This document shows positions 1 to 64,000 of a stretch of DNA of 64,000 bases, piece by piece. The notes below the pieces were generated by a model. That model was not told the origin of the DNA. It saw nothing but the letters and a program-made list of their open reading frames with translations, and did no database searches. Origin of the DNA: an uncultured Planctomycetales bacterium (GTDB taxonomy: Bacteria > Omnitrophota > Gorgyraeia > Aquiviventales > Aquiviventaceae); assembly GCA_964373175.1 (NCBI GenBank), contig CAYJTP010000004.1:6651-70650 (forward strand), in the 5' to 3' direction. How positions within the stretch are numbered: the stretch's first letter is position 1; the number at the start of each line of letters is the position of its first letter. The translations under genes were made by a program, and so were the position numbers.

Positions 1-1062
1 CCGCTGATGATTAAAGACTTCGCGCACACGAGCTTGAGCTTGACGTCCGAATTGCGCGGCCATGGCAGGATCCTTCAGGAGTCGCACGATGCCCTCCGCT
101 AAGGCCACTGGGTCGTCCGGAGGGACCAGCCACCCGGTTTTCCCATGCTCGATGATCTCTGGGACAGCTCCGGTTCGTGTGGCAACCACTGGCCGCCCCA
201 TCGCCATGGCTTCAATGAGCGACAGCCCGAACGCTTCCGGCCAGCGCGAGGAAAACACAAAGACATCCATCAGGGCAAGCGGGACTCGGACGTCATCGGT
301 CGCCCCTAAAAAGTGCACGTGACCATTGATCCCGAGCCGCTCAGCCTCGCGTTCCAAGAATGGCCGACGCGGTCCATCCCCAACTAAGATGACCTCAATG
401 TTAGGAAGTTGTTGCTGGGTGAGTTTGGCGGCTGCTAAGAGCACATCAAATCCCTTCACCCCTCCAGAGGCCAACCGCCCCACATTGCCAATCACGAATC
501 GCTGTTCTGAGGGCCATCGCATCCGGCATGCCTGAAGGGCGGCGACATCGGGAACCTCCGTGAAATAATTCACGTCGACGCCGTGGTAGATCAGACGGAT
601 GCGATCCTCAGCTTGCCAGCCCATGTCGATGAGATGCTGCCGGACCTGCTGGCTGATGGCAATCGTCACCAGCCCGGTGCAGGGCCACCATCTCCGTCCG
701 AGTCGCCGGCGATAGAACCCATGCCAGGTGGTGAGATACGGAATCTTGTGCCGCTTCCACAACCAGTGCGCGATGACCTGGGACACACGGGTGTGCGCAT
801 GAATGAGATCGACCGGCTCGCGGGACAGGGTTCGACTCAGTTGCCACCCCGACCACGCCACTGAGGAACTCAGTTCGACGCTGGTATGAAGCGGCAGGCG
901 CCGGTGCGGGATGGCGTTGTGCGACAGGCGGTGTTCCAGCAGCCCACGGTCTGAGGCAACCATCACCTGATGCCTACGCTTCACCAACGCCGCAGACAGA
1001 TTGACGACGTACGTGGAAATACCGCCGGCCTCAAGATGCGAGGTGAGTTGAAGGATACGCAT
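1..1062 (-). CDS. Glycosyltransferase family 4 (GT-B, GT1-like). The 5' part is in the window and the 3' end runs off the window start.
   Basis: Reverse translation from ATG at ~1062 gives MRILQLTSHLEAGGISTYVVNLSAAL… Further on comes the GT4 C-terminal signature …VFVFSSRWPEAFGLSLIEAMAMGRPVVATRTGAVPEIIEHGKTGWLV… The gene is absent from the ORF track because it leaves the window. Confidence 0.8.
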   Translation of the reverse strand, partial: MRILQLTSHLEAGGISTYVVNLSAALVKRRHQVMVASDRGLLEHRLSHNAIPHRRLPLHTSVELSSSVAWSGWQLSRTLSREPVDLIHAHTRVSQVIAHWLWKRHKIPYLTTWHGFYRRRLGRRWWPCTGLVTIAISQQVRQHLIDMGWQAEDRIRLIYHGVDVNYFTEVPDVAALQACRMRWPSEQRFVIGNVGRLASGGVKGFDVLLAAAKLTQQQLPNIEVILVGDGPRRPFLEREAERLGINGHVHFLGATDDVRVPLALMDVFVFSSRWPEAFGLSLIEAMAMGRPVVATRTGAVPEIIEHGKTGWLVPPDDPVALAEGIVRLLKDPAMAAQFGRQAQARVREVFNHQR

Positions 1063-1189
1063 CAAGAAGAGCTCGGAATGCGCCCGCCCCGGCTCTGGGA
1101 TTTGACGGCGGGCCGGGGGAGTGCGCCCGCCTGCCCCGTATTCTGCTGGGCGGGCAGGGAGTGTAGAGTGGAAGGGACGCGCCTCACAC

Positions 1190-3337
1190 TCATCGCCCGT
1201 GGCCCTTTCCACTTTCCACTTTCAACTTTCCGCTGTTGAGGATCTGCCGCGCCGCACACGCCTCTAGAATGGCTTGGGCGACTTCATCCACGGTGATCCG
1301 TTTCATGCAGGCATGCGTGATCGTCCGACACCTCGGGGAATAACACGGACTACAGAAGACTTTCTTGTTAATGACTCGGACCAGGGAAGATGGCGGAACG
1401 TGGCGGGCAGGATCGGTGGGTCCAAACAGACACACCGTGGGGACCCCCATGGCAACAGCGATATGGAGGGGCGCTGAGTCAGTGGTGACAAAGGCCGCGC
1501 ATCGTCGGATGAGACAGGCCAGTTCCATGATCCGGGTCTTGCCAATCGCTAGCACGGGTTTGGAGCGCACGAACCGCATCAGTTGCTCGCCAAGCCGATG
1601 GTCGGATGGGCTTCCGGTCACCACCACTTGGAACCCTTGGTCTGCCAAGCGATCGCACAGGGCCGCCCACCGCTCCAGGTCCCATCGCTTCGTCTTCCAA
1701 CGCCCACTGCTCCCAAGATGCACGCCAACGAGGGGCTTTCTGATATCGCTTTGGTCGGGTGGAAGCAACGGCTCGACGGCTTGCTCATCAAGGTCAGAGG
1801 GCCAGAGCTCAAGGGCGTGTCCATCAGGAGTAATCTGGGCGGCTTCAAGGAGGTAATGCTGATGGGCCACCGGATCCATCCGGGTGCGCGGCAGAGCCAC
1901 CCGCCGATTCAGCAATCTGCCCCACCGTCGGGCATACCCAATTCGCACCGGAATCCCTGCCAGCCACGCCAACACATGGGTCAAGCGGCTGTTCTGCAGA
2001 TCAATCGACAGATCAAACCCGCCGCGTGTGAGCCGGCGCAGGAAGGTCCGCTTCCCCCGCAGTGTGCGATCCTTGCGCTGCGCATCGTACACCACCACAT
2101 CATCAACATAGGGACACCTCGCCACGACCTCATAGACGGGACGTCCCACCACTAACGTGATCGGCGACTCAGAAAACTGGCGACGGATCGCCCGAAGGCT
2201 CGGCGTCACCAGGACCACATCCCCAAGGGCGCTGAGCTTCCACACAACGATCCGGGGTTTCGACAGGCAGTCGCGATAGACCGCCTCCGTCTCATGAACC
2301 ATCTGCTCAAGGCTAAACTGCTCCTCAACGCGTCGTCTGGCGTGCTGAATGATGGCCAGACGAAGCGGCTCTTCTTGGATCAGGCGGCTGATCGCCTGAG
2401 CAAGCGCCGTGGGATCACGTGGCTCAACCAAGAGACCCGTGACACCCTCCTCAACAATCTCCGCCAAAGCGCCGAGGCGTGAGGCCACGACCGGCACGCC
2501 CACCGCGTAGGCTTCGATGACGCTTCGGCCAAACGATTCCGGATACGTGGACGGAACCACCACCACATCCAGCGAGGCCAGACGCTCGGGGATATCGTAG
2601 CGGGTCCCCAGCCACTCGATCGCCTGCGCTACGCCCAACGTGTCGGCCAGTTGCTCTAAGCGGGCTCGCGCCTGAGGGTTTCCTGCCGGCGCATCGCCAA
2701 TCACACACAGCGTCGCCGACGGATGGTGTCGCAGCAGTTGCGCAAGGGCGCGGATCGCCACGTCATGACCTTTCAACGCGCTGAACCGCCCGATGATCCC
2801 GATCCGCCACGGGCGTTCCCCATGCGGCGCGGGATCGCGAAAAGGAAACTCGACGAGATCCACGCCTCGAGGAATCACCCGCAGTCGCTCTGGAGGCACC
2901 TGGAACGTATCAATCAGATACCGCCCAAGCAGCTTGGAGGGGGCGATGACGGTGCGCCCCCAGGTCATCACACGAGAGCCAAGATGCGGTGTATAAAAGC
3001 CGTGGCACGTGGTCACAAAAGGTTTCTGGATGCGCCGCGAGGCGAGATAGCCAACCCACGCCGGCACGCGGGAGCGCGCGTGAATCACATCGACCTGCTC
3101 CTCGCGGATGATCCGACAGACCTCAGGCACGCATCGCCACAGCGCCTGAGGCGATTTGTGATGGATCGAAAGTGCATAGTGGGTTGCGCCGAGTTGCACG
3201 AGCGGCTCAACGAGCGCGCCTCCCGATGAGACCACGCTCACCCGATGCCCCCGTTGGATCAACCCCCGGGCGAGATCCAGGACCCCGCGCTCAACCCCCC
3301 CTACATCAAGACGAGGCACGAGCTGGAGGATATGCAT
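1190..3337 (-). CDS. Bifunctional glycosyltransferase. An N-terminal GT4 domain is fused to a C-terminal GT9 ADP-heptose:LPS heptosyltransferase (WaaC/WaaF/WaaQ-like) domain.
   Basis: N-terminus MHILQLVPRLDVGGVERGVLDLA… with the EX7E-like motif ([21 protein letters not shown]). C-terminal half RIVVWKLSALGDVVLVTPSLRAI…GVHLGSSGRWKTKRWDLERWAAL…TTDSAPLHIAVAMGVPTVCLFGPTDP is typical of GT9 heptosyltransferases. Confidence 0.8.
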   Translation of the reverse strand: MHILQLVPRLDVGGVERGVLDLARGLIQRGHRVSVVSSGGALVEPLVQLGATHYALSIHHKSPQALWRCVPEVCRIIREEQVDVIHARSRVPAWVGYLASRRIQKPFVTTCHGFYTPHLGSRVMTWGRTVIAPSKLLGRYLIDTFQVPPERLRVIPRGVDLVEFPFRDPAPHGERPWRIGIIGRFSALKGHDVAIRALAQLLRHHPSATLCVIGDAPAGNPQARARLEQLADTLGVAQAIEWLGTRYDIPERLASLDVVVVPSTYPESFGRSVIEAYAVGVPVVASRLGALAEIVEEGVTGLLVEPRDPTALAQAISRLIQEEPLRLAIIQHARRRVEEQFSLEQMVHETEAVYRDCLSKPRIVVWKLSALGDVVLVTPSLRAIRRQFSESPITLVVGRPVYEVVARCPYVDDVVVYDAQRKDRTLRGKRTFLRRLTRGGFDLSIDLQNSRLTHVLAWLAGIPVRIGYARRWGRLLNRRVALPRTRMDPVAHQHYLLEAAQITPDGHALELWPSDLDEQAVEPLLPPDQSDIRKPLVGVHLGSSGRWKTKRWDLERWAALCDRLADQGFQVVVTGSPSDHRLGEQLMRFVRSKPVLAIGKTRIMELACLIRRCAAFVTTDSAPLHIAVAMGVPTVCLFGPTDPARHVPPSSLVRVINKKVFCSPCYSPRCRTITHACMKRITVDEVAQAILEACAARQILNSGKLKVESGKGHGR

Positions 3338-3352
3338 GGGAATCGGCGTTCC

Positions 3353-5299
3353 TTAGAGCAGACGCTTCACGGCGTCTCGGACGGCGACGTAGGAATCCAG
3401 ACGGCGAACGGGCGGGTGTGTGGTGAGCAGCCGTCGAATAGCGTGGCTGACTTCCGGCATGGGATGGACGCGCAGGTACCCTTGCTCGGTCAGGAGGCGA
3501 AGATAGCGTTGCGGCTTCGTCAGCCGGGCGTAGTTCGCCTTCCACAGGGGCGGTTCGACCACGACCACATGCCGGCCGCTCGCACAGGCCTCAGAAACCA
3601 TCGAGATGCTCTCACCCGTCACGACCACCACCTGCGCCCACCCCAGCATCCCCTCAAGGGTCCCGTTCAGTTGATCGCGACTGGCCAACAGGAGCAGTGC
3701 ACAGCGCGGATGTTTCGCGAGCCGCTCAGCGAGCACGCGTTCCACATCGGGCGGGGTCCGGCGGGAGGTGGTCACGAGGCAGGTGCCATCCACCTCTTCG
3801 CAGACCGCTAACACGTGCCGCACGACGGCCTCCGCAAAACTGGTGGTGACGTGATAGTCTGGGGTATCACCCCCGATGAACAGGGCAATGGCGGGCTTGC
3901 CGGACGTCATGGGCCTACGAAACCGCGGATGCGTTTGCAAGCGCTCGCGGGCATCACGCATCTGGCCATCGCTCATCGCGGTCAAGGCCCCATACGTGTG
4001 GAGGACGTTGCTCCGACGCGGGAGGCCGTCATGCACCGGTACGATCGCCAGCGAAAACTTGCGAAGCGGGATGGGCGTCGGATTCATGATGACCACCGAC
4101 TTGGCCCGGTTGTCCGCAGCCAACAGGACGTTGACCGGCGCTGTGGACGCCCCGCAGGAGATGATCACATCGACGTACCGGCACGCCAGCTTCGCGTAGC
4201 ACGATGGCTCCAAGACCAGTCGCAAGCCCCTCAGGGCGCCCACACCCCTTGGGATCAACCAGGCCCAGAGCACGGCCATCGCCCGAGCGAGCGGGTTGCG
4301 GTAGCGCACCTCAACAACCTCCTCGCGGAGATCCGTGGAGTGCTCTCGCAACGCCTGCACCACGGTGAGCGACTGCTTCAGGTGACCCAACTTCCCATCG
4401 CTGAGCACCAGGACCTGACGGGTCGGGGTGCGCTTCCAGCGTTTGTGCAACCACAGCCATTGGGTAGGAGCCTGCTCGATGTGCCGCGCCATGATCCTCG
4501 CAAACTGCTCAACACCGTTCCGAATGATGGCATCACGCTTCCCACGCCGCGGCAGTTCAATCGGCGGTTCAATGACGATCCGATGAAAGGGCCCTCGGAG
4601 GCGATGGATGAAAGCAGGCACAATCAGCGCCCCGCTTCGTCGGGCCAAGTCAAACGGGCCTGTGGTAAACAGCGCAGGGCGTCCAAAGAAATCCACCGCG
4701 ATCCCCTGTCGGGATGCCTGATCGCCCACGATGCCGACGAGCTCACGACGGGCCAGCGCCTGGACCAGCTGCTTCATCGCCCCGCCTTTGTGGACGATCC
4801 GGCACCCCTTCGATTCACGATACGAGACCAGGAGTCGATAGAAGTTCGGGAGTTTCTCTTGGGCCCTGGCGAGCGCCACAATGGGATAGCCTTTCAAGGC
4901 CGCGGCAATCGAACATAGCTCCCAGTTGCCGAAGTGACCTGTCAAGAAGACAATGGGACGTCCCATCTCGATCGCGGCATGAATATGGGACTCACCGACC
5001 ATCTCGAGGTACCGGTCCAGATACGCCTGGTCGATCGCCGGGAGCCTGAGCATCTCCACCAACCCCGCCCCCAGTTGGCCAAAGACCCGACGGACCATCT
5101 GCCGAGCCTGACGTGGCGTGATACGGTCCCCGAAGGCCGCCTTCAGGTTCAGGTACCCGATCCGGGCGCGTTTGGGCGAAATCCACGAGGCCAGCCACCC
5201 GAGCCCAAAGCCGAGCCGAACGCAGAAGCCCGGCGGGAGGTGACAAGCAATCCAGCCAATCGCTCTAACGAGCGCACACAGCAGCCAGTCGAGCATCAA
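3353..5299 (-). CDS. lpxL: Lipid A biosynthesis lauroyl/myristoyl acyltransferase (LpxL/HtrB family), N-terminal ~300 aa, fused to a C-terminal ELM1/DUF1022-like domain.
   Basis: LpxL hallmarks …VFLTGHFGNWELCS…FFGRPALFTTGPFDLARRSGALIVPAF… The C-terminal part (VLVLSDGKLGHLKQSLTVVQAL…) resembles the Mito_fiss_Elm1/DUF1022 family as recalled. It overlaps lpxK by 35 nt. Confidence 0.7.
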   Translation of the reverse strand: MMLDWLLCALVRAIGWIACHLPPGFCVRLGFGLGWLASWISPKRARIGYLNLKAAFGDRITPRQARQMVRRVFGQLGAGLVEMLRLPAIDQAYLDRYLEMVGESHIHAAIEMGRPIVFLTGHFGNWELCSIAAALKGYPIVALARAQEKLPNFYRLLVSYRESKGCRIVHKGGAMKQLVQALARRELVGIVGDQASRQGIAVDFFGRPALFTTGPFDLARRSGALIVPAFIHRLRGPFHRIVIEPPIELPRRGKRDAIIRNGVEQFARIMARHIEQAPTQWLWLHKRWKRTPTRQVLVLSDGKLGHLKQSLTVVQALREHSTDLREEVVEVRYRNPLARAMAVLWAWLIPRGVGALRGLRLVLEPSCYAKLACRYVDVIISCGASTAPVNVLLAADNRAKSVVIMNPTPIPLRKFSLAIVPVHDGLPRRSNVLHTYGALTAMSDGQMRDARERLQTHPRFRRPMTSGKPAIALFIGGDTPDYHVTTSFAEAVVRHVLAVCEEVDGTCLVTTSRRTPPDVERVLAERLAKHPRCALLLLASRDQLNGTLEGMLGWAQVVVVTGESISMVSEACASGRHVVVVEPPLWKANYARLTKPQRYLRLLTEQGYLRVHPMPEVSHAIRRLLTTHPPVRRLDSYVAVRDAVKRLL

Positions 5300-6407
5300 T
5301 GTGTTCTTCCCCGCTCAAGAAGCGCATCTGAATTCGCAACACCCACACAGGCACAGACACGCTCGTGCCCTTCATCCCCTCGAGATATGGCTGAAGCCGA
5401 ATCCAGTCTTTTTCCGTCGTCACCAGGGCCTCAGCACGATCCCTCGATGCCGCGTGGAGCATGGCATGCCAGTCCTGTCTCTGATACGCATAGTGGTCCG
5501 GATACGCCGCATGCGAGACTACCGTTGCCCCCATCCGCCTGACGGTCTGCTCAAACCCGTCAGGATCGCCGATGCTCGAGAGCAGGCTCACTCGGCCTCG
5601 GCTCAAGAGATCGAGCGAGAGCGTCTCCGAGGTCACGCCATCCTTCAGCGCAAGGGGCTCGTGGACAGCGGTCGCGATGATGGCGGTCGGGCTCACGCTT
5701 CGTAGCCGTTCTTGCATGGCGGCAGCGAGCTCAAGCGACTGGTCCACTTTGGTCACGATGATGACATCGGCCCGCCGCAGGGAGGCCAAGGGTTCCCGCA
5801 TCGGACCGCGAGGAAACAGTGGCCATCCGCCAAGCGGCATCCGGGCGTTGATCAACACAACCTCACAATCCCGATGCAATCGACGATACTGAAACCCGTC
5901 ATCGAGGATGACCACACCGGTTTGAAACTGTGCCACGGCGAGGCTGCCGGTCTGTTCCCGTCGTGCCCCAACCAGGATGGGCGTTCCAGGCAGATGCAAG
6001 GCCAGCAACTGCGGTTCGTCAGGAAGCCCATCAGTCCCCGTGTGCCCATTGCGCAGCACCTGGCCGGCCTGCGCCACGAGCCAGTAGGGCTTCTGCTGGC
6101 GTCCTCCATACCCCCGCGAGAGGATCGCCACCCGCTGGCCAAGCTGCTGGACTTTCGACGCAAGGCGTTCCACGCAGGCGGTCTTGCCGGTGCCGCCCAG
6201 CGTCAGGTTCCCCACGCTGATCACGCGGCAGGACAGTCGCTCCTGAGGCATCCAGCCGCGGTCATAGGCCAGATTGCGCACGCTCACCCCACCCTGGTAG
6301 AAGAACACCAGACCCTGACACACACCACCGAGGACGCGTGCACCAGAGGAGGAAGTCTGAGGTGTCGTGGCAAGACGCCACCAGGCGTCATGGAAGGAGC
6401 GCCACAT
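5265..6407 (-). CDS. lpxK: Tetraacyldisaccharide 4'-kinase
   Basis: P-loop VISVGNLTLGGTGKT and overall LpxK-like sequence. ATG confirmed at 6405-6407. Confidence 0.9.
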   Translation of the reverse strand: MWRSFHDAWWRLATTPQTSSSGARVLGGVCQGLVFFYQGGVSVRNLAYDRGWMPQERLSCRVISVGNLTLGGTGKTACVERLASKVQQLGQRVAILSRGYGGRQQKPYWLVAQAGQVLRNGHTGTDGLPDEPQLLALHLPGTPILVGARREQTGSLAVAQFQTGVVILDDGFQYRRLHRDCEVVLINARMPLGGWPLFPRGPMREPLASLRRADVIIVTKVDQSLELAAAMQERLRSVSPTAIIATAVHEPLALKDGVTSETLSLDLLSRGRVSLLSSIGDPDGFEQTVRRMGATVVSHAAYPDHYAYQRQDWHAMLHAASRDRAEALVTTEKDWIRLQPYLEGMKGTSVSVPVWVLRIQMRFLSGEEHIDARLAAVCAR

Positions 6408-6485
6408 ACACCCTATTCTACGGCGTCGAGGGGGAGGGTGTCAAAAGGGAGCGCTGGATGGTGCTGTCATGATTCGCCCAGGAAC

Positions 6486-6566
6486 CGCTGATGAACGCTG
6501 ATGGCTACGCTGATCCACGCCGATGTGATCGGCGAATATCAGCGTTTCGATCAGCGGGAATCAGTG
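6486..6566. repeat. Symmetric phased array: 3x direct CGCTGAT then 3x inverted ATCAGCG/ATCAGTG, spaced 10-12 bp, around a CCGATGTGATCGG centre.
   Basis: Seen directly at 6486, 6496, 6508 (CGCTGAT) and 6538, 6550, 6560 (ATCAGYG). It lies in the waaA-stop/lpxK-start intergenic spacer. Confidence 0.7.
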
Positions 6567-6580
6567 AGATCGAGAGGAAG

Positions 6581-7864
6581 TCACGACGCTGGTGTCAAAA
6601 GCGGCTTCAGGGCATCGAGTGTGCGCTGGGTACAGCCTCCTGAACGCTCAATCAGCGCTTGAGCGTGCTGGCCCATCGCGCGGGCTTCGACCCCGTCCGC
6701 CAGCAGTCGGCTGAGGACGGTCACCAGTTCCGTGCTGCTTGCAAGTTGTCTGGCCGCTTGGTGGGAGAGCAGCTGCTTGGTGATGTCGGCAAAATTGTCC
6801 ATGAATGGCCCAAAGACAATCGGCTTACCAAGACTTGCAGGTTCTAAGGGGTTCTGTCCTCCATGCGGGATCAAACTTCCTCCGATAAACGTCACCGTGG
6901 CCAGGCCGTAGTACAGAAACAACTGCCCCACGGTATCCACGAGTCCGACCTCCCACCCCCCGAGGTCTGAAGGGCGGGAGGTCCGGATGGACGTGAATCT
7001 GTATTGCCGGATGAGCGTCTCCACTTCCGCCACACGTTCGAGGTGTCGTGGAGCGAGGAGGAGACGAAGCGACGGGTGCGAGGCGCGTAAGGTGCGAAAC
7101 GCCTGTAAGACGAGATCTTCTTCGCCGCGATGGGTGCTGCCCGCCACGATGAGGGGATCTCCCGCACGCAATCCGAGTCGAGTGGTTACCGCACCGAGGT
7201 CTTGTTGCGTGGGGCGCGTCAACAAGCTGGCATCCCACTTGAGGCTGCCGAGCACCCAGACTCGAGCCGGGGGCGCCCCCATCCTGATCACCCGCTCGGC
7301 GTCGGCCTCGGTTTGCATGAGGAGGGCCTCAACCGATTCGAGGAGAGCTTTCACCCAGGGACGTACCCACCGATACCGACGACAGGCCCGCTCGGACACC
7401 CGGCCATTCACGACTGCGACGGGGATGCGCTGTTGCGCAAGCAGCCGGATGAGATTAGGCCAGAGCTCGGATTCCACTAATAACAGCATCCGCGGCCGGA
7501 TGACCTTGAGCGCCCGGCGAACCGTCAGGCCAAAGTCCAGCGGGCTATAGATCGTCACGCCCCGATCGCCCAGCAGGCTCGAGGCCACCTCAAACCCGGC
7601 CGGGGTGATCGTCGACAGGACAAGAGGGTTATCGGGGTATCGGGCGACCAGGGCTTGAATGAGCGGCTGCACCGCCAGCACTTCCCCAACACTGACGGCA
7701 TGAACCCACATCGCTCGCCGCCCGCCAAGACGCTGATGAACGGTCGCCGGGTAGCGTCCCAACCGCATCGTCCATCCCGGATGCGGCAGCCGCTTGCGCC
7801 AGAGCGCCTTTGGGAGATAACCCAGTAGACCAATGACCAGAAGGATGTCGTAGAGCAACCACAT
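6581..7864 (-). CDS. waaA: 3-deoxy-D-manno-octulosonic acid (Kdo) transferase
   Basis: 427 aa with a KdtA-like N-terminal membrane anchor and GT30 motifs (…VWVHAVSVGEV…, …GGSLIPHGGQNPLEPASLGKPIVFGP…). Confidence 0.9.
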   Translation of the reverse strand: MWLLYDILLVIGLLGYLPKALWRKRLPHPGWTMRLGRYPATVHQRLGGRRAMWVHAVSVGEVLAVQPLIQALVARYPDNPLVLSTITPAGFEVASSLLGDRGVTIYSPLDFGLTVRRALKVIRPRMLLLVESELWPNLIRLLAQQRIPVAVVNGRVSERACRRYRWVRPWVKALLESVEALLMQTEADAERVIRMGAPPARVWVLGSLKWDASLLTRPTQQDLGAVTTRLGLRAGDPLIVAGSTHRGEEDLVLQAFRTLRASHPSLRLLLAPRHLERVAEVETLIRQYRFTSIRTSRPSDLGGWEVGLVDTVGQLFLYYGLATVTFIGGSLIPHGGQNPLEPASLGKPIVFGPFMDNFADITKQLLSHQAARQLASSTELVTVLSRLLADGVEARAMGQHAQALIERSGGCTQRTLDALKPLLTPAS

Positions 7865-7865
7865 C

Positions 7866-7985
7866 GTGAGTCTAAAGTCGAAAGTCTAAGGTCGAAAGTA
7901 AAAAGAGTTCAAAAACGGCTTTCTGTTTTCTGGTTTTCCAATTGTCACTTTCGACCTTCGACCTTATACGTTCGACCTCCGCTGC
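7866..7985. repeat. AT-rich spacer with 2x direct GTCGAAAGT and 3x inverted (C)TTTCGACC copies. It is a potential long imperfect hairpin or operator array.
   Basis: aagtcgaaagtctaaggtcgaaagt … actttcgaccttcgaccttatacgttcgacc, between the xerC stop and the waaA start. About 42% GC against ~62% for the background. Confidence 0.6.
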
Positions 7986-7987
7986 TT

Positions 7988-8896
7988 TCAGGCACGAGGA
8001 TGAGCTTGTTCATACACCCGCTTGAGGCGTTGCGGGGTGATATGCGTATAGATTTGCGTGGTCGAGAGATGCTGATGGCCCAAAAGCTCTTGGACGCTGC
8101 GTAGATCCGCCCCTCGATCAAGCAGATGGGTCGCGAAACTGTGGCGCAAGCTGTGCGGACTAATGGCCACCGGAAGCTGAACGGTTTTGGCGTATCGCTG
8201 GAGCAAGCGATCCACCTGGCGGACGGTCAACCGCGTCAGTTTCTGGCTAACAAACAGCGCCTGGGGAACCTTGACCCGTTTTGGACGCTTCGTCAGGTAG
8301 CGCTGGACCGTGGTGAGGGCAGTTTTGCCAATCGGACACAGCCGTTCCCGCTTGCCCTTGCCACGAACGATCACAGTCCCGGAAATATCATCCACGTCGT
8401 TGAGATTCAATCCGACGAGCTCGCTGACCCGCATCCCGGTCGAATAGAGCGTCTCGAGGATCGCGCGATCCCGAAGTCCCTGCCACCGATCGGTCGGCGG
8501 GGCCTCAAGCAAACGGCGAACCTGGTCTTCATCGAGAAACGTCGGGAGGCGACGCTCCAGGCGTGGCGCCGGAACGACCGCCGCAGGGTTCTGTTTCAGG
8601 ACGCCTTCGCGACAGAGGAAGCGGAAAAAGCTGCGCAGGCAGGAGAGCCGTCTTGCGATGGTCCGTTTGGCGTAGCGGGAGATACTCTGATGGGCGAGGA
8701 AGCTGCGGATATCAAAGGGCGTGATGTCGCGCAAGGGTTTGTCACCGAGCAGCTGGAAAAATTTGGCCAGATCATCGTGGTAATTGCGACGGGTATAGTC
8801 CGACGTATTGCGCTCAACAGACAGGTAATGGAGGAACCGTTGAATCGCTTGTTGAGGGCGCGTGATTGACTCCTGTCTATCGACTATGTCCGCCAA
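7988..8896 (-). CDS. xerC: Tyrosine site-specific recombinase, XerC/XerD family
   Basis: C-terminal catalytic motifs …HSLRHSFATHLLDRGADLRSVQELLGHQHLSTTQIYTHI… The start lies inside a REP copy, and the listed start is a TTG. Confidence 0.85.
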   Translation of the reverse strand: MADIVDRQESITRPQQAIQRFLHYLSVERNTSDYTRRNYHDDLAKFFQLLGDKPLRDITPFDIRSFLAHQSISRYAKRTIARRLSCLRSFFRFLCREGVLKQNPAAVVPAPRLERRLPTFLDEDQVRRLLEAPPTDRWQGLRDRAILETLYSTGMRVSELVGLNLNDVDDISGTVIVRGKGKRERLCPIGKTALTTVQRYLTKRPKRVKVPQALFVSQKLTRLTVRQVDRLLQRYAKTVQLPVAISPHSLRHSFATHLLDRGADLRSVQELLGHQHLSTTQIYTHITPQRLKRVYEQAHPRA

Positions 8897-8934
8897 AGGC
8901 GGATCCGCCTCTGGCGGAGACTATCGACTCGCAC

Positions 8935-11046
8935 TTACTCGTCCTGTTTGGGCAGCCGGCGCGTGGTATAGGTGCAGGCCGGATATTTGGAGCACCCATA
9001 GAACACGCGCCCCCTCGAGCGCCGTTCAATCAACTCTCCCCCGCACCCCGGCTGAGGGCAGGCCACCCCCGTGGGAATCGGCCGGGCGTTCTTGCAGGTG
9101 GGATAGTCTGAACAACTCAAAAACTGGCCGAAGCGTCCCCACTTGATGACCATCGGTTTTCCGCATCGATCGCAGACGTAGTCCGTTGGGATCACTTCGC
9201 GTTTCACCTCGCGCATGTTCGCTTGCGCCGTCGTCACGCGAGCCGAAAAGGGCGTGTAGAAATGCCGCACCACGCTGACCCACTCCAAATCGCCTTCTTC
9301 GATGCGGTCGAGCTCCTCTTCCATCTCGGCGGTGAATGTGACATCCATCACTTCTGGAAAATGCTCGATCAGCATCTCGGTGACCACTCGACCCAGATGG
9401 GTGGGAACGAGACTGCCCCCGGTGCGTCGCACGTAGTCGCGCGAAACGATCGTCTGAATGGTCGGGGCGTACGTGCTCGGTCGGCCAATCCCCGCCTCTT
9501 CCAGCGCTTTCACCAAGGACGCATCGGTATAGCGACGCGGGGGCTTGGTGAAATGCTGGCTCGGCGTACACCCGAGCAACGTCAACGCCTCGCCTGCCGC
9601 AAGCGGGGGGAGCAGCCCTTCAGGCAGGCCGTCTGTTTCCTGTTCCTTATCTTCAACGGTTTGATAGACCGCCGTCCAGCCGGGAAAGAGGTTCGTGCGG
9701 CCGTTGGCTTTGAGATGGAATTTGCCTGCCCGCCCCTCGTCCATCTGGGCAGGCGGGCCTGCATCGATCTGCACGCTCACCACGCGATCCACGGCATCCG
9801 CCATCTGACTGGCGACAAATCGCTGCCAGATCAACTGGTACAGTTCGAACTGCTCCTCAGTGAGTGAGGCTTTCAAGGCGTCGGGGCGCCGCGTGACGCT
9901 GGTGGGTCGGATGGCCTCATGGGCTTCCTGGGCGGTTTTCTTGGCCCGGTAGGTCCGTGGGGCATCGGGGAGATACGGGGCTCCGAAGGCTTTCGGGATG
10001 AACCCGCGGACCGCTCGCAGGGCCTCATCCGCCACGCGGACAGAGTCGGTCCGCATATACGTGATCAACCCAACCGGACTCTCTTCCCCGATTTCAAGCC
10101 CTTCGTACAGTTGCTGGGCGATGCGCATCGTCCACGCAGAGGAAAAGCCAAGCCGGTAGAACGCTTCTTGCTGCAGCGTACTCGTGGTAAATGGGGGCTT
10201 GGGATAGCGCTTTTGCTCTTTCTCTTCGACGTTGGCAACCGCAAAGGACTGCTTCTTCAGCTCCGCCACGAGGCGCTGCGCCTCATCGTTCGTCTTGATG
10301 TGGACTTTCTTCTCGCCGATCTTCTCAAGTTGCGCAATGAAGGATCCTTCGGCCCCCACCTTTTGCAACTTGGCGTCGATGGTCCAGTATTCCTCAGGGA
10401 CAAAGGCGTCAATCGCTTGCTCGCGCTCCACGACCAGTCGAAGCGCCACCGATTGCACCCGTCCGGCCGAGAGCCCTCGGCCCACCTTTTTCCAGAGGAG
10501 CGGGGAAAGCGAATACCCCACCAGCCGATCAAGAATCCGACGCGCCTGTTGGGCGTTGACTTTGTTCACGTCAATCTCCCCGGGATGCTGCAGGGCCGCT
10601 TTCACCGCTTGCGGGGTAATCTCATGGAAGGTAATCCGGTAAATCTTGCGGCCGTCGCGCTGGGCAGAGGCGGACCGGCCCGTCTTCGAGGTCGTCTTGG
10701 ATGACGTGGTTGCGGTCTTGGCGTGTTTGCGCTGTTTCGCTTCGTCCTCGCGCAGGAGCCGCGCCAGGTGCCAACTGATCGCCTCGCCTTCGCGGTCCGG
10801 ATCAGGCGCCAGATAGATGGCGTCTTTCCCCCTGGCGTCTTGTTGAAGCTGCTTGGCGAGTTTTCGGCGCTGCTGAATGACGATGTACTGGGGGGAAAAA
10901 TCATGCTCAACATCCACCCCCAGCTTGCTCGCCGGCAAATCCACCAGGTGCCCCATGGATGACGTCACCTCGAAATCCTTGCCCAGGATTTTATGGATTG
11001 TTTTCGCCTTCGCCGGCGATTCAACAATGACGAGGTTCTTGGCCAT
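8935..11046 (-). CDS. topA: DNA topoisomerase I
   Basis: Toprim N-terminus MAKNLVIVESPAKAKTI, an active-site region, and C-terminal Cys4 zinc ribbons (CDRCGKPMV…CPQPGCGGEL…). Confidence 0.95.
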   Translation of the reverse strand: MAKNLVIVESPAKAKTIHKILGKDFEVTSSMGHLVDLPASKLGVDVEHDFSPQYIVIQQRRKLAKQLQQDARGKDAIYLAPDPDREGEAISWHLARLLREDEAKQRKHAKTATTSSKTTSKTGRSASAQRDGRKIYRITFHEITPQAVKAALQHPGEIDVNKVNAQQARRILDRLVGYSLSPLLWKKVGRGLSAGRVQSVALRLVVEREQAIDAFVPEEYWTIDAKLQKVGAEGSFIAQLEKIGEKKVHIKTNDEAQRLVAELKKQSFAVANVEEKEQKRYPKPPFTTSTLQQEAFYRLGFSSAWTMRIAQQLYEGLEIGEESPVGLITYMRTDSVRVADEALRAVRGFIPKAFGAPYLPDAPRTYRAKKTAQEAHEAIRPTSVTRRPDALKASLTEEQFELYQLIWQRFVASQMADAVDRVVSVQIDAGPPAQMDEGRAGKFHLKANGRTNLFPGWTAVYQTVEDKEQETDGLPEGLLPPLAAGEALTLLGCTPSQHFTKPPRRYTDASLVKALEEAGIGRPSTYAPTIQTIVSRDYVRRTGGSLVPTHLGRVVTEMLIEHFPEVMDVTFTAEMEEELDRIEEGDLEWVSVVRHFYTPFSARVTTAQANMREVKREVIPTDYVCDRCGKPMVIKWGRFGQFLSCSDYPTCKNARPIPTGVACPQPGCGGELIERRSRGRVFYGCSKYPACTYTTRRLPKQDE

Positions 11047-11052
11047 GAGTGA

Positions 11053-11331
11053 TCAGACCAGAGACTTGAGACATGAGACTTGAGATCTGTGACTTCCTTG
11101 TCTCTTGTCTCTTGTCTCTTGTCTCTTGAACGCTCCGCCCCCCACGAACTGAACGATCTCCACCTGATCTCCCGCCTTGAGCACCGTTGAGGGCAGTTGG
11201 TCCCGTTTGAGGATCGTGAGATTCACCTCAACCACCACCCGTTCCGGCCGAATGGCGAGCTGCTCCAAGAGCTGGGCCGCCGTGAGCCCCTCGGCCACGT
11301 CTCGCCGCTGTCCATTCACCACTAACTCCAT
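11053..11331 (-). CDS. thiS: ThiS/MoaD-family sulfur-carrier protein. The 66-aa core ends …VQFVGGG and is followed by a 26-aa tail encoded by the heptamer repeat.
   Basis: MELVVNGQRRDVAEGLTAAQLLEQLAIRPERVVVEVNLTILKRDQLPSTVLKAGDQVEIVQFVGGG matches the ThiS pattern. No stop follows GGG. The frame continues as AFKRQETRDKRQG… through gagacaagagacaag repeats to a TGA at 11053. Confidence 0.6.
   Translation of the reverse strand: MELVVNGQRRDVAEGLTAAQLLEQLAIRPERVVVEVNLTILKRDQLPSTVLKAGDQVEIVQFVGGGAFKRQETRDKRQGSHRSQVSCLKSLV
11062..11135. repeat. Heptamer-repeat element (GACAGAR/GAGACAAG family), copy a
   Basis: cttgagacatgagacttgagatctgtgacttccttgtctcttgtctcttgtctcttgtctcttg, located between the thiS core and the topA start. 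Confidence 0.8.
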
Positions 11332-11438
11332 CCCGTGAGACTTCCTTCACAGTGTGCGTGTCGACTCAACGCATCGTCGTATGCATAACGCCGCGCTTCG
11401 TTCCATCGAGTCGTTGGGAAGAAGTCTAACGGGATCCA

Positions 11439-12560
11439 TCAACACGCCTTGAGAAATTGTTTACCCGGCAATTGCTTGACGAGCCGTTTCAGCTCGAGCT
11501 GTAACAACGCCGACGCGCACGTCGAGACTGCCAAGCCGGTCTTTGCCACGATCGCATCAAGGTTGCACGGCTCATCCGAGTGAAGCTGATTGAGCAACAT
11601 GCGCTCGTCTGGAGCCAACGCGCTGAGGGCTCGATCTGCCTCAGCCGAGAGCGGTTGAGCTGGACGACCCGCGCAAACCACGCGTGCTTCGAGGTGAAGT
11701 TCTTCGAGGATGTCCTCAACGCAGGTCACCAGCTTGGCACCTTGTTTTAGCAACTGGTGCGTGCCTTGCGAGGTCACTGAGTCAACCTTGCCGGGCACTG
11801 CAAAGACTTCACGACCCTGCTCCAGCGCGCAGTCTGCGGTGATGAGCGCTCCGCTGCGGTTGGACGCTTCGACGATGACGACGCCAAGTGACAGGCCGCT
11901 CACCAACCGGTTTCGCCGTGGGAAATTCTGGGCGAGCGGCGCCATCTGCATCGGATACTCGGACAGCACAGCCCCGTGGGCCGCGATCTGCTCAGCCAGT
12001 TTCTCATGTTCTGGGGGGTAGATTGTCGAGAGCCCGTTTCCTAAGACCGCCAACGTCCGGCCATTCGCTTTGAGCGCGCCTCGGTGTGCAGCTCCATCGA
12101 TGCCCCTCGCAAGGCCGGAGACAACCGTCGCGCCTCGAAGTGCCAGGTCATACGCCAGCCGCTCAGCCACCTGCTGCCCATAGAGGGAGGCGCGCCGGGA
12201 GCCGACCATGGCGATCGCCGTGCGATCCGCCTCGGTCAGGTGGCCTTTCACATAGAGCACAAGTGGGGGATCGTGAATCTGCCTGAGCAACTCAGGAAAC
12301 TCAGCATCCAGTTGCGTCACGATGGTACATCGGGCTTGGTTGACCAAGCGAAGCTCTTCCTGAAGACCCTTCGTCTCGCGCAAGCCGGTCACCAGGCGCC
12401 TCGCCAAGACCGGTCCGATCCCCTCCACCTGCTTGAACTGTTCCTCCGATGCGGCAAACAGTTCACGCAACGTCCCGAATGCCTCGAGGAGCCGCTTGAC
12501 CCGCAGCGTCCCGATATCCGGGACCAGATTCAACAGGATCAATCGCTCGCGATCATCCAT
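11439..12560 (-). CDS. dprA: DNA processing protein DprA (Smf)
   Basis: Rossmann-like DprA core …IAMVGSRRASLYGQQVAERLAYDLALRGATVVSGLARGIDGAAHRGAL… plus a C-terminal winged-helix domain. Confidence 0.9.
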   Translation of the reverse strand: MDDRERLILLNLVPDIGTLRVKRLLEAFGTLRELFAASEEQFKQVEGIGPVLARRLVTGLRETKGLQEELRLVNQARCTIVTQLDAEFPELLRQIHDPPLVLYVKGHLTEADRTAIAMVGSRRASLYGQQVAERLAYDLALRGATVVSGLARGIDGAAHRGALKANGRTLAVLGNGLSTIYPPEHEKLAEQIAAHGAVLSEYPMQMAPLAQNFPRRNRLVSGLSLGVVIVEASNRSGALITADCALEQGREVFAVPGKVDSVTSQGTHQLLKQGAKLVTCVEDILEELHLEARVVCAGRPAQPLSAEADRALSALAPDERMLLNQLHSDEPCNLDAIVAKTGLAVSTCASALLQLELKRLVKQLPGKQFLKAC

Positions 12561-12589
12561 GGATTAGACTCAAGCTTTCTTCCAAGCCG

Positions 12590-12800
12590 CCTCGAATTGT
12601 GGATCGTCGATTGCGCCCGTCCCGGCTCTGAGACTCAACGGCGGGCCGGGGAATTGCGGATTGACCGACGAACCACTCCGCAATCCCTGCCCGCCATGAG
12701 AAGCGAGGGGCAGGCGGGGAAAATCCCTGCCCGCCACGCGGAACATGGGGCAGGCGGGCAAAATCCACAATCCCTGAGGTGTTGAAGCTAGCTCTAAGCA
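12590..12800. repeat. Array of GC-rich palindromic REP-like hairpin units (CCCTGCCCGCC-N10-GGGGCAGGCGGG family). A related unit lies at ~1080-1160.
   Basis: aatccctgcccgccatgagaagcgaggggcaggcggggaa / aatccctgcccgccacgcggaacatggggcaggcgggcaa plus a gaattgcgga…tccgcaatcc hairpin. The same cccgcctgcccc…gggcgggcaggg hairpin and the shared motif ccggctctgRgaYt..acggcgggccgggg occur at 1080-1160. Confidence 0.75.
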
Positions 12801-12884
12801 TACCACACGACGAAAACAGCAGACAAGGCACCCCGGGCAAATGGCAAGACAAGGACCGGCGTGGTCGCAAGATCCTCGAGGGCG

Positions 12885-13334
12885 CTATCGCCCGCCGCGT
12901 CGGATCGGACTGGCCGTGAGAAGCCGGGCCTTATCGTTAAAACACATGACAAATCGGTCGAACACCCCGGCCCGCCCCAGTAGATTGAACCCCACGCGGA
13001 GGGCATCCGAGAACCCTGCGGGCACGGAACATTCAACGCCCGCAAACCGCACCCGGACGCGGTGGAGGTAGATGGGGATGACGCTTCCGTTGCCCAGCGC
13101 CATGTAGCGCCGCTTGGCGTGCAAGAGCTTGAGGCCTAAGAGTTGTGCGACGTCAGAATGGAAGATAGTCCACGACGCCCCTGAGTCGACATACGCTTGG
13201 AGATAGAGCCAGCGATCCCCGGTCCAGACCTGGAGGTAGACAATGGGTGCAAAGTGCCCGGTTGAATCTTTCAGATAGGGGAATTCCATCCGCCGAAGCG
13301 GGGTCCTGCGAGGCGAGGCCGAACGCGCACCCAT
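12885..13334 (-). CDS. Retropepsin-like (clan AA) aspartic protease domain protein
   Basis: …LQAYVDSGASWTIFHSDVAQLLGL… carries the D-S/T-G-A active-site motif of bacterial retropepsin-like proteases. The true start may be the internal Met (MEFPYLKD…). Confidence 0.6.
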   Translation of the reverse strand: MGARSASPRRTPLRRMEFPYLKDSTGHFAPIVYLQVWTGDRWLYLQAYVDSGASWTIFHSDVAQLLGLKLLHAKRRYMALGNGSVIPIYLHRVRVRFAGVECSVPAGFSDALRVGFNLLGRAGVFDRFVMCFNDKARLLTASPIRRGGR

Positions 13335-13461
13335 CCCCCCACCTATCTATCAAGGCGGCTATGAGGAGAGAGAAACCGCCGTGCGAAGCCGCCTTGATCA
13401 ACCTGTGTTGTTCCGTCGAACGAGTCCGCTGACAGCGGACTCGAGATAGATGGGGGGACCA

Positions 13462-14181
13462 TTACAGGGCGATCGCGGATTCCTCAGGCAAAGGGATGTA
13501 ATAGATCCCAACCTCTCGGTCGGGGGGAACGTGTTGGCGAATTGCCTGATACGCCTTCAAATGCGTGGTTCCGACCGCGACGACGCGATCATTCAGGACC
13601 GCCACGTACTTGCCCCCGTAGCGGGTGGTGAGTTCGTGGCTGTGGGCGAGGAAGTAGTGCCAGCTTGTCGACATCCACGGACCGATCTGGCTCCAGATCC
13701 GCTCGACGACTTCCTCAACCGTGGCGCGACTCGTGTCAAGCGTCAGGTCAGCCTTCGCATAGGCCGAGGCGCGCTGCGCCAATAATTGCTGAATCCGCTG
13801 AAGCGGGGAGGCGGCCTTCGCAAGTAATGGACGGCTCAAGAGGGTTGGACGCGCGCGCTGCACAATGACCCGCGGGCTTGCCGTCAGACAAATCACCGGC
13901 CCCACGGCCCGCAAGAGGCGTTGGTTCTCTGGATTGACAAACGCTCCCCCACCTGTCGCGATGACCTGTTGATGGCCCTTGGCGATCCGACGAATCGCCC
14001 GTTTCTCCAGCCGCCGAAAAACCGCCTCGCCGTGTTCGGCAAAAATCTTGGCGACGGACTCCTTGGCACTGGCGACAATCACGCTATCCACATCGACGAA
14101 CCGCCAGCCCAAGCGCTTCGCCAGCCGCTTGCCGACGGCGGTCTTCCCCGTGCCCATGAAGCCGGTCAGGGTAATGTTCAT
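13462..14181 (-). CDS. aroK: Shikimate kinase with an in-frame C-terminal ~70-aa DUF5678-like domain
   Basis: N-terminus MNITLTGFMGTGKTAVGKRLAKRLGWRFVDVD (P-loop) through …VEEVVERIWSQI is typical AroK (~170 aa). The frame then continues without a stop into MSTSWHYFLAHSHELTTRYGGKYVAVLNDRVVAVGTTHLKAYQAIRQ…IYYIPLPEE. That stretch resembles small standalone DUF5678-type proteins, assigned from memory. Confidence 0.8.
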   Translation of the reverse strand: MNITLTGFMGTGKTAVGKRLAKRLGWRFVDVDSVIVASAKESVAKIFAEHGEAVFRRLEKRAIRRIAKGHQQVIATGGGAFVNPENQRLLRAVGPVICLTASPRVIVQRARPTLLSRPLLAKAASPLQRIQQLLAQRASAYAKADLTLDTSRATVEEVVERIWSQIGPWMSTSWHYFLAHSHELTTRYGGKYVAVLNDRVVAVGTTHLKAYQAIRQHVPPDREVGIYYIPLPEESAIAL

Positions 14182-14184
14182 AGC

Positions 14185-14258
14185 TCAGAGGTCAGAAGAC
14201 AGAGGACAGAAGACAGAATACAGATGACAGGTCAGACCAGAGACAAGAGACATGAGAC
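14185..14258. repeat. Heptamer-repeat element, copy b
   Basis: gtcagaagacagaggacagaagacagaatacagatgacaggtcagaccagagacaagagacatgagaccagagat, between the aroK start and the upstream gene stop. Confidence 0.8.
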
Positions 14259-14264
14259 CAGAGA

Positions 14265-15542
14265 TTAAGGCGCATGTGTCGAGGTTGGTTGCTCCGGTGT
14301 CGCTGCCGCGAGGGCTTCCGGTGGTATGGTGATTTCGATTGGAAGGTTATGGTCGCTAAAGTCCACTGTGTTTTCGAATAAAAATTTCACGTTTTCATTT
14401 TTAGGAGGCGTACCAACTAGCTCCGCAAAGGGCCAACTCTGAATCGTTAGTCTCTTCAGAATTCCTTCTCCCTTTACATGGTCTCTCACAAGAAAATAGC
14501 TGTTTGAATCGATCCACTGCTCAGATATAAAATCAGTAACAACCAGGTTATCTTGGAATGTCGGTAGACTCTCTGGCGTATCGAGCAACCCTTGTAGTAT
14601 TTTCGCAACTCTTTGAAGACCACCGAATTTCTGCCTCACAAGGTAGCATTCCTTACCCTCCAATAAGACTTGTGCAATCTCCGCATTAGCAAATTCAGTT
14701 ATAGCGGTTTGTTTTCCCTCTGGCAACCTACCACTCGCCAAGGTTACCAAATCTTCTGGACGTTCACTAATGAATAGGTCAACTAAAGTGATCTTTCCTT
14801 CGCCCAACATATTCCAAAACTCTGCCACCCCTTTCGCGGTTTCCTCACCGGAAATTTTCTCCCAGCTTCCCAAAAAATTATGGAGCACAGCAGTCTCTGT
14901 GAAATAAATGTCTCTTTTCCTTCGCATCTCCTGTTCCACTACATTTATATCCAGTAATTGGAGGAGGTGTTGCTTTTGATCCGGCTTGAGGTTTAGGTTT
15001 TGTAGGACCTTTTGTCTCTCTTTTTGAAACAGCTCCTTAGCAAATTCACTCTCATGCCGAAGAACCTGATAGGATGCATGGTATCTCTTAGCATCAGCAC
15101 TACCAGCCCCTTCGCCTCTTGCTTCAAGATCAGTAAGGCCTTCGATTGATAAGGTGGTTTGGGCTACTGCCTTAATAGTCCGTATGGCTTTATTTACCCT
15201 CTCATATTTTGTGACGATCTCTTGAGGATCTGGAATCGGGCCGGGTTCTGAAACCTTGGTATCTTGCGTTGCCACAGGAGGCGTTTCAGATATCTTTGTC
15301 CCTGTCTCTGGAGGAGAGCTTGCCTCGATATGGGCGATGGATTCTTTCGCGTAAGGGATCGTTGTCCCACTGGAAACTTCAACTTCGACGGCGGAGTCCG
15401 TCATCTTCACAATTTTTCCCTCAATGACCTTGCCATCCTTGAAGTGGATTTTTTCAGCAAACGCCTCCTCTGACCAAAGAGCTGTGAGCATGACCACAAC
15501 CCACGCTCCCCACCATTTCCAGTCTCTTGTCTCTTGTCTCAT
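14265..15542 (-). CDS. Hypothetical secreted protein (N-terminal signal peptide). The gene has low GC (~45%) and is probably horizontally acquired.
   Basis: Signal-like MRQETRDWKWWGAWVVVMLTALWSEEAFA|EK, then a KIHFKDGKVIEGKIVKMTDSAVEVEV small beta-rich motif. No recognisable catalytic motif. Composition is markedly AT-richer than its neighbours (runs of aaa/gaa codons). Confidence 0.6.
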   Translation of the reverse strand: MRQETRDWKWWGAWVVVMLTALWSEEAFAEKIHFKDGKVIEGKIVKMTDSAVEVEVSSGTTIPYAKESIAHIEASSPPETGTKISETPPVATQDTKVSEPGPIPDPQEIVTKYERVNKAIRTIKAVAQTTLSIEGLTDLEARGEGAGSADAKRYHASYQVLRHESEFAKELFQKERQKVLQNLNLKPDQKQHLLQLLDINVVEQEMRRKRDIYFTETAVLHNFLGSWEKISGEETAKGVAEFWNMLGEGKITLVDLFISERPEDLVTLASGRLPEGKQTAITEFANAEIAQVLLEGKECYLVRQKFGGLQRVAKILQGLLDTPESLPTFQDNLVVTDFISEQWIDSNSYFLVRDHVKGEGILKRLTIQSWPFAELVGTPPKNENVKFLFENTVDFSDHNLPIEITIPPEALAAATPEQPTSTHAP

Positions 15543-15552
15543 GTCTCTCGTC
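15512..15552. repeat. Heptamer-repeat element, copy c
   Basis: cagtctcttgtctcttgtctcatgtctctcgtct. It also supplies the first codons (MRQETRD) of the secreted-protein ORF. Confidence 0.7.
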
Positions 15553-15698
15553 TAAAACTGCTCGAGTTGGCGCAGGTAGCCGTGATAGTTGCGCTTGAGT
15601 TCGCGCAAGGAATCACCGCCAAACTTCTGGAGGATTGCATTGGCCAGTTCGAAGGCGACCATCGCTTCGCCGATCACCCCGGCCGCGGGCATGGTATT
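15552..15698 (-). pseudogene. Duplicated, diverged 3' fragment of aroC (49 codons). It is the relic of the original aroC end displaced by the MntA/HepT cassette.
   Basis: Minus-strand translation gives [49 protein letters not shown]. The intact aroC C-terminus is …[46 protein letters not shown]. Nucleotide identity is ~80% over ~150 bp (15550-15700 against 16337-16487). Confidence 0.85.
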
Positions 15699-16042
15699 CA
15701 TCGCGAGGCGCCACCCAGCAGTTCTTTGGCGGCTTCTTCAAGGCCAGAGAGCTTGTGCTGAACAACATCCCACACGACCTCAACGTTGATGCCGAAATAT
15801 TCATGGATTAAGATGTCCCGTAATCCGGCGATCTTTCTCCACTCGATATGAGGCTTCCGGCTGCGGGCATCCTCCGGCAGACGCTTCACGGCTTCGCCAA
15901 TGACTTCGAGATTCCGGACCACGGCATCCAACGTTTTCGCATCGTTCGACAGGGCGGCGACGGACATACCGCCTGTGAATTCCCGAATCTTTCGAATCGC
16001 CTCAAGGATGTCTTCGAGATAGACCTGAGGGTCCCGTGGCAT
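15698..16042 (-). CDS. hepT: HepT-like toxin (DUF86 / RX4HXY nuclease) of a HepT/MntA type II TA pair
   Basis: …[23 protein letters not shown]… contains the R-x4-H-x-Y motif. ~110 aa, immediately downstream of the cognate nucleotidyltransferase gene. Confidence 0.85.
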
Positions 16043-16322
16043 AAACCGTTTCCTTTAAAATGCCCTCCCGCAACCTCGGCTTAATCGTATCCGCCAACAC
16101 GAGATCGACGGAACATCGAAACAGGTCTTCCAGAAAAAATTTCAGGTTCATGTAGGCATCGAAGCTGTTGTGTTCAAGCTCGACGAGGAAGTCCAGGTCG
16201 CTGCCCGCACCTCCTTCATCGCGGGCGATGGAGCCAAAGAGGCCGAGTCGCCGAACGCCAAGTTGTCGGAGAGCCTGTTGGTTGTCTCGTAGACGTTTCA
16301 AGACCTCTTCTCGAGTCTTCAT
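16002..16322 (-). CDS. mntA: MntA-like minimal nucleotidyltransferase antitoxin
   Basis: GS-x9-DxD nucleotidyltransferase motif (LGLFGSIARDEGGAGSDLDFLVEL). It overlaps the hepT start, as is usual for this TA family. Confidence 0.85.
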   Translation of the reverse strand: MKTREEVLKRLRDNQQALRQLGVRRLGLFGSIARDEGGAGSDLDFLVELEHNSFDAYMNLKFFLEDLFRCSVDLVLADTIKPRLREGILKETVYATGPSGLSRRHP

Positions 16323-16338
16323 CGCATCATCTCCTCAC

Positions 16339-17493
16339 CTAAAACTGCTGGATTTGACGAACATAGCCCTGAAGATTCCGCTTGAGTTCGCGCAAGGAAT
16401 CGCCCCCGAACTTCTCGAGAATCGCCTTCGCCAGCTCAAACGCAATCATCGCTTCCCCGATCACGCCGGCAGCGGGCACAGTACAGACATCCGAGCGCTC
16501 TACTGTGGCGACGACGGGGCGTTTCGTATTGATCTCAACCGAGCGAAGGGGTTTGCGCAGCGTTGAGAGCGGTTTCAAAAATCCCCGGACGATGACCGGC
16601 TGGCCCGTCGTCATGCCACCTTCAAACCCCCCTGCACGATTTGACGAGCGTGTGAACCCTGTTCGCTTGCTGTAGAAAATTTCATCCTGCACTTTCGAAC
16701 CTGGCAGCGAAGCGGCGAGCACCCCATCACCCACTTCAGCAGCTTTCACCGCGTGGATCGCGAGGATCGCGCGTGCCAAGATGGCATCCAACCGCCGGTC
16801 ATATTGGACATAACTCCCCAGTCCAGGCGGAACCCCCTCCGCGATCACTTCAAAAATTCCACCGAGGGTATCGCCCCGCTTCATGCAGGCGTCGATTTCG
16901 CGCATCATGTTCTTTGTCGCCTGTGGATCAAGACATCGGACAGGCGAGGCGTCCGCTTTTTTTCGAAGCTGCGCAATCGACAGCTTCGGGATGCGCGTGG
17001 CACGCGTTGCGCCGATGGCCACGATGTGGCTCGCGAGCTCAATCCCCAGCTCACCCAGGAGTTGCTTGCAGATGGCTCCAACAGCCACCCGTGCTGCGGT
17101 CTCCCGGGCGCTGGCCCGCTCCAGGACATTGCGGATGTCCCGATGGTCGTATTTCATCGCGCCGGTCAGATCGGCATGCCCGGGTCTGGGCTGCGTGACC
17201 ACTAGCAAACGGTCGATGGAAAAGTCTTTGTTGGCAATCTGCAGCGACACCGGGCTTCCCAACGTCACGCCCTTGCGAAGCCCAGAGAGGATCTCGACCC
17301 GATCGGTCTCAAACTGCATACGGGGACCGCGGCCATACCCAAACTGCCGGCGCTTCATCTCGACGTCAATCGCCTCTTGCCGGATCCTCACTCCTGCCGG
17401 CAGACCATCGAGGATGGCCACCAGACATTTGCCGTGTGATTCACCCGCTGTCAAGAAGCGTAACATCAGGCTCTCCACCCGACCAAGGACCAC
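16339..17493 (-). CDS. aroC: Chorismate synthase
   Basis: MLRFLTAGESHGKCLVAILDGLPAG… and conserved AroC blocks (…GRSSNRAGGFEGGMTTGQPV…). 384 aa. Confidence 0.95.
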   Translation of the reverse strand: MVLGRVESLMLRFLTAGESHGKCLVAILDGLPAGVRIRQEAIDVEMKRRQFGYGRGPRMQFETDRVEILSGLRKGVTLGSPVSLQIANKDFSIDRLLVVTQPRPGHADLTGAMKYDHRDIRNVLERASARETAARVAVGAICKQLLGELGIELASHIVAIGATRATRIPKLSIAQLRKKADASPVRCLDPQATKNMMREIDACMKRGDTLGGIFEVIAEGVPPGLGSYVQYDRRLDAILARAILAIHAVKAAEVGDGVLAASLPGSKVQDEIFYSKRTGFTRSSNRAGGFEGGMTTGQPVIVRGFLKPLSTLRKPLRSVEINTKRPVVATVERSDVCTVPAAGVIGEAMIAFELAKAILEKFGGDSLRELKRNLQGYVRQIQQF

Positions 17494-18290
17494 AAGATTT
17501 GAATCGTCTCCTCAATGCCAGTTCTCTGGATCAGCAGAGATCCGCTAAAGAGGGACAGGACGAGCGCCAACGAGAGAAAGGGCCCATACGGAATCACGTG
17601 TGACCGTTTCCACAACAGCACCCCCACACCCGGGATCAGGGCGAGGACTGGAGCGATGAAAAACGTGAAGGTCACCAGTTTCCATCCCAGGATTGACCCC
17701 GCCATCGCCAGCAATTTCACGTCCCCCCCACCCATGGCCTCTTTGCGAAACAAGACGCTTCCAAGCGCCCCGGTTGTGTACAACAACCCTCCCCCCACCG
17801 CCGCGCCAAGGAGAGCACGCTTCAGGGAGACCAAGGCGTGGTCGGTCCCATGAAGGTGGGGGACGAGCAGGCTGAGCAACAGTCCGATGATGAGTCCCCC
17901 GACACTGATTTCATCAGGAATGATCTGGTGCTCCAGATCAATGAAGCTCGCCACCAGGAGCGCCCACACGAACGCCAGATAGATCACCCCAACAACCCCC
18001 ACCCCAAAATGATGGAGCACGGCAACCGTCGACAAGCCACTCAAGGCTTCCACGACGGGGTAGCGCCAGTGGATCGTCGTGTGGCAATGCCGACACCGGG
18101 CGCCAAGCGCCAGGTAACTGAGGATCGGGATGTTGTCATACCACGCGATGGGGCGCTGGCACTGCGGACAGTGCGACCGCGGGTGGATGATCGACTCCTC
18201 GCGAGGCAACCGATAAATGCAGACATTAAGGAAACTCCCCACCATTGCTCCGAGGACGAACCATATCATCCACATCAGTCCATAGTCCAT
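17466..18290 (-). CDS. pilD: Prepilin peptidase / type IV leader peptidase (peptidase A24)
   Basis: N-terminal Cys-rich region (CPQCQRPIAWYDNIPILSYLALGARCRHC) plus multi-TM body with the catalytic Asp region (…GGGDVKLLAMAG…). It overlaps aroC by 28 nt. Confidence 0.85.
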   Translation of the reverse strand: MDYGLMWMIWFVLGAMVGSFLNVCIYRLPREESIIHPRSHCPQCQRPIAWYDNIPILSYLALGARCRHCHTTIHWRYPVVEALSGLSTVAVLHHFGVGVVGVIYLAFVWALLVASFIDLEHQIIPDEISVGGLIIGLLLSLLVPHLHGTDHALVSLKRALLGAAVGGGLLYTTGALGSVLFRKEAMGGGDVKLLAMAGSILGWKLVTFTFFIAPVLALIPGVGVLLWKRSHVIPYGPFLSLALVLSLFSGSLLIQRTGIEETIQILWSLVGWRA

Positions 18291-18356
18291 GGTCCATAGT
18301 CCATAGTCAACAACGAGGTTGCCGGTGGACCATCGACGATTGACTATGGACTATCG
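18279..18356. repeat. Tandem TCCATAGTC/TCCATGGTC octamer repeats (x4) with a downstream inverted copy (gactatggactatcgac).
   Basis: gtccatagtccatggtccatagtccatagtc…gactatggactatcgactg. It spans the aroE-pilD spacer and supplies the pilD initiation codons (ATGGACTATGGACTG = MDYGL). Confidence 0.7.
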
Positions 18357-19259
18357 ACTGCGTGTACGAAGCGCCTGCTCTACCGCCCGGCGCATCACGT
18401 CAATCGGCGGCGGCCGATGCCACCACAGCCTGAATGACTCGGCTCCTTGGTATACTAACATCGGAAGTCCATCCACCGCAAGCGCCCCGCGCCGTCTGGC
18501 CTCCAGCACCAGCTTCGTCGTTGGGGCGCGATAGACCAGGTCGACCACCACCAGCCCCTTGCGAATGGTGCGCGGGGGAACCGGAAGCGGATCGCCGAGG
18601 CGAAGCCCCAGACTCGTCGCATTCACCAGCAGGTCGACCTCCTGAAGACGCCGTCCAATCGCCCGGCGCTCGAAGGGAATCGTCGTCAGCTCGAGGCGCT
18701 CGTGTGTCCCCTGCCGTGATGCGGCACGTCGTAACCACCGGATGAACCTGTTCGTATGCGCCGGTGTGCGGTTCGCCACCGTGATGCGCTCAGGAACCGC
18801 TTGCGTCAGCACCCACCCCACCGCTCGGGCCGCTCCTCCCGTCCCTAAGAGCAGAATGCGTTTCCCCCGACTATGCCAGTGGAGCGCTTCACGGAGCACC
18901 TGACGAAATCCGGCGACATCGGTGTTATACCCGATGAAGCGGCTGCCCTTGCGAACCAGGGTATTCACAGCCCCAACGACCGAGGCCGACTCATCAAGGT
19001 CTGTCCGTGGATTCAACGACCGCATGATCCGCTCTTTGTGCGGAACGGTGATATTCAACCCATCAATGCCGGCCGCTGCTAAACCCTGAAACACCGGGCC
19101 AAGGACTCGGGGCGGGACTTCGAACGGCGCATAGATGGCATCCAGCCCAAGGGCGTCAAAGGCCGCCGTATGCATGAGGGGAGACAGGCTGTGACTGATC
19201 GGGTAGCCGACCACCCCGAAGACACGCGTCATTGGAACGTGGCACGGGGCATGAGACAA
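18351..19259 (-). CDS. aroE: Shikimate dehydrogenase
   Basis: …VFGVVGYPISHSLSPLMHTAAFDALGLDAIYAPFEV… and an NADP-binding GTGGAARAV motif. The likely true start is the internal Met (MTRVFGVV, ~19232). Confidence 0.85.
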   Translation of the reverse strand: MSHAPCHVPMTRVFGVVGYPISHSLSPLMHTAAFDALGLDAIYAPFEVPPRVLGPVFQGLAAAGIDGLNITVPHKERIMRSLNPRTDLDESASVVGAVNTLVRKGSRFIGYNTDVAGFRQVLREALHWHSRGKRILLLGTGGAARAVGWVLTQAVPERITVANRTPAHTNRFIRWLRRAASRQGTHERLELTTIPFERRAIGRRLQEVDLLVNATSLGLRLGDPLPVPPRTIRKGLVVVDLVYRAPTTKLVLEARRRGALAVDGLPMLVYQGAESFRLWWHRPPPIDVMRRAVEQALRTRSR

Positions 19260-19318
19260 GGGGCAAGGGGATTATGCGGGGCTTTCTGCCCCACGCCCCG
19301 TGTCTCACGCCCCATATT

Positions 19319-20902
<1,584 letters not shown>

Positions 20903-20997
20903 GGAATGTCTCGACTAAATCAGGGGCGAGGGACGTGGGGCACGGGGCGTGGGCTCTCTGAGGCCGCCTTCGCCCCCTGTCTCCTGCCCCTTGCCCC

Positions 20998-21248
20998 TCA
21001 TTCTTCCACTCCGCCTTCCTCGATATAGGGCTCGATGAGATCCAGGAGACGATCGAGCGCGTCGAGCAGCTCGTGCTCACCGGTCTCGATCAAGCTGTGG
21101 CGGACCGCAGCCAGATCCACCCGTTTGGTAATAATGGCCTCGGAGAGCGCATTAGCCAGCTGACCCCGTTCACTCGCTGGGGTGTCATGGAAGGCTCGCA
21201 GCGCATGGATAAACACCTGCGGGTCTTGGACCTGTCCCTCAAACATAC

Positions 21249-21252
<4 letters not shown>
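20998..21252 (-). CDS. Hypothetical small acidic protein (84 aa). Its start overlaps the ilvC stop (ATGA).
   Basis: ORF only, with no recognisable motif. Its position inside the ilvC-leuA operon and the 4-nt overlap suggest it is real. Confidence 0.4.
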
Positions 21253-22367
<1,115 letters not shown>

Positions 22368-22403
22368 CCTGACTCCTGGTTAAGCGAGTGTCTTGTGCAT
22401 CGT

Positions 22404-22475
22404 TGTTCGTCTGTCGGTTACGCTACCCGTTTCGTAGTTCGGTAACGTCGTTCGCTTTTACGAATTTACGAACTA
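22404..22475. promoter_or_regulatory. Complex dyad (tcgtagttcggtaacg … cgaactacgtaacc) in the spacer upstream of ilvC. Candidate operator or attenuator-like structure.
   Basis: cggttacgctacccgtttcgtagttcggtaacgtcgttcgcttttacgaatttacgaactacgtaacc. The arms are mutual reverse complements. The region is AT-richer than the background. Confidence 0.35.
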
Positions 22476-22502
22476 CGTAACCACATGACGACACGGGTCG
22501 CG

Positions 22503-22898
22503 TCACCGATCACCGAAAACCGATAGCCGACCCGATGACTTAAACCAGGCTTTCACATGAGGCCGGGTCAAATAGCGAATCACCACCAGCTGGATCGAAG
22601 CGATGCCGGTCGCCAAGACGCTGCGCATCGGTTGGGGGGCGGCTTGGGCAATCGCAAGCCCCGCATTCGCCAGCGCCCCAACCAAGATGAGCCCTGAAGA
22701 CCAGATGGCGAGCTTCCGGGCCCACGGCTTCAACCACGCAAGTCCCACGACCAGGACCGCGGAGACACCACACCACACGCTCAGCCACAGGATGGCTCCG
22801 TGGACCTGCCCGTGCCAGAGCTTCCAGAGCGTCGCGGCTGAGGCGGTAGCTAATCCAGCATACCACAGCACCAAGAGCGCAATCGGCCACGGAACCAT
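22503..22898 (-). CDS. Hypothetical small membrane protein (~4 TM) within the ilv operon
   Basis: MVPWPIALLVLWYAGLATASAATLWKLWHG… with hydrophobic helices. The listed ORF extends upstream to 23015 through a repeat-containing spacer. The internal Met at ~22898 is preferred. Confidence 0.5.
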   Translation of the reverse strand: MVPWPIALLVLWYAGLATASAATLWKLWHGQVHGAILWLSVWCGVSAVLVVGLAWLKPWARKLAIWSSGLILVGALANAGLAIAQAAPQPMRSVLATGIASIQLVVIRYLTRPHVKAWFKSSGRLSVFGDR

Positions 22899-22904
22899 TA
22901 CGGC

Positions 22905-23045
22905 CTCACTTCGTTCGGCCGAGTGACAAGTGATAGGTGATGAGTGACGAGGAAAAACCGATCGGGCATCATCAGTTTTGGAAACTGTTACTAATGGCTT
23001 GTTAGATTGGTTCAATTCTCAATCTATCACTTATCATCCATCACC
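22905..23045. repeat. Inverted pair of GTGAYRRGTGA-type units (agtgacaagtgataggtgatgagtgac … tcacttatcatccatcaccgatcactg) flanking an AT-rich 60-nt core
   Basis: Seen directly between the ilvN stop and the membrane-protein gene. The motif resembles the IRs flanking the four-helix-bundle cassette at 26695-27120. Confidence 0.5.
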
Positions 23046-23047
23046 GA

Positions 23048-23554
23048 TCACTGTTTTTCAAGGGCGACGCGGCCCGTCCGCACCAGCTTCAGAATTCCAT
23101 GCGGACGTAACTGCTCGACGAGCTGATCCAACGCCTTCGTATCCCCGGACGCTTCAACGACGACCGAGGTTTCGGTCGCATCCGCCAGCTTGCCCCCAAA
23201 CCGCTCAGCGACTTGCTGCAACGCCGCCTTGGTCTGCCCGTTGGCCTTCACCCGGGCCAAGAGCAGTTCCCGATCCATGAACTCGCCCTCCCGCAGCTCC
23301 TGGACCTCGATCACATCGATCAGGCGGCCGAGCTGCCGCTTGACCTGCTCGAGCTTCAGGGCATCCGCGTCGACGACGATCGTCATGCGCGAGATCGTCG
23401 GGTCTTCGGTCGTGCTGACCGTCAAAGAGTCAATGTTGAAGGCCCGCGCGCTGATCAGGCCCGAGACGCGCGCCAAGACGCCGAAATGGTTTTCCACCAG
23501 ACACGAGATCGTATGCTTGTCGCCCATCGAGGTGGTTGACGTCGGGTTAGCCAA
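23048..23554 (-). CDS. ilvN: Acetolactate synthase small (regulatory) subunit
   Basis: ACT domain (HTISCLVENHFGVLARVSGLISARAFNIDSLTV). It overlaps ilvB by 8 nt. Confidence 0.9.
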   Translation of the reverse strand: MANPTSTTSMGDKHTISCLVENHFGVLARVSGLISARAFNIDSLTVSTTEDPTISRMTIVVDADALKLEQVKRQLGRLIDVIEVQELREGEFMDRELLLARVKANGQTKAALQQVAERFGGKLADATETSVVVEASGDTKALDQLVEQLRPHGILKLVRTGRVALEKQ

Positions 23555-25292
23555 GACTCAGCTTGGCCTCTTCATCGGGCTCTCGGTGACGGTACTGCGG
23601 GATTCCGCCTTCACCTTTCAAGGTCTCATACGTCCCGAGCATTTGATCATGCGCTTTCCCCGGGGCGATCATCGGCCAGCAGTCCTCGGATTCCTCGACC
23701 AGAAAATCGATCACCGTCGGGCGATCGCGCACCGCCATCGCCCGTTTAATCGCTGGACGCACGTCAGGTTTGCGCTCGACGCGGATCCCGACACAGCCAA
23801 ACGCCTCCGCGAGTTTCACAAAATCAATCGTGTTGAGTTTTGATTGCGCGTGGCGGCCTTGGTAGAACAGGTCCTGCCACTGGCGCACCATCCCGTGGTG
23901 CTGGTTGTTCATGATGGCGACCTTGATGGGCAGGTTGTGTTGCGCGGCGGTGGCCAGCTCCTGCGCCGTCATCTGAAAACTTCCGTCGCCATCGATGTCC
24001 CAGACCGTGGCCTCCGGACGCCCAAACTGGGCGCCGATGGCCGCCGGCAAGCCAAACCCCATGGTGCCCAAGCCGCCACTCGTGATGAGCGAGCGCGGCA
24101 GATTGAACTGGTAGAACTGGGCCGTCCACATCTGATGCTGGCCGACCCCGGTGGCGATGATGGCGCTACCCTTCGTCAATTCGGAAATCTGCTGGATGAC
24201 GAACTGCGGCAGCAGCTTCTTCTTTTCCCGGTACACCAACGGGTACTTCGCCCGCATCCCCTGAATCGTCTTCAGCCACGCGCGGGTGTCCCCGGGCTTG
24301 ACGATTCGATTGAGCTCTTGGAGCACTTGCTTCACATCGCCCACGATGGGGATATCGACCACGACGGTTTTATTGATCGACGAGGGATCGACGTCGATGT
24401 GGATTTTCTTGGCGCGTTTGGCAAACTCATCAGGCTTGCCGGTCACCCGGTCGTCAAACCGCGCCCCAATGCCAATGAGCAGATCACATTGGGCCACGGC
24501 GTAGTTCGTGTATTCAAAGCCGTGCATCCCCAACATCCCCAAACTCAACGGATCGGTCTCCGGAAATCCCCCAAGACCGAGCAGGCTCGTCGTCACGGGA
24601 ATGTGCGTCTTGCGGGCCAACTCCGCTAGCTCCTGCGCCGCTCCGGCATGGATGACCCCCGCCCCGGCATAAATAACGGGCTGGTTGCTGTTCGCAATGG
24701 CCTCAGCAGCGGCCTTGATGGCGCCGAGGTCTGGCTCCGGGAAGGCCTGGACGCGGTAGCCGCGGATGTTGATCTGCTCGGGGTAGAGAAACTCTGTCTC
24801 GGCGACGGTGGTATCGACCGGCAGGTCGATGAGCACTGGACCAGGTCGACCGGTGCGCGCAAGGTAAAAGGCTTCCTTCACCACCCGGGCCATGTCCCGA
24901 ACGTCTTTGACGAGATAGCTGTGTTTCGTGATGGGGCGGGTAATCCCCATCGTATCAGCTTCCTGGAAGGCGTCGTTGCCGATCACGGTCGTGCGAACCT
25001 GACCCGTCAGGGCGACGATCGGGATGGAATCCATGAAGGCCGTCGCAATGCCGGTAACGAGGTTGGTGGCGCCGGGTCCCGACGTCGCCAGGCACACCCC
25101 CACCTTGCCGGTCGCTCTGGCATAGCCATCTGCCATGTGCGCCGCGCCCTGCTCATGGACGGTCAGGATCACCTTGATGGACGACTGGTACAACGCATCA
25201 AAGGTCGGCAGGTTGGCCCCGCCAGGAATCCCGAACGCGATCTCCACATTTTCGCGTTTCAAGCACTCGATGAGAATTTGCGCTCCCTTCAT
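23547..25292 (-). CDS. ilvB: Acetolactate synthase large subunit
   Basis: ThDP-enzyme motifs (…GIPGGANLPTFDAL…, …GLGTMGFGLPAAIGAQFG…) over 581 aa. Confidence 0.95.
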   Translation of the reverse strand: MKGAQILIECLKRENVEIAFGIPGGANLPTFDALYQSSIKVILTVHEQGAAHMADGYARATGKVGVCLATSGPGATNLVTGIATAFMDSIPIVALTGQVRTTVIGNDAFQEADTMGITRPITKHSYLVKDVRDMARVVKEAFYLARTGRPGPVLIDLPVDTTVAETEFLYPEQINIRGYRVQAFPEPDLGAIKAAAEAIANSNQPVIYAGAGVIHAGAAQELAELARKTHIPVTTSLLGLGGFPETDPLSLGMLGMHGFEYTNYAVAQCDLLIGIGARFDDRVTGKPDEFAKRAKKIHIDVDPSSINKTVVVDIPIVGDVKQVLQELNRIVKPGDTRAWLKTIQGMRAKYPLVYREKKKLLPQFVIQQISELTKGSAIIATGVGQHQMWTAQFYQFNLPRSLITSGGLGTMGFGLPAAIGAQFGRPEATVWDIDGDGSFQMTAQELATAAQHNLPIKVAIMNNQHHGMVRQWQDLFYQGRHAQSKLNTIDFVKLAEAFGCVGIRVERKPDVRPAIKRAMAVRDRPTVIDFLVEESEDCWPMIAPGKAHDQMLGTYETLKGEGGIPQYRHREPDEEAKLSLG

Positions 25293-25304
25293 GCCTTGAG
25301 CCTC

Positions 25305-25395
25305 GTGATGATCCCTTCACGCTTGCCCGCCCCCCCGGCCCGCCGCGAGCGACAGCCGGGGCGGGCAGCGATAGCGAAAGGCGGGCCGGGGAGGC
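25305..25395. mobile_element. Partial, inverted copy of the TIR element core (the ccccccggcccgccg…gacagccggggcgggc… segment), immediately 5' of the ilvB start
   Basis: gcccgcccccccggcccgccgcgagcgacagccggggcgggcagcgatagcgaaaggcgggccgggg is approximately the reverse complement of the interior of the copies at 28479-28706 and 34447-34600. Confidence 0.5.
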
Positions 25396-25418
25396 ACTCA
25401 ACCAGGATGTGCGCGCCT

Positions 25419-25572
25419 TTCATCCCACCACCTGCGCCGCACGGCGGCGTTGTATCGTTGGTCCCACCATCGGCGCCGTGGCAAAGCCAAAACCCACAGC
25501 GTTGGGCAAATTAGAGGCCATTGGCTTCGTGGTCCGCCGTAGGCGGACCAGCGCAGGTGGTGGGATCATCTT
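25419..25572. mobile_element. MITE-like element with 16-bp terminal inverted repeats ATCCCACCACCTGCGC / GCGCAGGTGGTGGGAT (variant of the ATCCCCCCACCTG family)
   Basis: ttcatcccaccacctgcgcc … gcgcaggtggtgggatcatc. The TIRs are perfect and ~110 nt apart. It lies in the ilvB 5' region. Confidence 0.55.
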
Positions 25573-25726
25573 CTCAGGCATTCCGCGGACTCTTCATCCC
25601 TTTCACCCTGCCTGCCCGCGCCGAACATCGTGAGGCAGGCGGGCCTGACCGACGCCAGCTGAGGCGAGTGGTCAACCCGCTGATCGCCGTGATCGCGCAG
25701 GGAGGTCTTTGAAAAGACAAATTGTT

Positions 25727-25735
25727 ATTATACCA
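25727..25735 (-). promoter_or_regulatory. Candidate extended -10 promoter element (TGGTATAAT on the minus strand) ~430 nt upstream of ilvB
   Basis: The plus strand reads attatacca. The region is AT-rich and a weak TTGAC lies upstream. Sequence only. Confidence 0.3.
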
Positions 25736-25930
25736 CGGAACGGCCCGTCAAGGAGCGCCGCGTCTTACGGGCTAGGGGCTTGAGGCAGCGGCCGGGGTCG
25801 TGCGGCGACCCCGCCATCGGGCCACGGCCTTCGGCCGTAGGCCCGCGCTGCTTCTTCAAACGCGGGGGCGGGATGTCGCCCCCCCGGCCCGACGCTGGCG
25901 CGAGCCGGGGCGGGCAGGTGGAGCGTGGTA

Positions 25931-26692
25931 TCAGGGTGCCACGCCCGCCTGCCCCCTGTTCCCCCTGGCGGGCAGGGGCTCTGCCCGTGGGGCTCCACTT
26001 GCGGTGTTCTTGGGCTGGATCGAGCAGGTGAGGGGATAGAGATAGAGCGGCACGAGATCGCGCGGATTGTCCGTATGTCCTTGGTGGAGCCGTTCAAGAC
26101 CCAGCCGCCCGAGCGTCGCGGCCCGAGGCATCCAGAGCTCCGGAGCCGCGAAGAGGGCTCGACTCCCGTAGCGTTGGGTCAGTGGCTCTCGATAGAGCGT
26201 CACGCCATCGCCGAGGAAGACGATGGAACCATCATATGTGATGAGGGTGGGCAATTCCTCGATCGTGACGAGGTGGTAGTCTGACTGCTTGCGCAACGTG
26301 CCGTCGATGACTCGGTAGCACGCCGTATAGACCTTGCGCTGCTTGGCATCCACGATGGGACAGATGGCATGGGGCACAAGCGGCAGGTGTGCAGCTAAGA
26401 CATCAAGCGAGGCAACACCCACCACCGGTGTGTGCGTGCGAAAAGCGAGGGCTTTCACAAATGCGACCCCGATCCGCAAGCCGGTGAAGGACCCTGGACC
26501 GATGTCCACGACGATAGCCTCCAGCTGCTCCAACGTCTGGTTGGCGGTCTGCAACACCCTAGTCACGGCTTGGGGAAGTTCAACGGCGTGTGGGCGCTCC
26601 GCGAAGATCTCATAGGAGGCCAGCACTCGGACTTCCTCCACCACGGCCACGCCAAGCTGGTCGGTCGCTGTGTCAATCGCGAGAACACTCAT
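25931..26692 (-). CDS. tsaB: tRNA threonylcarbamoyladenosine biosynthesis protein TsaB (YeaZ)
   Basis: MSVLAIDTATDQLGVAVV…IVVDIGPGSFTGLRIGVAFVKALA… The listed C-terminal ~30 aa run through REP-type repeats and may not be native. Confidence 0.85.
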   Translation of the reverse strand: MSVLAIDTATDQLGVAVVEEVRVLASYEIFAERPHAVELPQAVTRVLQTANQTLEQLEAIVVDIGPGSFTGLRIGVAFVKALAFRTHTPVVGVASLDVLAAHLPLVPHAICPIVDAKQRKVYTACYRVIDGTLRKQSDYHLVTIEELPTLITYDGSIVFLGDGVTLYREPLTQRYGSRALFAAPELWMPRAATLGRLGLERLHQGHTDNPRDLVPLYLYPLTCSIQPKNTASGAPRAEPLPARGNRGQAGVAP

Positions 26693-26694
26693 GG

Positions 26695-27120
26695 GTTTCG
26701 TGACCCGTGATTCGTGGCTCGTGACCCGTCAGAGACTATGAATGAGTCTGACAAGCATGCGAGTTTCGTGGTTCACGGCTTCTGCGATGATCTGCATTTG
26801 CGGTGGATGCACATATCTCCTTCTTTGAGCGATAATCAACAATGTGTCCAACTCAGCACACGAACCTAACGAGACGTAAAGATGCTGCTGGTACTCCTTG
26901 GTATGGTGCCTGACAAAGCCTTCAGCGATATTCGTTGGGATTGACACGGCCGCACGTCTCATCTGACTGCTTAACCCATACATCTCCGATTGCGGAAAAG
27001 TCTCTGTCAGTTCGTAAACCAGACCGACGATTTCAACACCTTTTTGCCACACTTGAAGATCTTTATAGTCCTTCACCTTCATCGGCAGTTTACGGATCAC
27101 GGGTCACTGGTCACGAGTCA
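26695..27120. mobile_element. Low-GC cassette carrying a four-helix-bundle gene, flanked by inverted repeats built from GTGACCCGTGA units
   Basis: Left flank ttcgtgacccgtgattcgtggctcgtgacccgtcag. Right flank cggatcacgggtcactggtcacgagtcacggc, which is the reverse-complement arrangement. The enclosed gene is ~48% GC against ~62% for its neighbours. Confidence 0.55.
26729..27100 (-). CDS. Four-helix-bundle protein of the 23S rRNA intervening-sequence protein family
   Basis: 123 aa. …WQKGVEIVGLVYELTETFPQSEMYGLSSQMRRAAVSIPTNIAEGFVRHHTKEYQQHLYVSLGSCAELDT… matches this family as recalled. Confidence 0.7.
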   Translation of the reverse strand: MIRKLPMKVKDYKDLQVWQKGVEIVGLVYELTETFPQSEMYGLSSQMRRAAVSIPTNIAEGFVRHHTKEYQQHLYVSLGSCAELDTLLIIAQRRRYVHPPQMQIIAEAVNHETRMLVRLIHSL

Positions 27121-27613
27121 CGGCAAGTTTCTGGACCAGTTGGGATGAACGGGGCCCGTGGCTGATCGCCGCGATGGTCCGCTGGTTGGTCGTCCGATGG
27201 GTCAGGTAGATTTCGAGGTAGTCCTCTGGGAGACAGCCGCTGAATCGATCCGCCCACTCAATCACCGTCGCCTTCTTTGACGAGAACACCCATTCCAGGT
27301 CCAACCAGACGGCGGAGGCCGCGCCCTCCAACCGATACCCGTCGATATGGATCAGGGGGAGGCGTCCTTGATGCTCGCGTAAGAGGATAAAGGTCGGGCT
27401 TTTCACGCCTCCCGGATCGATGCCAAGCCCTTTCGCGATCCCTTGCACGAAGGTCGTCTTGCCACTGCCCAGTTCCCCCACCAGACCCACCACATCCCCC
27501 TGTGCCAGGAGCTCGCCGAGCCGCTCGCCGAGTTGGTGGGTCTCCTCCACCGAGCGGCTGATCAGTTCAAAAATGTTTGAAGCCTTTTGGGATGAGCGAG
27601 GTGATGCGGCCAT
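27104..27613 (-). CDS. tsaE: tRNA threonylcarbamoyladenosine biosynthesis ATPase TsaE (YjeE)
   Basis: Walker A VVGLVGELGSGKTTFVQGIAKGLG. ~160 aa. Confidence 0.85.
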   Translation of the reverse strand: MAASPRSSQKASNIFELISRSVEETHQLGERLGELLAQGDVVGLVGELGSGKTTFVQGIAKGLGIDPGGVKSPTFILLREHQGRLPLIHIDGYRLEGAASAVWLDLEWVFSSKKATVIEWADRFSGCLPEDYLEIYLTHRTTNQRTIAAISHGPRSSQLVQKLAVTRDQ

Positions 27614-28478
27614 CGGTTCGCACCAATTCTACACCAGCGCCGTGTGCGGTCACCACACCAATCTCCGTCAGGGGTAGGCGACCAATCGCCGCCGGCACGC
27701 GAGGGGCGATCCGCTGCGGGACCGTGAACAGCAATTCAAAATCTTCCCCGTCCATGAGCGCATGCCACGCCGTCTCGGCGGCTTGAGCCACGGGGATCGC
27801 GTCTTCGTGGATCTGGAACGTCACACGGCTAGCCCGCGCCAGCTGCCAGAGATCAGACGCCAGTCCATCCGAGAGATCAATCATGGCATGCACAGGAAGA
27901 TGCGCCACGAGCCACTGGGCCTCGCGCAGCCGTGGCGTGAAGGTCGCATGCCGGTGGTGCGCTAAGGCTCCGCCCAATCGCCCGGTCACGAACACCCGCT
28001 CACCGAGCTTGGCGCCACTGCGCAGGACAAGATGCTTCGGCCGGACGGTTCCGAGAATCGCGACGTCGATCACCACACACGGGGCGCGGACCGTATCGCC
28101 GCCGACGATCGCCACGCCAAATCGTCTGGCGCAGCGCACCAAGCCGTGGTAGAGCCGATCCACAAACGACACGGCAACCTGGCGCGGAAGTCCGAGAGAC
28201 ACAACCGCGTATTTCGGCACACCTCCCATCGCCGCGATGTCGCTGATATTGCATGCCAAGGCCTTCCATCCGATCCAGTGAGGGGCCAGATGTCCTCGCG
28301 TGAAGTGCACCCCCTCAATCAGCATGTCACTGGCAAAGAGCAGTGACTTGGTTCGCGTCGCGCGGAGAACCGCCGTGTCATCCCCGATTCCCACCAGCAC
28401 CGACGGGACAACGGGAATCCGTCGCCTGAGGCGGTCAATCAAGCCCACTTCCCCCAGCGTGGCAATCGTCCGCGTCAT
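27567..28478 (-). CDS. thiL: Thiamine-monophosphate kinase. The true start is ATG at 28476-28478, and the listed ORF extension runs into repeat DNA.
   Basis: MTRTIATLGEVGLIDRL…AIR-synthase-related fold motifs (…GDDTAVL…, …GGDTVRAP…). The upstream 61 codons of the listed ORF are encoded by the TIR element. Confidence 0.85.
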   Translation of the reverse strand: MTRTIATLGEVGLIDRLRRRIPVVPSVLVGIGDDTAVLRATRTKSLLFASDMLIEGVHFTRGHLAPHWIGWKALACNISDIAAMGGVPKYAVVSLGLPRQVAVSFVDRLYHGLVRCARRFGVAIVGGDTVRAPCVVIDVAILGTVRPKHLVLRSGAKLGERVFVTGRLGGALAHHRHATFTPRLREAQWLVAHLPVHAMIDLSDGLASDLWQLARASRVTFQIHEDAIPVAQAAETAWHALMDGEDFELLFTVPQRIAPRVPAAIGRLPLTEIGVVTAHGAGVELVRTDGRITSLIPKGFKHF

Positions 28479-28706
28479 CCCCCCACCTGTCTTCCCCGGC
28501 CCGCCGATAGCCCTCGCCGCCCGCCCCGGCTGTCGCCGGCGTCGGGCCGGGGGGGCGGGCGGCCCGGAGGGCCAACCGCGTTTGGGTTCATGGGTTGATT
28601 CACCTTCGGTGAACCCCCACACCACCCCGCCATCGGCGGGGTGGCGTCGGGGGAGCGCCATTCGGGGCTTCCTGGTGTGGGGGTGAATAGACAGGTGGGG
28701 GGATCA
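28479..28706. mobile_element. MITE-like element copy 1 (~228 bp). Terminal inverted repeats GTCATCCCCCCACCTG … CAGGTGGGGGGATCAT, with a nested CCCCCACACC…GGTGTGGGGG palindrome and a CCACCCCGCCA..GGCGGGGTGG REP.
   Basis: It is directly adjacent to the thiL ATG (…cgcgtcat|ccccccacctgtcttcc…gaatagacaggtggggggatcat). The interior shares ~70 bp with copy 2 at 34447-34600 (ccggcccgccgatagccctcgccgYccgccccggctgtcgccggcgtcgggccgggggggcgggc). Confidence 0.65.
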
Positions 28707-29735
28707 TCCCAACGCCTTGAACGTCAATCCCAGCCCCACCAACAAGGCGTTGTGAACCATGTGGACCGCAATGGGGCTGAATAACGACCCGGTCCGCTCA
28801 TAGAGATCGGCGAGCAAACAGCCCAGGATCACGATGGGGAGGAATCCGATGGGGTTGGTGTGGACCGCCGCGAACATCGAGCCGCTGATCAGCATGGCGA
28901 CAACGCGAGACATCCGGGTCCGCAGCGCGGGAAAGAGCACCCCTCGAAAAAAGATCTCCTCGACCACCGGCCCCACGAGGCACGCCAGCACGACGGTCAG
29001 CCCCACGATGATCCCCCGTTCCTCAAAGAGCAATTCCTGAATGGGCTCCAGGGGCGGCTGAATGCCGAACCGCTGGCACAGTTGGATCAGGATCCACAGG
29101 AGCCCGAAGATCCAGGGAAAGAGCGTCACATAACCCCGAAGCCCTTGCGTGATGGCCCCAGCCACCCTGCGTCGAGACAAACCCAAGGCCATCCGAACGG
29201 AGAGCGCTCTGGCGGACGCGAATCCGCACACGGTGAGCACGAGAAATCCGTGCACGATGAACATCGCAAGCACGCTCCACAGGTGCGGATCGGCCAGCTG
29301 CGATGGCCCCCACGCCATCAGGCTCAGGTGCACAAACGGGAGGAGGCTCGCGACCAACGCCAGCAACAGCACCATGCGGGCCAGTTCTTGGAGTGACCAA
29401 CTCCGGGGGAGTTTGGAGCGGTAGCGAAAGAGTCGGCGCAGGTTCCGTCGCCGGACGAGCTGGACCGTCAGCCCAACGCCACTCACGACCAGCCCAACCA
29501 ACAGCACGGCCCAGAATCCCAAGAGGAGCGCTACCCTGGGCTTCTGGGAAAAAAGCGACACCAGTTTTGTCGGGTCACGCTCAAGTCCCTGGAATTTCGT
29601 CGACGGGGCAGGGGTTTCGAATTCCGGCTCCAAGGCGCTGTGCAATCGAACCGGGGTACCGATGAACAACCGTGTGTACAGCACAAGGACGATGAGACCG
29701 AGCCCTGCATACAACCACCAGCCGCGATGAAGCAT
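28704..29735 (-). CDS. CPBP family intramembrane glutamic metalloprotease (CAAX protease-like)
   Basis: …VVEEIFFRGVLFPAL… (EExxxR), …FAAVH… and …HMVHNALL… motifs in a multi-TM protein. The probable start is the internal Met at ~29735 (MLHRGWWLYAG). It abuts the metG stop. Confidence 0.75.
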   Translation of the reverse strand: MLHRGWWLYAGLGLIVLVLYTRLFIGTPVRLHSALEPEFETPAPSTKFQGLERDPTKLVSLFSQKPRVALLLGFWAVLLVGLVVSGVGLTVQLVRRRNLRRLFRYRSKLPRSWSLQELARMVLLLALVASLLPFVHLSLMAWGPSQLADPHLWSVLAMFIVHGFLVLTVCGFASARALSVRMALGLSRRRVAGAITQGLRGYVTLFPWIFGLLWILIQLCQRFGIQPPLEPIQELLFEERGIIVGLTVVLACLVGPVVEEIFFRGVLFPALRTRMSRVVAMLISGSMFAAVHTNPIGFLPIVILGCLLADLYERTGSLFSPIAVHMVHNALLVGLGLTFKALG

Positions 29736-31321
29736 CAGGCGCGTGAGGAGTCCGGCCGAGGAAATAAGACGTCCCGCCTCCCGAGGGGTTGGCCAGGCGT
29801 AAGGCCTGGCCAGGAGGTCGTATCCGCGAAGCGTCGAGGCGCCTGGCCCATCCCGAGTTGACCCCAGATGGCTTGCGCCACACACGGCATGAACGGCTCC
29901 ATGGTGATCGCGACAACCCGGATGACTTCCGCAAGGACCGCTAAGACCGTGTGCAATCGCTCAGGGGAAGATGTCTTCGCCAGTTGCCAGGGGCTGGTGG
30001 TTTCGATGTACCGATTGGCATGGCTGACCAGCTGAAAGATGGCGTCGAGCGCTTCCGCAAAATTGAGTCGTGCCATCGCCGTCTCCAGCCGCTTCCCGAG
30101 GCCCAAGGCTTCCTGGCGTACGGGCTCATCATCAACCGCACACCCCACCGGACCGAGCGAGGGCAGGACGCCGTGGCAGTAGCGCTCGATCATGGAGAGG
30201 GTTCGATGCACGAGGTTCCCGAGGTCATTGGCCAAGTCCGCATTCAACCGAGTGAGAATCGCCTCTTCAGAGAAGTTGCCATCTTGGCCGAAGGGGATCT
30301 CGCGCAACAGAAAGTAGCGGTAGACATCGGCCGCGTACGGCTGCGAGGCCAGCACCTCGCGAATGACCACCGCGGGATCAACGATATTCCCGCGCGACTT
30401 GGACATCTTCTGCTCGCCCACCTTCCACCACCCATGGGCCACGATCATCCGCGGCATGTGGTCATCCGGAAATCCCAAGGCATGGAGCACAATCGGCCAG
30501 TAAATGGCATGATGCCTGAGGATATCCTTCCCGATGAGATGGACGTCGGCAGGCCAGAGGGACGCGAACCGACGCTCGTCCTCTCCGTAGCCCGGGGCGC
30601 TGATGTAGTTGAGTAGCGCATCGAACCAGACATAGGTCACGTGTTGCGGGCTGAACGGCACTGGGATCCCCCATCCCACCCGCTGGCGGGGTCGGGTGAT
30701 GCAGAGGGACTCGGGGAGAGGGCGGTCTAGGAGACTGGCCATTTCGTTGTAGCGTGTCTCAGGATGGATGAAGGTCTTGTGGTCTCGGACAAACCCCCGC
30801 AGCCAGTCTTGGGCGGGGCGCAGCGGCAGGTGCCACCCGTCTTCATGGACTCCCTCTACAGAACGCTGACAACTGGGGCACAGCGGCTGCTCAGCGACGG
30901 GGCTGAGTTCCTCGTGGGTCCAAAATGTCTCGCACGGGGTGCAGTACCACCCCTCATAGGTCGCCCGAAGCACCTTGCGTTCATCGTGCAGGCGCGCGAG
31001 GCAGGCCTGCACGATGCGGATGTGACGCGCTTGGGTCGTGCGAATGAAATCATCATAGGAAATGGATAAGAGCTGCCAGAGGGCGGTGAATCGCTCAACG
31101 ACGTCATCGACAAAGCGCTGCGGCGTGTGCCCAGCGGCCGTTGCGGCTTGTTCGATCTTCTGCCCATGCTCATCGGTCCCGGTCAACAGGAAGACGGCTT
31201 CCCCTTTGAGCCGGTGGTAGCGCGCCACGCAATCGGCCGCGATATTGGTATAGGAGTGCCCGATGTGGGGCGCGGCGTTGACGTAGTACAACGGCGTCGT
31301 GAGATAGTATGTCTTCGACAT
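29735..31321 (-). CDS. metG: Methionyl-tRNA synthetase (short form without a C-terminal tRNA-binding domain)
   Basis: Class I signatures PLYYVNAAPHIGHSYTN (HIGH) and KMSKSRGN (KMSKS). Zinc knuckle CPSCQ. Confidence 0.95.
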   Translation of the reverse strand: MSKTYYLTTPLYYVNAAPHIGHSYTNIAADCVARYHRLKGEAVFLLTGTDEHGQKIEQAATAAGHTPQRFVDDVVERFTALWQLLSISYDDFIRTTQARHIRIVQACLARLHDERKVLRATYEGWYCTPCETFWTHEELSPVAEQPLCPSCQRSVEGVHEDGWHLPLRPAQDWLRGFVRDHKTFIHPETRYNEMASLLDRPLPESLCITRPRQRVGWGIPVPFSPQHVTYVWFDALLNYISAPGYGEDERRFASLWPADVHLIGKDILRHHAIYWPIVLHALGFPDDHMPRMIVAHGWWKVGEQKMSKSRGNIVDPAVVIREVLASQPYAADVYRYFLLREIPFGQDGNFSEEAILTRLNADLANDLGNLVHRTLSMIERYCHGVLPSLGPVGCAVDDEPVRQEALGLGKRLETAMARLNFAEALDAIFQLVSHANRYIETTSPWQLAKTSSPERLHTVLAVLAEVIRVVAITMEPFMPCVAQAIWGQLGMGQAPRRFADTTSWPGLTPGQPLGRRDVLFPRPDSSRA

Positions 31322-31326
31322 GTCTG

Positions 31327-32391
31327 TCAGGGGCGTGGGGCGTGGGGCGTGGGGCGTGGGGCATCGCTCTGACCGTGCCCCTCGTCTCTCGCCCCCTGCC
31401 CCAACAAATCAAGCCATTCTTCGCGTAAGAGGGTCCCGACCAATCGGGGGCTCACCATCTGCTCAAGGGACCCCCATAACTCAATGAGCCGGAGGCCCGT
31501 CTCCACGCAGCGCTCGCTGTCCACCTGCTTCGCTTGCCGATGGATCGTCGTGGCGGCGTCCCGATGGCTCACCAGCGACTCATCCGCCACGGCCGCAACC
31601 GCAAGGTCACGAAGCCACGCAATCGACCCCATGAGCCAGGAAGCCACTTCCTGACGGTCCATCGGGACCGCCCATCCCAGCCACGGAGCTGGCGAGGCTG
31701 CACCAAACTGCGCGACCATTCCCTCCAGCGCCTTCCACTGCGTCATCACCTCAAGTGCCCGCGAGAGGCTCCCTTGGGCCAGACGGCTGATGGCCTGCGC
31801 AATCTGTGGAGGACAGGCGTGCCTGGTGACCAGCGAGTCTTCGATGAGGGAAGCGGACAGCCGAGCAAACCGAATGACCTGGCATCGCGAGACAATCGTC
31901 GCAAGGCAGCGGGCGGGCTGATCGGTCAGGAGAACAAACCGCGCGTGGGCGGGCGGTTCTTCGAGCGACTTCAGGAGGATGTTCCCCGCTTCCTCGGTCA
32001 ACCGATCCGCCCCATCCACGATCACCACCTGACACGTCCCCATGAAGGGACGCAGCGCAATCCGGCCTAACACGCCCCGAACCTCATCGATCCGAATCAG
32101 CTCTGAGGCGCCATGCGGGAAAAGCCCGTGCACATCAGGATGGACCTGGCGGTCGATCCGCTGACAGCTGTCGCAGCGATCACAGGAGTCGCTGTCGCCG
32201 TGTTCGCAGTTGAGGGCTTTAGCTAATGTTCTCGCCACGAGGCGCTTGCCGACCCCATCCGGTCCCACAAAGAGATACGCAAGCGCCAGACGCTGGCGGC
32301 TCGCGTGGGTCTGCAAGATCCGAAGGGCAAGGGCTTGTCCATGAATCTCCGTCCACGCCATCCGACCGAGTCCTATCCTGAAGGCCGCCAC
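31327..32391 (-). CDS. holB: DNA polymerase III delta-prime subunit
   Basis: AAA+ fold with AYLFVGPDGVGKRLVARTLAKALNCEH and the Zn module CDRCDSCQ. The C-terminal tail (…DAPRPTPHAPRP) is encoded by GGGGCGTGGGGCGTGGGG repeats. Confidence 0.85.
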   Translation of the reverse strand: MAAFRIGLGRMAWTEIHGQALALRILQTHASRQRLALAYLFVGPDGVGKRLVARTLAKALNCEHGDSDSCDRCDSCQRIDRQVHPDVHGLFPHGASELIRIDEVRGVLGRIALRPFMGTCQVVIVDGADRLTEEAGNILLKSLEEPPAHARFVLLTDQPARCLATIVSRCQVIRFARLSASLIEDSLVTRHACPPQIAQAISRLAQGSLSRALEVMTQWKALEGMVAQFGAASPAPWLGWAVPMDRQEVASWLMGSIAWLRDLAVAAVADESLVSHRDAATTIHRQAKQVDSERCVETGLRLIELWGSLEQMVSPRLVGTLLREEWLDLLGQGARDEGHGQSDAPRPTPHAPRP

Positions 32392-32413
32392 CTGTCCAGG
32401 GACCGATGGGTGA

Positions 32414-33058
32414 TCATCGCTGAGAATCGAGCCAGCTCAAAACCACACCGAGTACCCGGCGCGCAATCTCGGCTTGAGGCTGGGTGGCGTCAATGGCCAC
32501 AAAGCGCTGGGGCTCTCGCTGAGCGAGTTGACGGTACCCGGCTCGGACGCGCTCATGGAACGCGCGAGCTTTCTGTTCCATGCGATCCCGCGGCCTCCCC
32601 ACGCGTGCAAAACCTACCGCCGTTGGGACATCCAGGAGAATCGTCAGATCCGGGAGCCTCCCGTCAATCACCGCTCGGCCAAGCTGATCGAGCCAGTGGA
32701 CATCGACGCCTCCGCCGAACCCTTGATAGGCCACCGTCGAATCATGGAAGCGGTCGCACACCACGACGGCCCCTCGCTGCAATGCGGGACGGATCCGCGC
32801 CTGAATGAGCTGGAGCCGCCCCGCGAGAAAGAGCAGGGCCTCCGCTAGCGGGGAGAATCGATCCGACCCATCATGCAGCAACGTCTGCCGCAGACGACGA
32901 CCCAATGGCGTTGACCCGGGGTCGCAGACAAACACCACGGATTTCCTCCGAGTACGCAAGACCCGGACGAGACGTTTCGCCTGGCTCGACTTACCAGAGC
33001 CTTCTGGACCTTCGAAGGTGATGAAGAACCCAGGACGCGTCATGTCACGCGACGCCAC
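32414..33058 (-). CDS. tmk: Thymidylate kinase
   Basis: FITFEGPEGSGKSSQ P-loop, DRF-like motif (CDRFHDSTVAYQG). Confidence 0.9.
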   Translation of the reverse strand: MASRDMTRPGFFITFEGPEGSGKSSQAKRLVRVLRTRRKSVVFVCDPGSTPLGRRLRQTLLHDGSDRFSPLAEALLFLAGRLQLIQARIRPALQRGAVVVCDRFHDSTVAYQGFGGGVDVHWLDQLGRAVIDGRLPDLTILLDVPTAVGFARVGRPRDRMEQKARAFHERVRAGYRQLAQREPQRFVAIDATQPQAEIARRVLGVVLSWLDSQR

Positions 33059-34446
33059 AACGTCCCGCCGGCGGTATCCGTCAAGAGATATCCCTCCTGC
33101 TGGAGCTGCCGGCGGATTGCATCAGCCCGCTTGAAGTCCTTGGCCTTCCGAGCCCCGTCCCGTTCGGCAACCAGCGCTTGCAACCGTTGCTGGATGTCCG
33201 GACGCTCTTCTGACATGCCGTGGAGGAATAATCCAAGGGCCACCCCCCATTCCAGCAAGACATCATGGATCCCTCGTGCCATGAAGCGCTGTTTCGAGTC
33301 GCCAGACTCCAGGATCCGATGTCCCAGGTTCACCAGATCAAACAGCACGGACAAGGCCTCTGGCGTGTTGAGATCGTTAGCCATCGCTGTGTCGAATTGC
33401 GCTCGAGCCTTGAGGAGCTCTGGTGGAGCCGCTGCGCCACTCACAGCGTCGGGTTTGAGCTGGTCATCGTGTTGGAAAAACCGAGAAAATTCCTGCCAAT
33501 TGGTCTTGGCTTCAACCATGCGCTCCGATGAGTAGTCAATCGGCGACCGATAATGCGTTTTGAGGAAGAAGATTTTCAGGTAGTCGGGGTGAGGATAGTC
33601 CACCAGGACGTGGTCAACGGTCAGAAAGTTGCCCAACGACTTCGACATCTTTTCGCCGTTGACGGTCAGCAGCCCATGATGGACCCAATAACGGGCGAAG
33701 GGTTTGCCAGCCGCCTGGGCCTGGGCGAGTTCATTCTCATGATGCGGAAATACGAGATCGACTCCGCCGCCGTGGATGTCAAACGCATCGCCCAGATACT
33801 TCGTGCTCATCGCTGAACACTCGATATGCCAGCCAGGTCGTCCCCTCCCCCAGGGGCTGTTCCAAGACGGCTCGCCGGGTTTCGCAGCTTTCCACAGCGC
33901 GAAGTCTAACGGATCACGCTTGTGCTCACCCGGTTCCACGCGCGTCCCGGCTTGAAGCTCATCCAAGCTGCGGTTGGAGAGCTGGCCATAACGCGCAAAC
34001 TTCCGCACGGCAAAGTAGACATCGCCACCCGCTTCGTAGGCCGCGCCTTGCATGAGGAGCTTTGAGATCAGGTCGGTCATCTCTGGCACGACATGCTCCG
34101 TCGCGCGCGGCTCGTGCGTGGGAGGGTTGAGGCCAAGCCGATCCAACGTCTCATGATACCGTTTCAAATATCGTTCGGCGACGGCGGTCGGCGATTCACC
34201 GGTCTCCTGGGCTTTCTGGATGATTTTATCGTCGACGTCCGTCACGTTGCGGACACACTGCACCTGGAATCCTTTGTATTCGAGGTAGCGACGCAGGATC
34301 TCAAAGATGTAGGCACTCCGGACGTGGCCGATGTGCGGCTCATCGTACACCGTGGGGCCACAGACATACATCTTCACTGTAGGAGGATCGAGCGGCGTCA
34401 AGTCTTGGACGGTCCGAGTGAGCGTATTGTAAAGGCGCAGGGTCAT
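33040..34446 (-). CDS. cysS: Cysteinyl-tRNA synthetase. The true start is ATG at 34444-34446, and the upstream 112 codons of the listed ORF belong to the TIR element.
   Basis: [16 protein letters not shown]…[18 protein letters not shown] (HIGH) … KMSKSLGN. Confidence 0.9.
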
Positions 34447-34600
34447 CCCCCCACCTGCCTTCCCCCCCGGCCCGCCGATAGCCCTCGCCGTCCGCCCCGG
34501 CTGTCGCCGGCGTCGGGCCGGGGGGGCGGGCCGATCAAGCGTTGCGTCTCCTGTTGATTCACCTTCGGTGAATAGGCAGGTGGGGGGATCACGGGCTGTG
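34447..34600. mobile_element. MITE-like element copy 2 (~154 bp), same TIRs as copy 1, directly abutting the cysS ATG
   Basis: ggtcat|ccccccacctgccttcccccccggcccgccgatagccctcgcc…gattcaccttcggtgaataggcaggtggggggatcac. Confidence 0.65.
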
Positions 34601-35302
34601 GTGTGGTGACTGCGATTGCCGGAATTCTTTGAGGTGCCGCTCGATGAGATCAATTTCGTGCTGGAGTTTCTCCAAACGCTCCGTGAGCGGATCCGGGAGG
34701 TTGGTGTGATCGAGATTGATGCCGGGAAAATGGCGATCAGCGGTCCGGGCCACGCGGCCGGGGATCCCCACCACGGTAGCATTCGCCGGGACGTCTCGCA
34801 CCACCACCGCGTTGGCTCCGATCATCGCGTTATCGCCCACCGTGATATGCCCCAGGACTTTCGCCCCAGCGCCAATGACCACATTGTCTCCAATCGTTGG
34901 ATGGCGTTTGCCGCGTTGCTTGCCCGTCCCGCCGAGCGTCACCCCTTGAAACAGCGTCACGTTGTCCCCGATCACCGCCGTCTCCCCAATCACCACCCCC
35001 ATCCCATGGTCGATGAACAACCCCCGGCCAATCATCGCGGCGGGGTGGATCTCAATCCCGGTCGCCCACCGAACCAGCAACATGAGCAACCGCGGGATCA
35101 CGGGGATGTGCAGTCGGGACAACCCGTGGGCGACGCGATACCCAATGATCGCATGCAGTCCTGGATACGCCAGCAGCACCTCGAGCAGATTGCGGGCCGC
35201 AGGGTCTCGCTCAAAGCAGGCGCGGATCTCCTTGGCGAATGCGACTCGAATCATCAAAAGCAGCGTGACAATGAGGACGCTGCTGATAATCAGTGACGTC
35301 AT
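34589..35302 (-). CDS. cysE: Serine O-acetyltransferase
   Basis: N-terminal SAT helical domain plus left-handed beta-helix hexapeptide repeats (…[41 protein letters not shown]…). Confidence 0.9.
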
Positions 35303-35814
35303 GGTGGCGGTTCTCGTTTCCTCAAGGACGATCGGGGGGTGAGCAGGACGACCGCATGGGCCGCGATTCCACGCTTGCCGGGAGGCAGCCCCTCGGTCGT
35401 TTTCGCCTTGACCGAAACCGCGGAGGAGTCCACCTTGAGCAAGCGGCTAATCACCTGCCGCATCTGGGCCTTATACGGAGTCAACGTGGGTTCATCGGTC
35501 ACGACGGTCGCGTCCACGTTCCCGACGCAAAACCCGGCGCGATGGACTCGGCCGAGGGCCTGTTGCACAAACCAGCGGCTGTCCGTCCGCGTGTAGTGCG
35601 GATCGCTGGAGGGAAAAAGCTCGCCGAGATCCGGCGCGCCGATGGCACCCAAGAGCGCATCCGCGATGGCGTGGAGCAAGACATCCGCGTCCGAATGGCC
35701 AGAGAGTCCGCGAGCAGCCGGAATGACCACGCCACCGAGTTTCAACGGACGCCGACTGGCGTTAAAACGATGGCTATCGTAGCCAATGCCTATTCTCATT
35801 TCATGTCCCTTCAT
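35299..35814 (-). CDS. ispF: 2-C-methyl-D-erythritol 2,4-cyclodiphosphate synthase
   Basis: [12 protein letters not shown]…[19 protein letters not shown]… The probable start is the Met at ~35799. Confidence 0.9.
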
Positions 35815-35915
35815 TCAGAGGACAGAAGTCAGAAATCAGAAGACAGATCAACGCTAAACACACCGGAGGGTCTATTCTGATTTCTGTCCTCTGCCATCTG
35901 TCCTCTGGTACCTCC
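35815..35915. repeat. Heptamer-repeat element, copy e: inverted pair forming a long hairpin between ispD and ispF
   Basis: cagaggacagaagtcagaaatcagaagacaga…(loop)…tctgatttctgtcctctgccatctgtcctctg. Confidence 0.8.
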
Positions 35916-36669
35916 GCTTCAAGATCGCTTCTGCAAGTAGCAGATCTTCGCGGGTGGTGACCTTGATATTCAACGGATCCCCCGGCACCACATGAACCGG
36001 AAACCCGGCCCATTCCAGCAGGGCCGCGTCATCCCACCACCCGTCGCATCCGCCAAAGGCGGATCGATCGGCCCTTTGGGCCGAGCGACGAGTGGTGGGA
36101 TCATCCGGCATGGTCTCCAAGTGATGATCGACCCGCGCGAGTGTCTCTGCCAGCCAGTCTCGACGAAAAACCTGAGGCGTTTGCATGAACCAGAGGCTGT
36201 CTCGATCGAGGGTCAATCGAACCGTCGCGGCCTGATCGACGGCCTTCACGGTCACCGAGGCTGGCAAGCCGCACGCCACGGCTCCATAGCGCCGGGCCTG
36301 TGCAATCGTTGCCTGGATCAGACGTCGCGTGAGACACGGCCGAGCCCCGTCATGGACGAGAACCCATTGGGCCTTGGCAGGCAGTGCTGCCATCCCTCGG
36401 ATGACTGACTGGGCCCGCGTTGAGCCGCCGATGACAAGGGCCGTCACTTTCGTCAGCCGATGGCGTCGCACGAGACGCTGCATCGCGGCGCGATCCGCTC
36501 GGCGGACAGCCACCACAATCCACCGAATCGCCGGGGTCACCTCAAGCGCCTTGAGGGGGTGGAGGATGAGCGGCTGTCCCGCGAGCGTGATGAAGGCTTT
36601 CGAGGTCGGCCCTCCCAGGCGCATTCCTTGCCCCGCGGCAGGAATCACGGCTCCAACGTTCCGGACCAT
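35872..36669 (-). CDS. ispD: 2-C-methyl-D-erythritol 4-phosphate cytidylyltransferase carrying an in-frame ~26-aa insertion and a heptamer-encoded C-terminal tail
   Basis: MVRNVGAVIPAAGQGMRLG… conserved IspD blocks through …NIKVTTREDLLLAEAIL. Insertion PDDPTTRRSAQRADRSAFGGCDGWWD between …HLETM and DAALLEWAGF (E. coli has …TITDEASALEYCGF…). Confidence 0.85.
   Translation of the reverse strand: MVRNVGAVIPAAGQGMRLGGPTSKAFITLAGQPLILHPLKALEVTPAIRWIVVAVRRADRAAMQRLVRRHRLTKVTALVIGGSTRAQSVIRGMAALPAKAQWVLVHDGARPCLTRRLIQATIAQARRYGAVACGLPASVTVKAVDQAATVRLTLDRDSLWFMQTPQVFRRDWLAETLARVDHHLETMPDDPTTRRSAQRADRSAFGGCDGWWDDAALLEWAGFPVHVVPGDPLNIKVTTREDLLLAEAILKRRYQRTDGRGQKSE
36031..36101. mobile_element. Miniature TIR element (GTCATCCCACCAC … GTGGTGGGATCAT) with internal CCGCCAAAGGCGG and GGCCCTTTGGGCC hairpins, inserted in frame inside ispD
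   Basis: gtcatcccaccacccgtcgcatccgccaaaggcggatcgatcggccctttgggccgagcgacgagtggtgggatcatcc. It has the same terminal motif and the same GTCAT/ATGAT end asymmetry as the elements at 25419, 28479 and 34447. Confidence 0.7.
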
Positions 36670-36768
36670 CGAGGTTCACCTCATCACCGCGCCGCTCACG
36701 TGTATGGAGGAGGCCGTTGGTGTCTGTTCGTGGCGGAATACTGCTGTGCCCGTTGTGGGGAGGCGTCG

Positions 36769-37851
36769 TCAGCGACGAGAAGTATTCCCAGGTTGTCTGG
36801 GTGTCGTCGCGGCGGCACTTCCCCCCTGTGAGGAACCCCGGGCCGTCGCCGAGAGATCCGGTCGCACAAACACCATGCGACCCGCCGCCGTTTGCAAGAC
36901 GCTGGTGACGACCCCTTGGACGGTCTGGCCGATCAGGTGACGGCCGTTTTCCACCACCACCATGGTCCCATCGTCAAGATATGCCACGGCTTGGTGTGCT
37001 TCCTTGCCTTCCTTGAGGGGTTTGACCTCCAGGGCCTCACCCGGAAGCACGACCGGCCGAAGTCCCTGCGCCAATTCGTTGACGTTCAGGACCGTGACGC
37101 CCTGGAACTCTGCGACCTTATTGAGGTTATAATCGGTCGTCACCACCTTGGCCCCAAGCAGTTTGGCGAGCTTCACCAGTTTCGCATCGGTATCGGCGAT
37201 GCGCGGGATGTCCTCCTCATGGATGCGCAGATCCACGTGGGATTGACTGCGCAGGGCATTCAGGACATCTAAGCCCCGGCGACCCCGATTGCGTTTGATC
37301 GGATCGGCGCTGTCCGCAATCGCCTGCAGCTCCCGCAGGACGAACCGCGGGATAATCAGCCGACCTTCAAGAAATCGCGTCCGGCACAGTTCGGCGATTC
37401 GTCCATCGATGATGGCGCTGGTGTCAATCGCAAAGAGCTCTTCGCTACGATCCTGACGGGACAGCCGGACGTACGGGATCACGACGTTGAATTCGTCACG
37501 GCCGCGCAGCGCGACCACCATCCCGATATAGGCAAACGACCACGTCACCACCAGCCGAACCAGACTAATCGTCGCGGGATCGAGGGTCGTCAAGGCGATC
37601 GCATCGGACACCATCTTGGCCATAATCAGGCCGAACAACAGCCCAAACACCGCGGCGGAGAATCCCCGAACCGAGACCCGGCCGATGCGATGGAGCAACG
37701 CCTCAAAGGCGACGAGAAATCCGCCACAGAGAATCCCAACGGAAAACCAGAGCCACCACGCCACCAGGGACTGGGCTCGCTGGATCCCCAGCTGAATGCC
37801 CAGCAAGCCTCCAATGAGGATAAATCCCACGCGAATCAAGCGCAGATCCAT
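36769..37851 (-). CDS. Membrane-anchored PIN and TRAM domain protein (YacL-like)
   Basis: N-terminal TM helices, a PIN domain (…LFAIDTSAIIDGRIAEL…DPIKRNRGRRGLDVL…) and a C-terminal TRAM-like beta barrel (…GQTVQGVVTSVLQTAAGRMVFVR…). It sits in the yacL position between radA and ispD. Confidence 0.8.
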   Translation of the reverse strand: MDLRLIRVGFILIGGLLGIQLGIQRAQSLVAWWLWFSVGILCGGFLVAFEALLHRIGRVSVRGFSAAVFGLLFGLIMAKMVSDAIALTTLDPATISLVRLVVTWSFAYIGMVVALRGRDEFNVVIPYVRLSRQDRSEELFAIDTSAIIDGRIAELCRTRFLEGRLIIPRFVLRELQAIADSADPIKRNRGRRGLDVLNALRSQSHVDLRIHEEDIPRIADTDAKLVKLAKLLGAKVVTTDYNLNKVAEFQGVTVLNVNELAQGLRPVVLPGEALEVKPLKEGKEAHQAVAYLDDGTMVVVENGRHLIGQTVQGVVTSVLQTAAGRMVFVRPDLSATARGSSQGGSAAATTPRQPGNTSRR

Positions 37852-37914
37852 GGACTACTCACTCCCATGCATTGTTCCGCTCCCAAGAAGCAGACGACTG
37901 ACACGCCGGCTCGA

Positions 37915-39273
37915 TCAGGTGAGCGACGCCTGCACGGCCTCGCGAACGTTGCGCACCCCGACGACCTCAAGACCATCCGCCTGGATGGCGTGCTTCGAGG
38001 CCGCCACGAGGCACCGACGAAAACCCACCCGCTTCGCCTCGTGAAGCCGCTGGGCGAGATTGATGACAGGCCGAACTTCGCCGGTCAACCCCACCTCACC
38101 GATCGCGACATCCGTCCGGGCATTCGCCCGCTCCTTGAGGCTGGAGGCAATCGCCAGGGCCATCGCGAGATCGCAGGCAGGCTCCACCACCCGCACCCCA
38201 CCCAGCGATGAGACAAACACGTCCTGCTGGGCGAGCTGCGGCAGGCCGGCGCGCCGCTCGAGCACCGCCAACAACACGCTCACCCGATTAAAATCCACCC
38301 CGCTCGCTTTTCGACGGGGGAACCCCATGGTACACGGCGCCGTGAGGGCCTGAAGCTCGACCAGCAGCGGACGGCTCCCCTCGAGGCTCACCGTGACCAT
38401 GCAGCCGGGGGCTTGGTCGGTCCGATCACTCACGAAGAGCTCCGAGGGATTCGACACCTCGACCAGGCCCTCGCTCGTCATATGGAAGACGCCCAGCTCC
38501 GAGGTCTGGCCGAAGCGGTTCTTGGTGGTGCGCAACAAACGAAACCCGCTGGTGGGTTCCCCTTCGAAGTAGAGGACCGTGTCCACCAGATGCTCCAAGA
38601 CCTTTGGGCCGGCCAGGAATCCTTCTTTCGTGACATGACCAACCAAAATCATCGTGCAGATCTGATTCTTGGCGAGGCGAACCAGGCGATGGGCGCAAGC
38701 CCGGACTTGACTGATCGATCCCGGGCTTGAGGACAGCTCCCCGGATTCCACGACTTGAATCGAATCTACGATCACCACGTGCGCGGCGGTGTTGCGAATG
38801 GCTTCCTCAATGGCTTCGAGGTGTGTCTGTGAGACCAGCTGAATCGCGGACTCCCCCAGTCCCAGTCGCAGGGCCCGGAGTTTCGTCTGCCGGAGGCTCT
38901 CTTCCCCACTGGCATACAGGACCCGCAAGCCAGTGGCCCCTAAGCGGCCCGCCATGGAGAGTAGCAGCGTCGATTTGCCGATGCCCGGCTCCCCACCCAC
39001 GAGAATCACCGAACCCGGGACCAACCCCCCGCCTAAGACCCGATCAAGCTCTCCAATCCCGGTCTGGATGCGGATCGTGTCGTCAAGCGGGACCTCCGCC
39101 AGGAGGGTTGGGGTCACGGGTTCTGCGGTGACGGTGGACGTCCGAGGGGCTTCCTCAACCACTTCTTCCACCAAGGTGTTCCACTCCCCACACCCGGGGC
39201 AGCGGCCCGCCCACTTGATGGCCTGACACCCACACTGTTGGCAGATGAAGACGGCTTTGAGCTTACTGGCCAT
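37915..39273 (-). CDS. radA: DNA repair protein RadA (Sms)
   Basis: N-terminal Zn finger CQQCGCQAIKWAGRCPGCGEW, RecA-like ATPase (GGEPGIGKSTLLL), KNRFG motif and C-terminal Lon-like domain. Confidence 0.95.
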   Translation of the reverse strand: MASKLKAVFICQQCGCQAIKWAGRCPGCGEWNTLVEEVVEEAPRTSTVTAEPVTPTLLAEVPLDDTIRIQTGIGELDRVLGGGLVPGSVILVGGEPGIGKSTLLLSMAGRLGATGLRVLYASGEESLRQTKLRALRLGLGESAIQLVSQTHLEAIEEAIRNTAAHVVIVDSIQVVESGELSSSPGSISQVRACAHRLVRLAKNQICTMILVGHVTKEGFLAGPKVLEHLVDTVLYFEGEPTSGFRLLRTTKNRFGQTSELGVFHMTSEGLVEVSNPSELFVSDRTDQAPGCMVTVSLEGSRPLLVELQALTAPCTMGFPRRKASGVDFNRVSVLLAVLERRAGLPQLAQQDVFVSSLGGVRVVEPACDLAMALAIASSLKERANARTDVAIGEVGLTGEVRPVINLAQRLHEAKRVGFRRCLVAASKHAIQADGLEVVGVRNVREAVQASLT

Positions 39274-39274
39274 G

Positions 39275-39372
39275 ACTTCGCGATCAGAAGACAGAGGTCA
39301 GAAGTCAGAGGACAGGCGCGGCCGAGCTTATTGGGTACCTGTCTTCTGTCGTCTGTCTTCTGTCTTCTGTCC
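39275..39372. repeat. Heptamer-repeat element, copy f: inverted pair or hairpin between mlaD and radA
   Basis: gatcagaagacagaggtcagaagtcagaggacagg…ctgtcttctgtcgtctgtcttctgtcttctgtcc. Confidence 0.8.
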
Positions 39373-40101
39373 CTTCGGACGGATCAGGAGTTTCCAGGGG
39401 TGTTCTCGGAGATCATCGACAAACAGGACGATGCGCTGGTAGAGATCCTCGTCAAACAGGAGCTTCCCGAGATTGCCTTCACCGCCTTCCGCGTGGTACA
39501 TCGCCACGTTGAGCCGTTCGCCCAACAACCGCCACTGCCGTGTCGCATCCCGAGCCTCCTGCAAGGCCTCTTTGAGATAGATGCGCGCTTCGGGGTCCCC
39601 GACCAGCGCATTCAACCCTTCCAGGGCTCGCTTAAACTCGGTGAGGACTTCGTTGGACCGTTGGATGACTTGTTCGGTGGACACCGGGGGTCTGCCGATC
39701 AACAGATCCGTGGCTTTGACGAGCGCTCCGGTCCCAGCCCCGGGGATGATCTCGAGGTATTTCTCCCCTAACAACCCAAACGTGCTGATGGCGGCGATGT
39801 CGTCCGTCCGAATCTGCAGCCGGCGGGGCACGCGCGCGATCAATTCGACCTTGGGCCGCGAGGGATCCGATGGATAGATGATCCGCACATCCTCGACCTT
39901 GCCCACTTCGACCCCAGCGTACTGCACCGGAGAGCCCCGCGCGATCCCGTTGGCCGCGTCAAACACGACGTGCAACGTCAGCCCGGGCTGGAAGTAGGTC
40001 GCCAGGTCCCCGATGGCAAACAGAAACACCACCAGCATGACCATCCCCGAGATGATGAACGCCCCCACCTTCATCTCGAGTGACACGACCCGTTGCTGCA
40101 T
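39328..40101 (-). CDS. mlaD: MCE-family protein MlaD (outer-membrane lipid asymmetry maintenance) with a heptamer-encoded C-terminal tail
   Basis: TM helix plus MCE domain (…VVFDAANGIARGSPVQYAGVEVGKVEDVRI…). Ends …[21 protein letters not shown]. The preferred start is the Met at ~40101, adjacent to the mlaF stop. Confidence 0.8.
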   Translation of the reverse strand: MQQRVVSLEMKVGAFIISGMVMLVVFLFAIGDLATYFQPGLTLHVVFDAANGIARGSPVQYAGVEVGKVEDVRIIYPSDPSRPKVELIARVPRRLQIRTDDIAAISTFGLLGEKYLEIIPGAGTGALVKATDLLIGRPPVSTEQVIQRSNEVLTEFKRALEGLNALVGDPEARIYLKEALQEARDATRQWRLLGERLNVAMYHAEGGEGNLGKLLFDEDLYQRIVLFVDDLREHPWKLLIRPKGQKTEDRRQKTGTQ

Positions 40102-40103
40102 CG

Positions 40104-40919
40104 TCACGATCCCTTTCGCAGGACTTGCCTCCACAAGGGCTTGCGCCACTGGGTCAAGATCCGGCGATCCGGCAGCCCCTCCTGGATGGGCCCCATCGCG
40201 TGCCCCTGGATAAACTGTTGCACGATCGGGTTCTTCGACGCCTTGATGGCGTCTGGCGTCCCCACCTCCACAATGGCACCATTGTAAAGCATCGCGAGGC
40301 GATCTGCCACTTTGTAGGCGCTGCGCATATCATGGGTGACAACCACGGAGGTCACCCGGAGGCGATCGTGCAGGGTGACGATGAGGTCATTGATCACGTC
40401 CCCCATGATCGGATCGACCCCGGTAGTGGGTTCATCATAGAGGATCATTTCCGGATTCATGGCCAGTGCCCGGGCGAGCCCTGCCCGCTTGCGCATCCCG
40501 CCAGACAGCTCCGCGGGATGGAGGTCCTCGACCCCCTCCAGCCCGACAAGCGCCAGGCACTCCCGAACGCGCTGCCGAATCGCGGCGGGATCCATAGTGG
40601 TATGCTCCCGCAAGGGGAACGCGACGTTCTCCCCCACCGTCATCGAGTCAAACAGCGCGGCTCCCTGAAAGAGCATCCCGAACTTTTTCCGGAGCTCGTC
40701 GAGGGACCGGCCGGTGAGCTGCGTGACGTCGATCTCATCCACCAGCACCGATCCCTGCTCGGGCTTCATCAAGCCGATGATGTGCTTCAACAGCACGGAT
40801 TTGCCGCATCCGGAGCGCCCGATGACCACCATCGTCTCGCCGGTCTTGATCGTCAGGTCCAGGTGGTCCAGGACCAGATGATGGTTGAATGTTTTGGTGA
40901 GTTCCTTGATTTCGATCAT
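40104..40919 (-). CDS. mlaF: ABC transporter ATP-binding protein MlaF
   Basis: Walker A GRSGCGKS, signature LSGGMRKRAGLARA, Walker B ILYDEPTTGVDP. Confidence 0.9.
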   Translation of the reverse strand: MIEIKELTKTFNHHLVLDHLDLTIKTGETMVVIGRSGCGKSVLLKHIIGLMKPEQGSVLVDEIDVTQLTGRSLDELRKKFGMLFQGAALFDSMTVGENVAFPLREHTTMDPAAIRQRVRECLALVGLEGVEDLHPAELSGGMRKRAGLARALAMNPEMILYDEPTTGVDPIMGDVINDLIVTLHDRLRVTSVVVTHDMRSAYKVADRLAMLYNGAIVEVGTPDAIKASKNPIVQQFIQGHAMGPIQEGLPDRRILTQWRKPLWRQVLRKGS

Positions 40920-41007
40920 CCGCCTACCTAGGGGGCAAGGGACGAGAGACGTGGGGCGAGGAACTGGAAATCCCCACGCCCCTTGACCCCCGCCCCGCCC
41001 CCCGTCT

Positions 41008-41805
41008 TCATCGCCCGATGAAGTAGAACGCCGCCGTGATGAGACAGTCAGACGCGATGATGAGGATGAAGGACGTCACCACCGCCCTCGTGGTCGCGCG
41101 GCCCACCCCTTCCGCACCCCCCTCGGTCCGAAACCCCTCAAAGCAACTCACCACGCAGATGATCAGGGCAAAGACACACGACTTCAACAACCCAGAGCCG
41201 AGATCCTTGAAGGCCAGCGGGGTGAAGGTCATCTGCCAATAGAGGCTGGGCAGGATCCCCAGCTTCACGGTCCCAATCAGAAACCCCCCGGCAATCCCAA
41301 TCGCATCTGCCCACACGGTCAGCAAGGGCAGCGCCACGAGCATGGCCAGCAACCTTGGCACGATGAGGTAGCGTACCGGGTCGGTCGCCAGCGTCATGAG
41401 CGCATCGATCTGCTCCGTCACTTTCATGGTCCCGAGCTCCGCCGCAATCGCAGAGCCCACCCGTCCTGCCACAATGAGCGCGGTCATGACCGGGCCGATC
41501 TCTCGCACCACGGACAAGGCCACGAGGCTGGCGATATAGATCTCGGCGGCCAAGCGCTGCATCTGGTAGGCGCTCTGAAAGGCGAGGACCATCCCCACAA
41601 ACAACAACGACAGCGACACGATGAACCAGGACTGCACCCCGATCTTCCAGAGTTCATAGATGACGGCTTTGGCGCGAAGCGGCTTGACGAAACACCCGCC
41701 GACCGATTGCGCCAACAGGACGCCCAGATGCCCGGCGTAGTCCGCAATCTGCACCACCCAGGCCCCGGCTAATGCCACGGGGACGGCGACGCGGGAAACC
41801 TTCAT
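41008..41805 (-). CDS. mlaE: ABC transporter permease MlaE
   Basis: 265 aa multi-TM with the MlaE conserved region …EIGPVMTALIVAGRVGSAIAAELGTMKVTEQIDAL…. Confidence 0.9.
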   Translation of the reverse strand: MKVSRVAVPVALAGAWVVQIADYAGHLGVLLAQSVGGCFVKPLRAKAVIYELWKIGVQSWFIVSLSLLFVGMVLAFQSAYQMQRLAAEIYIASLVALSVVREIGPVMTALIVAGRVGSAIAAELGTMKVTEQIDALMTLATDPVRYLIVPRLLAMLVALPLLTVWADAIGIAGGFLIGTVKLGILPSLYWQMTFTPLAFKDLGSGLLKSCVFALIICVVSCFEGFRTEGGAEGVGRATTRAVVTSFILIIASDCLITAAFYFIGR

Positions 41806-42081
41806 CCTTCTACAACCTCGTCACCACAAGACCCGTCCTCAGCAGAGCGACCTGGTCGCTGGTGACCGGTCTTTGGTTTCGTCTCTCATGGAGCCCCCCG
41901 GGCAAGCCCGGGGTACCCTCTTGCCCGCCGTCGCTCTTCGAGCTTCGGCGAGGCATCCGCCTCCCCTCCAGGGGGCGACATCTCGCCGAAGCAGGAGTGC
42001 CGCATTCCTCCCCGGCCAAGGCCGGGGTCTCCTGCGGAGGCGGATGAAACGAACAGGCGATTGGATCACGCTGACCCAATC

Positions 42082-42187
42082 GCCCCCACACCAATTTGCT
42101 GCATCGTGACGACGGGAAGGTGACGGACTATGTGCTTAATGAGACGGCCGCGTTGGCATTCGGACCGGACCGGCAAATTGGTGTGGG
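42082..42187. repeat. 17-bp perfect inverted repeat CCCCCACACCAATTTGC … GCAAATTGGTGTGGGGG enclosing ~70 nt, immediately 3' of clpC (CCCCACACC-TIR family)
   Basis: Read directly at 42082-42098 and 42171-42187. The spacer 41806-42080 also carries stacked GC palindromes (cccgggcaagcccggg, ccccggccaaggccgggg). Confidence 0.7.
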
Positions 42188-42189
42188 GG

Positions 42190-44637
42190 TCAACTGGTCG
42201 TGGCAGGACGCTCAAGTGCCAGTTCACCTTCAAACTCAAGCGTTTCGCCTTTCCGAAAGACCCGAACCGGCGATCCCTGTTTGAACCGCTTGGCGATCAC
42301 CTCTTCCGCCAGGGGATCTTCCAGGAAGCGCTGGATCACCCGTTTGAGCGGTCGCGCCCCGTAGATTGGATCAAACCCCTTCTCCACGATGAAGTCTTTC
42401 GCGGACTGATCGAGTTCAATGATAATCCCTTGCTCGCGCAACCGTTCTTTGACGTAGCCGATCTCCAGCTCCACGATCTTGCTGAGATCCTCGCGGCTGA
42501 GCGGGCGGAAGACGATCACCTCATCGACCCGGTTCAAGAATTCCGGTTTGAACGCCCGCTTGACCTCATCCATGAGCTGTTCCTTCATCTTGTCGAAGGT
42601 GACCTCTTCCTTGGCCGGCGAAAACCCCAGGCTGCCCTGCTTCTTCAACAGCTCCGCCCCCAGGTTGGAGGTCATGATGAGCACCGTATTGCGAAAATCC
42701 ACCTTGCGGCCAAAGCTGTCGGTCAGGCGTCCGTCCTCCAACACTTGCAGGAGGAGGTTGAAGACATCTGGATGGGCCTTCTCGATCTCATCGAGGAGCA
42801 CCACCGAATACGGCCGGCGGCGGATCCGTTCGGTCAACTGCCCGCCTTCTTCGTAGCCGACGTAGCCCGGTGGGGCCCCAACCAATCGGGAGACATTGAA
42901 CTTCTCCATGTACTCCGACATGTCGAGCTGCGCCAGGGCGCCTTCGTCCCCGAAGAGAAACTCGGCCAACGCCCTCGCCACTAAGCTCTTGCCGACCCCG
43001 GTGGGGCCGAGGAAGATAAACGACCCAATCGGTCGGCGCGGGTCCTTGATCCCAGCGCGGGAGCGTCGGATGGCCCGCGCGATGGCAGCGATCGCTTCGT
43101 TTTGATCGATGAGGCGCTTGTGGAGCCCGTCTTCCATCTTCAGGAGCCGCTCGCTCTCTTTCTCTTCGAGGCGAGACACCGGCACCCCAGTCCACTTGGA
43201 GACAATCACGGCGATATCTTCCGCCGTGATGGCGGGCATCGCGTCGCCCTTCGTTTTCTTCCACTCTTGCCTGACCTTTTCCAGGCGCTCTTTGGCTTCC
43301 CGCTCTTGATCACGCAGACTGGCCGCCCGTTCGAAGTCCTGCCCTTTGATGGCGGCTTCTTTTTCCTTTCGAATCTGCTCCATTTTCTCTTCAAGGTCCT
43401 TAATCTCCGGCGGCGTCGTGAGGACCGATAGCCTCGCGCGGGATCCGGCTTCATCGATGAGGTCGATCGCCTTATCCGGCAAGAACCGACCCGCGATGTA
43501 GCGGTCGGCCTGCTTCGCGGCGGCCGCCAGGGCTTCGTCGAGATACTTCACCCGGTGATGCGCTTCGTATTTGTCGCGCAAGCCCTTGAGGATTTCGACC
43601 GTCTCATCGACTGACGGGGGTTCCACCATGATGGTCTGGAAGCGCCGCTCAAGCGCCGCATCCTTCTCGATGTACTTGCGGTATTCATCCAACGTCGTCG
43701 CCCCGATACACTGGATCTCACCACGCGAGAGGGCGGGCTTGAGGATATTGGAGGCGTCGATCGCGCCTTCGGCGGATCCCGCGCCGACCAGGGTGTGCAA
43801 CTCGTCAATGAACATGATGACGTTTTCCGAGCGGCGGATTTCGTCCATCACGGCCTTGATGCGTTCCTCAAACTGCCCACGGTACTTGGTCCCGGCGACC
43901 ATGAGGGCGAGGTCCAGGATGATCACCCGCTTGTCGCGCAAGATCTCCGGTACGTCGCCCTTGACGACCATTTGGGCCAAGCCCTCGACGATGGCCGTTT
44001 TCCCGACACCCGCCTCCCCCAGTAACACTGGGTTGTTCTTGGTCCGACGGGCCAAGATCTGGATCACCCGCTCGATCTCATCCTTGCGGCCGATCACGGG
44101 ATCGAGCTTGCCTTCCTGGGCGAGCTTCGTGAGATCCCGACCAAACGCATCGAGTGCCGGCGTCTTGGTCTTTGAGGAGGGCCCCGTTTGGGGCGGACCG
44201 GACGAGCCGAGTAAGGTGATGACTTCGTTGCGGACCCGATTGAGATCCAAGCCGAGGTTCATCAGGACCTGGGACGCCACGCCCTCGCCTTCCCGAATCA
44301 GACCCAGCAGCAGGTGTTCCGTCCCAATGTAGTTGTGGCCGAGGGACCTGGCCTCTTCCATCGCCAGCTCAATGACCTTTTTCGCCTTGGGGGTAAAGGG
44401 GATGTCGCCGGAGACCATGGTGCTGGGTCCGCTCTGCACCAGTTTCTCGACTTCCAACCGGATCTTCTCAGGCGACAAACCGAGTTTCTGTAAGACCGCG
44501 GCCGCCACGCCTTCCCCCTCACGGATCAACCCCAGCAGGATATGCTCGGTGCCGATGTAGTCATGGTTGAACCGTTTGGCCTCTTCCTTGGCTAACAGGA
44601 TGACTTTCCGAGCCCGTTCCGTGAATTTATTAAACAT
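42190..44637 (-). CDS. clpC: ATP-dependent Clp protease ATP-binding subunit ClpC. The true start is [12 protein letters not shown] at ~44637.
   Basis: Duplicated Clp_N repeats, two AAA+ modules ([15 protein letters not shown]… and [15 protein letters not shown]…), and a UVR-type coiled-coil linker. Confidence 0.95.
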
Positions 44638-44659
44638 CGGTGCCGCTCCTTCAATGAAG

Positions 44660-44700
44660 ACACAAGTTATGGAGTCCGCCAGGACGACATAACTTGTCTG
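44660..44700 (-). promoter_or_regulatory. 10-bp inverted repeat ACAAGTTATG-N16-CATAACTTGT located 25-60 nt upstream of the clpC start. Candidate operator.
   Basis: agacacaagttatggagtccgccaggacgacataacttgtctg. It matches neither the CtsR direct-repeat box nor CIRCE as recalled. Confidence 0.35.
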
Positions 44701-44705
44701 TCTGA

Positions 44706-44742
44706 ATTTCCGCCAGAGGCGGATCCGCCTTCGGCGGAGAAC
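44706..44742. repeat. REP-type palindrome TCCGCCAGAGGCGGATCCGCCTTCGGCGGAG. Other copies at ~8885-8925, ~60800-60845 and ~61380-61420.
   Basis: ccgccagaggcggatccgccttcggcggag. Compare ccgccaaaggcggatccgcctctggcggag (8885) and ccgccggaggcggatccgcccctcgcc (60800). Confidence 0.75.
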
Positions 44743-44843
44743 CCCACACCCAGCATCGCTGGCGAATCCTCTCAACCTCACAAAGCCGTCATCCCGTCCT
44801 CAACGGCTAGCTACTTGCGACTCCACCGCTGGGTGTGGGGTCA
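44736..44843. repeat. 13-bp inverted repeat CCCCACACCCAGC … GCTGGGTGTGGGG separated by ~80 nt (CCCCACACC-TIR family) in the mcsB-clpC spacer
   Basis: Read directly. The terminal motif matches the pairs at 42082/42171 and 28614/28676. Confidence 0.65.
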
Positions 44844-44898
44844 CATTCTGCCAGACCACTTACGTCGCGATGCTCCGTAAGTGGTGGCGTCATGTGAC

Positions 44899-45960
44899 CT
44901 ATTCTCCCGTGCCGAGCCGACGACGAATCAACTCAGCACGTTTCGCATCACGTTCTTGCGTGGAGAGCCGGCCCCCTTCCAGTTTCTGGAGGTGGGCGGG
45001 CTGTGAAAAGATCAAGAGTTCATTGACCAGGGGACGGTCCACGTGCTTCATGATCCCCAGATCCACCCCGAGCCGCACCGCGGAGAGGAGATCCAGCGTC
45101 TCCCCGGAGCTGATCGTCTGCGCGTGGCGCAAGATCCCATAGGCTCGCCAAATCCGATCCTCAAGTTGCAAGCGGTTGTTCGCCATGAGCCCCTCACGCG
45201 CCGTGTGTTCATGGTCGATGACCTGTTTCAGGATGCGCTCGATATTCTCGATGAGCTCTTCTTCGGGGCGACCCAACGCGACTTGGTTCGAAATCTGGAA
45301 AAAGTTCCCCGACGCTTCGGTCCCTTCCCCGTAGAGCCCGCGGGCAGTCAACCCCAGCTTCGTGATCGCGTGCAGGACCTTATTGATCTGTTTCGTGATG
45401 ACGAGCGCCGGCAGATGGACCATCACCGAGGCCCGCATCCCGGTTCCGGTATTCGTCAGACAGCACGTCAGATAGCCCCAGTCGCTTGAATACGCGTAGG
45501 GGATCGCCTCAGAGAGCTCGTCATCGAGGACGTCCATGGTCGTCCAGGCGTCCCGCAGATTTAAGCCCGACTGCATGACCTGAATGCGCAGGTGATCCTC
45601 TTCGTTGATCATGATGCTGATCACCTCGCCCTGCCCAATGGCCACCGCCCGATGGTCCGCGCGGCTAGCGTGCTCCCGGCTGATCAGATGCCGCTCCACC
45701 AAGAACAGCCGGTCGATTTCATCGAGCTCCTCCATCTGAAAGAACAACGGCTGAGGCAGCGACGCGGTGTGCTCGAGACCTTCTTTCACGATGCGAAGGA
45801 CGTCGGCCTCGGTCTCTTTGGTCGCCCGCGTGGCGAACGGGAGCTTTTCAAGATTGCGAGCCAGCCGAATCCGGCTGGACATCACGATCTCCGAGACCGG
45901 CCCAACCCCGCGCAGCCACTCACTTGGATGTTTGATGAGGTCGTCCAGTTCTTCCGCCAT
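44899..45960 (-). CDS. mcsB: Protein arginine kinase McsB
   Basis: Phosphagen-kinase-like catalytic domain (…EEDHLRIQVMQSGLNL…, …CLTNTGTGMRASVMVHLPAL…). Confidence 0.9.
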   Translation of the reverse strand: MAEELDDLIKHPSEWLRGVGPVSEIVMSSRIRLARNLEKLPFATRATKETEADVLRIVKEGLEHTASLPQPLFFQMEELDEIDRLFLVERHLISREHASRADHRAVAIGQGEVISIMINEEDHLRIQVMQSGLNLRDAWTTMDVLDDELSEAIPYAYSSDWGYLTCCLTNTGTGMRASVMVHLPALVITKQINKVLHAITKLGLTARGLYGEGTEASGNFFQISNQVALGRPEEELIENIERILKQVIDHEHTAREGLMANNRLQLEDRIWRAYGILRHAQTISSGETLDLLSAVRLGVDLGIMKHVDRPLVNELLIFSQPAHLQKLEGGRLSTQERDAKRAELIRRRLGTGE

Positions 45961-45963
45961 GGC

Positions 45964-46491
45964 CTATTTCTTGTTCCAACTCCGATGCTCCTGCTGCTCG
46001 ACCTCTCGAATCTGATCCCGCAGCTGTGCCGCGTCCTCAAACTCTTCCATCTCAATGGCCCGTTCCAGTTTCCGCTTCAGCTCCGCCAGCTCCAGCTTCC
46101 CTGTCGGCGGCTTGACCAACCGGGCCGGCGATTTGCCCACATGATGCGGGGAGCCGTGAATCCGCTTGAGCAGACTTGCCAGGCTTCGCTTGAACGTCGT
46201 GTAGCATTCCGCACAGCCCAACCGCCCCACCTTGCGGAAATCGTCGTACGTCATCCCGCAGTTGGGGCAGGCTTTCGTCGAGACCGCTTCCTCAACCTCG
46301 GTGGTCTTTCCCACGTCGGCCAGCCCCGCCAAGAGGTCCGCCAAGCCGAAATGGCTCTCCACCTGGGAGCCTTTTTCGTTGGCGCACCCCTCGCACAAAT
46401 GCAGCTCGGTCATCTGATCGTTGACAATCTCGGTCAGATGGACCGTCGCTTGCTGTTGTTTGCAGGCGTCGCAAACCATCGTTCTTTCCAC
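45964..46491 (-). CDS. mcsA: McsA (UvrB/C-motif protein, activator of McsB)
   Basis: Two CxxC zinc-finger pairs (CDACKQQQATVHLTEIVNDQMTELHLCEGCA; CPNCGMTYDDFRKVGRLGCAECY) plus a C-terminal UVR motif (…FEDAAQLRDQIREVE…). Confidence 0.85.
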   Translation of the reverse strand: MERTMVCDACKQQQATVHLTEIVNDQMTELHLCEGCANEKGSQVESHFGLADLLAGLADVGKTTEVEEAVSTKACPNCGMTYDDFRKVGRLGCAECYTTFKRSLASLLKRIHGSPHHVGKSPARLVKPPTGKLELAELKRKLERAIEMEEFEDAAQLRDQIREVEQQEHRSWNKK

Positions 46492-46666
46492 CCTCTTACT
46501 AGTCTAGCAGGTTTTCAACGGGAGGCAAAGTGGGCGCCTGTTAGAGCTGGTTCCACAACCTCCCGTGGCTGTGGGCTGGGGGCTGTGGGCTCTGGGCACG
46601 GGCGACAGACGACCCCGAGCCCCGAACCCTGAGCCCTCAGCCGAGAAACGGGTTTGAAAGATGCTG

Positions 46667-47578
46667 TTAATAGCGCACCCCGTCGGTCTTGGTTAACCGT
46701 CGGAAGGCCTGCTGAAGGCGCTTGGTGACCGGGCCGGGCTTACCCTGCCCAATCACCCGCCCGTCGATCTTCACGACGGGGACAATTTCGGCAGCCGTGC
46801 CGGTCAAGAAGCACTCCTGCGCGTTAAACAGATCGTGCCGTGTGAGCAGTTCCTCCCGGACATCCAAACGCAGGGTTTCGCCAAGCTCCATGACGGTCCG
46901 TCGGGTAATCCCGCGCAGGACCCCGATGTACGGCGGGGGGGTGAGCAAGCCTGCCTGCGCCGCCAATCGGCGGGGCGCAGGCAGGCGCTTGCCAGTGACA
47001 ATGAAGAGATTCTCACCCGTACATTCGGTGACATAACCTGAGGGCGAAAGCATGATCGCTTCCTCATAGCCTGCGTTGATCGCCTCAATCTTCGCCAGGA
47101 TGTTGTTCAGGTAGTTCAAGGATTTGATCTGGGGATTGAGCGCCTCGGGGACATTGCGCTGGGTCGCCACCGTGATGAGCTCAAGCCCTTTCTCATACAG
47201 CTGCTTCGGATAGAGCTCGATCTTGTCTGCAATGACGAAGACCGTGGGCTTGGTGCACTTGCGAGGATCCAAGCCCAGGTCCCCCTCACCCCGCGTCACG
47301 ACCAGCCGGATATAGGCGTCCTTCAGCTTGTTCACCCGAAGGCTCTGCTTGACGATTTCAACGAGCTCCCCCTTTGAGAGGGGAATCTTCAGCATGATCG
47401 TATGGGCAGATTCAAACAACCGATCGATGTGCTCACGCAGCTTGAAGATCAGGCTGTTGTACGAACGGATCCCTTCAAAGACCCCGTCCCCGTATAAGAG
47501 CCCGTGGTCAAAGACGGACACCGTCGCAGCTTGGCTGTCCACAAACTTGCCGTTGAGATAGACTTTCATATCGGTCAA
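46667..47578 (-). CDS. ilvE: Branched-chain-amino-acid aminotransferase (PLP fold type IV) carrying an in-frame 13-aa palindrome-encoded insertion
   Basis: …SVFDHGLLYGDGVFEGIR…, …EAIMLSPSGYVTECTGENLFIV… then TGKRLPAPRRLAAQAGLLTPPPYIGVLRGITR. Homologues go from …F.V.dg.l directly to TPP…GITR. Confidence 0.85.
   Translation of the reverse strand: MTDMKVYLNGKFVDSQAATVSVFDHGLLYGDGVFEGIRSYNSLIFKLREHIDRLFESAHTIMLKIPLSKGELVEIVKQSLRVNKLKDAYIRLVVTRGEGDLGLDPRKCTKPTVFVIADKIELYPKQLYEKGLELITVATQRNVPEALNPQIKSLNYLNNILAKIEAINAGYEEAIMLSPSGYVTECTGENLFIVTGKRLPAPRRLAAQAGLLTPPPYIGVLRGITRRTVMELGETLRLDVREELLTRHDLFNAQECFLTGTAAEIVPVVKIDGRVIGQGKPGPVTKRLQQAFRRLTKTDGVRY
46943..46990. repeat. 48-bp palindrome GCAAGC-CTGCCTGCGCCGCC-AATC-GGCGGGGCGCAGGCAGG-CGCTTGC inserted in frame in ilvE (same family as the leuA palindrome)
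   Basis: Read directly. It encodes KRLPAPRRLAAQAGL. Compare leuA LPARRSARQAGQQ from CTGCCTGCCGCGCCGATCGGCGCGCAGGCAGG. Confidence 0.75.
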
Positions 47579-47610
47579 CCCCGTTGTGCCCGTTAGGTCC
47601 GTTGTGCCCG

Positions 47611-48318
47611 TTAACCGGCTAACCCGCTAACCGATGCCTGTCCTTTGACGTCCGAGACAAACTGCCCGTCCCGCAGCACCAGCCACCGATTGGCGAGCTG
47701 CGCCAGCTCATGCTCATGCGTCACCAAGACCAAACTTACGCGTTCCCGTCGCTGCAACTCCACGAGCAACCCCGCCACGGCTTGGCCCGTCTGCGAATCG
47801 AGATTGCCGGTTGGCTCATCGCAAAAAATGATCTTCGGATGATTGATGAGGGCGCGGGCGATGGCCACCCGCTGGAGCTCTCCCCCGGAGAGCTGGCCAG
47901 GCTTGTGCGTTGCCCGGCTCAAGAGCCCGACATGATCGAGGCAGCGACGCGCCCCTGCTTCAAGATCCCGTCGCCCGCGATGCCCGTCCACCAACCCCGG
48001 CAACATGACGTTTTCAAGCGCGGAGAGCTCCGGCAGCAAATGATAGAACTGGAACACAAACCCAATCGTGCGGTTGCGAAGGTTCGCCCGCTCCCGATCG
48101 TTCATGCGCACAAGCGATTTGCCTTCCCACAAGACTTCCCCCTCCGACGGCAGATCCAAGCCCGCTAACACATGCAGCAGCGTTGATTTCCCCGCGCCGG
48201 ATGGCCCGGTGATGGCGATAAACTCACCCGCAGCAATCGTCAGGTCCACACCCTTGAGGACGTGGAGTGCAACTGCCCCTGTTTGATACACCTTGTGTAA
48301 ATTGCGCGCTTCAATCAT
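47611..48318 (-). CDS. lolD: Lipoprotein-releasing system ATP-binding protein LolD
   Basis: Walker A GPSGAGKSTLLH, signature LSGGELQRVAIARAL, Walker B IIFCDEPTGNLD. MacB/LolD-type. Confidence 0.85.
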   Translation of the reverse strand: MIEARNLHKVYQTGAVALHVLKGVDLTIAAGEFIAITGPSGAGKSTLLHVLAGLDLPSEGEVLWEGKSLVRMNDRERANLRNRTIGFVFQFYHLLPELSALENVMLPGLVDGHRGRRDLEAGARRCLDHVGLLSRATHKPGQLSGGELQRVAIARALINHPKIIFCDEPTGNLDSQTGQAVAGLLVELQRRERVSLVLVTHEHELAQLANRWLVLRDGQFVSDVKGQASVSGLAG

Positions 48319-48401
48319 GGATCCGTTGAGCCCGTTGGCCTGTTTGCCCGTGAGGCCAGTGAACCGGCCAACTGGCTAACGGGCTAACTGGCATAACGGA
48401 C

Positions 48402-49583
48402 TTATTCATAGCGCAATGCTTCAACCGGCGACAGCCTCGCCGCCTGACGAGCGGGGTAGACCGTCGCGACCAGGCTGATCACAAACGCCGCCAAGACCGT
48501 CATGCTCCAATCGGACCATTCGATGCGAACCGGCAAGTGGTCCAGGTAGTAGATGGTGCTGGGCAGATGGATGAACTGATAGGTATCGAGCAGCCACACA
48601 ATCCCCCACGCCCCCATCAACCCACAGCCGGTTCCGATGAGCCCAATCACTACCCCCTGCCACGTGAAGATCCACCGGATTGATTGATTCGAGGCCCCGA
48701 TCGATTTGAGGATCCCGATGTCGCGGGTCTTCGCAATCACCATCATGATCAACGTCGAGACGATATTCGCTGCGGCCACGATGACGATCAGGGTCAGAAT
48801 CACAAACATCGTCAGCTTCTCAAGCTTCAAGGCATCAAAGAGCGTCTGGTTGAGCTCCATCCACGTCTTGACCAAGTAGCGGCGCCCGAGTTCGCTGGTT
48901 AACCGGGCTTTGACTTCCTCAGCGCGTTCGAGTCGATCCAGTCGAATGGCTAAGCCGCTGACTGCGTCAGACAACCCGAACAGCGCTTGCGCGCGCGGGA
49001 TGGTGACACCCACGAGGCTTGCGTCGTACTCATACATCCCGGAGCGAAAGATCCCGCTCACCACCAGCTCATGCAGCTTGCCATCCGCTGGACTGATCAA
49101 CCGCAACGGCTCACCCAGACCAGCCCCAATGTAGCGGGCCAGCTCCGTCCCAATGACGACCTCGCGATCGGAGGTGGGCAGATGCCCCATGACGAGATAG
49201 TCCCGCAGCTTGCTCACGCGGACTTCCCGCTCGACGTCCAGGCCCCGCACCATGACCCCGAAGGCCCGGTCGGGCAGCCGGATGATCGCCTGGCCGAGCA
49301 CAAACGGGCTCACCCCCGCCACATGTTCGGTCGCCGCCACCCGTCGGATCAACGACTCGACCTCCTGAATACCTGGCTCTGACTCAATGGTCAGATGGGC
49401 ATTGGCCCCAACCAATTTTTCTTTGAGGTCGTGGTCAAACCCGCTCATCACCGAGAGAACAACCAACAGCGCCATGACCCCAAGCGCGACCCCGCCGATG
49501 GACAACAACGTGATGACCGACACAAACCGCTCACGCCGTCGCGTGAGCAGATACCGCACACTCAACCACAGTTCGTAGCGCAT
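48402..49583 (-). CDS. lolC: Lipoprotein-releasing system permease LolC/LolE (FtsX/MacB-like)
   Basis: N-terminal TM, large periplasmic MacB-like domain, C-terminal FtsX 3-TM bundle (…ILKSIGASNQSIRWIFTWQGVVIGLIGTG…). Confidence 0.85.
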   Translation of the reverse strand: MRYELWLSVRYLLTRRRERFVSVITLLSIGGVALGVMALLVVLSVMSGFDHDLKEKLVGANAHLTIESEPGIQEVESLIRRVAATEHVAGVSPFVLGQAIIRLPDRAFGVMVRGLDVEREVRVSKLRDYLVMGHLPTSDREVVIGTELARYIGAGLGEPLRLISPADGKLHELVVSGIFRSGMYEYDASLVGVTIPRAQALFGLSDAVSGLAIRLDRLERAEEVKARLTSELGRRYLVKTWMELNQTLFDALKLEKLTMFVILTLIVIVAAANIVSTLIMMVIAKTRDIGILKSIGASNQSIRWIFTWQGVVIGLIGTGCGLMGAWGIVWLLDTYQFIHLPSTIYYLDHLPVRIEWSDWSMTVLAAFVISLVATVYPARQAARLSPVEALRYE

Positions 49584-49628
49584 CTCAGACTTCAGACATG
49601 AGACAAGAGACTAGAGACATGAGACTTA
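49577..49628. repeat. Heptamer-repeat element, copy g
   Basis: tctcagacttcagacatgagacaagagactagagacatgagactt, between the lolC start and the low-GC membrane gene. Confidence 0.75.
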
Positions 49629-50066
49629 AAACCGAAAATAAGTCGAGAGAGAAAAGAGAAATGCGATGACAACAGAAATTGGAACCACGAATCCCGCTAG
49701 ACCGTATAAACGCGAAAGAGGTTCTCCCATCCTTTGTTCCACCAGTCGGACTTCCTCAAGAAAGAATCTAAGTTGAAAGGAGGGATTGTACAGATACCAT
49801 CCTTTTAACAGCCGAGCGTTTGCTGTCCATGCAGACCACATTTTCAGCCAAAACGCTACGACAACTACGACAGGAGACAGCATAACCCAAACAAACCACA
49901 AGGGGGGCGGCCTGTTTCGAAAAACCAAAGACGCAGTCAGAATGGAACACCCAAACATGATGTAAGCAAGCAAATAAAGCACAAGTTGCCAGCGCTTCCA
50001 ATGCATTGCCTCAAAAAATATTCGTGCTAATTCACGTGCGAGCGTTCTCCTGTCAGTTTCTGGCAT
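49626..50066 (-). CDS. Hypothetical small membrane protein in a low-GC (~45%) gene. Probably horizontally acquired.
   Basis: 146 aa with 3-4 hydrophobic helices (…LVLYLLAYIMFGCSILTASLVF…, …LWFVWVMLSPVVVVVAFWL…). Composition differs strongly from the flanking lolC and lysS. Confidence 0.5.
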   Translation of the reverse strand: MPETDRRTLARELARIFFEAMHWKRWQLVLYLLAYIMFGCSILTASLVFRNRPPPLWFVWVMLSPVVVVVAFWLKMWSAWTANARLLKGWYLYNPSFQLRFFLEEVRLVEQRMGEPLSRLYGLAGFVVPISVVIAFLFSLSTYFRF

Positions 50067-50073
50067 TTGCAGG

Positions 50074-51582
50074 TCACTCAGGTTTCAACAAGGGAAATAA
50101 AATCACATCCTTGATTGAAGGCTGGTCGAACAAGAGCATCGCTAATCGGTCGACCCCAAGGCCCAACCCTGTGGCCGGCGGCATGCCGTATTCCAGTGCC
50201 TCAAGAAAGTCTTCGTCAACCATTCGGGGGGGCGAGGGGCGTGGGGCACGGGGCGAGGATCGGGTTTTCCCTCGCCCCCGGTCTCCCGCCCCCTGCCCCT
50301 GTTCCTTTAATTGCGCTTCAAACCGTCGTCGCTGCTCAATCGGATCATTCAATTCCGAGTAGGCGTTGGCGACCTCAAAACCCCCGATGAACAGCTCAAA
50401 CCGCTCCGCGATGAGTGGGTTGTCCAGCCGGCTTTTCGCCAAGGGTGAGAGCTCGGTCCAGTAGTCCGTCACAAAGACCGGCACGTCCTTGGTCTTGGGT
50501 TCCACGAGCTGCTCCACGACATGGAGGATCTGGGAGCGTGTCTGGGCTTTGAGCTCGACCTTCGGAAATCCCGACTTCGGCGCTTTCAACTTGCGCTGCA
50601 TCGCTTCAAGTCCATCTTGAGGACCCAAGTCGTAGCCGGTCTTGAGCAGCTCAGTGAATGAGATGATTTCCCAGTCTTTGGCCAAATCGATTGCCTGGCC
50701 TTGATAGGTCAATTGCAACCGTCCCAGCGTGTGCGTCGCGGCCCCCCGGATGAGTTCTTGGACCAACTTCATCATGTACGTGTAGTCCTCATAGGCGCAG
50801 TAGGCTTCGAGCATCGTAAATTCAGGATTGTGTTTGGTGGAGAGCCCTTCGTTGCGAAACGATCGGTTGAGCTCATAGACCTTCTCAAAGCCGCCCACGA
50901 GCAGTTTCTTGAGATACAGCTCCGGAGCGAGGCGCAGATACAGCTCACACCCCAACGTCTGATGATGGGTGACAAACGGCTCGCCCGTCGCCCCGCCTGG
51001 GATCGGATGCATCATGGGCGTTTCGACCTCGAGGTAGCCGTGCGCGTTGAGCGTGGAGCGCAGGCTGTCAAGCAGCCGGGTGCGCTGCTCGAATGCCCGA
51101 CGGACGGGCTCATTCGCGATGAGATCCAGATACCGTTTGCGATAGCGGATCTCCACGTCGCGCAGCCCATGCCATTTCTCCGGCAGGGGTTTCAGCGACT
51201 TTGCCAGCAAGGTGAAGCGGCTGACCTGAATGGTGATCTCGCCGGTCTTGGTTTGGCACAACCGGCCTTCCACCCCAAGGCAATCCCCGAGATCGATGTT
51301 GTCAAAGAGCTGATAGGCGGCCTCGCCCAGTTGCTCTTGGCGAAGGCACAGTTGGATCTTGCCGCTTGCGTCACGAAGATCCGCGAAGGTGAGTGCGCCG
51401 TGAGAACGTTTGGCGCTCAGGCGACCGGCGGTCGTGACCGTTTCGCCGTCGTGGAAGTGCTCCACCAACCACTGGATGGATCGGGTCTTGGGAAACTTGC
51501 CCCCATATGGCTGGATGCCGTGTGAGCGCAACGTGTCGCGGTGCTTTCGTCGTGCGGCTGTAAGCTCATCATAGGTACCCAT
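50074..51582 (-). CDS. lysS: Lysyl-tRNA synthetase (class II) carrying an in-frame ~25-aa palindromic-element insertion near the C-terminus
   Basis: OB-fold anticodon-binding N-terminus, class II motifs (…FRNEGLSTKHNPEFTMLE…), then …RRRFEAQLKEQGQGAGDRGRGKTRSSPRAPRPSPPRMVDEDFLEALEYGMPPATGLGLGVDRL… E. coli has …[37 protein letters not shown]…. Confidence 0.95.
   Translation of the reverse strand: MGTYDELTAARRKHRDTLRSHGIQPYGGKFPKTRSIQWLVEHFHDGETVTTAGRLSAKRSHGALTFADLRDASGKIQLCLRQEQLGEAAYQLFDNIDLGDCLGVEGRLCQTKTGEITIQVSRFTLLAKSLKPLPEKWHGLRDVEIRYRKRYLDLIANEPVRRAFEQRTRLLDSLRSTLNAHGYLEVETPMMHPIPGGATGEPFVTHHQTLGCELYLRLAPELYLKKLLVGGFEKVYELNRSFRNEGLSTKHNPEFTMLEAYCAYEDYTYMMKLVQELIRGAATHTLGRLQLTYQGQAIDLAKDWEIISFTELLKTGYDLGPQDGLEAMQRKLKAPKSGFPKVELKAQTRSQILHVVEQLVEPKTKDVPVFVTDYWTELSPLAKSRLDNPLIAERFELFIGGFEVANAYSELNDPIEQRRRFEAQLKEQGQGAGDRGRGKTRSSPRAPRPSPPRMVDEDFLEALEYGMPPATGLGLGVDRLAMLLFDQPSIKDVILFPLLKPE
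50226..50302. repeat. GC-rich hairpin element (GGGGCGAGGGGCGTGGGGCACGGGGCGAGG … CCTCGCCCCCGGTCTCCCGCCCCCTGCCCC) inserted in frame in lysS
   Basis: Read directly. It is translated as QGQGAGDRGRGKTRSSPRAPRPSPP. Related non-coding copies at ~20920-21000, ~31330-31400, ~40925-41000 and ~19250-19320. Confidence 0.75.
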
Positions 51583-51690
51583 CCCGTTAGACTGTTGTGA
51601 AACGACTTGGTTGCTCCTCCAAACGTTCCGTCACGCTGATCAGCGATGCTTCAGATCCATCGACCTCTATGAAACAGTCTAACGGGACCC
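51583..51690 (-). promoter_or_regulatory. lysS leader: 13-bp perfect inverted repeat CCGTTAGACTGTT…AACAGTCTAACGG enclosing ~75 nt. The 3' arm ends 1 nt before the lysS ATG.
   Basis: Plus strand ggtacccat|cccgttagactgttgtgaaacg…ctctatgaaacagtctaacgggacccc. No Shine-Dalgarno is evident. The motif GGRTCCCGTTAGACT also occurs at 11408-11428 upstream of thiS/topA. Confidence 0.4.
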
Positions 51691-51812
51691 CTCCAGCGTG
51701 CCTGCCTACCCCACGTCGGCAATCCTAAACGGGAATGTCGCAACAAGGGAGGACTTTCATTATACGAGAGGCTTCAAGGGGTGTCAACGAGCGCGGGCGC
51801 TGCGAGCAGGCC

Positions 51813-53381
51813 TTACGTTGTCCTAACCCTGTGTTTGACGAGGGGTTGGAACCAGAGCCATCCAAAGGCCACCACAAGACACAGCCACGCAAACCAGTCT
51901 CCCCACCTGGCATACAGGGTGTGAGACTGACTCGGCTGCACGTCGCAGACCGAAAACCCCTCAACAAAGAGCTCCTTGCCCTTCGAGTTCTGGACGCTGG
52001 CCTGCCAACGGCCGGTTTCATCAATGCAGCCGGACCAGCCGGTGTTGGCCGCACGGATCATCGGCACGCGCAGTTCCACGGCTCTGAACGCCGAGGCTTG
52101 TGCATGCTGGTACGCGGCCGCCGTATCGCCAAACCACGCGTCGTTGGTGATCGTAACCAACATCTGAGCTCCCCGGTTGACAAATTGTCGAGCCAACCCT
52201 GGGAAGATGTCTTCGAAACAGATCAACACACTAAAGCGGGGCGGGGGGCGGGGGGCGGGGGGCGGGGAAACCAACTCATGCCCGTGCCCCACGTCTCTCG
52301 CCCCATGCCCCTCCACGTCAAATACGGTGTACTCATGGCCTGGCACAAAGTTGCCGATCGGCGGCAAGACTCCCCGCAGCCACGGAAAGACTGACTCCAG
52401 AGGGATGAATTCCCCGAAAGGCACCAGATGAAGCTTGTCGTACCGTGTCAGGATGGCTCCCTCGGCATCCAGCAACACGGCGCTATTCGTCAGATACCAC
52501 GTGCCGTCCCGCAAGACACCCATCGGCGCACCGACCAACAAGGGCGTCTGGATCGATTGGGCCAATTGCTTGATCTGCATCGTCATCTGAGCATCTAAAC
52601 CAACATAGCCGGGTACCGAGGTTTCCGGCCACACGATAAGCTGCGGGTGGTGGCGAGCCGCTTCGTGCGTGAGCCGTTCATAGCGCTCAACAATGGACTG
52701 CTGAAACGCCTCGTCCCATTTTTCCTCTTGGGGGATGTTGCCTTGGACGACGGCGATCTTGAGCGGTGTGGTGGGAACAAACTGCTGAAGACGCGCTTTG
52801 CCATACGCCCAGCTTGCAACCACACAACCAAGTGCCAGGGTCATCATGGGAATGACGCGGTGCGCCTCACGCTGGCTCAGATAGCTCGCAATCGCCACAT
52901 TCACCATGACCAGCAGAAACGACACGCCCCAGACACCAGTTACGTCAGCGACTTGGATGGCCGTCAATGCTGGTGTCTGCGAATAGCCCAGGAGGTTCCA
53001 TCCAAAACCCGAGAGGAGATGACTACGCAGGTACTCAAGCGCAACCCACGCAGAGGGAATAAGAAGGTGATGGGTGATGGGTGATGGGTGATGGGTGAAC
53101 TTATGAGCGAGCCAGCCAAATACGCCGAAAAAGAGCGCGAGGTATGCGCAGAGCAGGGTCAATCCCACAAGCGTCACATGCACAAGCCACCAAATGGTGC
53201 CAAGGAAAAACACAAGCCCGACGAGATACGACCAGCCAAATGCTTGCCGCGGGCTCAGCGTCTGCAGACTGATCAGCCATGGGACCAGCGCCACCCACGC
53301 GCACCACGGCTGGTTCCAGTTCGGGAAAGAGAGAGCCAGCAGGACGGCGCTACTCAGCGCCAGGAGGAGCGATTGCAACAC
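51813..53381 (-). CDS. lnt: Apolipoprotein N-acyltransferase carrying an in-frame ~23-aa GC-rich element insertion in the CN-hydrolase domain
   Basis: N-terminal multi-TM region plus CN hydrolase domain (…IAVVQGNIPQEEKW…, …VLICFEDIFP…). Insertion …VFDVEGHGARDVGHGHELVSPPPAPRPPPRFSVLICFE… The start is read as GTG at 53379-53381. Confidence 0.85.
   Translation of the reverse strand: MLQSLLLALSSAVLLALSFPNWNQPWCAWVALVPWLISLQTLSPRQAFGWSYLVGLVFFLGTIWWLVHVTLVGLTLLCAYLALFFGVFGWLAHKFTHHPSPITHHLLIPSAWVALEYLRSHLLSGFGWNLLGYSQTPALTAIQVADVTGVWGVSFLLVMVNVAIASYLSQREAHRVIPMMTLALGCVVASWAYGKARLQQFVPTTPLKIAVVQGNIPQEEKWDEAFQQSIVERYERLTHEAARHHPQLIVWPETSVPGYVGLDAQMTMQIKQLAQSIQTPLLVGAPMGVLRDGTWYLTNSAVLLDAEGAILTRYDKLHLVPFGEFIPLESVFPWLRGVLPPIGNFVPGHEYTVFDVEGHGARDVGHGHELVSPPPAPRPPPRFSVLICFEDIFPGLARQFVNRGAQMLVTITNDAWFGDTAAAYQHAQASAFRAVELRVPMIRAANTGWSGCIDETGRWQASVQNSKGKELFVEGFSVCDVQPSQSHTLYARWGDWFAWLCLVVAFGWLWFQPLVKHRVRTT
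52237..52316. repeat. GC-rich element (GGCGGGGGGCGGGGGGCGGGGGGCGGGG … CCCGTGCCCCACGTCTCTCGCCCCATGCCCCTCC) inserted in frame in lnt
   Basis: Read directly. It is translated as EGHGARDVGHGHELVSPPPAPRPPP. Same GGGGCRNGGGGCAC family as the lysS element. Confidence 0.7.
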
Positions 53382-53391
53382 GACTCGACGC

Positions 53392-53679
53392 TTAGGGATG
53401 CCAGATAAGGCGCTGAACCGGAACAGCGTAGACGTCCTTCCGATGTCCGATGGTGATAATCCACACCGTGTGGCTTTCGATGCGGTAGATGATCCGATAA
53501 TTTCCTACTCGAAGCTTCCAGTAGCCTTTCAATTGGTGTCGTAGCGGCTCTCCGTAATAGGCAGGCTCGAGGGCGAGCCGCTGCTCGAGGGCCCGTTGAA
53601 TGCGATCGCGAATGTCACGGTTAAGACGAGGGAGGTCTTCCCGCAGGACGGCAGGATGGTACGACAGCCGGTAGGGCAT
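53392..53679 (-). CDS. relE: RelE/ParE-family type II toxin
   Basis: MPYRLSYHPAVLREDLPRL…LKGYWKLRVGNYRIIYRIESHTVWIITIGHRKDVY… Its start overlaps the antitoxin stop by 1 nt (TGATG). Confidence 0.8.
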   Translation of the reverse strand: MPYRLSYHPAVLREDLPRLNRDIRDRIQRALEQRLALEPAYYGEPLRHQLKGYWKLRVGNYRIIYRIESHTVWIITIGHRKDVYAVPVQRLIWHP

Positions 53680-53927
53680 TACCGGCGTCGCGTGCGGCGC
53701 CGTCCCCAGACTTCTTCGTGGGTCAGTGCGGTCTTTCGATCGAAGGTGGTCCAACGCGCATGGGCGGCCTTGGCCCAGTACGCATCTTCGTGCAATTCAA
53801 GCGCCTCACGGATCAAGTCACGGGCCTTCAGCGACAGCGAGACCTTGTCACGGGCCGCAAGTCGCGCGACGGAACGGAACGTCGGTGGCTCTAAGACAAC
53901 ATTCAATCGGGGTCGTTTTGTCGGCAT
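53679..53927 (-). CDS. Type II antitoxin, ribbon-helix-helix (RelB/ParD/CopG-like)
   Basis: 82 aa. N-terminal beta strand plus helices (RLNVVLEPPTFRSVARLAARDKVSLSLKARDLIREALE). Positioned and coupled with relE. Confidence 0.65.
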   Translation of the reverse strand: MPTKRPRLNVVLEPPTFRSVARLAARDKVSLSLKARDLIREALELHEDAYWAKAAHARWTTFDRKTALTHEEVWGRRRTRRR

Positions 53928-53978
53928 CGAGTCTCACCTCCGCAATGAGTGTATCAGAAGTGATGAACTCTGTCAACA

Positions 53979-54062
53979 CGCGCACCACGGCTGGTTCCAG
54001 TTTGGAAACGAGAAAACGAGGAGGACGGCGTTACTCAGCGCCAAGAGAGGCGGTCGTCTCAA
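53979..54062 (-). pseudogene. Diverged duplicate of the lnt 5' end (first ~27 codons), on the far side of the relBE cassette
   Basis: gcgcaccacggctggttccagtttggaaacgagaaaacgaggaggacggcgttactcagcgccaagagaggcgg is ~85% identical to 53299-53378 (gcgcaccacggctggttccagttcgggaaagagagagccagcaggacggcgctactcagcgccaggaggagcg). It translates to RRPPLLALSNAVLLVFSFPNWNQPWCAC*. The lnt N-terminus is MLQSLLLALSSAVLLALSFPNWNQPWCAW…. Confidence 0.8.
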
Positions 54063-54111
54063 GGAGGAATTAGGGGGCGTCGGCGTAGGCAATCGTGGCG
54101 TATCCCGTGGA

Positions 54112-54168
54112 ACATTCAGTCTCTTGTCTCATGTCTGACATCTGTCCTCTGTCGTCTGACATCTGATT
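54112..54168. repeat. Heptamer-repeat element, copy h
   Basis: cagtctcttgtctcatgtctgacatctgtcctctgtcgtctgacatctg, immediately 3' of secA. Confidence 0.75.
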
Positions 54169-54172
54169 CCAA

Positions 54173-57100
54173 TCACTTCCCATGACACTTCTTGTACTTG
54201 AGGCCACTCCCGCATGGACAGGGGTCATTTCTTCCGACCTTCGGACCGGCGCGATGGTAGGGTGTGCCTTGTGATTGGTCGTTCTTCGCCCCTACTGGTT
54301 CAAGCACGCGTCGTGGCTGCTCGGCTTCGCTGGATGGCGTGGGAGGCGTTTGCGGCGCAAACCGATCCGCTAATCGCGTCGAGAGCTCTTCATGAACGGC
54401 CTGCTGGGGCGTACGGGCAAACACGCTCACAGGTTGGGCCTCAGCTCGTGGTTGGATGCGCAGGAGCATCATGAGCGATTCGGCTTTGACCGAGGCGATC
54501 ATATCCTGGAACATCGCGTAGGCTTCATGCTGGTATTCGACGAGCGGGTCGCGCTGGCCATAGGCTCGAAGGCCGATGCCTTCCCGGAGCGCATCCATCA
54601 TGTAGAGGTGATCCTTCCACTTCGCATCGACGACGGCCAGCAGGACACTGCGCTCTAGGCTCCGCATCAGCTCAGGGCCGATGGCCTGCGCCTTGGCCTG
54701 ATAGGCCTGCTTCAGGCTCTCGCTGAGCTGCTCGAAGAGCGCGTCACGGACAGGCGACGTGAGGTCAATGGATTGGGTCACGACGAACTGCCGCACGAGG
54801 GTCGTACGCAGGCCCTCCAGATCCCAGGCGTCCGGACGCGACTCTTTGGGGGCGTAACTCGTCACCAACTCATCGGCCACTTCCTCAGCGATCTCCCCGA
54901 CCAAGGTGTCCAGCCCAACCCCATCGAGGATGCGGCGCCGCTGCTCATAGATGACTTCGCGCTGGCGATTCATGACGTTGTCGTACTCCAAGAGATGCTT
55001 GCGCGCATCGAAGTTCTGGGCCTCGACCCGTCGCTGGGCGGTCTCGATCGACTTGGTCACCCACGGATGCTCAATCGGTAATCCCTCCTCCCAGCGAAAC
55101 CACTTGAACTCCATGAGCTTCGCAATCCGATCCGAACCGAAGATGCGCATGAGGTCGTCTTCGAGCGAGAGGTAGAACCGCGAGGAACCGGGATCGCCCT
55201 GCCGGCCGGATCGCCCGCGCAGCTGGTTATCGATGCGGCGGGCTTCGTGGCGCTCGGTCCCGAGGACATGCAGGCCTCCGACGGCAACGACCTTCTCGTG
55301 CTCGTCATCGGCTTGGCGCCGATACTGTTCAAGCAGCGCGCCTCGGTCCTCGTCAGACGCCGCGGTCCCTTGCGCTTCTCGCTCGCGGATGGCGTCCTCG
55401 CAGAGAAATTGGGGATTGCCGCCCAGGAGGATGTCGGTGCCGCGACCCGCCATGTTCGTCGCGATCGTCACCGCCCCCAGCCGCCCGGCCTGCGCGACGA
55501 TGCGCGCTTCTTGCTCGTGGTACTTGGCGTTGAGCACGTTATGCGGGATTCCTGTTTTGACGGCGGTCATCGTCTGGACGAGTCGCAGGAGTTGTTCCAG
55601 ACGATAGACCATGAGGGACTTGGGGGCTTGCGACTTGAGCTGGTCCAAGAGGACTGTCGCCGCCTCCTCGGTGATGGTCCCGGGGCGGCTCGCGAGCTGC
55701 GAGAGCTGCTGCTTGAGCGGTCCAGGAAGCTGTTCGGATTTCAGTTCCTCGGTCACCCACTGGCAGATCGTACTCAGCCGTTTGAGGAACGGGCCTGGTT
55801 CTTTGAGCATCCGCGAGAGCCGCTCGGATTTCTCAATCGAAATGGTTCCCACCAGGACGGGCTGGCCCCTGCGATGGAGCTCAGCAATTTCTTCCACCAC
55901 GGCGAGGAACTTTTCCGCTTCGGTCTTGTAGACGATGTCGGGGTGGTTAGCGCGGATGAGCTGGCTGTTGGTCGGAATGGTGACGACGTCGAGGTGGTAG
56001 ATCTCGCGAAACTCCTGCGCTTCAGTGGCGGCCGTACCGGTCATGCCGGCCAATTTCTCATACATCCGGAAGTAGTTCTGGAAGGTCACCGAGGCGAGGG
56101 TCTGGTTTTCTTCGCGGATCCGGACGTTTTCTTTCGCTTCGATCGCTTGATGGAGCCCATCGCTCCAGCGGCGGCCCGGCATGAGCCGACCCGTGAACTC
56201 ATCGACAATGATGATCTCCCCGTCCTTGACCATGTAGTCCACATCGCGCTTGAACAGCTCGTGAGCGCGCAGGGCCTGGTTGATGTGATGCACCAGGCGC
56301 ATGTTCAGCTCGTCATAGAGGTTCTCCACCCCAAGGAGCTCTTCAGAGTGCTTGATCCCATCCTCGGTGAGGGTCACCGCATGTTGCTTCTCGTCGACCT
56401 CGTAGTGGGTGCCTTTGGTCAAGCGCTCAACCACCTTGTCCAACCGGTAGTACAGCTCGGTGGACTCCTCGGCGGGTCCGGAGATGATCAGGGGGGTGCG
56501 CGCTTCATCAACCAGGATGCTGTCGACCTCATCGACAATCGCAAAGTGAAACTCCCGTTGGACAAGATCCTCGCGGCGATGGCGCATGTTGTCGCGCAGG
56601 TAATCAAAACCGAACTCGTTGTTCTGCCCGTAGGTGATCTCCGCGGCGTAGGCGGCCCTTCGGCTGACCGGTCGCAGGTGGATGAAGCGCTCGGAGGCCT
56701 GGGTGAAGGTCGGATCGTAGAGGAAGGAGAGGGATTCCTCGCCGGCCAGACGCTCGGCGGGGTCCACGCCTTGGATGACCCCGACGGACAATCCCAGGGC
56801 ATGGTAGATCGGCCCCATCCAGCGCGTGTCGCGTCGTGCCAGATAGTCGTTGACCGTCACGATATGGACCCCGCGACCCGTCAAGGCATTGAGGTACGCT
56901 GCCAACGTGGCCACAAGGGTTTTCCCTTCCCCGGTGGCCATCTCGGCGATCTTGCCCTCATGGAGCGCCATGCCCCCAAGGAGCTGGACATCGAAGTGGC
57001 GCATGTTGACGGTCCGACGAGCCGCTTCACGCACTACGGCAAAGGCTTCAGGGAGGAGCTCGTTGAGCGCTCGATCCTGGATCTTGCGCCGCTCCTGCCT

Positions 57101-57349
57101 GCGTTTCAGTCGCTCATCATGGCCAAGCTCATACCACTCGGGGCTGCTCGGATCAATAAACTGGAAGGACTCAAGAGATTTGCGCAGGCGGGCTCGCAGC
57201 TCCTCGGTTTTGGCGCGTAACTGGTCGTCGGAGAGCTTCTGGACATCTGGCTCAAGGCGATTAATGCGCTCGACCACGGGTGCGAGCCGCTTGAGCTCCC
57301 GTGCGCTCTGCGTCCCGAGCAGCTTTTGGAGAATCCACGTGACCATCAT
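54173..57349 (-). CDS. secA: Preprotein translocase subunit SecA
   Basis: DEAD-like motor motifs (…[20 protein letters not shown]…), preprotein cross-linking domain, and C-terminal zinc-binding [14 protein letters not shown]. 1058 aa. Confidence 0.95.
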
Positions 57350-57408
57350 CAGATGACAGACATCAGACCACAGACGTCAGACGACAGAAAACAGAGGACA
57401 GAACATGG
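57348..57408. repeat. Heptamer-repeat element, copy i
   Basis: catcagatgacagacatcagaccacagacgtcagacgacagaaaacagaggacagaac, between the prfB stop and the secA start. Confidence 0.75.
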
Positions 57409-57409
57409 C

Positions 57410-58544
57410 CTATTGCTGCTGTCTGATGTCTGGAGTCCGAGGTCTGTGTTGCTGGGTTTTCCATTTCAGGTACGCCTCGATCAACGGTTCCAATTTGCCA
57501 TCGAGCACGCCCTGGGCGTTGCCTGTTTCGTATTCGGTGCGGTGATCCTTCACCATGTTGTACGGGTGCAGGACGTAGGAGCGAATCTGCGAGCCCCATT
57601 CGATTTTTTGCTTGGCTTGATAGTCTTTTTCGAGTTGCTCTTCCCGCTTCCTGCGCTCCAGTTCATACAACCGGGACTTGAGCACCTGCATAGCCTTCGC
57701 TTTGTTTTGATGCTGCGAGCGTTCGTCCTGGCACTGGACCACCAACCCCGTGGGCAGGTGCGTGATCCGCACGGCCGAGTCGGTCATGTTGACGTGCTGA
57801 CCGCCCTTGCCGCTTGAGCGGTAGGTATCGATCCGCAGGTCGGATTCTTTCACGTCGATGACAATCTCTTCATCCACTTCCGGAATGACATCGACCGACG
57901 CGAATGAGGTATGGCGACGCTTGTTGGCATCGAAGGGTGAGATGCGCACCAACCGGTGGACGCCTTCCTCGGCCTTGAGGTATCCATAGGCGTACGGGCC
58001 TTTAACGATCATCGTGGCATTCTTGACCCCCGCCTCTTCACCCGGCAGTAAATCAATGAGCTCGGTGCCATAGTGCTGTTCTTCAGCCCAGCGACGGTAC
58101 ATCCGCAACAACATCTGGGCCCAATCACAGGATTCTGTCCCGCCGGCACCCGCGTGGATCGAGAGGATGGCATCCCGGGGATCCTGCTCGCCTCCCAAGA
58201 GCCGCTGGAGCTCCAGTTGCTCCAGTTGATGTTCGAGGTGTGTGAGGTCCTTGGCGAGTTGCTCAAGCGAGCTCGAGTCGTGGGGATCCACTAAGGTGAG
58301 GAGCTCCTCGACATCGTGCAGGCCGCGTTGGAAGGCGACAATCGGGGCGTGTCTGGCCTTGAGGGCTTTCAGGGCCTGGATCTGTTGCTGGGCGCCGGGC
58401 TGATCGGTCCAGAACTGGCTCTCCGCCATCGCCCGTTCGATCTGGGTGATCCGGCGGTCGAGGTCATTGAGGTCAAAGATACCTCCGGACGTTCTCCCAT
58501 CGAGCCCGGAGATCGCTGACACGACTTCGGAGTTCTTCCAGCAT
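57410..58544 (-). CDS. prfB: Peptide chain release factor 2 with programmed +1 ribosomal frameshift. ORF1 is ATG at ~58544 through CUU at ~58476-58478, then a +1 shift at UGA ~58473-58475, continuing to 57410.
   Basis: Minus-strand ATGCTGGAAGAACTCCGAAGTCGTGTCAGCGATCTCCGGGCTCGATGGGAGAACGTCCGGAGGTATCTTTGACCTC = MLEELRSRVSDLRARWENVRRYL* . An SD-like GGAGG sits 3 nt before CUU-UGA-C. The +1 frame continues DLNDLDRRITQIERAM… SPF tripeptide and GGQ (SSGKGGQHVN) are present. Confidence 0.9.
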
Positions 58545-58617
58545 CAGGATGAATCCTCGCAAGTGTTGAGGTAGTGTAACACGGACGATCACGGATGACA
58601 ACGGGAACTGGCGAGGG

Positions 58618-60171
58618 TCACGAGTCGGTGGGAGACAGGCGGGTTTCTTTCTCAGCGAGAATCTTCAGGAGGGCGTCAACGACCTGCGGATCACACAGCG
58701 CCCCAGATTGCTTGCGCAGTTCGGCTTTCGCCTCGTCAACGCTCAGGCGCTTGCGATAGGGTCGGTCGGTAATCATGGAGTCATAGATATCTGCGACTGT
58801 CAAGATTCGTGCCCCAAGCGGGATGTCTTCTCCTTTCAGGCCAGACGGATAGCCAGAGCCATCATAATGCTCATGGTGATGGCGCACGAGCTCTGCGACT
58901 TTCGCGAGGGAGCGCACCGGTTTGAGGATCGCTTCCCCGATGATCGAGTGCTGCTGCATGATGCGCAGCTCCTCCGGGGTGAGCGGCCCCGCTTTGAGCA
59001 GGATGGCATCCCGGGTCCCGATCTTCCCCACATCATGGAGGAGACCCGCGTCATTCAACACTGTCTTGGTCTCCTCATCCGCCCCCAGGGCTTCTGCAAT
59101 TTTCACGGCGTAGAAGGCCACGCGTTTGGAATGCCCGGCACTGTACGAGTCCTTCGCTTCCACGGCGAGGGCCAGCGCCATGATCGTCTCGATGTACGTC
59201 CGCTCGACATCCAAGTTCAAGCGGTAGTTTTCGATGGCGACGGCAATCTGGGACCCGATGTTTGCCAGCAATGACTCGTCATCCTCGGTGAAGGGTTTGG
59301 GCGGGTCTTCCCGCAGCACTGACAGCACACCAATGGTCTTGTCGCGGACGATGAGCGGCACGCACAGCACGACGCCCTCCTTCGCCTGCCCATTGGACAA
59401 TCCGATGGAGGCCGGGGAACCGGTCCCGCGGATGGCGCGGTTCTCTTTGGCGACCCAGCCGGCGATCCCTTCGCCGATTTTCATCCGCGTGGCGCTTACC
59501 CGCCGGCTCTCGGCGGACCAGACGGTTTTTGCCTCCAGCTCTTGTTTTTCCCCGTTAACGAGCATCAGGCTTCCCATCGAAGCCCCCAGCCCGACGGAGG
59601 CGTTTTCGACAATGAGCTCCAGGAGGTTGTCAATCCCTTCATAGGACACGATCGCCGTCCCAATGCGGGAGAGGAGTCGCTTAATGAGCGTGCGCGAGGA
59701 TTCGAGCTCTTCGATCTTGTGTTCCAGTTCCCGGGTGATCCGGTTAAAGGTCCTCGTCAGCTCCCCAATCTCATTCCCGTTCGAGCTCTCAAGCGATTCA
59801 CCGATCTGCTCTTGGGCCACGGTGCGGGCATGGTGGACCACCTCAATGACCGCGGCGATGGTGCGCTTGAGCACAAAATAGCCAATGAACATGGAGAAGA
59901 TGATGGCCGCCAGCAACGCACGTAACATGTCTTCCACCGAGCCGCGCACGTGGGGATAGACGAACGCACTGAACGCCCACACGATCAATAAGAGGGGGAT
60001 GAACGACATGAATCCAAAGGCGAGCGTCACCTTCCGAGCCAGCCGCTCATCTTTGAGCGGCACGACCCGGATCGTGGAGCGGGGTCGAGGACTCCGAGCC
60101 TCGCGCTCACGGTCTTGAGCGTTCGGCCGCTTCGTGGTAGAAGACGTGGTAGAAGACATGGGATGACTCAT
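58618..60171 (-). CDS. Membrane-anchored HAMP-GAF-HD-GYP signalling protein (putative c-di-GMP phosphodiesterase)
   Basis: TM helix (VTLAFGFMSFIPLLLIVWAFSAFV), HAMP-like linker, GAF region, and HD-GYP catalytic motifs (…GHSKRVAFYA…, …LLHDVGKIG…, HHEHYDGSGYP). The listed ORF start at 60672 runs through REP copies. The Met at ~60171 is preferred. Confidence 0.8.
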   Translation of the reverse strand: MSHPMSSTTSSTTKRPNAQDREREARSPRPRSTIRVVPLKDERLARKVTLAFGFMSFIPLLLIVWAFSAFVYPHVRGSVEDMLRALLAAIIFSMFIGYFVLKRTIAAVIEVVHHARTVAQEQIGESLESSNGNEIGELTRTFNRITRELEHKIEELESSRTLIKRLLSRIGTAIVSYEGIDNLLELIVENASVGLGASMGSLMLVNGEKQELEAKTVWSAESRRVSATRMKIGEGIAGWVAKENRAIRGTGSPASIGLSNGQAKEGVVLCVPLIVRDKTIGVLSVLREDPPKPFTEDDESLLANIGSQIAVAIENYRLNLDVERTYIETIMALALAVEAKDSYSAGHSKRVAFYAVKIAEALGADEETKTVLNDAGLLHDVGKIGTRDAILLKAGPLTPEELRIMQQHSIIGEAILKPVRSLAKVAELVRHHHEHYDGSGYPSGLKGEDIPLGARILTVADIYDSMITDRPYRKRLSVDEAKAELRKQSGALCDPQVVDALLKILAEKETRLSPTDS

Positions 60172-60199
60172 CGGATTGGGATCTTCACACTGGCTTTGT

Positions 60200-60300
60200 G
60201 GAGCCCCACCCCGCCACGGCGGGGTGGCACCTGAAAACCCACGCCCCGCCCACGCGAACGACTTGTCCCCCACCCCGCCAATTGGCGGGGTGGCCCCCGG
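60200..60300. repeat. Two REP copies of the CCACCCCGCCA-(n3-5)-TGGCGGGGTGG family. A further copy lies nested inside the element at 28630.
   Basis: ccaccccgccacggcggggtggcac … ccaccccgccaattggcggggtggcccccggcggggtgg. Confidence 0.75.
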
Positions 60301-60314
60301 CGGGGTGGATACTC

Positions 60315-60662
60315 TTACCAAAGTATACCTGAGAATGGGGAACGCCGACCAGGTGATGGACGTCGCGCGCGGACTTCCGTTGGGACCCGTCGGGCTTCCT
60401 GTCTGAGCAAGCGTCGTTTCTTCGCCACCCCCCACGCGTAGCCGCCCAGGGAGCCGTCGGTGCGGATCACGCGATGGCACGGCACACGGCGCGGCCACGG
60501 ATTGCGCTTTAGCGCTTGCCCCACCGCGCGCGCCAACCGCGGATTGCCGAGTCGGCTCGCTACCCATCGGTAGGACCGCACTTCGCCACGCGGGATCCGC
60601 CTTACGATCGTATAGACTCGACGCTGAAACGGCGTCAAGACGTGGCGTTTGCGTGCGTTCAT
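60315..60662 (-). CDS. MGMT-family protein, O6-alkylguanine-DNA alkyltransferase DNA-binding/catalytic domain only (~100 aa core)
   Basis: …LTPFQRRVYTIVRRIPRGEVRSYRWVASRLGNPRLARAVGQALKRNPWPRRVPCHRVIRTDGSLGGY… carries the PCHRV active-site motif with the Cys retained. The C-terminal tail runs into the REP copies. Confidence 0.7.
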   Translation of the reverse strand: MNARKRHVLTPFQRRVYTIVRRIPRGEVRSYRWVASRLGNPRLARAVGQALKRNPWPRRVPCHRVIRTDGSLGGYAWGVAKKRRLLRQEARRVPTEVRARRPSPGRRSPFSGILW

Positions 60663-60796
60663 CTAGAGTCAATCACCAAATTCCAAATCCCAAATTCCAA
60701 ATAAGCACCAATAACCAAGCACCAATCACCAAACCAAAGGCTCATGCCCTCTTGAGCAGGTTGATGATTGGAATTTGGTCATTGGAACTTGTTTGG

Positions 60797-62338
60797 TTAT
60801 TGTCCGCCGGAGGCGGATCCGCCCCTCGCCTTGAACGAGAGGGCGGAGGATTTGGTGATTGGTGATTGCGACAGTTGTTGGACAAGTGCTCTGGCGTTGG
60901 GTTCAGAAATACGTGCCACCCTGGCAATCTCCGAAAGGCTCGCGTGCTTGAGGCGATCAACCGACCCGAAGTGGGCAAGGAGCGCACGGGCTCGCCGGGG
61001 GCCGATGCCGGAAATCTCCTCAAGCGCAGAGCAGCTCATGGGCTTCCCCCGCAATCGCCGATGGTAGGCAATAGCAAACCGGTGCGCTTCGTCGCGGATG
61101 CGCTGGATCAAGTGCAAGACGGGTGAGGTGGGCAGCAAGACAATCGGATGTGGCTGATCCGGCAGAAAAATTTCCTCGTGCTGTTTGGCCAATCCCAAAA
61201 TCGGCAGGGCCGGATGGAGCGACGCGAGCTCCTCGCGCGCGGCATTCAACTGCCCCCGCCCGCCATCGACGAGGATGAGATCCGGCTGTGGCAGCTCGGT
61301 GGCAAGCGAACCGCTGTAGCGGCGCCGAATCACCTCGCCCATCATGGCGCAGTCATCTCCGCCCCAGCGTTCAGCGCGCGGGGCGGATCCGCCCCCTGAC
61401 TTGGACGGGCGGGCGGAGATGCCTGCCACTGTTTCGATCTTGAAGCGGCGGTAGTGGCGTTTGAACGGCTTGCCTTCCACAAAGGTCACCAGGGATCCGA
61501 CCGCAAAGGTCCCGGAGATGTTGGAGATATCAAACGCCTCGATCCGACGGGGGAGCACGGGAAGCTTCAACGCCACCTGGAGCTGTTCCAGGGGACCGGC
61601 GTGGGCGGATTTCTCCTTCGCGACGATCACCGAGGTCAATGCCTGGATCTGATCGCGCAGCCTGGCGGCTTCTTCGAATCGTTGCGCCCGCGAGGCCTGG
61701 GCCATGCGCTTCGAGAGCTCCCGCAGCAGATCATCCCGCTTGCCTTCCAGGAAGGCGAGGAGATCGTCGACGATCCGCTGGTAGGCAGCCTCATCAAGAT
61801 ATCCCACACAGGGCGCCAGGCACTGCCCCAGGTGGTATTCCAGACACGGCGTCTTGGGGAAGGTGCGGCACGTCCGAAGCGGAAAGACCCGCCGCATGAA
61901 CTGCAGGGCGTGGCGCAGCAGCCCGGCATCCACATACGGGCCAAAATAGCGCGCGCCATCCGGTCTGCGAGAGCGCGTCACGATCAGCCGCGGAAACGGT
62001 TCGTTGGTGAGTTTCAAGAGAGGAAAACTTTTATCATCCCGGTAGGCCACGTTGTATTTCGGCTGGTGCGCCTTGATGAGTTGAGACTCCAGGAGCAAGG
62101 CCTCGGCTTCCGACGCGGTGGCCCGCACCTCCAGATCGCTGATCCATTGGACGAGGCGGGTGATGCGCGGGGAAAGATCGCGTGAGGCGTGGAAATAGGA
62201 ACTGACGCGCTTGCGAAGACTCAGGGCTTTGCCGACGTACAGGACCTCCCCCTGCGCGTTTTTGAAGAGGTAGACGCCCGGCTGATCAGGTAACGTGGTT
62301 AGGCGCCTGCCTGCCGCGCCTCTGAGGGGTATAGTCAT
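60797..62338 (-). CDS. uvrC: Excinuclease ABC subunit C. The preferred start is ATG at 62336-62338, overlapping the murJ stop as ATGA.
   Basis: GIY-YIG (PDQPGVYLFKNAQGEVLYVGKALSLRKRVSSYF), UvrB-interacting UVR motif (FEEAARLRDQIQAL), RNase-H-like endonuclease domain, (HhH)2 (ISGIGPRRARALLAHFGS). The last ~20 listed residues are encoded by a REP copy. Confidence 0.9.
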   Translation of the reverse strand: MTIPLRGAAGRRLTTLPDQPGVYLFKNAQGEVLYVGKALSLRKRVSSYFHASRDLSPRITRLVQWISDLEVRATASEAEALLLESQLIKAHQPKYNVAYRDDKSFPLLKLTNEPFPRLIVTRSRRPDGARYFGPYVDAGLLRHALQFMRRVFPLRTCRTFPKTPCLEYHLGQCLAPCVGYLDEAAYQRIVDDLLAFLEGKRDDLLRELSKRMAQASRAQRFEEAARLRDQIQALTSVIVAKEKSAHAGPLEQLQVALKLPVLPRRIEAFDISNISGTFAVGSLVTFVEGKPFKRHYRRFKIETVAGISARPSKSGGGSAPRAERWGGDDCAMMGEVIRRRYSGSLATELPQPDLILVDGGRGQLNAAREELASLHPALPILGLAKQHEEIFLPDQPHPIVLLPTSPVLHLIQRIRDEAHRFAIAYHRRLRGKPMSCSALEEISGIGPRRARALLAHFGSVDRLKHASLSEIARVARISEPNARALVQQLSQSPITKSSALSFKARGGSASGGQ

Positions 62339-63924
62339 GGGCGCGGCGCAGGCTGGCTGGAGGAGGGTGGTGTGGTGAACGCGCGTGTGAGCCATCGCAG
62401 GGCTGCGGTCATTTCGGGAACTCGGGCAAGAGCGCAGCTCACTCCGTAGACGATCATACCACCGACGATCACCAGGGGCAATCCTGCCAGCGGCGCAAGT
62501 CGCTGCCCAATCCCGATCCACGCCCACCAACAGCCGACGCCCATGATGAGCGCGGCAGCCCCCATGCGCAGGATGGGCCCGATGAGACCGGGGACCAATG
62601 GGACGTTGAGCCGCCGTTCAAGCGTGCGAAGGAGTCGCCAGGCGTTGAGGCTGCTGGAGAGGGCGGTTGCGAGCGCCAAGCCAGCCACATGAAGCGGCCA
62701 CATGAGACACACGGCGAGGGCGAGATTCACGATGAGCGCTTCCAACGCGAGCCGGACTGGGGTGCGCGTGTCATGGAGCGCGTAGAACGCGCCGGCAAGG
62801 ACTTTGCTCGCCGAATACGCCAGCAGCCCGATGGCCAGGAAGCTCAAGGTCTGGGCGGTCATCTGGGTTGCGTGACGGTCAAACGCCCCACGCTCAAAAC
62901 ACACCTGCACGATCGGACCCGCCAAGACGCTCAATCCCACCGCAGCCGGCAGGCTCTCAAAGATCACCACCCGCAACACCCCCAACAGCGTCTGACGAAA
63001 CATCCCTAAATCCTTCACGGCGGCCCGCTCGGAGAGCATTGGCAAACTGGCTTGGGCCGAGGCCGTCGCAAACAACGCGAGCGGCAGTTGCACCAGGCGA
63101 TTCGCGAAATAGAGGGCTGCGACCGCTCCTTCGCCGGCAATGGAACCCAGCGAGGCGAGGATGGTGCTGAACAACACGCCCGCTTGATAGACGGCGGTTC
63201 CGAGAAGCCGAGGCACCAACAGCCGCATCACCTGTTTTGAGCCGGGGTGACGCCACACCAGACGCCAGCGAAACCCGAGGGCATAGGATACCGGAACCTG
63301 CATCACGAGTTGCATGACCCCGCCCACCATCACCGCCACGACAAGCCCGAGCACCGGCGGGTGCACATGGGGAACCAGCCACACGCACCCCGCGATCATC
63401 GACGCATTGAAGACGGCAGGACCCAAGGCGGGCATGGCAAAGTGGCCGAGGGTATTCAGCAACCCGCACAAGAATGCCCAGATCCCCACGAGCGCGATGA
63501 ACGGAAAGAGGAGGCGGGTCAGCCACACCGTCAGCGCAAACTTCTCAGGATCGCTCCCAAACCCCGGGGCGATGAGATGGACCAGCCAAGGCGCCAGACA
63601 GACCCCAAGGCCGCCCAACACGCTGACGCCGACCATAATCCTCAGACCCAAGGCTTGCGCAAGCCGCCAGAATTCCTGCGGACTGCTGGTCGCTTTGGTC
63701 GCGCTCAGGACAGGGACCACCGCGGTGGTCATCGCGCCTTCCGCCACGAGATCCCTGAAGAGATTCGGCAAACGAAACGCGACCACGAAGGCCTGGGCTT
63801 GGGGGCCGGTCCCAAAGAGCCTGGCGATGAAGAGATCGCGCGCAAACCCCAGGAGGCGGCTGGCGGCTGTGGCCAGCGAGATGGTTCCCGCCGAGGCCGC
63901 CAGGCGAGCGTGGGAGTCAGCCAT
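62335..63924 (-). CDS. murJ: Lipid II flippase MurJ (MviN)
   Basis: MADSHARLAASAGTISLATAASRLLGFARDLFIARLFG… 14-TM MOP-superfamily architecture. Confidence 0.9.
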   Translation of the reverse strand: MADSHARLAASAGTISLATAASRLLGFARDLFIARLFGTGPQAQAFVVAFRLPNLFRDLVAEGAMTTAVVPVLSATKATSSPQEFWRLAQALGLRIMVGVSVLGGLGVCLAPWLVHLIAPGFGSDPEKFALTVWLTRLLFPFIALVGIWAFLCGLLNTLGHFAMPALGPAVFNASMIAGCVWLVPHVHPPVLGLVVAVMVGGVMQLVMQVPVSYALGFRWRLVWRHPGSKQVMRLLVPRLLGTAVYQAGVLFSTILASLGSIAGEGAVAALYFANRLVQLPLALFATASAQASLPMLSERAAVKDLGMFRQTLLGVLRVVIFESLPAAVGLSVLAGPIVQVCFERGAFDRHATQMTAQTLSFLAIGLLAYSASKVLAGAFYALHDTRTPVRLALEALIVNLALAVCLMWPLHVAGLALATALSSSLNAWRLLRTLERRLNVPLVPGLIGPILRMGAAALIMGVGCWWAWIGIGQRLAPLAGLPLVIVGGMIVYGVSCALARVPEMTAALRWLTRAFTTPPSSSQPAPRP

Positions 63925-64000
63925 GCGTCACGTGGGCGAGGGGGGCGAGGGGGGTGTCAATGATACGTGAAGTTGTCAGTTGTTCAAAGCAAGTGAACTG

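Follow-up and report, generated by a model that had tools for sequence, protein, structure and literature searches.

A family of MITEs is present in Omnitrophota and allied MAGs, and its surviving copies sit on a TGA, either where start and stop codons overlap as (A/G)TGA or where a start codon is followed by A. The repeats themselves, their target-site duplication (TSD), the empty sites, the position on start codons, the constraint on length, the openness of the reading frame, the orientation bias and the predicted fold were all established by computation. We consider it probable that the element acts as a translationally coupled mini-cistron at the start codons on which it sits.

Copies of the repeat in the window

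The window, that is, the whole 64,000-nt stretch of DNA that was analysed, contains ilvB, tsaB, tsaE, thiL, a CPBP protease gene, metG, cysS, cysE, ispF and ispD, all on the minus strand. We confirmed that the repeats among these and other genes are real: three copies are intact (at thiL, at cysS and upstream of ilvB), and two are variants (one in frame within ispD, the other at 13334). The element ends in a 12-bp terminal inverted repeat, TCCC(C/A)CCACCTG…CAGGTGG(G/T)GGGA, and is flanked by a TSD of 3 bp that reads TGA on the gene strand. When up to two mismatches were allowed, the 13-mer of the repeat occurred 11 times in the window versus 2.6 ± 1.7 times in shuffles, and 11 occurrences were reached by none of 100 shuffles.

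Copy 1 (226 bp, positions 28478 to 28703, minus strand) has a perfect 12-bp repeat and occupies the junction between the stop of the CPBP-family protease gene and the start of thiL, with TCA duplications at 28475-28477 and 28704-28706. Copy 2 (143 bp, 34446 to 34588, minus strand) follows the stop of cysE and precedes the start of cysS, and is flanked by TCA at 34443-34445 and 34589-34591. On the minus strand both copies read as the upstream stop TGA, then TCCCCCCACCTG…CAGGTGGGGGGA (the perfect 12-bp repeat), then TGA. An earlier note on this DNA had remarked that the two share terminal repeats and part of their interior, and indeed they have 82 nt in common at 90% identity. The same note had located both repeats of each copy, but its limits had to be corrected to those given here. 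Nor does the element begin after the ATG, as had been thought. The A of that codon is the outermost base of the element, and its TG is supplied by the target duplication; in copy 1, plus-strand position 28478, the first of the copy, pairs with the A of the thiL ATG. When the element and one copy of the duplication were deleted in silico, a classical ATGA/GTGA overlap was obtained at each junction: GGGATGACG between the CPBP gene and thiL, and CCCGTGACC between cysE and cysS.

The N-terminal extensions that an ORF caller reads from these two copies are artefacts, as had been suspected: the ORF at 27567..28661 has 364 aa against 303 for ThiL, and that at 33040..34782 has 580 against 468 for CysS. 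For annotation, the consequences are N-termini extended in error (by 61 aa in ThiL and 112 aa in CysS) and spurious predictions of small proteins; in Omnitrophota MAGs the elements also break contigs.

A variant of the terminal repeat had also been reported near ilvB. It is there, with TCA flanks, and we designate it copy 3 (143 bp, limits now 25423 to 25565, minus strand; repeat TCCCACCACCTG/CAGGTGGTGGGA; TCA at 25420-25422 and 25566-25568). It lies in the ilvB leader but abuts a relic start at 25421, and not that of ilvB at 25292. The ATG rebuilt by copy 3 opens a relic second ilvB-like 5' end, which forms a further relay ORF (25289 to 25421, minus strand). This ORF reads MKGAHILVECL, then a module of 66 nt in frame, then KREGIITRLKA*, and its TGA overlaps the true ilvB ATG (25292). 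The true IlvB start corresponds to position 1 of model TIGR00118.

The variant copy in ispD (69 bp, 36032 to 36100, minus strand; TCA at 36029-36031 and 36101-36103) is the in-frame 72-bp member that had been described. Its 69 bp and the 3-bp duplication add up to 72 nt, so that the frame is kept and an insert of 24 aa results; the TGA there is not in frame as a stop. Copy 5 (125 bp, 13334 to 13458, minus strand) had been missed by the earlier note, as had the through-reading mini-ORF of constrained length that is described below. This copy is a variant with an imperfect repeat and a CCA/TGG duplication (13331-13333 and 13459-13461), and it lies where a shikimate-kinase-like gene meets a 149-aa ORF at TAATGG; the ATG of that ORF is rebuilt by the copy's last A. 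A solo degenerate repeat end, CAGGTGAGGGGA, is found at 26026 to 26037, within the 3' end of tsaB. As a separate observation, the family-model match of TsaB ends at residue 218 of 253, and the final ~35 residues lie outside the model.

The interior of the element is modular. A GC-rich palindromic module of 68 nt is found inside copy 1 (28493 to 28560) and also inside copy 2 (34462-34531). A solitary inverted version of 68 nt (25325-25392), whose complementarity to the interiors of copies 1 and 2 is 84-87%, is what had been recognised as a partial core near ilvB. The module is missing from a copy of the same subfamily in metagenome locus L116. Nested in copy 1 there is also a 70-bp element from a second family of inverted repeats, CCCCCACACCA…TGGTGTGGGGG (28614 to 28683, TGAA on both sides), which includes the REP-like hairpin CACCCCGCCATCGGCGGGGTG. 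The nested element is missing from copy 2 in an alignment of the two copies, which agrees with the earlier description of a palindrome and a REP nested in copy 1. Further copies of this second family lie at 42083-42189 of the window and in three of the loci from the census (L004, L030 and L100).

Census, target-site duplication and empty sites

For a census of the family, one genome per species was scanned with both repeat arms, and two perfect 12-bp repeats 104-134 nt apart were required. This gave at least 108 further loci, nearly all of them in MAGs labelled Omnitrophota or 'Planctomycetales'. The terminal repeat is therefore not confined to the window, as it is found at well over 100 loci in many MAGs. 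Together with the TSD and the empty sites, these at least 108 loci uphold the earlier reading of a MITE-like mobile repeat on initiation codons, with inverted repeats at its ends and an interior built of modules.

Among the matches listed, the flanking triplets are identical in 107 of 117 repeat pairs, and the duplicated triplets are TCA (55), TGA (44), TTA (4), CGA (2), TAG (1) and TGG (1). Because non-stop triplets (TGG, CGA, ACA and CCA) are also duplicated around copies, the flanking triplet is a true target-site duplication rather than a pair of functional stop codons. The duplication is of the 3-bp TNA type, with CGA and TGG as exceptions among the matches listed. IS5-family elements (IS1031/ISL2 groups) and PIF/Harbinger-Tourist elements make 3-bp TNA duplications, and the likeness to the T-N-A duplication of the Omnitrophota element (TGA/TCA, TTA/TAA, TAG) is a lead only; the TCCC… ends of the latter are unlike IS5-type ends. 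We infer that the mobilising enzyme is a DDE-type transposase.

The elements measure about 128-158 bp, with extremes of 29-280 bp, and contain only low-complexity ORFs of 10-54 codons. They thus combine terminal inverted repeats, a TSD, small size without a transposase, dispersed copies and empty orthologous sites, as MITEs do. No autonomous IS with the same repeats was found in ~0.8 Mb of loci, where every long repeat pair whose duplications matched proved to consist of two separate MITEs. IS copies are seldom assembled in MAGs. Tandem pairs of elements are occasional (L018 and L025 among the matches listed).

Empty orthologous sites, as anticipated for a mobile repeat, were seen in three relatives (loci L113, L114 and L115). 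These keep the gene order ispD-ispF-cysE-cysS-tmk-holB-metG-CPBP-thiL-tsaE-tsaB-ilvB, and the four window copies of the ispD–ilvB cluster are missing from them. The empty cysE/cysS site consists of the cysE stop, 5-7 nt and an ATG (L113 and L114), and the empty CPBP/thiL site of TGA, 7 nt and an ATG (L115). The tsaB–ilvB gap in L115 is only 48 nt long and holds the promoter-like TGATATAAT. In a BLASTP alignment of the L114 IspD with that of the window, a 24-residue gap falls exactly at P|DD. An identity as integron attC sites was rejected on the grounds that the genes are housekeeping genes, that their order is syntenic with relatives and that a TSD is present.

The subfamily of copy 2 was found at an unrelated site, after rplL on a metagenome contig (locus L116). 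A metagenome scan with a subfamily-specific 22-mer gave one extra copy, and a scan of viral contigs gave one match without a duplication, which was judged irrelevant. BLASTN of the window against the 108 loci listed, the window's own genome not being among them, returned two short matches only, from which we conclude that the family is common to diverged genomes. The window itself comes from an Omnitrophota-like MAG; its CysS has an identical match (P0001), and the nearest non-identical relatives of this CysS are annotated Omnitrophica.

Two properties of the sample bear on these counts. MAG assemblies break at near-identical repeats, and young copies are therefore under-sampled; short-read contigs of the window's own lineage (L109-L112) break inside copy 2. 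In addition, the requirement for two perfect repeats could enrich intact copies kept by selection and hide decayed ones elsewhere. Imperfect copies that were found afterwards are also at ATGA/ATGG sites.

Start codons, mini-ORFs and the predicted fold

We oriented the 102 non-redundant copies among the matches listed so that the duplication reads TGA, and looked for ORFs that span 80 codons or more and have a high GC content at third positions. Such an ORF starts from the rebuilt ATG ('last element base + TG') in 84 of the 102 copies listed, with 0 and 32 in the control frames, and ends at the left TGA in 70 of them, with 25 and 4 in the control frames. Both flanking ORFs are present for 60 of the 102 (59%), versus 4.5% of 5,193 background ATGA sites in the same loci, while four copies have the stop without the start and seven have neither. 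The TGA is preceded by A in 81% of the 102 copies listed and by G, T and C in 10%, 3% and 6%, respectively, proportions that resemble typical start-codon usage; three of the six C-preceded cases among the matches listed were inspected, and all are TGATG junctions. The first base after the TGA is A in 27%, C in 14%, G in 35% and T in 24% of the same copies. Because C is not preferred after the TGA, the insertion site is ATGA, and not ATGAC as had been proposed: it is the TGA that is duplicated, usually with an A before it. The four TTA (TAA) duplications among the matches listed all fall on TAATG overlaps; the junction is TAGATG where TAG is duplicated and ATGG where TGG is. Upon insertion, the left end retains the native (A/G)TGA, and the last A of the element forms the rebuilt start codon with the duplicated TG.

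The lengths of the elements follow a rule. They step through 128, 131, 134 … 158, and are 2 mod 3 in 81 of the 102 copies listed. The reason lies in the frame of the native ATG, which reads through the element to the right TGA that overlaps the rebuilt ATG: the native ATG at the left end reads ATG ATC CCA CCA CCT… and continues to …CAG GTG GTG GGA TGA at the right duplication, where the ATGA overlap is recreated. The frame of this mini-ORF is free of stops in all 81 of the 2-mod-3 copies listed; in the other sense frame 36 of the 81 are open, and in antisense frames ~45%. Most of the 21 off-length copies either contain an internal NTGA relay, where the stop of one mini-ORF overlaps the start of another that runs to the right TGA, or have their left ATG fused in frame to the downstream ATG. 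Altogether, an unbroken translation path is found in 97 of the 102 copies listed and is broken in 5, versus 47.8 ± 4.7 unbroken paths when interiors are shuffled (maximum 63 in 500 shuffles) and 61 when the element is flipped.

The orientation relative to the gene is the same in 44 of the top 45 pairs of related copies. These top pairs were used in place of a single-linkage clustering of interiors at 62% identity, which was discarded as meaningless because random GC-rich pairs align at ~58%. The mini-ORF peptides have only M-I-P-P-P and Q-V-(V/G)-G in common, and both are encoded by the inverted repeats. Judging from the sequences, selection on the mini-ORF seems to act on the openness of the frame rather than on the protein.

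The intact copies in the window illustrate both arrangements. Copy 1 holds a relay. Its mini-ORF a (28600 to 28707, minus strand; MIPPPVYSPPHQEAPNGAPPTPPRRWRGGVGVHRR*) begins with an ATG (28707-28705) that overlaps the CPBP stop (ATGA) and ends with a TGA (28602-28600) that overlaps the GTG (28603-28601) of mini-ORF b as GTGA, the junction being AGG TGA / GTG. Mini-ORF b (28475 to 28603, minus strand; VNQPMNPNAVGPP…GRQVGG*) then ends with a TGA (28477-28475) that overlaps the thiL ATG, and the copy was scored 'coupled, 1 hop' in the path test. The mini-ORF of copy 2 (34443 to 34592, minus strand) begins with a GTG that overlaps the cysE TGA (GTGA) and ends with a TGA that overlaps the cysS ATG, and that of copy 3 (25569→25420, minus strand) reads MIPPPALVRL…AAQVVG*.

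The two ends of the element are complementary over exactly 16 positions, consisting of the 12-bp repeat and 4 variable bases. At positions 13-16 we counted 37 different 4-mers, with pairing in 80-94% of the copies listed; position 17 is paired in 3%. A 16-bp closing stem is predicted in 93 of 100 elements listed. In the predicted fold it surrounds a multibranch loop, with REP-like hairpins xxxxGCC-N3-4-GGCxxxx (mostly 19 nt) beside each arm. Copy 2 is predicted to fold at -104 kcal/mol (z = -3.6), with the inverted repeats forming the closing stem, and copy 3 at -92.9 kcal/mol (z = -4.3). Every copy listed has a Shine-Dalgarno-like motif, AGGTG(G), in the right arm, 5 nt before the rebuilt ATG. 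This motif is complementary to CACCU of the 16S rRNA 3' tail, and the left arm therefore mimics the anti-Shine-Dalgarno and would bury the ribosome-binding site. A GGGGGG run just before the ATG had been pointed out earlier. What is conserved is not this G-run but the Shine-Dalgarno-like AGGTGG; the commonest variant is GGTGGTGGGA.

A promoter scan found no sigma-70-like promoter inside any window copy, and promoter donation was rejected on that ground. At gathering score, no Rfam family matched anywhere in the window. A riboswitch or conserved leader RNA, which the earlier note had named as the finding that would speak against a mobile repeat, was rejected in view of the lack of an Rfam family, the diversity of the interiors and the unrelated downstream genes.

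Probable translational coupling, its rivals and known systems

From the sequence properties above we infer that the element would be transcribed, that its mini-ORF would be translated and that ribosomes would reinitiate at the downstream gene. On the coupling reading, the element would be co-transcribed with its operon, and the native Shine-Dalgarno and start codon would stay on the left, where they would now open the mini-ORF. The 16-bp stem would bury the Shine-Dalgarno/AUG region of the right arm until ribosomes from the upstream gene, or from the native start, translate the mini-ORF and melt it. These ribosomes would terminate on the rebuilt AUG and reinitiate there, aided by the Shine-Dalgarno-like motif of the repeat. 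The translational coupling of the operon and its protection from polarity would then survive an insertion of ~130 nt, with no untranslated stretch. Because the mini-ORF would pass ribosomes on to the downstream gene, the element could split essential operons without silencing them. With a rebuilt start, a Shine-Dalgarno in the repeat and a translatable interior, a transposon would be able to persist within essential operons in a manner that is clear and can be quantified. Some observations weigh against coupling: a stem of -75 to -115 kcal/mol right after the native AUG might also hinder initiation, ~19 of the 102 copies listed have no gene before them from which ribosomes could come, the translation path is interrupted in five, and the ~0.8 Mb of loci yielded no autonomous element.

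A bolder proposal, which we put forward only tentatively, is that the family homes to translation-initiation sites (targeting), or that it was co-opted as a mobile translational-coupling gate in which the stem enforces strict dependence on upstream translation. If this were true, the stoichiometry of operons would have been altered by a selfish element at many gene junctions throughout a phylum of uncultured bacteria.

Alternatively, the copies could be passively tolerated: the transposase would prefer TGA, insertions that break genes would be lost, and the open frame and length bias would stem from a few founders, with no role in expression. It is true that the target consensus is weak beyond (A)TGA, that sampling favoured intact copies, and that subfamilies exist, so that some length and frame properties are inherited. 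However, neutral TGA sites in intergenic regions and at 3' ends should then hold many copies, and only the 4 of 102 stop-only cases and the 7 of 102 with neither ORF were found among the matches listed. The orientation is fixed relative to the gene, the frame is open in 81 of 81 copies, and NTGA relays occur precisely in the off-length ones. Founder inheritance explains the open frames and relays poorly, because copies within a genome differ by 13-27%. We therefore find passive tolerance unlikely.

We give slightly less credence still to the idea that the element donates a ribosome-binding site through the Shine-Dalgarno of its right repeat, or a promoter, so that the downstream gene initiates independently and the mini-ORF is irrelevant. 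The AGGTG(G) that every copy listed has 5 nt before its rebuilt ATG would suit such a donor, but the Shine-Dalgarno and AUG are buried in the predicted 16-bp GC-rich stem, the window copies are without a sigma-70-like promoter, and the 2-mod-3 lengths, open frames and relays go unexplained. The earlier note had left the choice between a promoter and a translation-initiation function; what stands is a role in translation, probably coupling and not mere donation of a ribosome-binding site, and what falls, with the empty scan, is the promoter. A spread other than by cut and paste, whether as a REP/REPIN-like hairpin moved by an HUH enzyme (RAYT or IS200/IS605-type) or as inherited intercistronic RNA whose TGAs are functional stops, is highly improbable. 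In its favour, the interior is made of REP-like hairpins (xxxxGCC-N3-4-GGCxxxx), the stem extension covaries and both TGAs serve as stop codons in most copies. Against it, the triplets TGG, CGA, ACA and CCA are duplicated without being stops, the TGA in ispD is not an in-frame stop, presence and absence differ among syntenic relatives, the same subfamily lies beside unrelated genes, Rfam gave no match, and a 3-bp duplication is present where a REP/REPIN has no target duplication.

The closest precedent for a coupled mobile mini-cistron is the mycobacterial MIRU, compared here by its published description. The Omnitrophota element would work like a MIRU but is a textbook MITE, belonging to an apparently unrelated sequence family in another phylum. 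MIRUs reportedly go back to Supply et al. in 1997. Reviews present them as repeats between cistrons that look mobile, are flanked by short direct repeats and insert at start codons, with an ORF coupled at -4 nt (PMC12548453; PMC3184786). The likeness lies in GC-rich intercistronic repeats of 40-100+ bp in operons, in empty and filled sites, and in an ORF that overlaps the flanking stop and start (PMC12548453; PMC3184786); the Omnitrophota element has both the intercistronic position and the ORF overlapping the flanking stop and start codons. MIRUs are transcribed within the polycistron, and their small ORF has been read as letting insertion at starts spare expression (PMC12548453; PMC3184786). 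Unlike the Omnitrophota element, they are mycobacterial, belong to another sequence family, and have imperfect inverted repeats and tetranucleotide direct repeats, often in tandem arrays (VNTRs). The Omnitrophota element has perfect 12-bp repeats (16 bp paired), a 3-bp duplication and a last base that rebuilds the start codon, and its length rule and frame openness are quantified over ~100 copies. The MIRU idea thus gains a better-defined example, with clear repeats, a clear TSD and ~100 copies from which to draw statistical rules.

Other small repeats resemble the element in part. Correia/NEMIS, ERIC, RUP, Nezha and Chunjie are likewise small, have terminal inverted repeats and TSDs and lack a transposase; they form long RNA hairpins and are co-transcribed with genes, as is proposed for the Omnitrophota element. 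Rickettsia palindromic elements (RPEs), like the ispD copy, interrupt coding regions without shifting the frame. However, members of these families lie mostly between genes or in 3' UTRs, or form in-frame inserts in proteins, and in the searchable literature none of the bacterial MITE families or RPEs is described as sitting systematically on start codons with a coupled ORF reading through. Literature searches on this repeat family, on MITEs with translational coupling and on transposable elements of Omnitrophota likewise returned nothing on an Omnitrophota start-codon MITE. Neisseria REP2 was also compared, together with Borrelia inverted-repeat units (PMC3184786); REP2 differs in that it has no terminal inverted repeats or TSD, carries a promoter, replaces the 5' UTR and does not bridge cistrons (PMC3184786).

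Finally, a parallel is found among synthetic bicistronic designs, in which a leader cistron overlaps the start of the target gene (PMC12548453). As is proposed for the element, a short translated leader ORF with an internal Shine-Dalgarno ends on the target AUG, and the effect of local RNA structure is removed. These designs are engineered and immobile, whereas the Omnitrophota element would be a natural, transposable counterpart to them.

Range and form of the MITE family

Genomes of low GC content also hold copies of the MITE, the small element found on gene start codons, in which the terminal inverted repeats are identical and the interiors are AT-rich. These copies were found in an unclassified MAG (L040, 3915-4071) and in an Auribacterota MAG (L074, 1402-1553), and in the latter the mini-ORF, the open frame running through the element, stays open across 52 codons. 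The range of the MITE family is therefore wider than the GC-rich Omnitrophota.

Copies also differ in size and arrangement. The smallest, at 29 bp (L041, 4141-4169), has just 5 nt of loop between its two repeat arms, and its mini-ORF, MIPPPVLQVVG*, is still open. Tandem pairs of elements have a single TCA common to both members (L018, 63-342; L025, 3136-3436). A repeat variant ending in G, CCCCACCACCTG…CAGGTGGTGGGG, occurs at four loci (L012, 1531-1684; L043, 191-271; L054, 6486-6634; L089, 2706-2873). At L054, the terminal G together with a duplicated TG would rebuild a GTG start rather than an ATG; the flanking triplets of the other three copies differ.

Ends of ilvB and tsaB

Upstream of the real ilvB start lies a diverged, additional ilvB-like 5' end (25289-25421, minus strand). 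It encodes MKGAHILVECL…KREG, the true ilvB counterpart being MKGAQILIECLKREN, and the two differ mostly by synonymous changes. A 66-nt GC-rich module splits this 5' end with the frame kept, and the TGA that closes its ORF overlaps the true ilvB ATG. The additional 5' end may be a relic left by gene replacement or recombination, and it is now predicted to be an additional relay ORF, ending on the start codon of the next gene.

The TsaB C-terminus extends about 35 residues beyond the family model (25931-26040, at the 3' end of tsaB). The coding sequence for these residues comes from a solo repeat end that has degenerated, CAGGTGAGGGGA (26026-26037), and from REP-like sequence.

Nested and free-standing repeats

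Hairpins of the type found inside the MITEs also stand free in the window, as REP-like double hairpins, TCCGCCNNNGGCGGATCCGCCNNNGGCGGA, at 8886-8920, 44706-44740 and 60800-60834. A GC-rich palindromic module, CGCCCCCCCGGCCCG…CGGGCCGGGGGGGCG, is found both solo and nested in MITEs (25325-25392, 25877-25917, 1076-1125 and 12609-12658, and inside the copies preceding thiL and cysS). A metagenomic MITE of the same subfamily as the cysS copy (L116) is without the module, which therefore probably inserted on its own.

Another family of small inverted-repeat elements, CCCCCACACCAA…TTGGTGTGGGGG (47-107 bp), occurs in the window, at 28614-28683 (nested within the thiL copy) and 42083-42189, and in other Omnitrophota MAGs (L004, 5248-5294; L030, 1917-1975; L100, 7336-7394). 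Its flanking repeats vary between copies: TGAA, CAAG or none.

Heptamer tandem arrays

Two tandem arrays of 7-nt units, inverted relative to each other, lie between ispD and ispF: (CAGAGGA/CAGAAGA)n … (TCTTCTG/TCCTCTG)n (35815-35921). These arrays part the two genes, which overlap by ATGA in the syntenic relative L115, and the heptamers encode the IspD C-terminus of the window, …YQRTDGRGQKSE*. Similar arrays lie near 11045-11135, 14172-14265, 21316-21389, 39264-39390, 49577-49632, 54117-54179 and 57343-57408. A separate heptamer family in the window has GGGGCGT/GGGGCGA units (20923-20952, 31330-31359, 40932-40961, 50229-50258 and 52238-52267), often accompanied by C-rich partners, as at 31370-31412 and 52279-52321.

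What the first reader, a model, noticed from the sequence alone, without database searches (positions are those of the whole stretch)
36031..36101. 72-bp TIR element inserted in frame inside ispD
The element has the same GTCATCCC(A/C)CCAC…GGGATCAT ends as the start-codon-associated elements. It contains two perfect internal hairpins and adds PDDPTTRRSAQRADRSAFGGCDGWWD to IspD between conserved blocks. Removing it restores an E. coli-like alignment. It shows that this mobile family can land inside coding sequence while preserving frame and presumably function of an essential isoprenoid enzyme.
Basis: partly seen in the sequence, partly recalled or inferred. Interest (0 to 1): 0.6.

Follow-up and report, generated by a model that had tools for sequence, protein, structure and literature searches.

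The report
Mobile hairpin element inside ispD gene
A 72-base insertion in the essential isoprenoid gene ispD is a real copy of a small mobile hairpin element common in Omnitrophota bacteria, and copies of this element seem to survive only where ribosomes can read through them.

Summary
Confirmed. ispD (35872-36669, minus strand) carries a 72-bp insertion: a 69-bp core (36032-36100) plus a duplicated 3-bp target (TGA on the gene strand). The core has the ends TCCCACCAC.../...GTGGTGGGA and two perfect 7-bp hairpins. It adds 24 residues in frame. Of 120 IspD homologues, 118 lack the segment, including the closest relative (88% nt identity), which differs by a single clean 72-nt gap. The one other carrier, a distant Omnitrophica IspD, has a different 84-bp element with the same ends at the same site, so the two insertions look independent. 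It shows a large family with TNA target duplications and conserved 12-nt ends. The interiors vary in sequence but always form hairpins. At least six other proteins carry in-frame copies, and PurL was hit twice at one site. I did not expect the length bias: core+3 is ≡2 or 0 (mod 3) and almost never 1. The ≡2 copies sit at ATGA stop/start overlaps, where the old start codon opens a mini-ORF that ends exactly on the duplicated TGA. No transposase was found. In-frame elements of this kind are known from Rickettsia. The apparent adaptation to translation looks new but is inferred only.

The parts
35872..36669 (-). ispD coding sequence (265 aa) that hosts the insertion
   Evidence: ORF. Pfam IspD annotation on the identical protein and matches to IspD crystal structures.
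36101..36103 (-). Upstream copy (in gene orientation) of the 3-bp target-site duplication, TGA, inside codons GAT|GAt
   Evidence: The empty site in relatives is CCxGAyGAyGC.
36032..36100 (-). 69-bp core of the element, read in frame as part of ispD
36085..36100 (.). One arm of the terminal stem (5' arm on the mRNA): TCCCACCACTCGTCGC
36032..36047 (.). Other arm of the terminal stem (3' arm on the mRNA): GCGACGGGTGGTGGGA. It contains the Shine-Dalgarno-like GGTGG, and its last A plus the TG of the duplication spells ATG.
36048..36064 (.). Internal hairpin 1: ATCCGCC-AAA-GGCGGAT, 7 bp with a 3-nt loop
   Evidence: The identical hairpin occurs in metagenome copies L084 and L065.
36068..36084 (.). 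Internal hairpin 2: TCGGCCC-TTT-GGGCCGA, 7 bp with a 3-nt loop
36029..36031 (-). Downstream copy (in gene orientation) of the target-site duplication, TGA, inside GAT|GAC (Asp213-Asp214)
34446..34588 (-). Family member E3 (143-bp core, length class 2) between the cysE stop (TGA, 34589-91) and the cysS start. The start is the element's last A (34446) plus TG.
28478..28703 (-). Family member E2 (226-bp core) between the stop of an Rce1-like gene and the thiL-like start. It carries a nested 80+3 bp insertion of a related element with a TCA duplication.
25423..25565 (-). Family member E1 (143-bp core, class 2). Its mini-ORF (25420-25581, minus strand) reads MPEKMIPPP...QVVG* and ends on the TGA that overlaps the next ATG.
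13334..13458 (-). Fifth family member (125-bp core, one mismatch in the ends) between the shikimate kinase stop and the next gene's start. Its duplication is an atypical TGG.

Best explanation
The extra 72 bases are one copy of a non-autonomous terminal-inverted-repeat element, a MITE. It inserted into the TGA that spans the two aspartate codons (GAT|GAC) of ispD and duplicated that TGA. The core is 69 bases, so core plus duplication is 72. The reading frame xxT|GAT CCC ACC... contains no stop codon. Ribosomes therefore read straight through and add 24 residues (DPTT...WWD). These loop out just before the conserved Asp-Asp that caps a helix. The duplication rebuilds Asp-Asp on both sides of the insert, so that helix start is kept. 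The enzyme most likely still works. Shown here: the insertion, its ends, the duplication, the empty site in relatives, family membership, and a second hit at the same site in a distant lineage. Inferred: the element is moved in trans by a DDE transposase of the IS5 superfamily (IS1031-like), because the family makes 3-bp TNA duplications. Also inferred: copies persist only where translation can deal with them, because the terminal stem would otherwise bury the ribosome-binding site and start codon that it carries.
For: The ends and hairpins are present and far beyond chance. Of 120 IspD homologues, 118 lack the 24 residues. The closest relative (88% nt, 87.5% aa) differs by a single 72-nt gap at CCGGATGA|TGCC. 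P0028/L030, which is 55% identical and the most distant of the 119 from the window protein, carries a different 84-bp element with the same ends at the same site. Its own nearest relatives lack the insert. In the metagenome sample of 130 elements, 110 have identical 3-bp flanks: TGA 67, TCA 47, TAA 7 and TTA 5 by left flank. In-frame copies lie inside real domains of at least six other proteins. PurL was hit twice at GGATGAC, with an empty site in an 89%-identical homologue. The AlphaFold model has mean pLDDT 87.8, and only residues 188-210 fall below 50. It matches IspD crystal structures with TM 0.83-0.88. dN/dS is 0.20. Three independent assemblies are identical over the gene. The IS1031 subgroup of the IS5 family prefers TNA targets (PMC1676026).
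Against: No transposase was found. There is none in the 64-kb window. No long element bounded by the same ends occurs in 773 kb of fetched loci. Enzyme function is untested. The insert abuts residues equivalent to AtIspD Asp261/Asp262, which line the MEP and allosteric pockets, so activity could be altered. A second ispD copy elsewhere in the genome cannot be excluded from 64 kb. dN/dS is averaged over the whole divergence, most of which may predate the insertion. The RNA structure (-58 kcal/mol, 16-bp stem) inside a coding region could be costly.
Confidence: 0.87

Rival explanations
1. The 24 residues are an old, lineage-specific loop of IspD that only happens to be palindromic. They are not a mobile insertion.
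For: The loop is in frame and the gene looks intact.
Against: The loop is absent from the nearest relative at 88% nt identity, with a clean 72-nt gap. It is flanked by a 3-bp duplication. Its ends and one hairpin are identical to those of more than 100 dispersed elements. Four more copies lie in the same window.
Confidence: 0.01
2. The insert-bearing ispD is crippled or on its way to being a pseudogene. The cell relies on another ispD copy or another route.
For: The insert lies right next to the conserved Asp-Asp motif at the MEP and allosteric pockets. Only 64 kb of the genome is visible.
Against: There are no stops or frameshifts. dN/dS is 0.20. The rest of the fold is predicted with high confidence. 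The conserved ispD-ispF-cysE-cysS arrangement is retained. All three independent assemblies that encode this exact protein are identical. An unrelated lineage tolerates an insert at the same site.
Confidence: 0.08
3. One ancient insertion was inherited by both the window lineage and the WOR_2 lineage and was precisely lost everywhere else. There were not two independent hits.
For: The site is the same, the ends are the same, and both interiors show a loop-AAA hairpin followed by a loop-TTT hairpin.
Against: The two carriers are the most distant pair in the set. Each has closer relatives without the insert, at 87.5% and 70% identity. The sizes (72 and 84 bp) and interiors differ. PurL shows the same pattern of two different inserts at one site with an empty intermediate. 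That pattern fits a preferred and tolerated target (GGATGACGC) better than many precise losses.
Confidence: 0.1
4. The element is removed before the protein is made, by RNA processing or protein splicing, so the frame does not matter.
For: The RNA forms a very stable Y-shaped structure.
Against: At 72 nt it is far too small for a group I or II intron or an intein, and it has no Rfam match. Family-wide length bias (multiples of three) and open frames argue that the copies are translated.
Confidence: 0.02

Closest known systems
Rickettsia palindromic elements (RPEs)
   Same: Both are short palindromic repeats inserted in frame into unrelated housekeeping genes, adding a peptide segment judged compatible with the fold (review PMC10969869). 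Here that applies to ispD, PurL, a transglutaminase-like protein, a phosphodiesterase and others.
   Different: The host phylum is different (Omnitrophota). These elements are much shorter (55-145 bp, versus about 150 bp). They have clear 12-nt conserved inverted ends and a 3-bp TNA duplication. Their interiors vary in sequence, whereas RPEs encode a conserved peptide. Most copies here sit at stop/start junctions, not inside genes.
Bacterial MITEs derived from IS5-family elements (IS1031 group)
   Same: They are non-autonomous, have terminal inverted repeats, and make a 3-bp duplication with the consensus TNA.
   Different: No autonomous partner was found. The whole element is a stem plus hairpins, not a deleted insertion sequence. 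The variable inner stem positions covary, which binding of a transposase alone does not explain.
Tourist / PIF-Harbinger MITEs of eukaryotes
   Same: Both have TNA-type 3-bp duplications and short inverted ends. The transposase superfamily is related to IS5 (PMC4482050).
   Different: Those are eukaryotic hosts, and there is no link to translation signals.
Correia elements (Neisseria) and ERIC/IRU elements (enterobacteria)
   Same: Both are transcribed hairpin-forming MITEs at gene junctions that can affect expression of neighbouring genes (my own knowledge, plus for intragenic ERIC).
   Different: Correia elements duplicate TA and carry promoter and IHF features. Neither family is reported to rebuild a stop codon and a start codon from its duplication, or to show lengths in steps of three.
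REP / BIME / REPIN elements
   Same: Both are GC-rich extragenic palindromes present in many copies.
   Different: REPs are 20-40 bp with GTAG or CGTC heads (PMC3733652 abstract). From my own knowledge, they make no target duplication. The elements here start with TCCC and make a 3-bp duplication.

Membership tests
Prokaryotic MITE | Terminal inverted repeats | tested here: met
   TCCC[A/C]CCACCTG and its complement occur on all copies. In ispD 15 of 16 stem positions pair.
Prokaryotic MITE | Target-site duplication flanking the element | tested here: met
   Identical 3-bp flanks in 110 of 130 copies, and TGA/TGA at ispD. The search pattern fixed one base of each flank; the unfixed bases still give T-N-A.
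Prokaryotic MITE | Small, with no transposase gene of its own | tested here: met
   Cores are 56-226 bp. The only ORFs inside them are 20-50-codon read-throughs.
Prokaryotic MITE | Many dispersed copies, with filled and empty sites among relatives | tested here: met
Empty sites exist for ispD and PurL. There is a nested insertion in E2.
Prokaryotic MITE | A cognate autonomous insertion sequence with the same ends | tested here: not met
   No such element in the window (Pfam/NCBIfam) and no long pair of ends in 773 kb of loci. No whole genome was searched, so absence is not established.
IS5 family, IS1031 group (as source of the transposase) | 3-bp duplication with TNA preference | tested here: met
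   Left flanks are TGA 67, TCA 47, TAA 7 and TTA 5 of 130. The IS1031 TNA preference is stated in PMC1676026.
IS5 family, IS1031 group (as source of the transposase) | A DDE transposase of that group, and ends resembling a known member | not testable with these tools
   No ISfinder-type library is available and no candidate transposase was recovered.
Rickettsia palindromic elements | Palindromic repeat inserted in frame into protein-coding genes | tested here: met
   ispD (twice), PurL (twice), Transglut_core, Phosphodiest, FecR, radical-SAM/CofH and NTP_transf_4 proteins.
Rickettsia palindromic elements | Sequence family of Rickettsia that encodes a conserved peptide | tested here: not met
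   The hosts are Omnitrophota. The interiors and the encoded peptides vary; only the ends are conserved. These elements work like RPEs but are not members.
REP / REPIN | 20-40 bp palindrome with a GTAG or CGTC head and no target duplication | tested here: not met
   The ends are TCCC..., the cores are 56 bp or longer, and a 3-bp duplication is present.
Intein or self-splicing intron | Splicing domains or a catalytic RNA core | tested here: not met
   The insert is 24 aa / 72 nt. There is no Rfam match even at E <= 1.

The most novel reading that the evidence does not exclude
This is a MITE family shaped by the ribosome. Each end carries an outward-facing GGTGG ribosome-binding motif and a final A. 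The TGA duplication rebuilds the upstream gene's stop codon on one side and a new ATG on the other. When the element lands in an ATGA stop/start overlap, both genes therefore keep their signals. The two ends pair with each other and would bury the new ribosome-binding site and start codon. Surviving copies have lengths that let a ribosome starting at the old ATG read through the whole element (MIPPP...QVGG). That ribosome stops exactly on the duplicated TGA that overlaps the new ATG, which unfolds the stem and re-couples translation. Alternatively the length is a multiple of three and the copy becomes an in-frame insert or an N-terminal extension. The ispD copy is the in-frame case.
Probability: 0.55. 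Interest if true: 0.8.

Novelty: new variant of a known kind. Interest (0 to 1): 0.66.

Why it matters
In-frame mobile palindromes have mostly been treated as a Rickettsia curiosity. Here the same outcome appears in an uncultured phylum, inside an essential enzyme. The insert lies directly next to the Asp-Asp motif that lines the substrate and allosteric pockets of IspD, a drug and herbicide target. It happened twice independently, which marks that spot as a natural permissive site for loop insertion. The family as a whole offers a clean natural experiment on how selfish DNA can be filtered or adapted so as not to break operon translation. The 3-bp duplication regenerates stop and start codons. 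The lengths come in steps of three. A mini-ORF restores ATGA coupling. Each of these is testable with reporter constructs. The elements also break short-read assemblies and cause start codons to be miscalled in Omnitrophota genomes. For example, the cysS ORF is called 580 aa from an upstream start because the frame stays open through element E3.

Tried and rejected
1. Rfam search at E <= 1 over 25000-37000 gave only two sub-threshold chance matches, so the element is not a described RNA family.
2. I looked for an autonomous partner. Unpaired ends in the fetched loci all turned out to be ordinary short copies with a mismatch in one end. No pair of ends 0.4-3.5 kb apart encloses a gene.
3. A Pfam/NCBIfam scan of 54 window ORFs found no transposase. 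It found only a Xer-type recombinase, a HepT/MNT toxin pair and housekeeping genes.
4. The ~3 kb flanks on each side of ispD in 29 genomes, including four Omnitrophota, contain none of the ends, so nothing could be learned from them about spread.
Taxonomy therefore rests on best hits to Omnitrophota for IspD and PurL.
6. Reading the flanking repeat as TCAT (4 bp) was rejected, because E3 has TCAT/TCAC and the family consensus is 3 bp. An IS3-like TG...CA reading of the ends was rejected because the two ends would then not be complementary.
7. I asked whether class-0 elements are selected to be open in all four usable frame/orientation contexts. The result was 8 of 22 against 3.7 expected, with a shuffle maximum of 8. 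That is suggestive but not convincing.
8. Literature searches for MITEs combined with translational coupling, Shine-Dalgarno or Omnitrophica found no precedent. The library is incomplete, so this is weak evidence of novelty.

Full report
**Observation.** ispD is the minus-strand ORF 35872-36669, 265 aa. On the plus strand the region reads g TCA | TCCCACCACCCGTCGC ATCCGCCAAAGGCGGAT CGA TCGGCCCTTTGGGCCGA GCGACGAGTGGTGGGA | TCA t.
- ATCCCACCAC occurs at 36031-40 and its reverse complement at 36092-101.
- A pattern requiring both ends matches the window only here, against none in 100 shuffles.
- The RNA of the gene strand folds into a Y shape: a 16-bp terminal stem and two 7-bp hairpins with 3-nt loops. 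The energy is -57.9 kcal/mol, z = -9.6.
- The single C/A mismatch on the plus strand is a G-U pair on the mRNA strand.
- The inserted DNA is a 69-bp core (36032-36100) plus one copy of a 3-bp direct repeat (TGA on the gene strand), 72 bp in all.

**It is an insertion.**
- Four Omnitrophota and three more distant IspDs align across the site with an exact 24-residue gap.
- Of the 120 best homologues out of 5.8 billion proteins, 118 lack the segment.
- The closest relative, P0002/L034, is 87.5% identical in protein and 88% in DNA. It differs by one 72-nt gap and reads ATGCCGGATGATGCCGCG at the empty site.
- Three assemblies from three separate sequencing runs are base-for-base identical to the window over 2.6-7.4 kb including the insert. 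One of them breaks inside the neighbouring element E3, as repeats tend to cause.

**A second hit at the same site.** The one other IspD with extra residues there is P0028, from Omnitrophica WOR_2 (contig MHGT01000014, L030).
- It has DDPTTCLLAERPADIRQPSAFGRPDRWWDD. This is encoded by an 81-bp core with the same ends (TCCCACCACCTGTCTG...CAGACAGGTGGTGGGA) and the same TGA repeat, but with three different internal hairpins.
- P0028 is the most distant of the 119 homologues from the window protein (55%). Each carrier has closer relatives without the insert.
- Independent insertion is the economical reading. I put one ancient insertion followed by many precise losses at about 0.1.

**Effect on the protein.**
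- An AlphaFold model built on 86 sequences is confident overall (mean pLDDT 87.8). Only residues 188-210, the insert, fall below 50.
- The model matches IspD crystal structures with target-normalised TM 0.83-0.88.
- Sequence alignment to E. coli IspD breaks exactly at ...TITD | DEASALEY....
- The Asp-Asp that follows the insert matches the DDVSIV of Arabidopsis IspD. I matched this by motif and did not verify it on coordinates.
- Asp261 and Asp262 of that motif line the allosteric pocket and can protrude into the MEP site (PMC11770629). The site is therefore not an indifferent surface patch.
- Because the target TGA spans GAT|GAC, the duplication recreates Asp-Asp on both sides (MPDD-...-WWDDAALLEW), so the helix start is preserved.
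- dN/dS against the nearest relative is 0.20 over 227 codons. Function is likely retained but untested.

**The family.**
- The window holds four more copies: 13334-13458, 25423-25565, 28478-28703 and 34446-34588.
- Of 130 elements found in those loci, 110 have identical 3-bp flanks. The left flanks are TGA 67, TCA 47, TAA 7 and TTA 5. The pattern fixed one base of each flank, but the unfixed bases still spell T-N-A.
- E2 contains a nested copy of a related element with its own TCA repeat.
- Best hits for IspD and for a PurL that hosts a copy are Omnitrophota.
- A TNA preference is that of the IS1031 group of the IS5 family (PMC1676026). No transposase was found in the window or paired with the ends in 773 kb of loci.

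**Structure of family members.**
- The first 12 nt are conserved, partly by construction of the search.
- At position 5 the A/C choice on one arm is matched on the other in 115 of 120 copies.
- Positions 13-15, which the pattern did not constrain, use all four Watson-Crick pairs and are paired in 81-93% of copies.
- The interiors differ in sequence but carry 1.67 perfect hairpins each (stem of 5 bp or more, loop of 3-4 nt), against 0.26 in shuffles. Median folding z is -3.1.
- Pairing itself therefore seems to be maintained. Whether this acts on DNA or on RNA is not known.

**Signs of selection for translatability.**
- Among the 130 elements first tabulated, core length plus 3 is ≡2 (mod 3) in 79, ≡0 in 44 and ≡1 in 7.
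- After clustering into 73 sequence clusters, the pure clusters number 47, 19 and 1.
- Context of ≡2 copies: an ORF of at least 150 nt starts at the element's last A plus TG in 41 of 46. The one informative control frame gives 18 of 46.
- An upstream ORF ends on the left TGA in 28 of 44 (controls 8 and 16).
- The base before the duplication is A in 70% and G in 15% of sites, much like start-codon usage.
- In these copies the frame from the old start codon is open across the whole element in 46 of 49 clusters. Shuffled interiors give a mean of 23.5 and a maximum of 32, and the flipped orientation gives 30.
- For this length class that frame ends exactly on the right-hand TGA, which overlaps the new ATG.
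- In the window, E1 and E3 follow this pattern. In E2 the nested insertion breaks the old-ATG frame.
- ≡0 copies are in-frame inserts or N-terminal extensions.
- Pfam domains span or flank the insert in six further proteins: a phosphodiesterase, a transglutaminase-like protein, PurL, a FecR-like protein, a radical-SAM/CofH protein and a nucleotidyltransferase.
- PurL was hit twice at GGATGAC, by different inserts in P0125 and P0127, with an empty site in the 89%-identical P0126.
- The ispD copy is open in all four usable frame/orientation contexts.

**Mechanism, with its status.**
- Shown: insertion at TGA, the duplication, in-frame read-through, recurrence, and the length and frame biases.
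- Inferred: the arms pair and so bury the GGTGG motif and the new ATG. A ribosome reading from the old ATG opens the stem and stops at ATGA, which restores coupling. Copies whose length would send that ribosome out of frame into the next gene (class 1) are lost.
- Inferred: mobilisation by an IS1031-like transposase.
- The context classes rest on ORF heuristics in GC-rich DNA, not on gene calls. The sample is limited to cores of 55-115 nt.

**Comparison and novelty.** In-frame palindromic elements are known from Rickettsia, and intragenic MITEs from Coxiella, Anabaena and enterobacteria (PMC10969869). On its own the ispD insert is therefore a new member of a known kind. The TNA duplication that rebuilds a stop and a start, the ends that carry a ribosome-binding motif, and the length classes had no precedent in the papers I could search. 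I rate the whole as a new variant of a known kind.

Noticed in passing
window 25289-25423 (minus strand): Between element E1 and the true ilvB start (ATG at 25292) lies a 44-codon ORF. Its first 11 codons (MKGAHILVECL) are a diverged copy of the ilvB N-terminus (MKGAQILIECL, by my count about 22 of 32 nt identical). Its stop TGA overlaps the real ilvB ATG. Together with the E1 mini-ORF this makes a chain of ATGA-coupled short ORFs ahead of ilvB. The origin of the duplicated gene start is unexplained.
   Followed up: partly
window 25310-25385, 28490-28560, 34458-34530: A GC-rich module (CCCGGCCCGCC...GGCTGTCGC...GGGCCGGGGGGGCGGGC) recurs inside E2, inside E3 and next to ilvB. GGCCGGGGGGGCGGGC has 4 matches against 0.26 expected. 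It may be a second small mobile unit nested in the elements. One short-read assembly breaks inside it.
   Followed up: partly
window 14186-14217, 21323-21375, 35816-35907, 39285-39369, 54141-54158, 57350-57402: Short arrays of the heptamer CAGARGA lie at gene junctions, often as two inverted arrays forming a hairpin (26 matches against 1.15 expected). The one at 35816-35907 lies between ispD and ispF. It supplies the C-terminal tail (...YQRTDGRGQKSE*) and stop codon of ispD, which homologues lack.
   Followed up: no
window 28478-28703 (E2): E2 equals E3 plus an 80+3 bp nested insertion of a related element (ends CCCCCACACC.../...GGTGTGGGGG, TCA repeat). This moves E2 into the rare length class and cuts short the frame from the old start codon. 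An internal 52-codon ORF (28475-28633) still ends on the TGA that overlaps the thiL-like start.
   Followed up: partly
window 13334-13458: A fifth family member has one mismatch in its ends and an atypical TGG/TGG flanking repeat, not TNA. Its read-through frame stops at a TAG about 10 nt before the new ATG.
   Followed up: partly
window 54176-57349 (SecA): The SecA_DEAD domain spans residues 8-448 against a 290-position profile. The P-loop domain spans 464-747 against 198 matched positions of a 205-position profile. SecA therefore carries roughly 150 and 85 extra residues, which could be further inserts or lineage-specific loops.
   Followed up: no
PurL homologues P0131, P0210, P0173, P0208: Other rare 16-30-residue inserts, with different end residues, recur at two further PurL sites in Omnitrophota homologues. 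This hints that other element families also land in frame in this phylum.
   Followed up: no
L123 1773-1916: A radical-SAM/CofH-like gene carries a 144-bp in-frame composite: one family element nested inside another. The combined length still preserves the frame.
   Followed up: partly
window, whole: Of 54 called ORFs, 51 are on the minus strand. Two ORFs have unusually low third-position GC (14268-15542, 425 aa, 0.45; 49629-50066, 146 aa, 0.44) and no Pfam match. The first has only sub-threshold NCBIfam hits to N-terminal domains of Leptospira-type proteins.
   Followed up: partly
family-wide (frame from the old start codon): In the commonest reading frame every copy begins Ile-Pro-Pro-Pro. 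From my own knowledge, consecutive prolines are a classic ribosome-stalling motif that depends on EF-P. Whether stalling matters for coupling or for the in-frame inserts is unknown. The ispD frame (Asp-Pro-Thr-Thr) avoids the triple proline.
   Followed up: no

Follow-up and report, generated by a model that had tools for sequence, protein, structure and literature searches.

To our knowledge, most known cases of palindromic repeats lying in frame in essential genes come from Rickettsia, where the Rickettsia palindromic elements (RPE) were reportedly described by Ogata et al. in 2000. The nature and spread of the intervening sequences (IVSs) of rRNA genes and of the associated S23p proteins have, as far as we know, been an open question since about 1990; IVSs without an ORF also exist. 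A described example is the 23S rRNA IVS of Coxiella burnetii, which has a 28-bp terminal stem with an arm made of three GACAGAT units and one GACAGAA unit, and carries an S23p ORF in its loop. Its stem is cut by RNase III, and Coxiella strains vary in the number of IVS heptamers (PMC4990558). RPE are mentioned in passages of PMC10969869 and PMC1779305. Heptanucleotide repeats have been reported as the cyanobacterial STRR, as four-fold GGGACCG in Geobacter metallireducens, as four-fold GGGNATC in Xanthomonas and Nostoc and as TAACTGA in Beggiatoaceae (PMC2700814, PMC4692102, PMC4679880).

The locus described here lies in a 64-kb stretch of DNA, referred to as the window, from a metagenome-assembled genome of the Omnitrophota. 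The host gene lysS (50074..51582, minus strand) encodes a class II lysyl-tRNA synthetase of 502 amino acids, as judged from the open reading frame, the Pfam domains PF01336 (tRNA_anti-codon) and PF00152 (tRNA-synt_2) and a comparison with solved LysRS chains (E=4e-131). The region 50215-50322 is translated on the minus strand as FEAQLKEQGQGAGDRGRGKTRSSPRAPRPSPPRMVD. From this translation, the insert was delimited to the 25 codons 50227..50301 (minus strand), which encode QGQGAGDRGRGKTRSSPRAPRPSPP; the gap towards the PDB homologues and the sequence alignment locate it likewise. It directly precedes the DEDF...EYGMPP block of motif 3. An earlier, sequence-only reading had placed a hairpin element in frame in lysS at this point; this was confirmed, with coordinates that were correct to within 1 nt. 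The same reading had counted 25 extra residues. The span of 25 codons holds, whereas the net excess is smaller, amounting to 17 amino acids relative to other phyla and 22 relative to Omnitrophota with an empty site. In an AlphaFold2 prediction, the insert appears as an unstructured loop that is flanked by helix 414-429 and helix 457-464 and immediately precedes motif 3, with residues 431-465 at pLDDT <50 and devoid of secondary structure.

The core of the hairpin comprises 71 nt (50229-50299), in which a loop of 11 nt separates four GGGGCNN units from four units of NNGCCCC. On the plus strand, it reads GGGGCGA GGGGCGT GGGGCAC GGGGCGA GG-ATCGGGTTTTC-CC TCGCCCC CGGTCTC CCGCCCC CTGCCCC. In the sense of lysS, i.e. 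on the minus strand, the 5' arm (50272..50299) is GGGGCAG GGGGCGG GAGACCG GGGGCGA and the 3' arm (50229..50256) is TCGCCCC GTGCCCC ACGCCCC TCGCCCC, each of them four heptamers or 28 nt long. The loop (50259..50269, minus strand; sense GAAAACCCGAT), assigned from the fold and from loop comparison, has 11 nt and codes for Lys-Thr at the tip. GAGAC in the third unit of the 5' arm is the signature of what we call family A, and the identical order of units occurs in other copies in the window and in the Omnitrophota loci L081 and L082. The lysS loop further resembles those found at lysS and at lnt in these two loci (GAAAACCnGTTyTC). The possibility that the A-rich loop and its Lys are an ancestral residue of lysS around which the arms have grown was ruled out by the same GAAAACC loop in the lnt copies of L081 and L082.

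The hairpin core folds as sense RNA with a dG of -51.5 kcal/mol (z=-3.2), a value equalled by 1 of 200 dinucleotide shuffles. Pairing in the lysS stem is interrupted by a mismatch every 7 nt, and position 7 of the unit is a conserved purine-purine mismatch in the family-A copies. Covariation between the arms at the variable NN positions was absent (117 of 280 paired as compared to 130.6 +/- 7.4 with shuffled partners), so that the hairpin gains no support from compensatory change. A search of the element against Rfam returned chance matches to miRNA hairpins only, at 24-27 bits as compared to gathering scores of 70-97. An intein or intron was dismissed, as 25 amino acids are too few for an intein and the Rfam matches were all below threshold. 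The asymmetry between the strands (G.U wobble versus A.C mismatch) was considered as a marker of the functional strand and did not point to either one, the plus strand being more stable in four and the minus strand in two of six family-A copies. The directions of transcription and replication are inseparable here, since nearly all genes of the window lie on one strand.

Family A is dispersed in the window, which holds five further copies: three intergenic, one forming the tail of an ORF and one in frame in lnt. A 30-mer of the element has one more match at up to 3 mismatches (0 expected), and GGGGCRNGGGGCAC has 5 matches at up to 1 mismatch (0.47 expected). The arms of the family are 28 nt long and made of four tandem heptamers, GGGGCRG with the GAGAC third unit on the 5' side and the CACGCCC type on the 3' side. 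The second in-frame copy (52238..52311, minus strand) lies in lnt (ORF 51813..53381) and encodes ...GHGARDVGHGHELVSPPPAPRPPP...; this lnt site is likewise filled by heptamer hairpins in L081, L082, L084 and L087, while L085 and L088 have an empty site. An intergenic copy at 20923..20997 (minus strand) adjoins an ORF of 84 aa at its stop codon (20998-21000) and lies 21 nt upstream of the start of a 527-aa ORF (19319..20902); the metagenome locus L132 contains an orthologous copy with an identical right flank. Another one, at 19246..19313 (strand not assigned), has a shifted order of units, and a distance of 5 nt separates it from the stop codon of the same 527-aa ORF. The third, at 40932..40996 on the plus strand and reversed in orientation, is located between an mlaE-like gene (41008..41805) and an ABC ATPase gene (40104..40919). 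At 31330..31402 (minus strand), a copy supplies the final ~25 codons of the holB-like (DNA polymerase III delta') ORF 31327..32391, the stop codon of which follows immediately. Four copies had been listed as non-coding in the earlier reading. All four exist, and the one at 31330 is probably a translated C-terminal tail instead, because it falls within the last ~25 codons of the ORF as called. Among 83 family-A copies from metagenome stretches, counted as that reading had suggested, 31 fall between genes and 26 within long open frames.

The window furthermore contains a long form with arms of another heptamer family (26697..27124, minus strand), in which inverted four-unit arrays, of the CGTGACC type at 26697-26729 and of the GGTCACG type at 27092-27124, enclose a gene for a four-helix-bundle protein of 123 amino acids. 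The inverted repeats of such long forms are 84-94% complementary. According to Pfam and NCBIfam, the protein belongs to PF05635/TIGR02436, the '23S rRNA intervening sequence protein'. All eight four-helix-bundle genes found in the 1.63 Mb of DNA retrieved lie in the loop of inverted heptamer arrays, among loci that had been selected on arm A (n=8). Four of the eight have family-A arms (L096, L109, L110 and L139), and their proteins are 60-73% identical among themselves and 17-44% identical to the other long-form proteins (n=8).

Compared with the 23S rRNA IVS of Coxiella burnetii and Leptospira (PMC4990558), the lysS copy agrees in its arms of 28 nt, close to the ~28-bp IVS stem, and in its location inside an essential gene that is not destroyed. 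The tandem-heptamer arms are shared with the Coxiella IVS, the GACAGA unit type of which is also found in arrays of the window, and the PF05635/TIGR02436 gene in the loop is shared by the long forms, including those of family A. The lysS copy differs in having an 11-nt loop without an ORF, in the mismatch every 7 nt of its stem and in that in-frame read-through has to take the place of excision by RNase III. Moreover, the copies described here reside in lysS, in other protein genes and between genes, whereas the IVS resides in helix 25/45 of the 23S rRNA. In view of this common architecture and cargo, the lysS element is, by analogy, an ORF-less repeat of the IVS type, and a relative of the rRNA-IVS-type elements would be a better description than the label 'GC-rich hairpin' used before. 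In the literature covered, which was incomplete so that an earlier description may exist, we found no account of heptamer hairpins in Omnitrophota or of a link between S23p and heptamers beyond the Coxiella IVS.

We consider it likely that the lysS insert is an ORF-less family-A copy of a class of hairpins with 4+4 heptamers, that it is tolerated in a permissive loop of LysRS, and that the long forms of the class are IVS-like. The 71-nt core would then be one member of a broader class that appears to fill the gene boundaries of this Omnitrophota lineage, and the lysS copy would sit in a hypervariable LysRS loop, where in-frame read-through is expected to extend the protein, ahead of motif 3, by a disordered loop on the surface made of about 24 residues rich in Gly, Arg and Pro. 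Such a copy may be tolerated because the GC-rich heptamers are free of stop codons and the site is not part of the conserved core. Conservation of the frame in 120 homologues argues that the copy is read through and not excised, and the insert would accordingly be translated rather than removed. It presumably arrived from elsewhere in the genome, either by insertion or by replacing a resident element, and we infer that it is neutral or slightly deleterious, i.e. selfish, and not functional. Thus, of the former statement that an essential gene tolerates an in-frame selfish element, the dispersed family and its in-frame copies in housekeeping genes are borne out by the data, while 'selfish' and 'inserted' are used here in a conditional sense.

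The orthologous site was compared among LysS sequences. The segment at this position has a fixed length of 29 amino acids in other phyla, and measures 24 amino acids in empty and 43-55 in filled Omnitrophota orthologues. All seven filled sites for which DNA was obtained are strong period-7 hairpins (dG -43 to -59), in line with the earlier proposal, and homologues without a repeat, namely L083, L085, L088 and those of all other phyla, were also found to be without the extra segment. The heptamer families at the site differ between orthologues and are out of step with the LysS tree: pairs with the same family have a mean LysS host identity of 0.756 and pairs with different families one of 0.741, and the LysS of the window is closer to L087, which carries family B (76% at the amino acid level), than to L081 and L082 with family A (66-69%). 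Family-A inserts are 76-87% identical in DNA as compared to 45-51% at third-codon positions of lysS. Since insert identity exceeds the identity at synonymous sites of lysS and the families are incongruent with their hosts, vertical descent of one insert does not account for these data. The site is a recurrent hot spot with fast turnover and at least 5-6 heptamer families across the Omnitrophota, rather than the scene of a single insertion.

The strong conservation of the arms as compared to synonymous sites (76-87% versus 45-51%) could also be due to a function in cis, in which case the hairpin would be selected for its action on the lysS mRNA or DNA and the peptide would be a by-product. The hairpin might be processed by RNase III or another enzyme, might make the ribosome pause ahead of motif 3, might switch through a G-quadruplex formed by the (GGGGCNN)x4 arm, or might offer a binding array to a heptamer-reading protein. 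The segment is extended at this one site in about 60% of the 120 Omnitrophota LysS homologues, and most copies of the element are found at precise positions adjoining stop and start codons, both of which would fit a function. The cleavage of the homologous Coxiella stem by RNase III would fit a processing site (PMC4990558), and in G4-forming GGGNATC repeats four units are likewise the preferred number (PMC4692102). However, the site is empty in P0107 and P0109, the hosts of which are 92-94% identical to filled ones, and LysS pairs of 92-95% identity differ in family or in being filled or empty. Orientation is reversed at one and the same site in tsaD (L125 versus L144) and in lnt (L137 versus L152), decayed in-frame remnants with internal deletions are common (P0063, P0064 and P0087 at the lysS site), most heptamer families are unable to form a G4, and the arms do not covary. 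On balance, a cis-acting function appears unlikely to us.

The tolerated-copy reading is also in keeping with the distribution of the family beyond lysS. At least 120 metagenome stretches bear the family-A signature, and Pfam-confirmed in-frame hosts are, besides Lnt and LysS, an RluD-type synthase, TsaD, ValRS (two copies) and an AIRS/PurL-like protein. Recurrence was seen at exactly one site each in lysS, lnt, tsaD and rluD, which would call for one of three hypothetical causes: very strong filtering by what the host tolerates, a preference for hairpins already resident there as targets, or conversion. In the window as in L081, L082 and L087, the insert in lnt is of the same family as the one in lysS. 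Transfer of an lnt-lysS block as the cause of this match was ruled out, LysS and Lnt outside the inserts being nearer to genomes with other families. Copies from a single genome have conserved arms, but most of their loops bear no relation to each other. This is unusual for recent transposition, and gene conversion or a constraint on the arms fits at least as well.

The ends of 40 unique copies are GGGGC...GCCCC, and neither a target-site duplication nor a conserved flank motif nor a REP-type GTAG/CGTC tag was detected in the flanks and ends of these copies. REP/REPIN-RAYT systems (PMC3116915, PMC3733652, bioRxiv 10.1101/2024.10.14.618302) resemble the present elements in being short, abundant imperfect palindromes that are retained for long at orthologous positions, with several families per genome, each of which is thought to be paired with its own protein. 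Apart from the missing tag, the elements found here differ from them by their periodic heptamer arms and by not being confined to extragenic DNA, as the copies in frame in lysS, lnt, tsaD, rluD, valS and the AIRS/PurL-like gene show. Among the ORFs scanned in the 64-kb window, no RAYT gene was seen, and no transposase was found among the 13 of ~57 window ORFs scanned against Pfam. MITEs such as Correia and Nezha (PMC10969869) likewise combine an ORF-less short form with a gene-bearing long form that has common terminal inverted repeats, and now and then occur in frame; unlike them, the 40 copies have no target-site duplication or direct repeat at their junctions, and the gene of the long form encodes a four-helix bundle of ~120 amino acids and not a recognisable transposase. 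With RPE, the elements share dispersal as palindromes both between genes and in frame in conserved essential protein genes, where a surface peptide is added and function is not abolished. This is an analogy by description only: the host is an omnitrophote and not Rickettsia, the element has about 71-75 nt rather than about 100-150, and heptamer arms, several families competing for one site and gene-bearing long forms set it apart.

The likeness between loci might also have arisen without any movement of DNA, if replication slippage on a seed heptamer and intrastrand template switching had built each hairpin in situ and a genome-wide mutational bias had caused convergence. Among long SSRs, those with heptanucleotide units are the most frequent in many bacteria, and slippage of the polymerase has been given as their cause (Mrazek 2007, cited in PMC4679880), and the heptamer number differs among Coxiella strains (PMC4990558). 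In our material, too, the number of heptamers varies and single-arm arrays are present, and the insert families at the lysS site keep one register with Gly at fixed positions and Lys at the tip. Against this, family A itself is read in two phases at the site (GQGAGDRGRGK versus GGRGQETGG), and the odd order of units GGGGC-GGGGC-GAGAC-GGGGC together with the CACGCCC arm recurs at unlinked loci of the window, in L081 and L082 and in the metagenome stretches mentioned above. The lnt and lysS copies of L087 have the same imperfect complement (GGCTCAA versus GCCTCCA), and in long forms, shared arms go together with a related gene. Convergence in situ is thus quite improbable in our judgement. The described heptanucleotide LSSR/STRR repeats agree with the elements in their tandem 7-nt units beyond chance, about four being preferred, and in their location mostly between co-oriented genes near stop and start codons, with some intragenic cases (Geobacter). 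They were described as direct arrays, however, whereas here two complementary arrays pair up as a hairpin whose ends are defined, each family has its own fixed order of units, and there are long forms with the four-helix-bundle gene.

RNA-binding appendages of aminoacyl-tRNA synthetases are often rich in Arg, Lys and Gly, as is the insert, and a tip Lys is frequent among the families. A lineage-specific LysRS peptide selected at the protein level, e.g. as an extra loop for binding tRNA or a partner, with the DNA hairpin being incidental, is nevertheless very improbable: the peptides of different families are unrelated (GQGAGDRGRGK..., AQGSRLKAQGK..., GSGLGAEGSGQ...), each is a translated heptamer hairpin that is also found in non-coding DNA and in unrelated proteins, and the insert is missing from close relatives and predicted to be disordered. 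Although chimeric joins in metagenome assemblies can be due to repeats, an artefact of assembly or binning that wrongly joined a repeat into lysS is hardly conceivable, as the identical 502-aa protein is recorded from two sources (NCBI and Logan assemblies; P0001), the frame is intact and an element lies at the same codon position in dozens of independent assemblies.

Taking the tolerated-copy reading further, heptamer-armed hairpins and TIGR02436/PF05635 proteins may form one widespread mobile or self-converting class, in which each protein lineage has its own arm heptamer. The classical 23S rRNA IVS would belong to it, as would the STRR-type arrays of cyanobacteria and numerous 'four tandem heptanucleotide' elements, and its ORF-less forms would colonise fixed permissive loops encoded by essential genes (lysS, lnt, tsaD, rluD, valS), with families rapidly replacing one another. 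We put this forward tentatively, as a possibility that is somewhat more doubtful than not. One lineage here joins three themes, namely in-frame palindromes, rRNA IVSs with S23p proteins, and heptanucleotide repeats, and the 4+4 heptamer hairpin occurs in it as an intergenic short form, as an in-frame short form in housekeeping enzymes and as a long form with the IVS protein. Together with the differences in filling and family between near-identical hosts, this makes the copying mechanism, the role of the four-helix bundle and the cost to the host protein testable. In annotating these MAGs, loops and C-terminal tails of low complexity and rich in G/R/P would have to be taken as translated repeats and not as lineage-specific protein features.

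The 4+4 hairpins belong to a wider set of arrays. The window contains 24 period-7 arrays, as compared to 0-2 for periods 5, 6 and 8-11 and to 0.1 in shuffles, and a similar excess of period 7 is found in related Omnitrophota loci. An ORF at 14265..15542 flanked by inverted arrays was considered as a candidate transposase and rejected, as it has no Pfam match; its N-terminal part gives sub-threshold matches to Leptospira lipoprotein families. Among cyanobacterial plasmid homologues of the four-helix-bundle protein, four of six are bracketed by inverted heptamer arrays, and units of the GACAGAT type are present in the window arrays at 14182-14232 and 39284-39315.

The lysS gene of the window (50074..51582, minus strand) is an ORF of 502 aa with an OB-fold anticodon-binding domain and a class II core, and its product matches solved LysRS chains at E=4e-131. 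Compared with these structures it has a surplus of 17 residues directly before DEDF...EYGMPP, exactly where the sequence-only reading had placed 25 extra residues encoded by a GC-rich hairpin. Minus-strand translation of 50215-50322 yields FEAQLKEQGQGAGDRGRGKTRSSPRAPRPSPPRMVD; the 25 residues are therefore codons 50227-50301, which coincide with the core of a heptamer hairpin at 50229-50299. On the plus strand this core reads GGGGCGA GGGGCGT GGGGCAC GGGGCGA GG, then ATCGGGTTTTC, then CC TCGCCCC CGGTCTC CCGCCCC CTGCCCC, i.e. an 11-nt loop with an arm of 28 nt, four heptamers long, on each side. Its sense RNA has a folding energy of dG -51.5 kcal/mol (z=-3.2 against dinucleotide shuffles). The hairpin sequence recurs in the window well beyond chance expectation, with six copies of this repeat, family A, in total (19246-19313, 20923-20997, 31330-31402, 40932-40996, 50229-50299 and 52238-52311). 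Four copies outside lysS had been proposed as non-coding; all were found, but the one at 31330 forms, as called, the C-terminal tail of a holB-like ORF.

The segment from NDPxEQ to EYGMPP has a fixed length of 29 residues in 60-odd LysS genes of other phyla. In the Omnitrophota clade of the window, the alignment of LysS homologues gave either 24 residues (empty; fetched loci L083, L085 and L088) or 43-55 residues (filled). Strong period-7 hairpins are present at all seven filled sites with fetched DNA, where 0.48-0.67 of the bases are identical at distance 7 as compared to about 0.25 elsewhere. The dG of the filled sites is -43 to -59, whereas every unfilled site is weaker than -21, except for a non-heptamer insert in locus L012 (dG -37). 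Since all seven filled sites are period-7 hairpins, the case that would have told against the sequence-only reading, an extra segment without such a DNA repeat, was not found among them. In an AlphaFold2 model of the window LysS, built on a 30-sequence alignment, residues 431-465 have a pLDDT <50 and lack secondary structure; their place is between helices 414-429 and 457-464, the second of which leads into the motif-3 strand. As other loops of this model are also of low confidence, the prediction is consistent with a disordered insert loop rather than decisive.

In L012 (MAG Bacillota Ch109), LysS has a surplus of 20 aa (...KLEEAKQRLADLGKKSDLRLALSDDKAY...) at the same position, and the stably folding insert DNA shows no period-7 signal; from this case, the loop may tolerate inserts of unrelated kinds in general. 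L086 (lysS at 8166-9743, homologue P0003) is a nested case: the lysS site holds a GGCGCAA/GCCTCCA heptamer hairpin whose left arm has a separate GC-rich hairpin, CCCCCTGCCCCCCCCCGTGGCTCTCAAGCCGGGGCGGGC, within it, for a segment of 55 aa, which suggests that elements insert into resident elements.

Among 120 LysS homologues (61-100% identity), the segment is short in 45 and extended in 75. The extended segments sort into peptide families, each translating its own heptamer hairpin: A (GQGAGDRGRGKT..PHAPRPTP, heptamer GGGGCNG), B (AQGSRLKAQGK..LQPSAFSL, GGCTCAA/GCCTCCA), C (GSGLGAEGSGQ..PRAPSPEPRA), D (VQGSRVKVQGKNLEPRTLNLE, GGTTCAA) and E (EGSRVKGEGK..LHPxPST), with family A also occurring in a second reading phase (GGRGQETGG...). 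The window LysS is 76% identical to that of L087, which carries family B, and just 66-69% to those of L081 and L082, which carry family A; the window insert DNA is 76-78% identical to the L081 and L082 inserts, third-codon positions 45-51%. Hosts are on average 0.756 identical in pairs of the same family and 0.741 in pairs of different families. The insert family does not follow host relationship. Hosts of 92-95% identity carry unlike families (P0049 C and P0054 E; P0045 B and P0098 C) or differ in being filled or empty (P0040/P0107; P0039/P0109), and partly deleted in-frame remnants are found in P0063, P0064 and P0087. The lysS site is therefore a hot spot with fast turnover, elements at such fixed sites being gained, lost and exchanged between families rapidly.

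Two sites in lnt behave likewise. In the window, L081, L082 and L087, the main lnt insert and the lysS insert next to it are of one family. Block transfer does not account for this match, because outside the inserts both Lnt and LysS are nearer to genomes carrying other families. Within lnt (ORF 51813..53381, minus strand), positions 53061-53103 hold a single-arm (GGTGATG)x4 array whose in-frame translation, ...THHPSPITHH..., falls in a variable loop of the N-terminal membrane domain; orthologues have different heptamer arrays there, e.g. L087, and L081 with (CAGACAT)n.

Beyond the window, the family A signature GGGGCNNGGGGCNNGAGACNNGGGGCNNGG matched in at least 120 metagenome stretches. Coding and non-coding copies both exist: of 83 copies tallied among the matches listed, 31 are intergenic or in short frames, 26 lie within long stop-free frames, 3 form ORF tails, 8 have no open frame through the element and 15 are at contig edges. 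In-frame hosts confirmed by Pfam are an RluD-type pseudouridine synthase (with another family at the same site in L092), TsaD (L125 and L144, same site, opposite orientations), ValRS (two copies) and an AIRS/PurL-like protein (two copies); by their conserved motifs, spanning ORFs were further read as Lnt in L137 and L152 (one site, both orientations) and as LysS in L143. Family A is a defined repeat family, and several housekeeping proteins carry it in frame in permissive loops.

The ends of the 40 unique complete copies are sharp (GGGGC...GCCCC), and copy length centres on 72-77 nt; no target-site duplication, flank motif or REP-type tag was found at these copies. Their loops are mostly unrelated, with the exception of GAAAACCnGTTyTC, common to the lysS and lnt copies of L081 and L082 and the lysS copy of the window. 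At position 7 of the unit two purines face each other in a conserved mismatch, and GCCCC stands opposite a GAGAC unit in 28 of 35 copies. Covariation between the arms, sought at the two variable positions per unit, was absent. Thus, each arm keeps its own consensus, and compensatory change does not uphold the pairing. Rfam gave no family for the element. Set beside the absence of covariation, a functional cis-element appears an unlikely explanation of the lysS copy.

Period-7 arrays are abundant in the window: 24 were counted, as opposed to 0-2 arrays of periods 5, 6 or 8-11, and shuffled sequence gave 0.1. Related Omnitrophota loci have the same excess. Their units include GGGGCNN, GAGACWW, CAGARGA, GTCCATA, GGTGATG and GGGCTGT/CCCCGAG, and many form hairpins with a complementary array. 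Over-representation of heptamer repeats is already known (PMC4692102, PMC4679880), and in Geobacter tandem 'four heptanucleotide' elements have been noted both inside genes and between them (PMC2700814). Within our incomplete literature coverage, no description was found of heptamer hairpins in Omnitrophota or of in-frame hot spots. The window genes lie almost all on the minus strand; most arrays adjoin stop or start codons, and three, one in lysS and two in lnt, lie within conserved proteins. As called, arrays form C-terminal tails of an ilvC-like ORF, an MlaD-like ORF, the holB-like ORF and ORF 1190..3337 (tail-forming arrays 21322-21382, 39336-39376, 31330-31402 and 1193-1237, respectively); the arrays seem to adjoin stop codons or else to lengthen reading frames. 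In the ThiS-family ORF 11053..11331 (Pfam domain at residues 5-66 of 92), a GAGACWW/WWGTCTC hairpin at 11054-11134 is read through as an extension of about 26 aa behind the ThiS domain. Since ThiS/MoaD proteins require a free C-terminal Gly-Gly, either this ORF call is wrong or the tail is removed.

A four-helix-bundle gene (PF05635/TIGR02436, '23S rRNA intervening sequence protein') at 26729..27100 is bracketed exactly by inverted four-unit arrays (26697-26729 and 27092-27124). In a profile search of 1.63 Mb of fetched DNA in all frames, eight such genes were found, every one of them in a loop closed by an inverted heptamer pair. Short and long forms have arms in common: four of these long forms have family A arms (L096, L109, L110, L139) and four have other units. 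The four A-armed proteins share 60-73% mutual identity and 17-44% with the remaining ones. Of six homologues examined on plasmids of cyanobacteria, four are likewise bracketed, e.g. by GGGAGTA/TACTCCC in Nostoc. In Coxiella burnetii, the 23S rRNA intervening sequence (IVS) has a 28-bp terminal stem cleaved by RNase III, an S23p ORF in its loop and arms of tandem GACAGAT heptamers whose number differs between strains, its origin and mobility being unresolved (PMC4990558). Units of the GACAGAA/GACAGAT type occur in the window as well. Thus, the lysS element is best read as a short, ORF-less form of an IVS-type element; it has a stem of the same size and heptamer arms like S23p-type IVSs, the S23p gene being found in long forms with family A arms and not in its own 11-nt loop, and it does not lie in an rRNA gene. 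It conforms to the definition of heptanucleotide repeats, family A lacks the defining features of REPs and MITEs, and by its behaviour the lysS element may be likened to the Rickettsia palindromic element. A general link between heptamer hairpins and four-helix-bundle genes was not found described in the literature, as far as our incomplete coverage extends.

In the bracketed plasmid loci (L209, L210, L212 and L213; Nostoc, Geminocystis and Anabaena), inverted arrays of about 7-nt periodicity surround genes annotated as 'four helix bundle protein' or 'S23 ribosomal protein', in L209 between two ribonucleotide reductase subunit genes. In L214 (Gemmatirosa) the flanking CTCCTGC arrays are direct, not inverted. 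L109 and L110, from different genomes, each carry a family A long form at what appears to be one position, placed by eye between the end of a yggS-like gene and the start of a proC-like gene; long forms thus also persist or recur at orthologous sites.

The lysS copy would stem from a different locus, either inserted or formed by converting a resident element, and would be translated into a disordered loop, where it could persist because its GC-rich heptamers are stop-free and the loop is tolerant. Target-site duplications and flank motifs are absent, the arms are conserved and the loops divergent, and the lnt and lysS inserts next to each other match within a genome; with all this, gene conversion or hairpin-targeted replacement fits at least as well as classical transposition. 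In-situ slippage, by which the heptamers would have multiplied in place, is rather improbable beside the recurrence of the family A unit order at unlinked loci. Selection for the peptide is very improbable next to the unrelated peptides of the different families, and an artefact is scarcely credible when dozens of independently assembled sequences have an element at this codon position.

Elsewhere in the window, a 425-aa ORF (14265..15542; region 14234-15553) lies between inverted GAGACNN/NNGTCTC arrays of 81-94% complementarity, and its GC3 is 0.45, that of its neighbours about 0.7; it matched no Pfam family, N-terminal matches to Leptospira lipoprotein families being sub-threshold throughout. 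The region looks like a heptamer hairpin with 1.25-kb cargo. Direct repeats of 150 nt (15547-15696 and 16334-16483), 79% identical to each other, stand on either side of a HepT/MNT toxin-antitoxin pair (15698..16042 and 16002..16322); in L081 such a pair lies between lysS and lolC instead. In the window this gap, before a lolC-like gene, holds a 146-aa ORF (49626-50066; GC3 0.44, no family match) adjoined by a GAGACWW array (49582-49629); L085 has DUF2204 plus small ORFs, L083 small ORFs and L088 nothing there. This stretch between genes resembles a landing site for cassettes. Finally, a repeat scan revealed at least three further GC-rich families without heptamer periodicity, including CGCCCCCCCGGCCCGCCG...-type 40-80-mers, CCCTGCCCGCC...GGGCAGGCGGG palindromes and TCCGCCAGAGGCGGATCCGCC palindromes; they form a first group at 25325-25394, 25877-25917, 28479-28560 and 34450-34531, a second at 1076-1164, 12609-12766, 25605-25646 and 25943-25987, and a third at 8886-8920, 44706-44740, 60800-60848 and 61349-61426.
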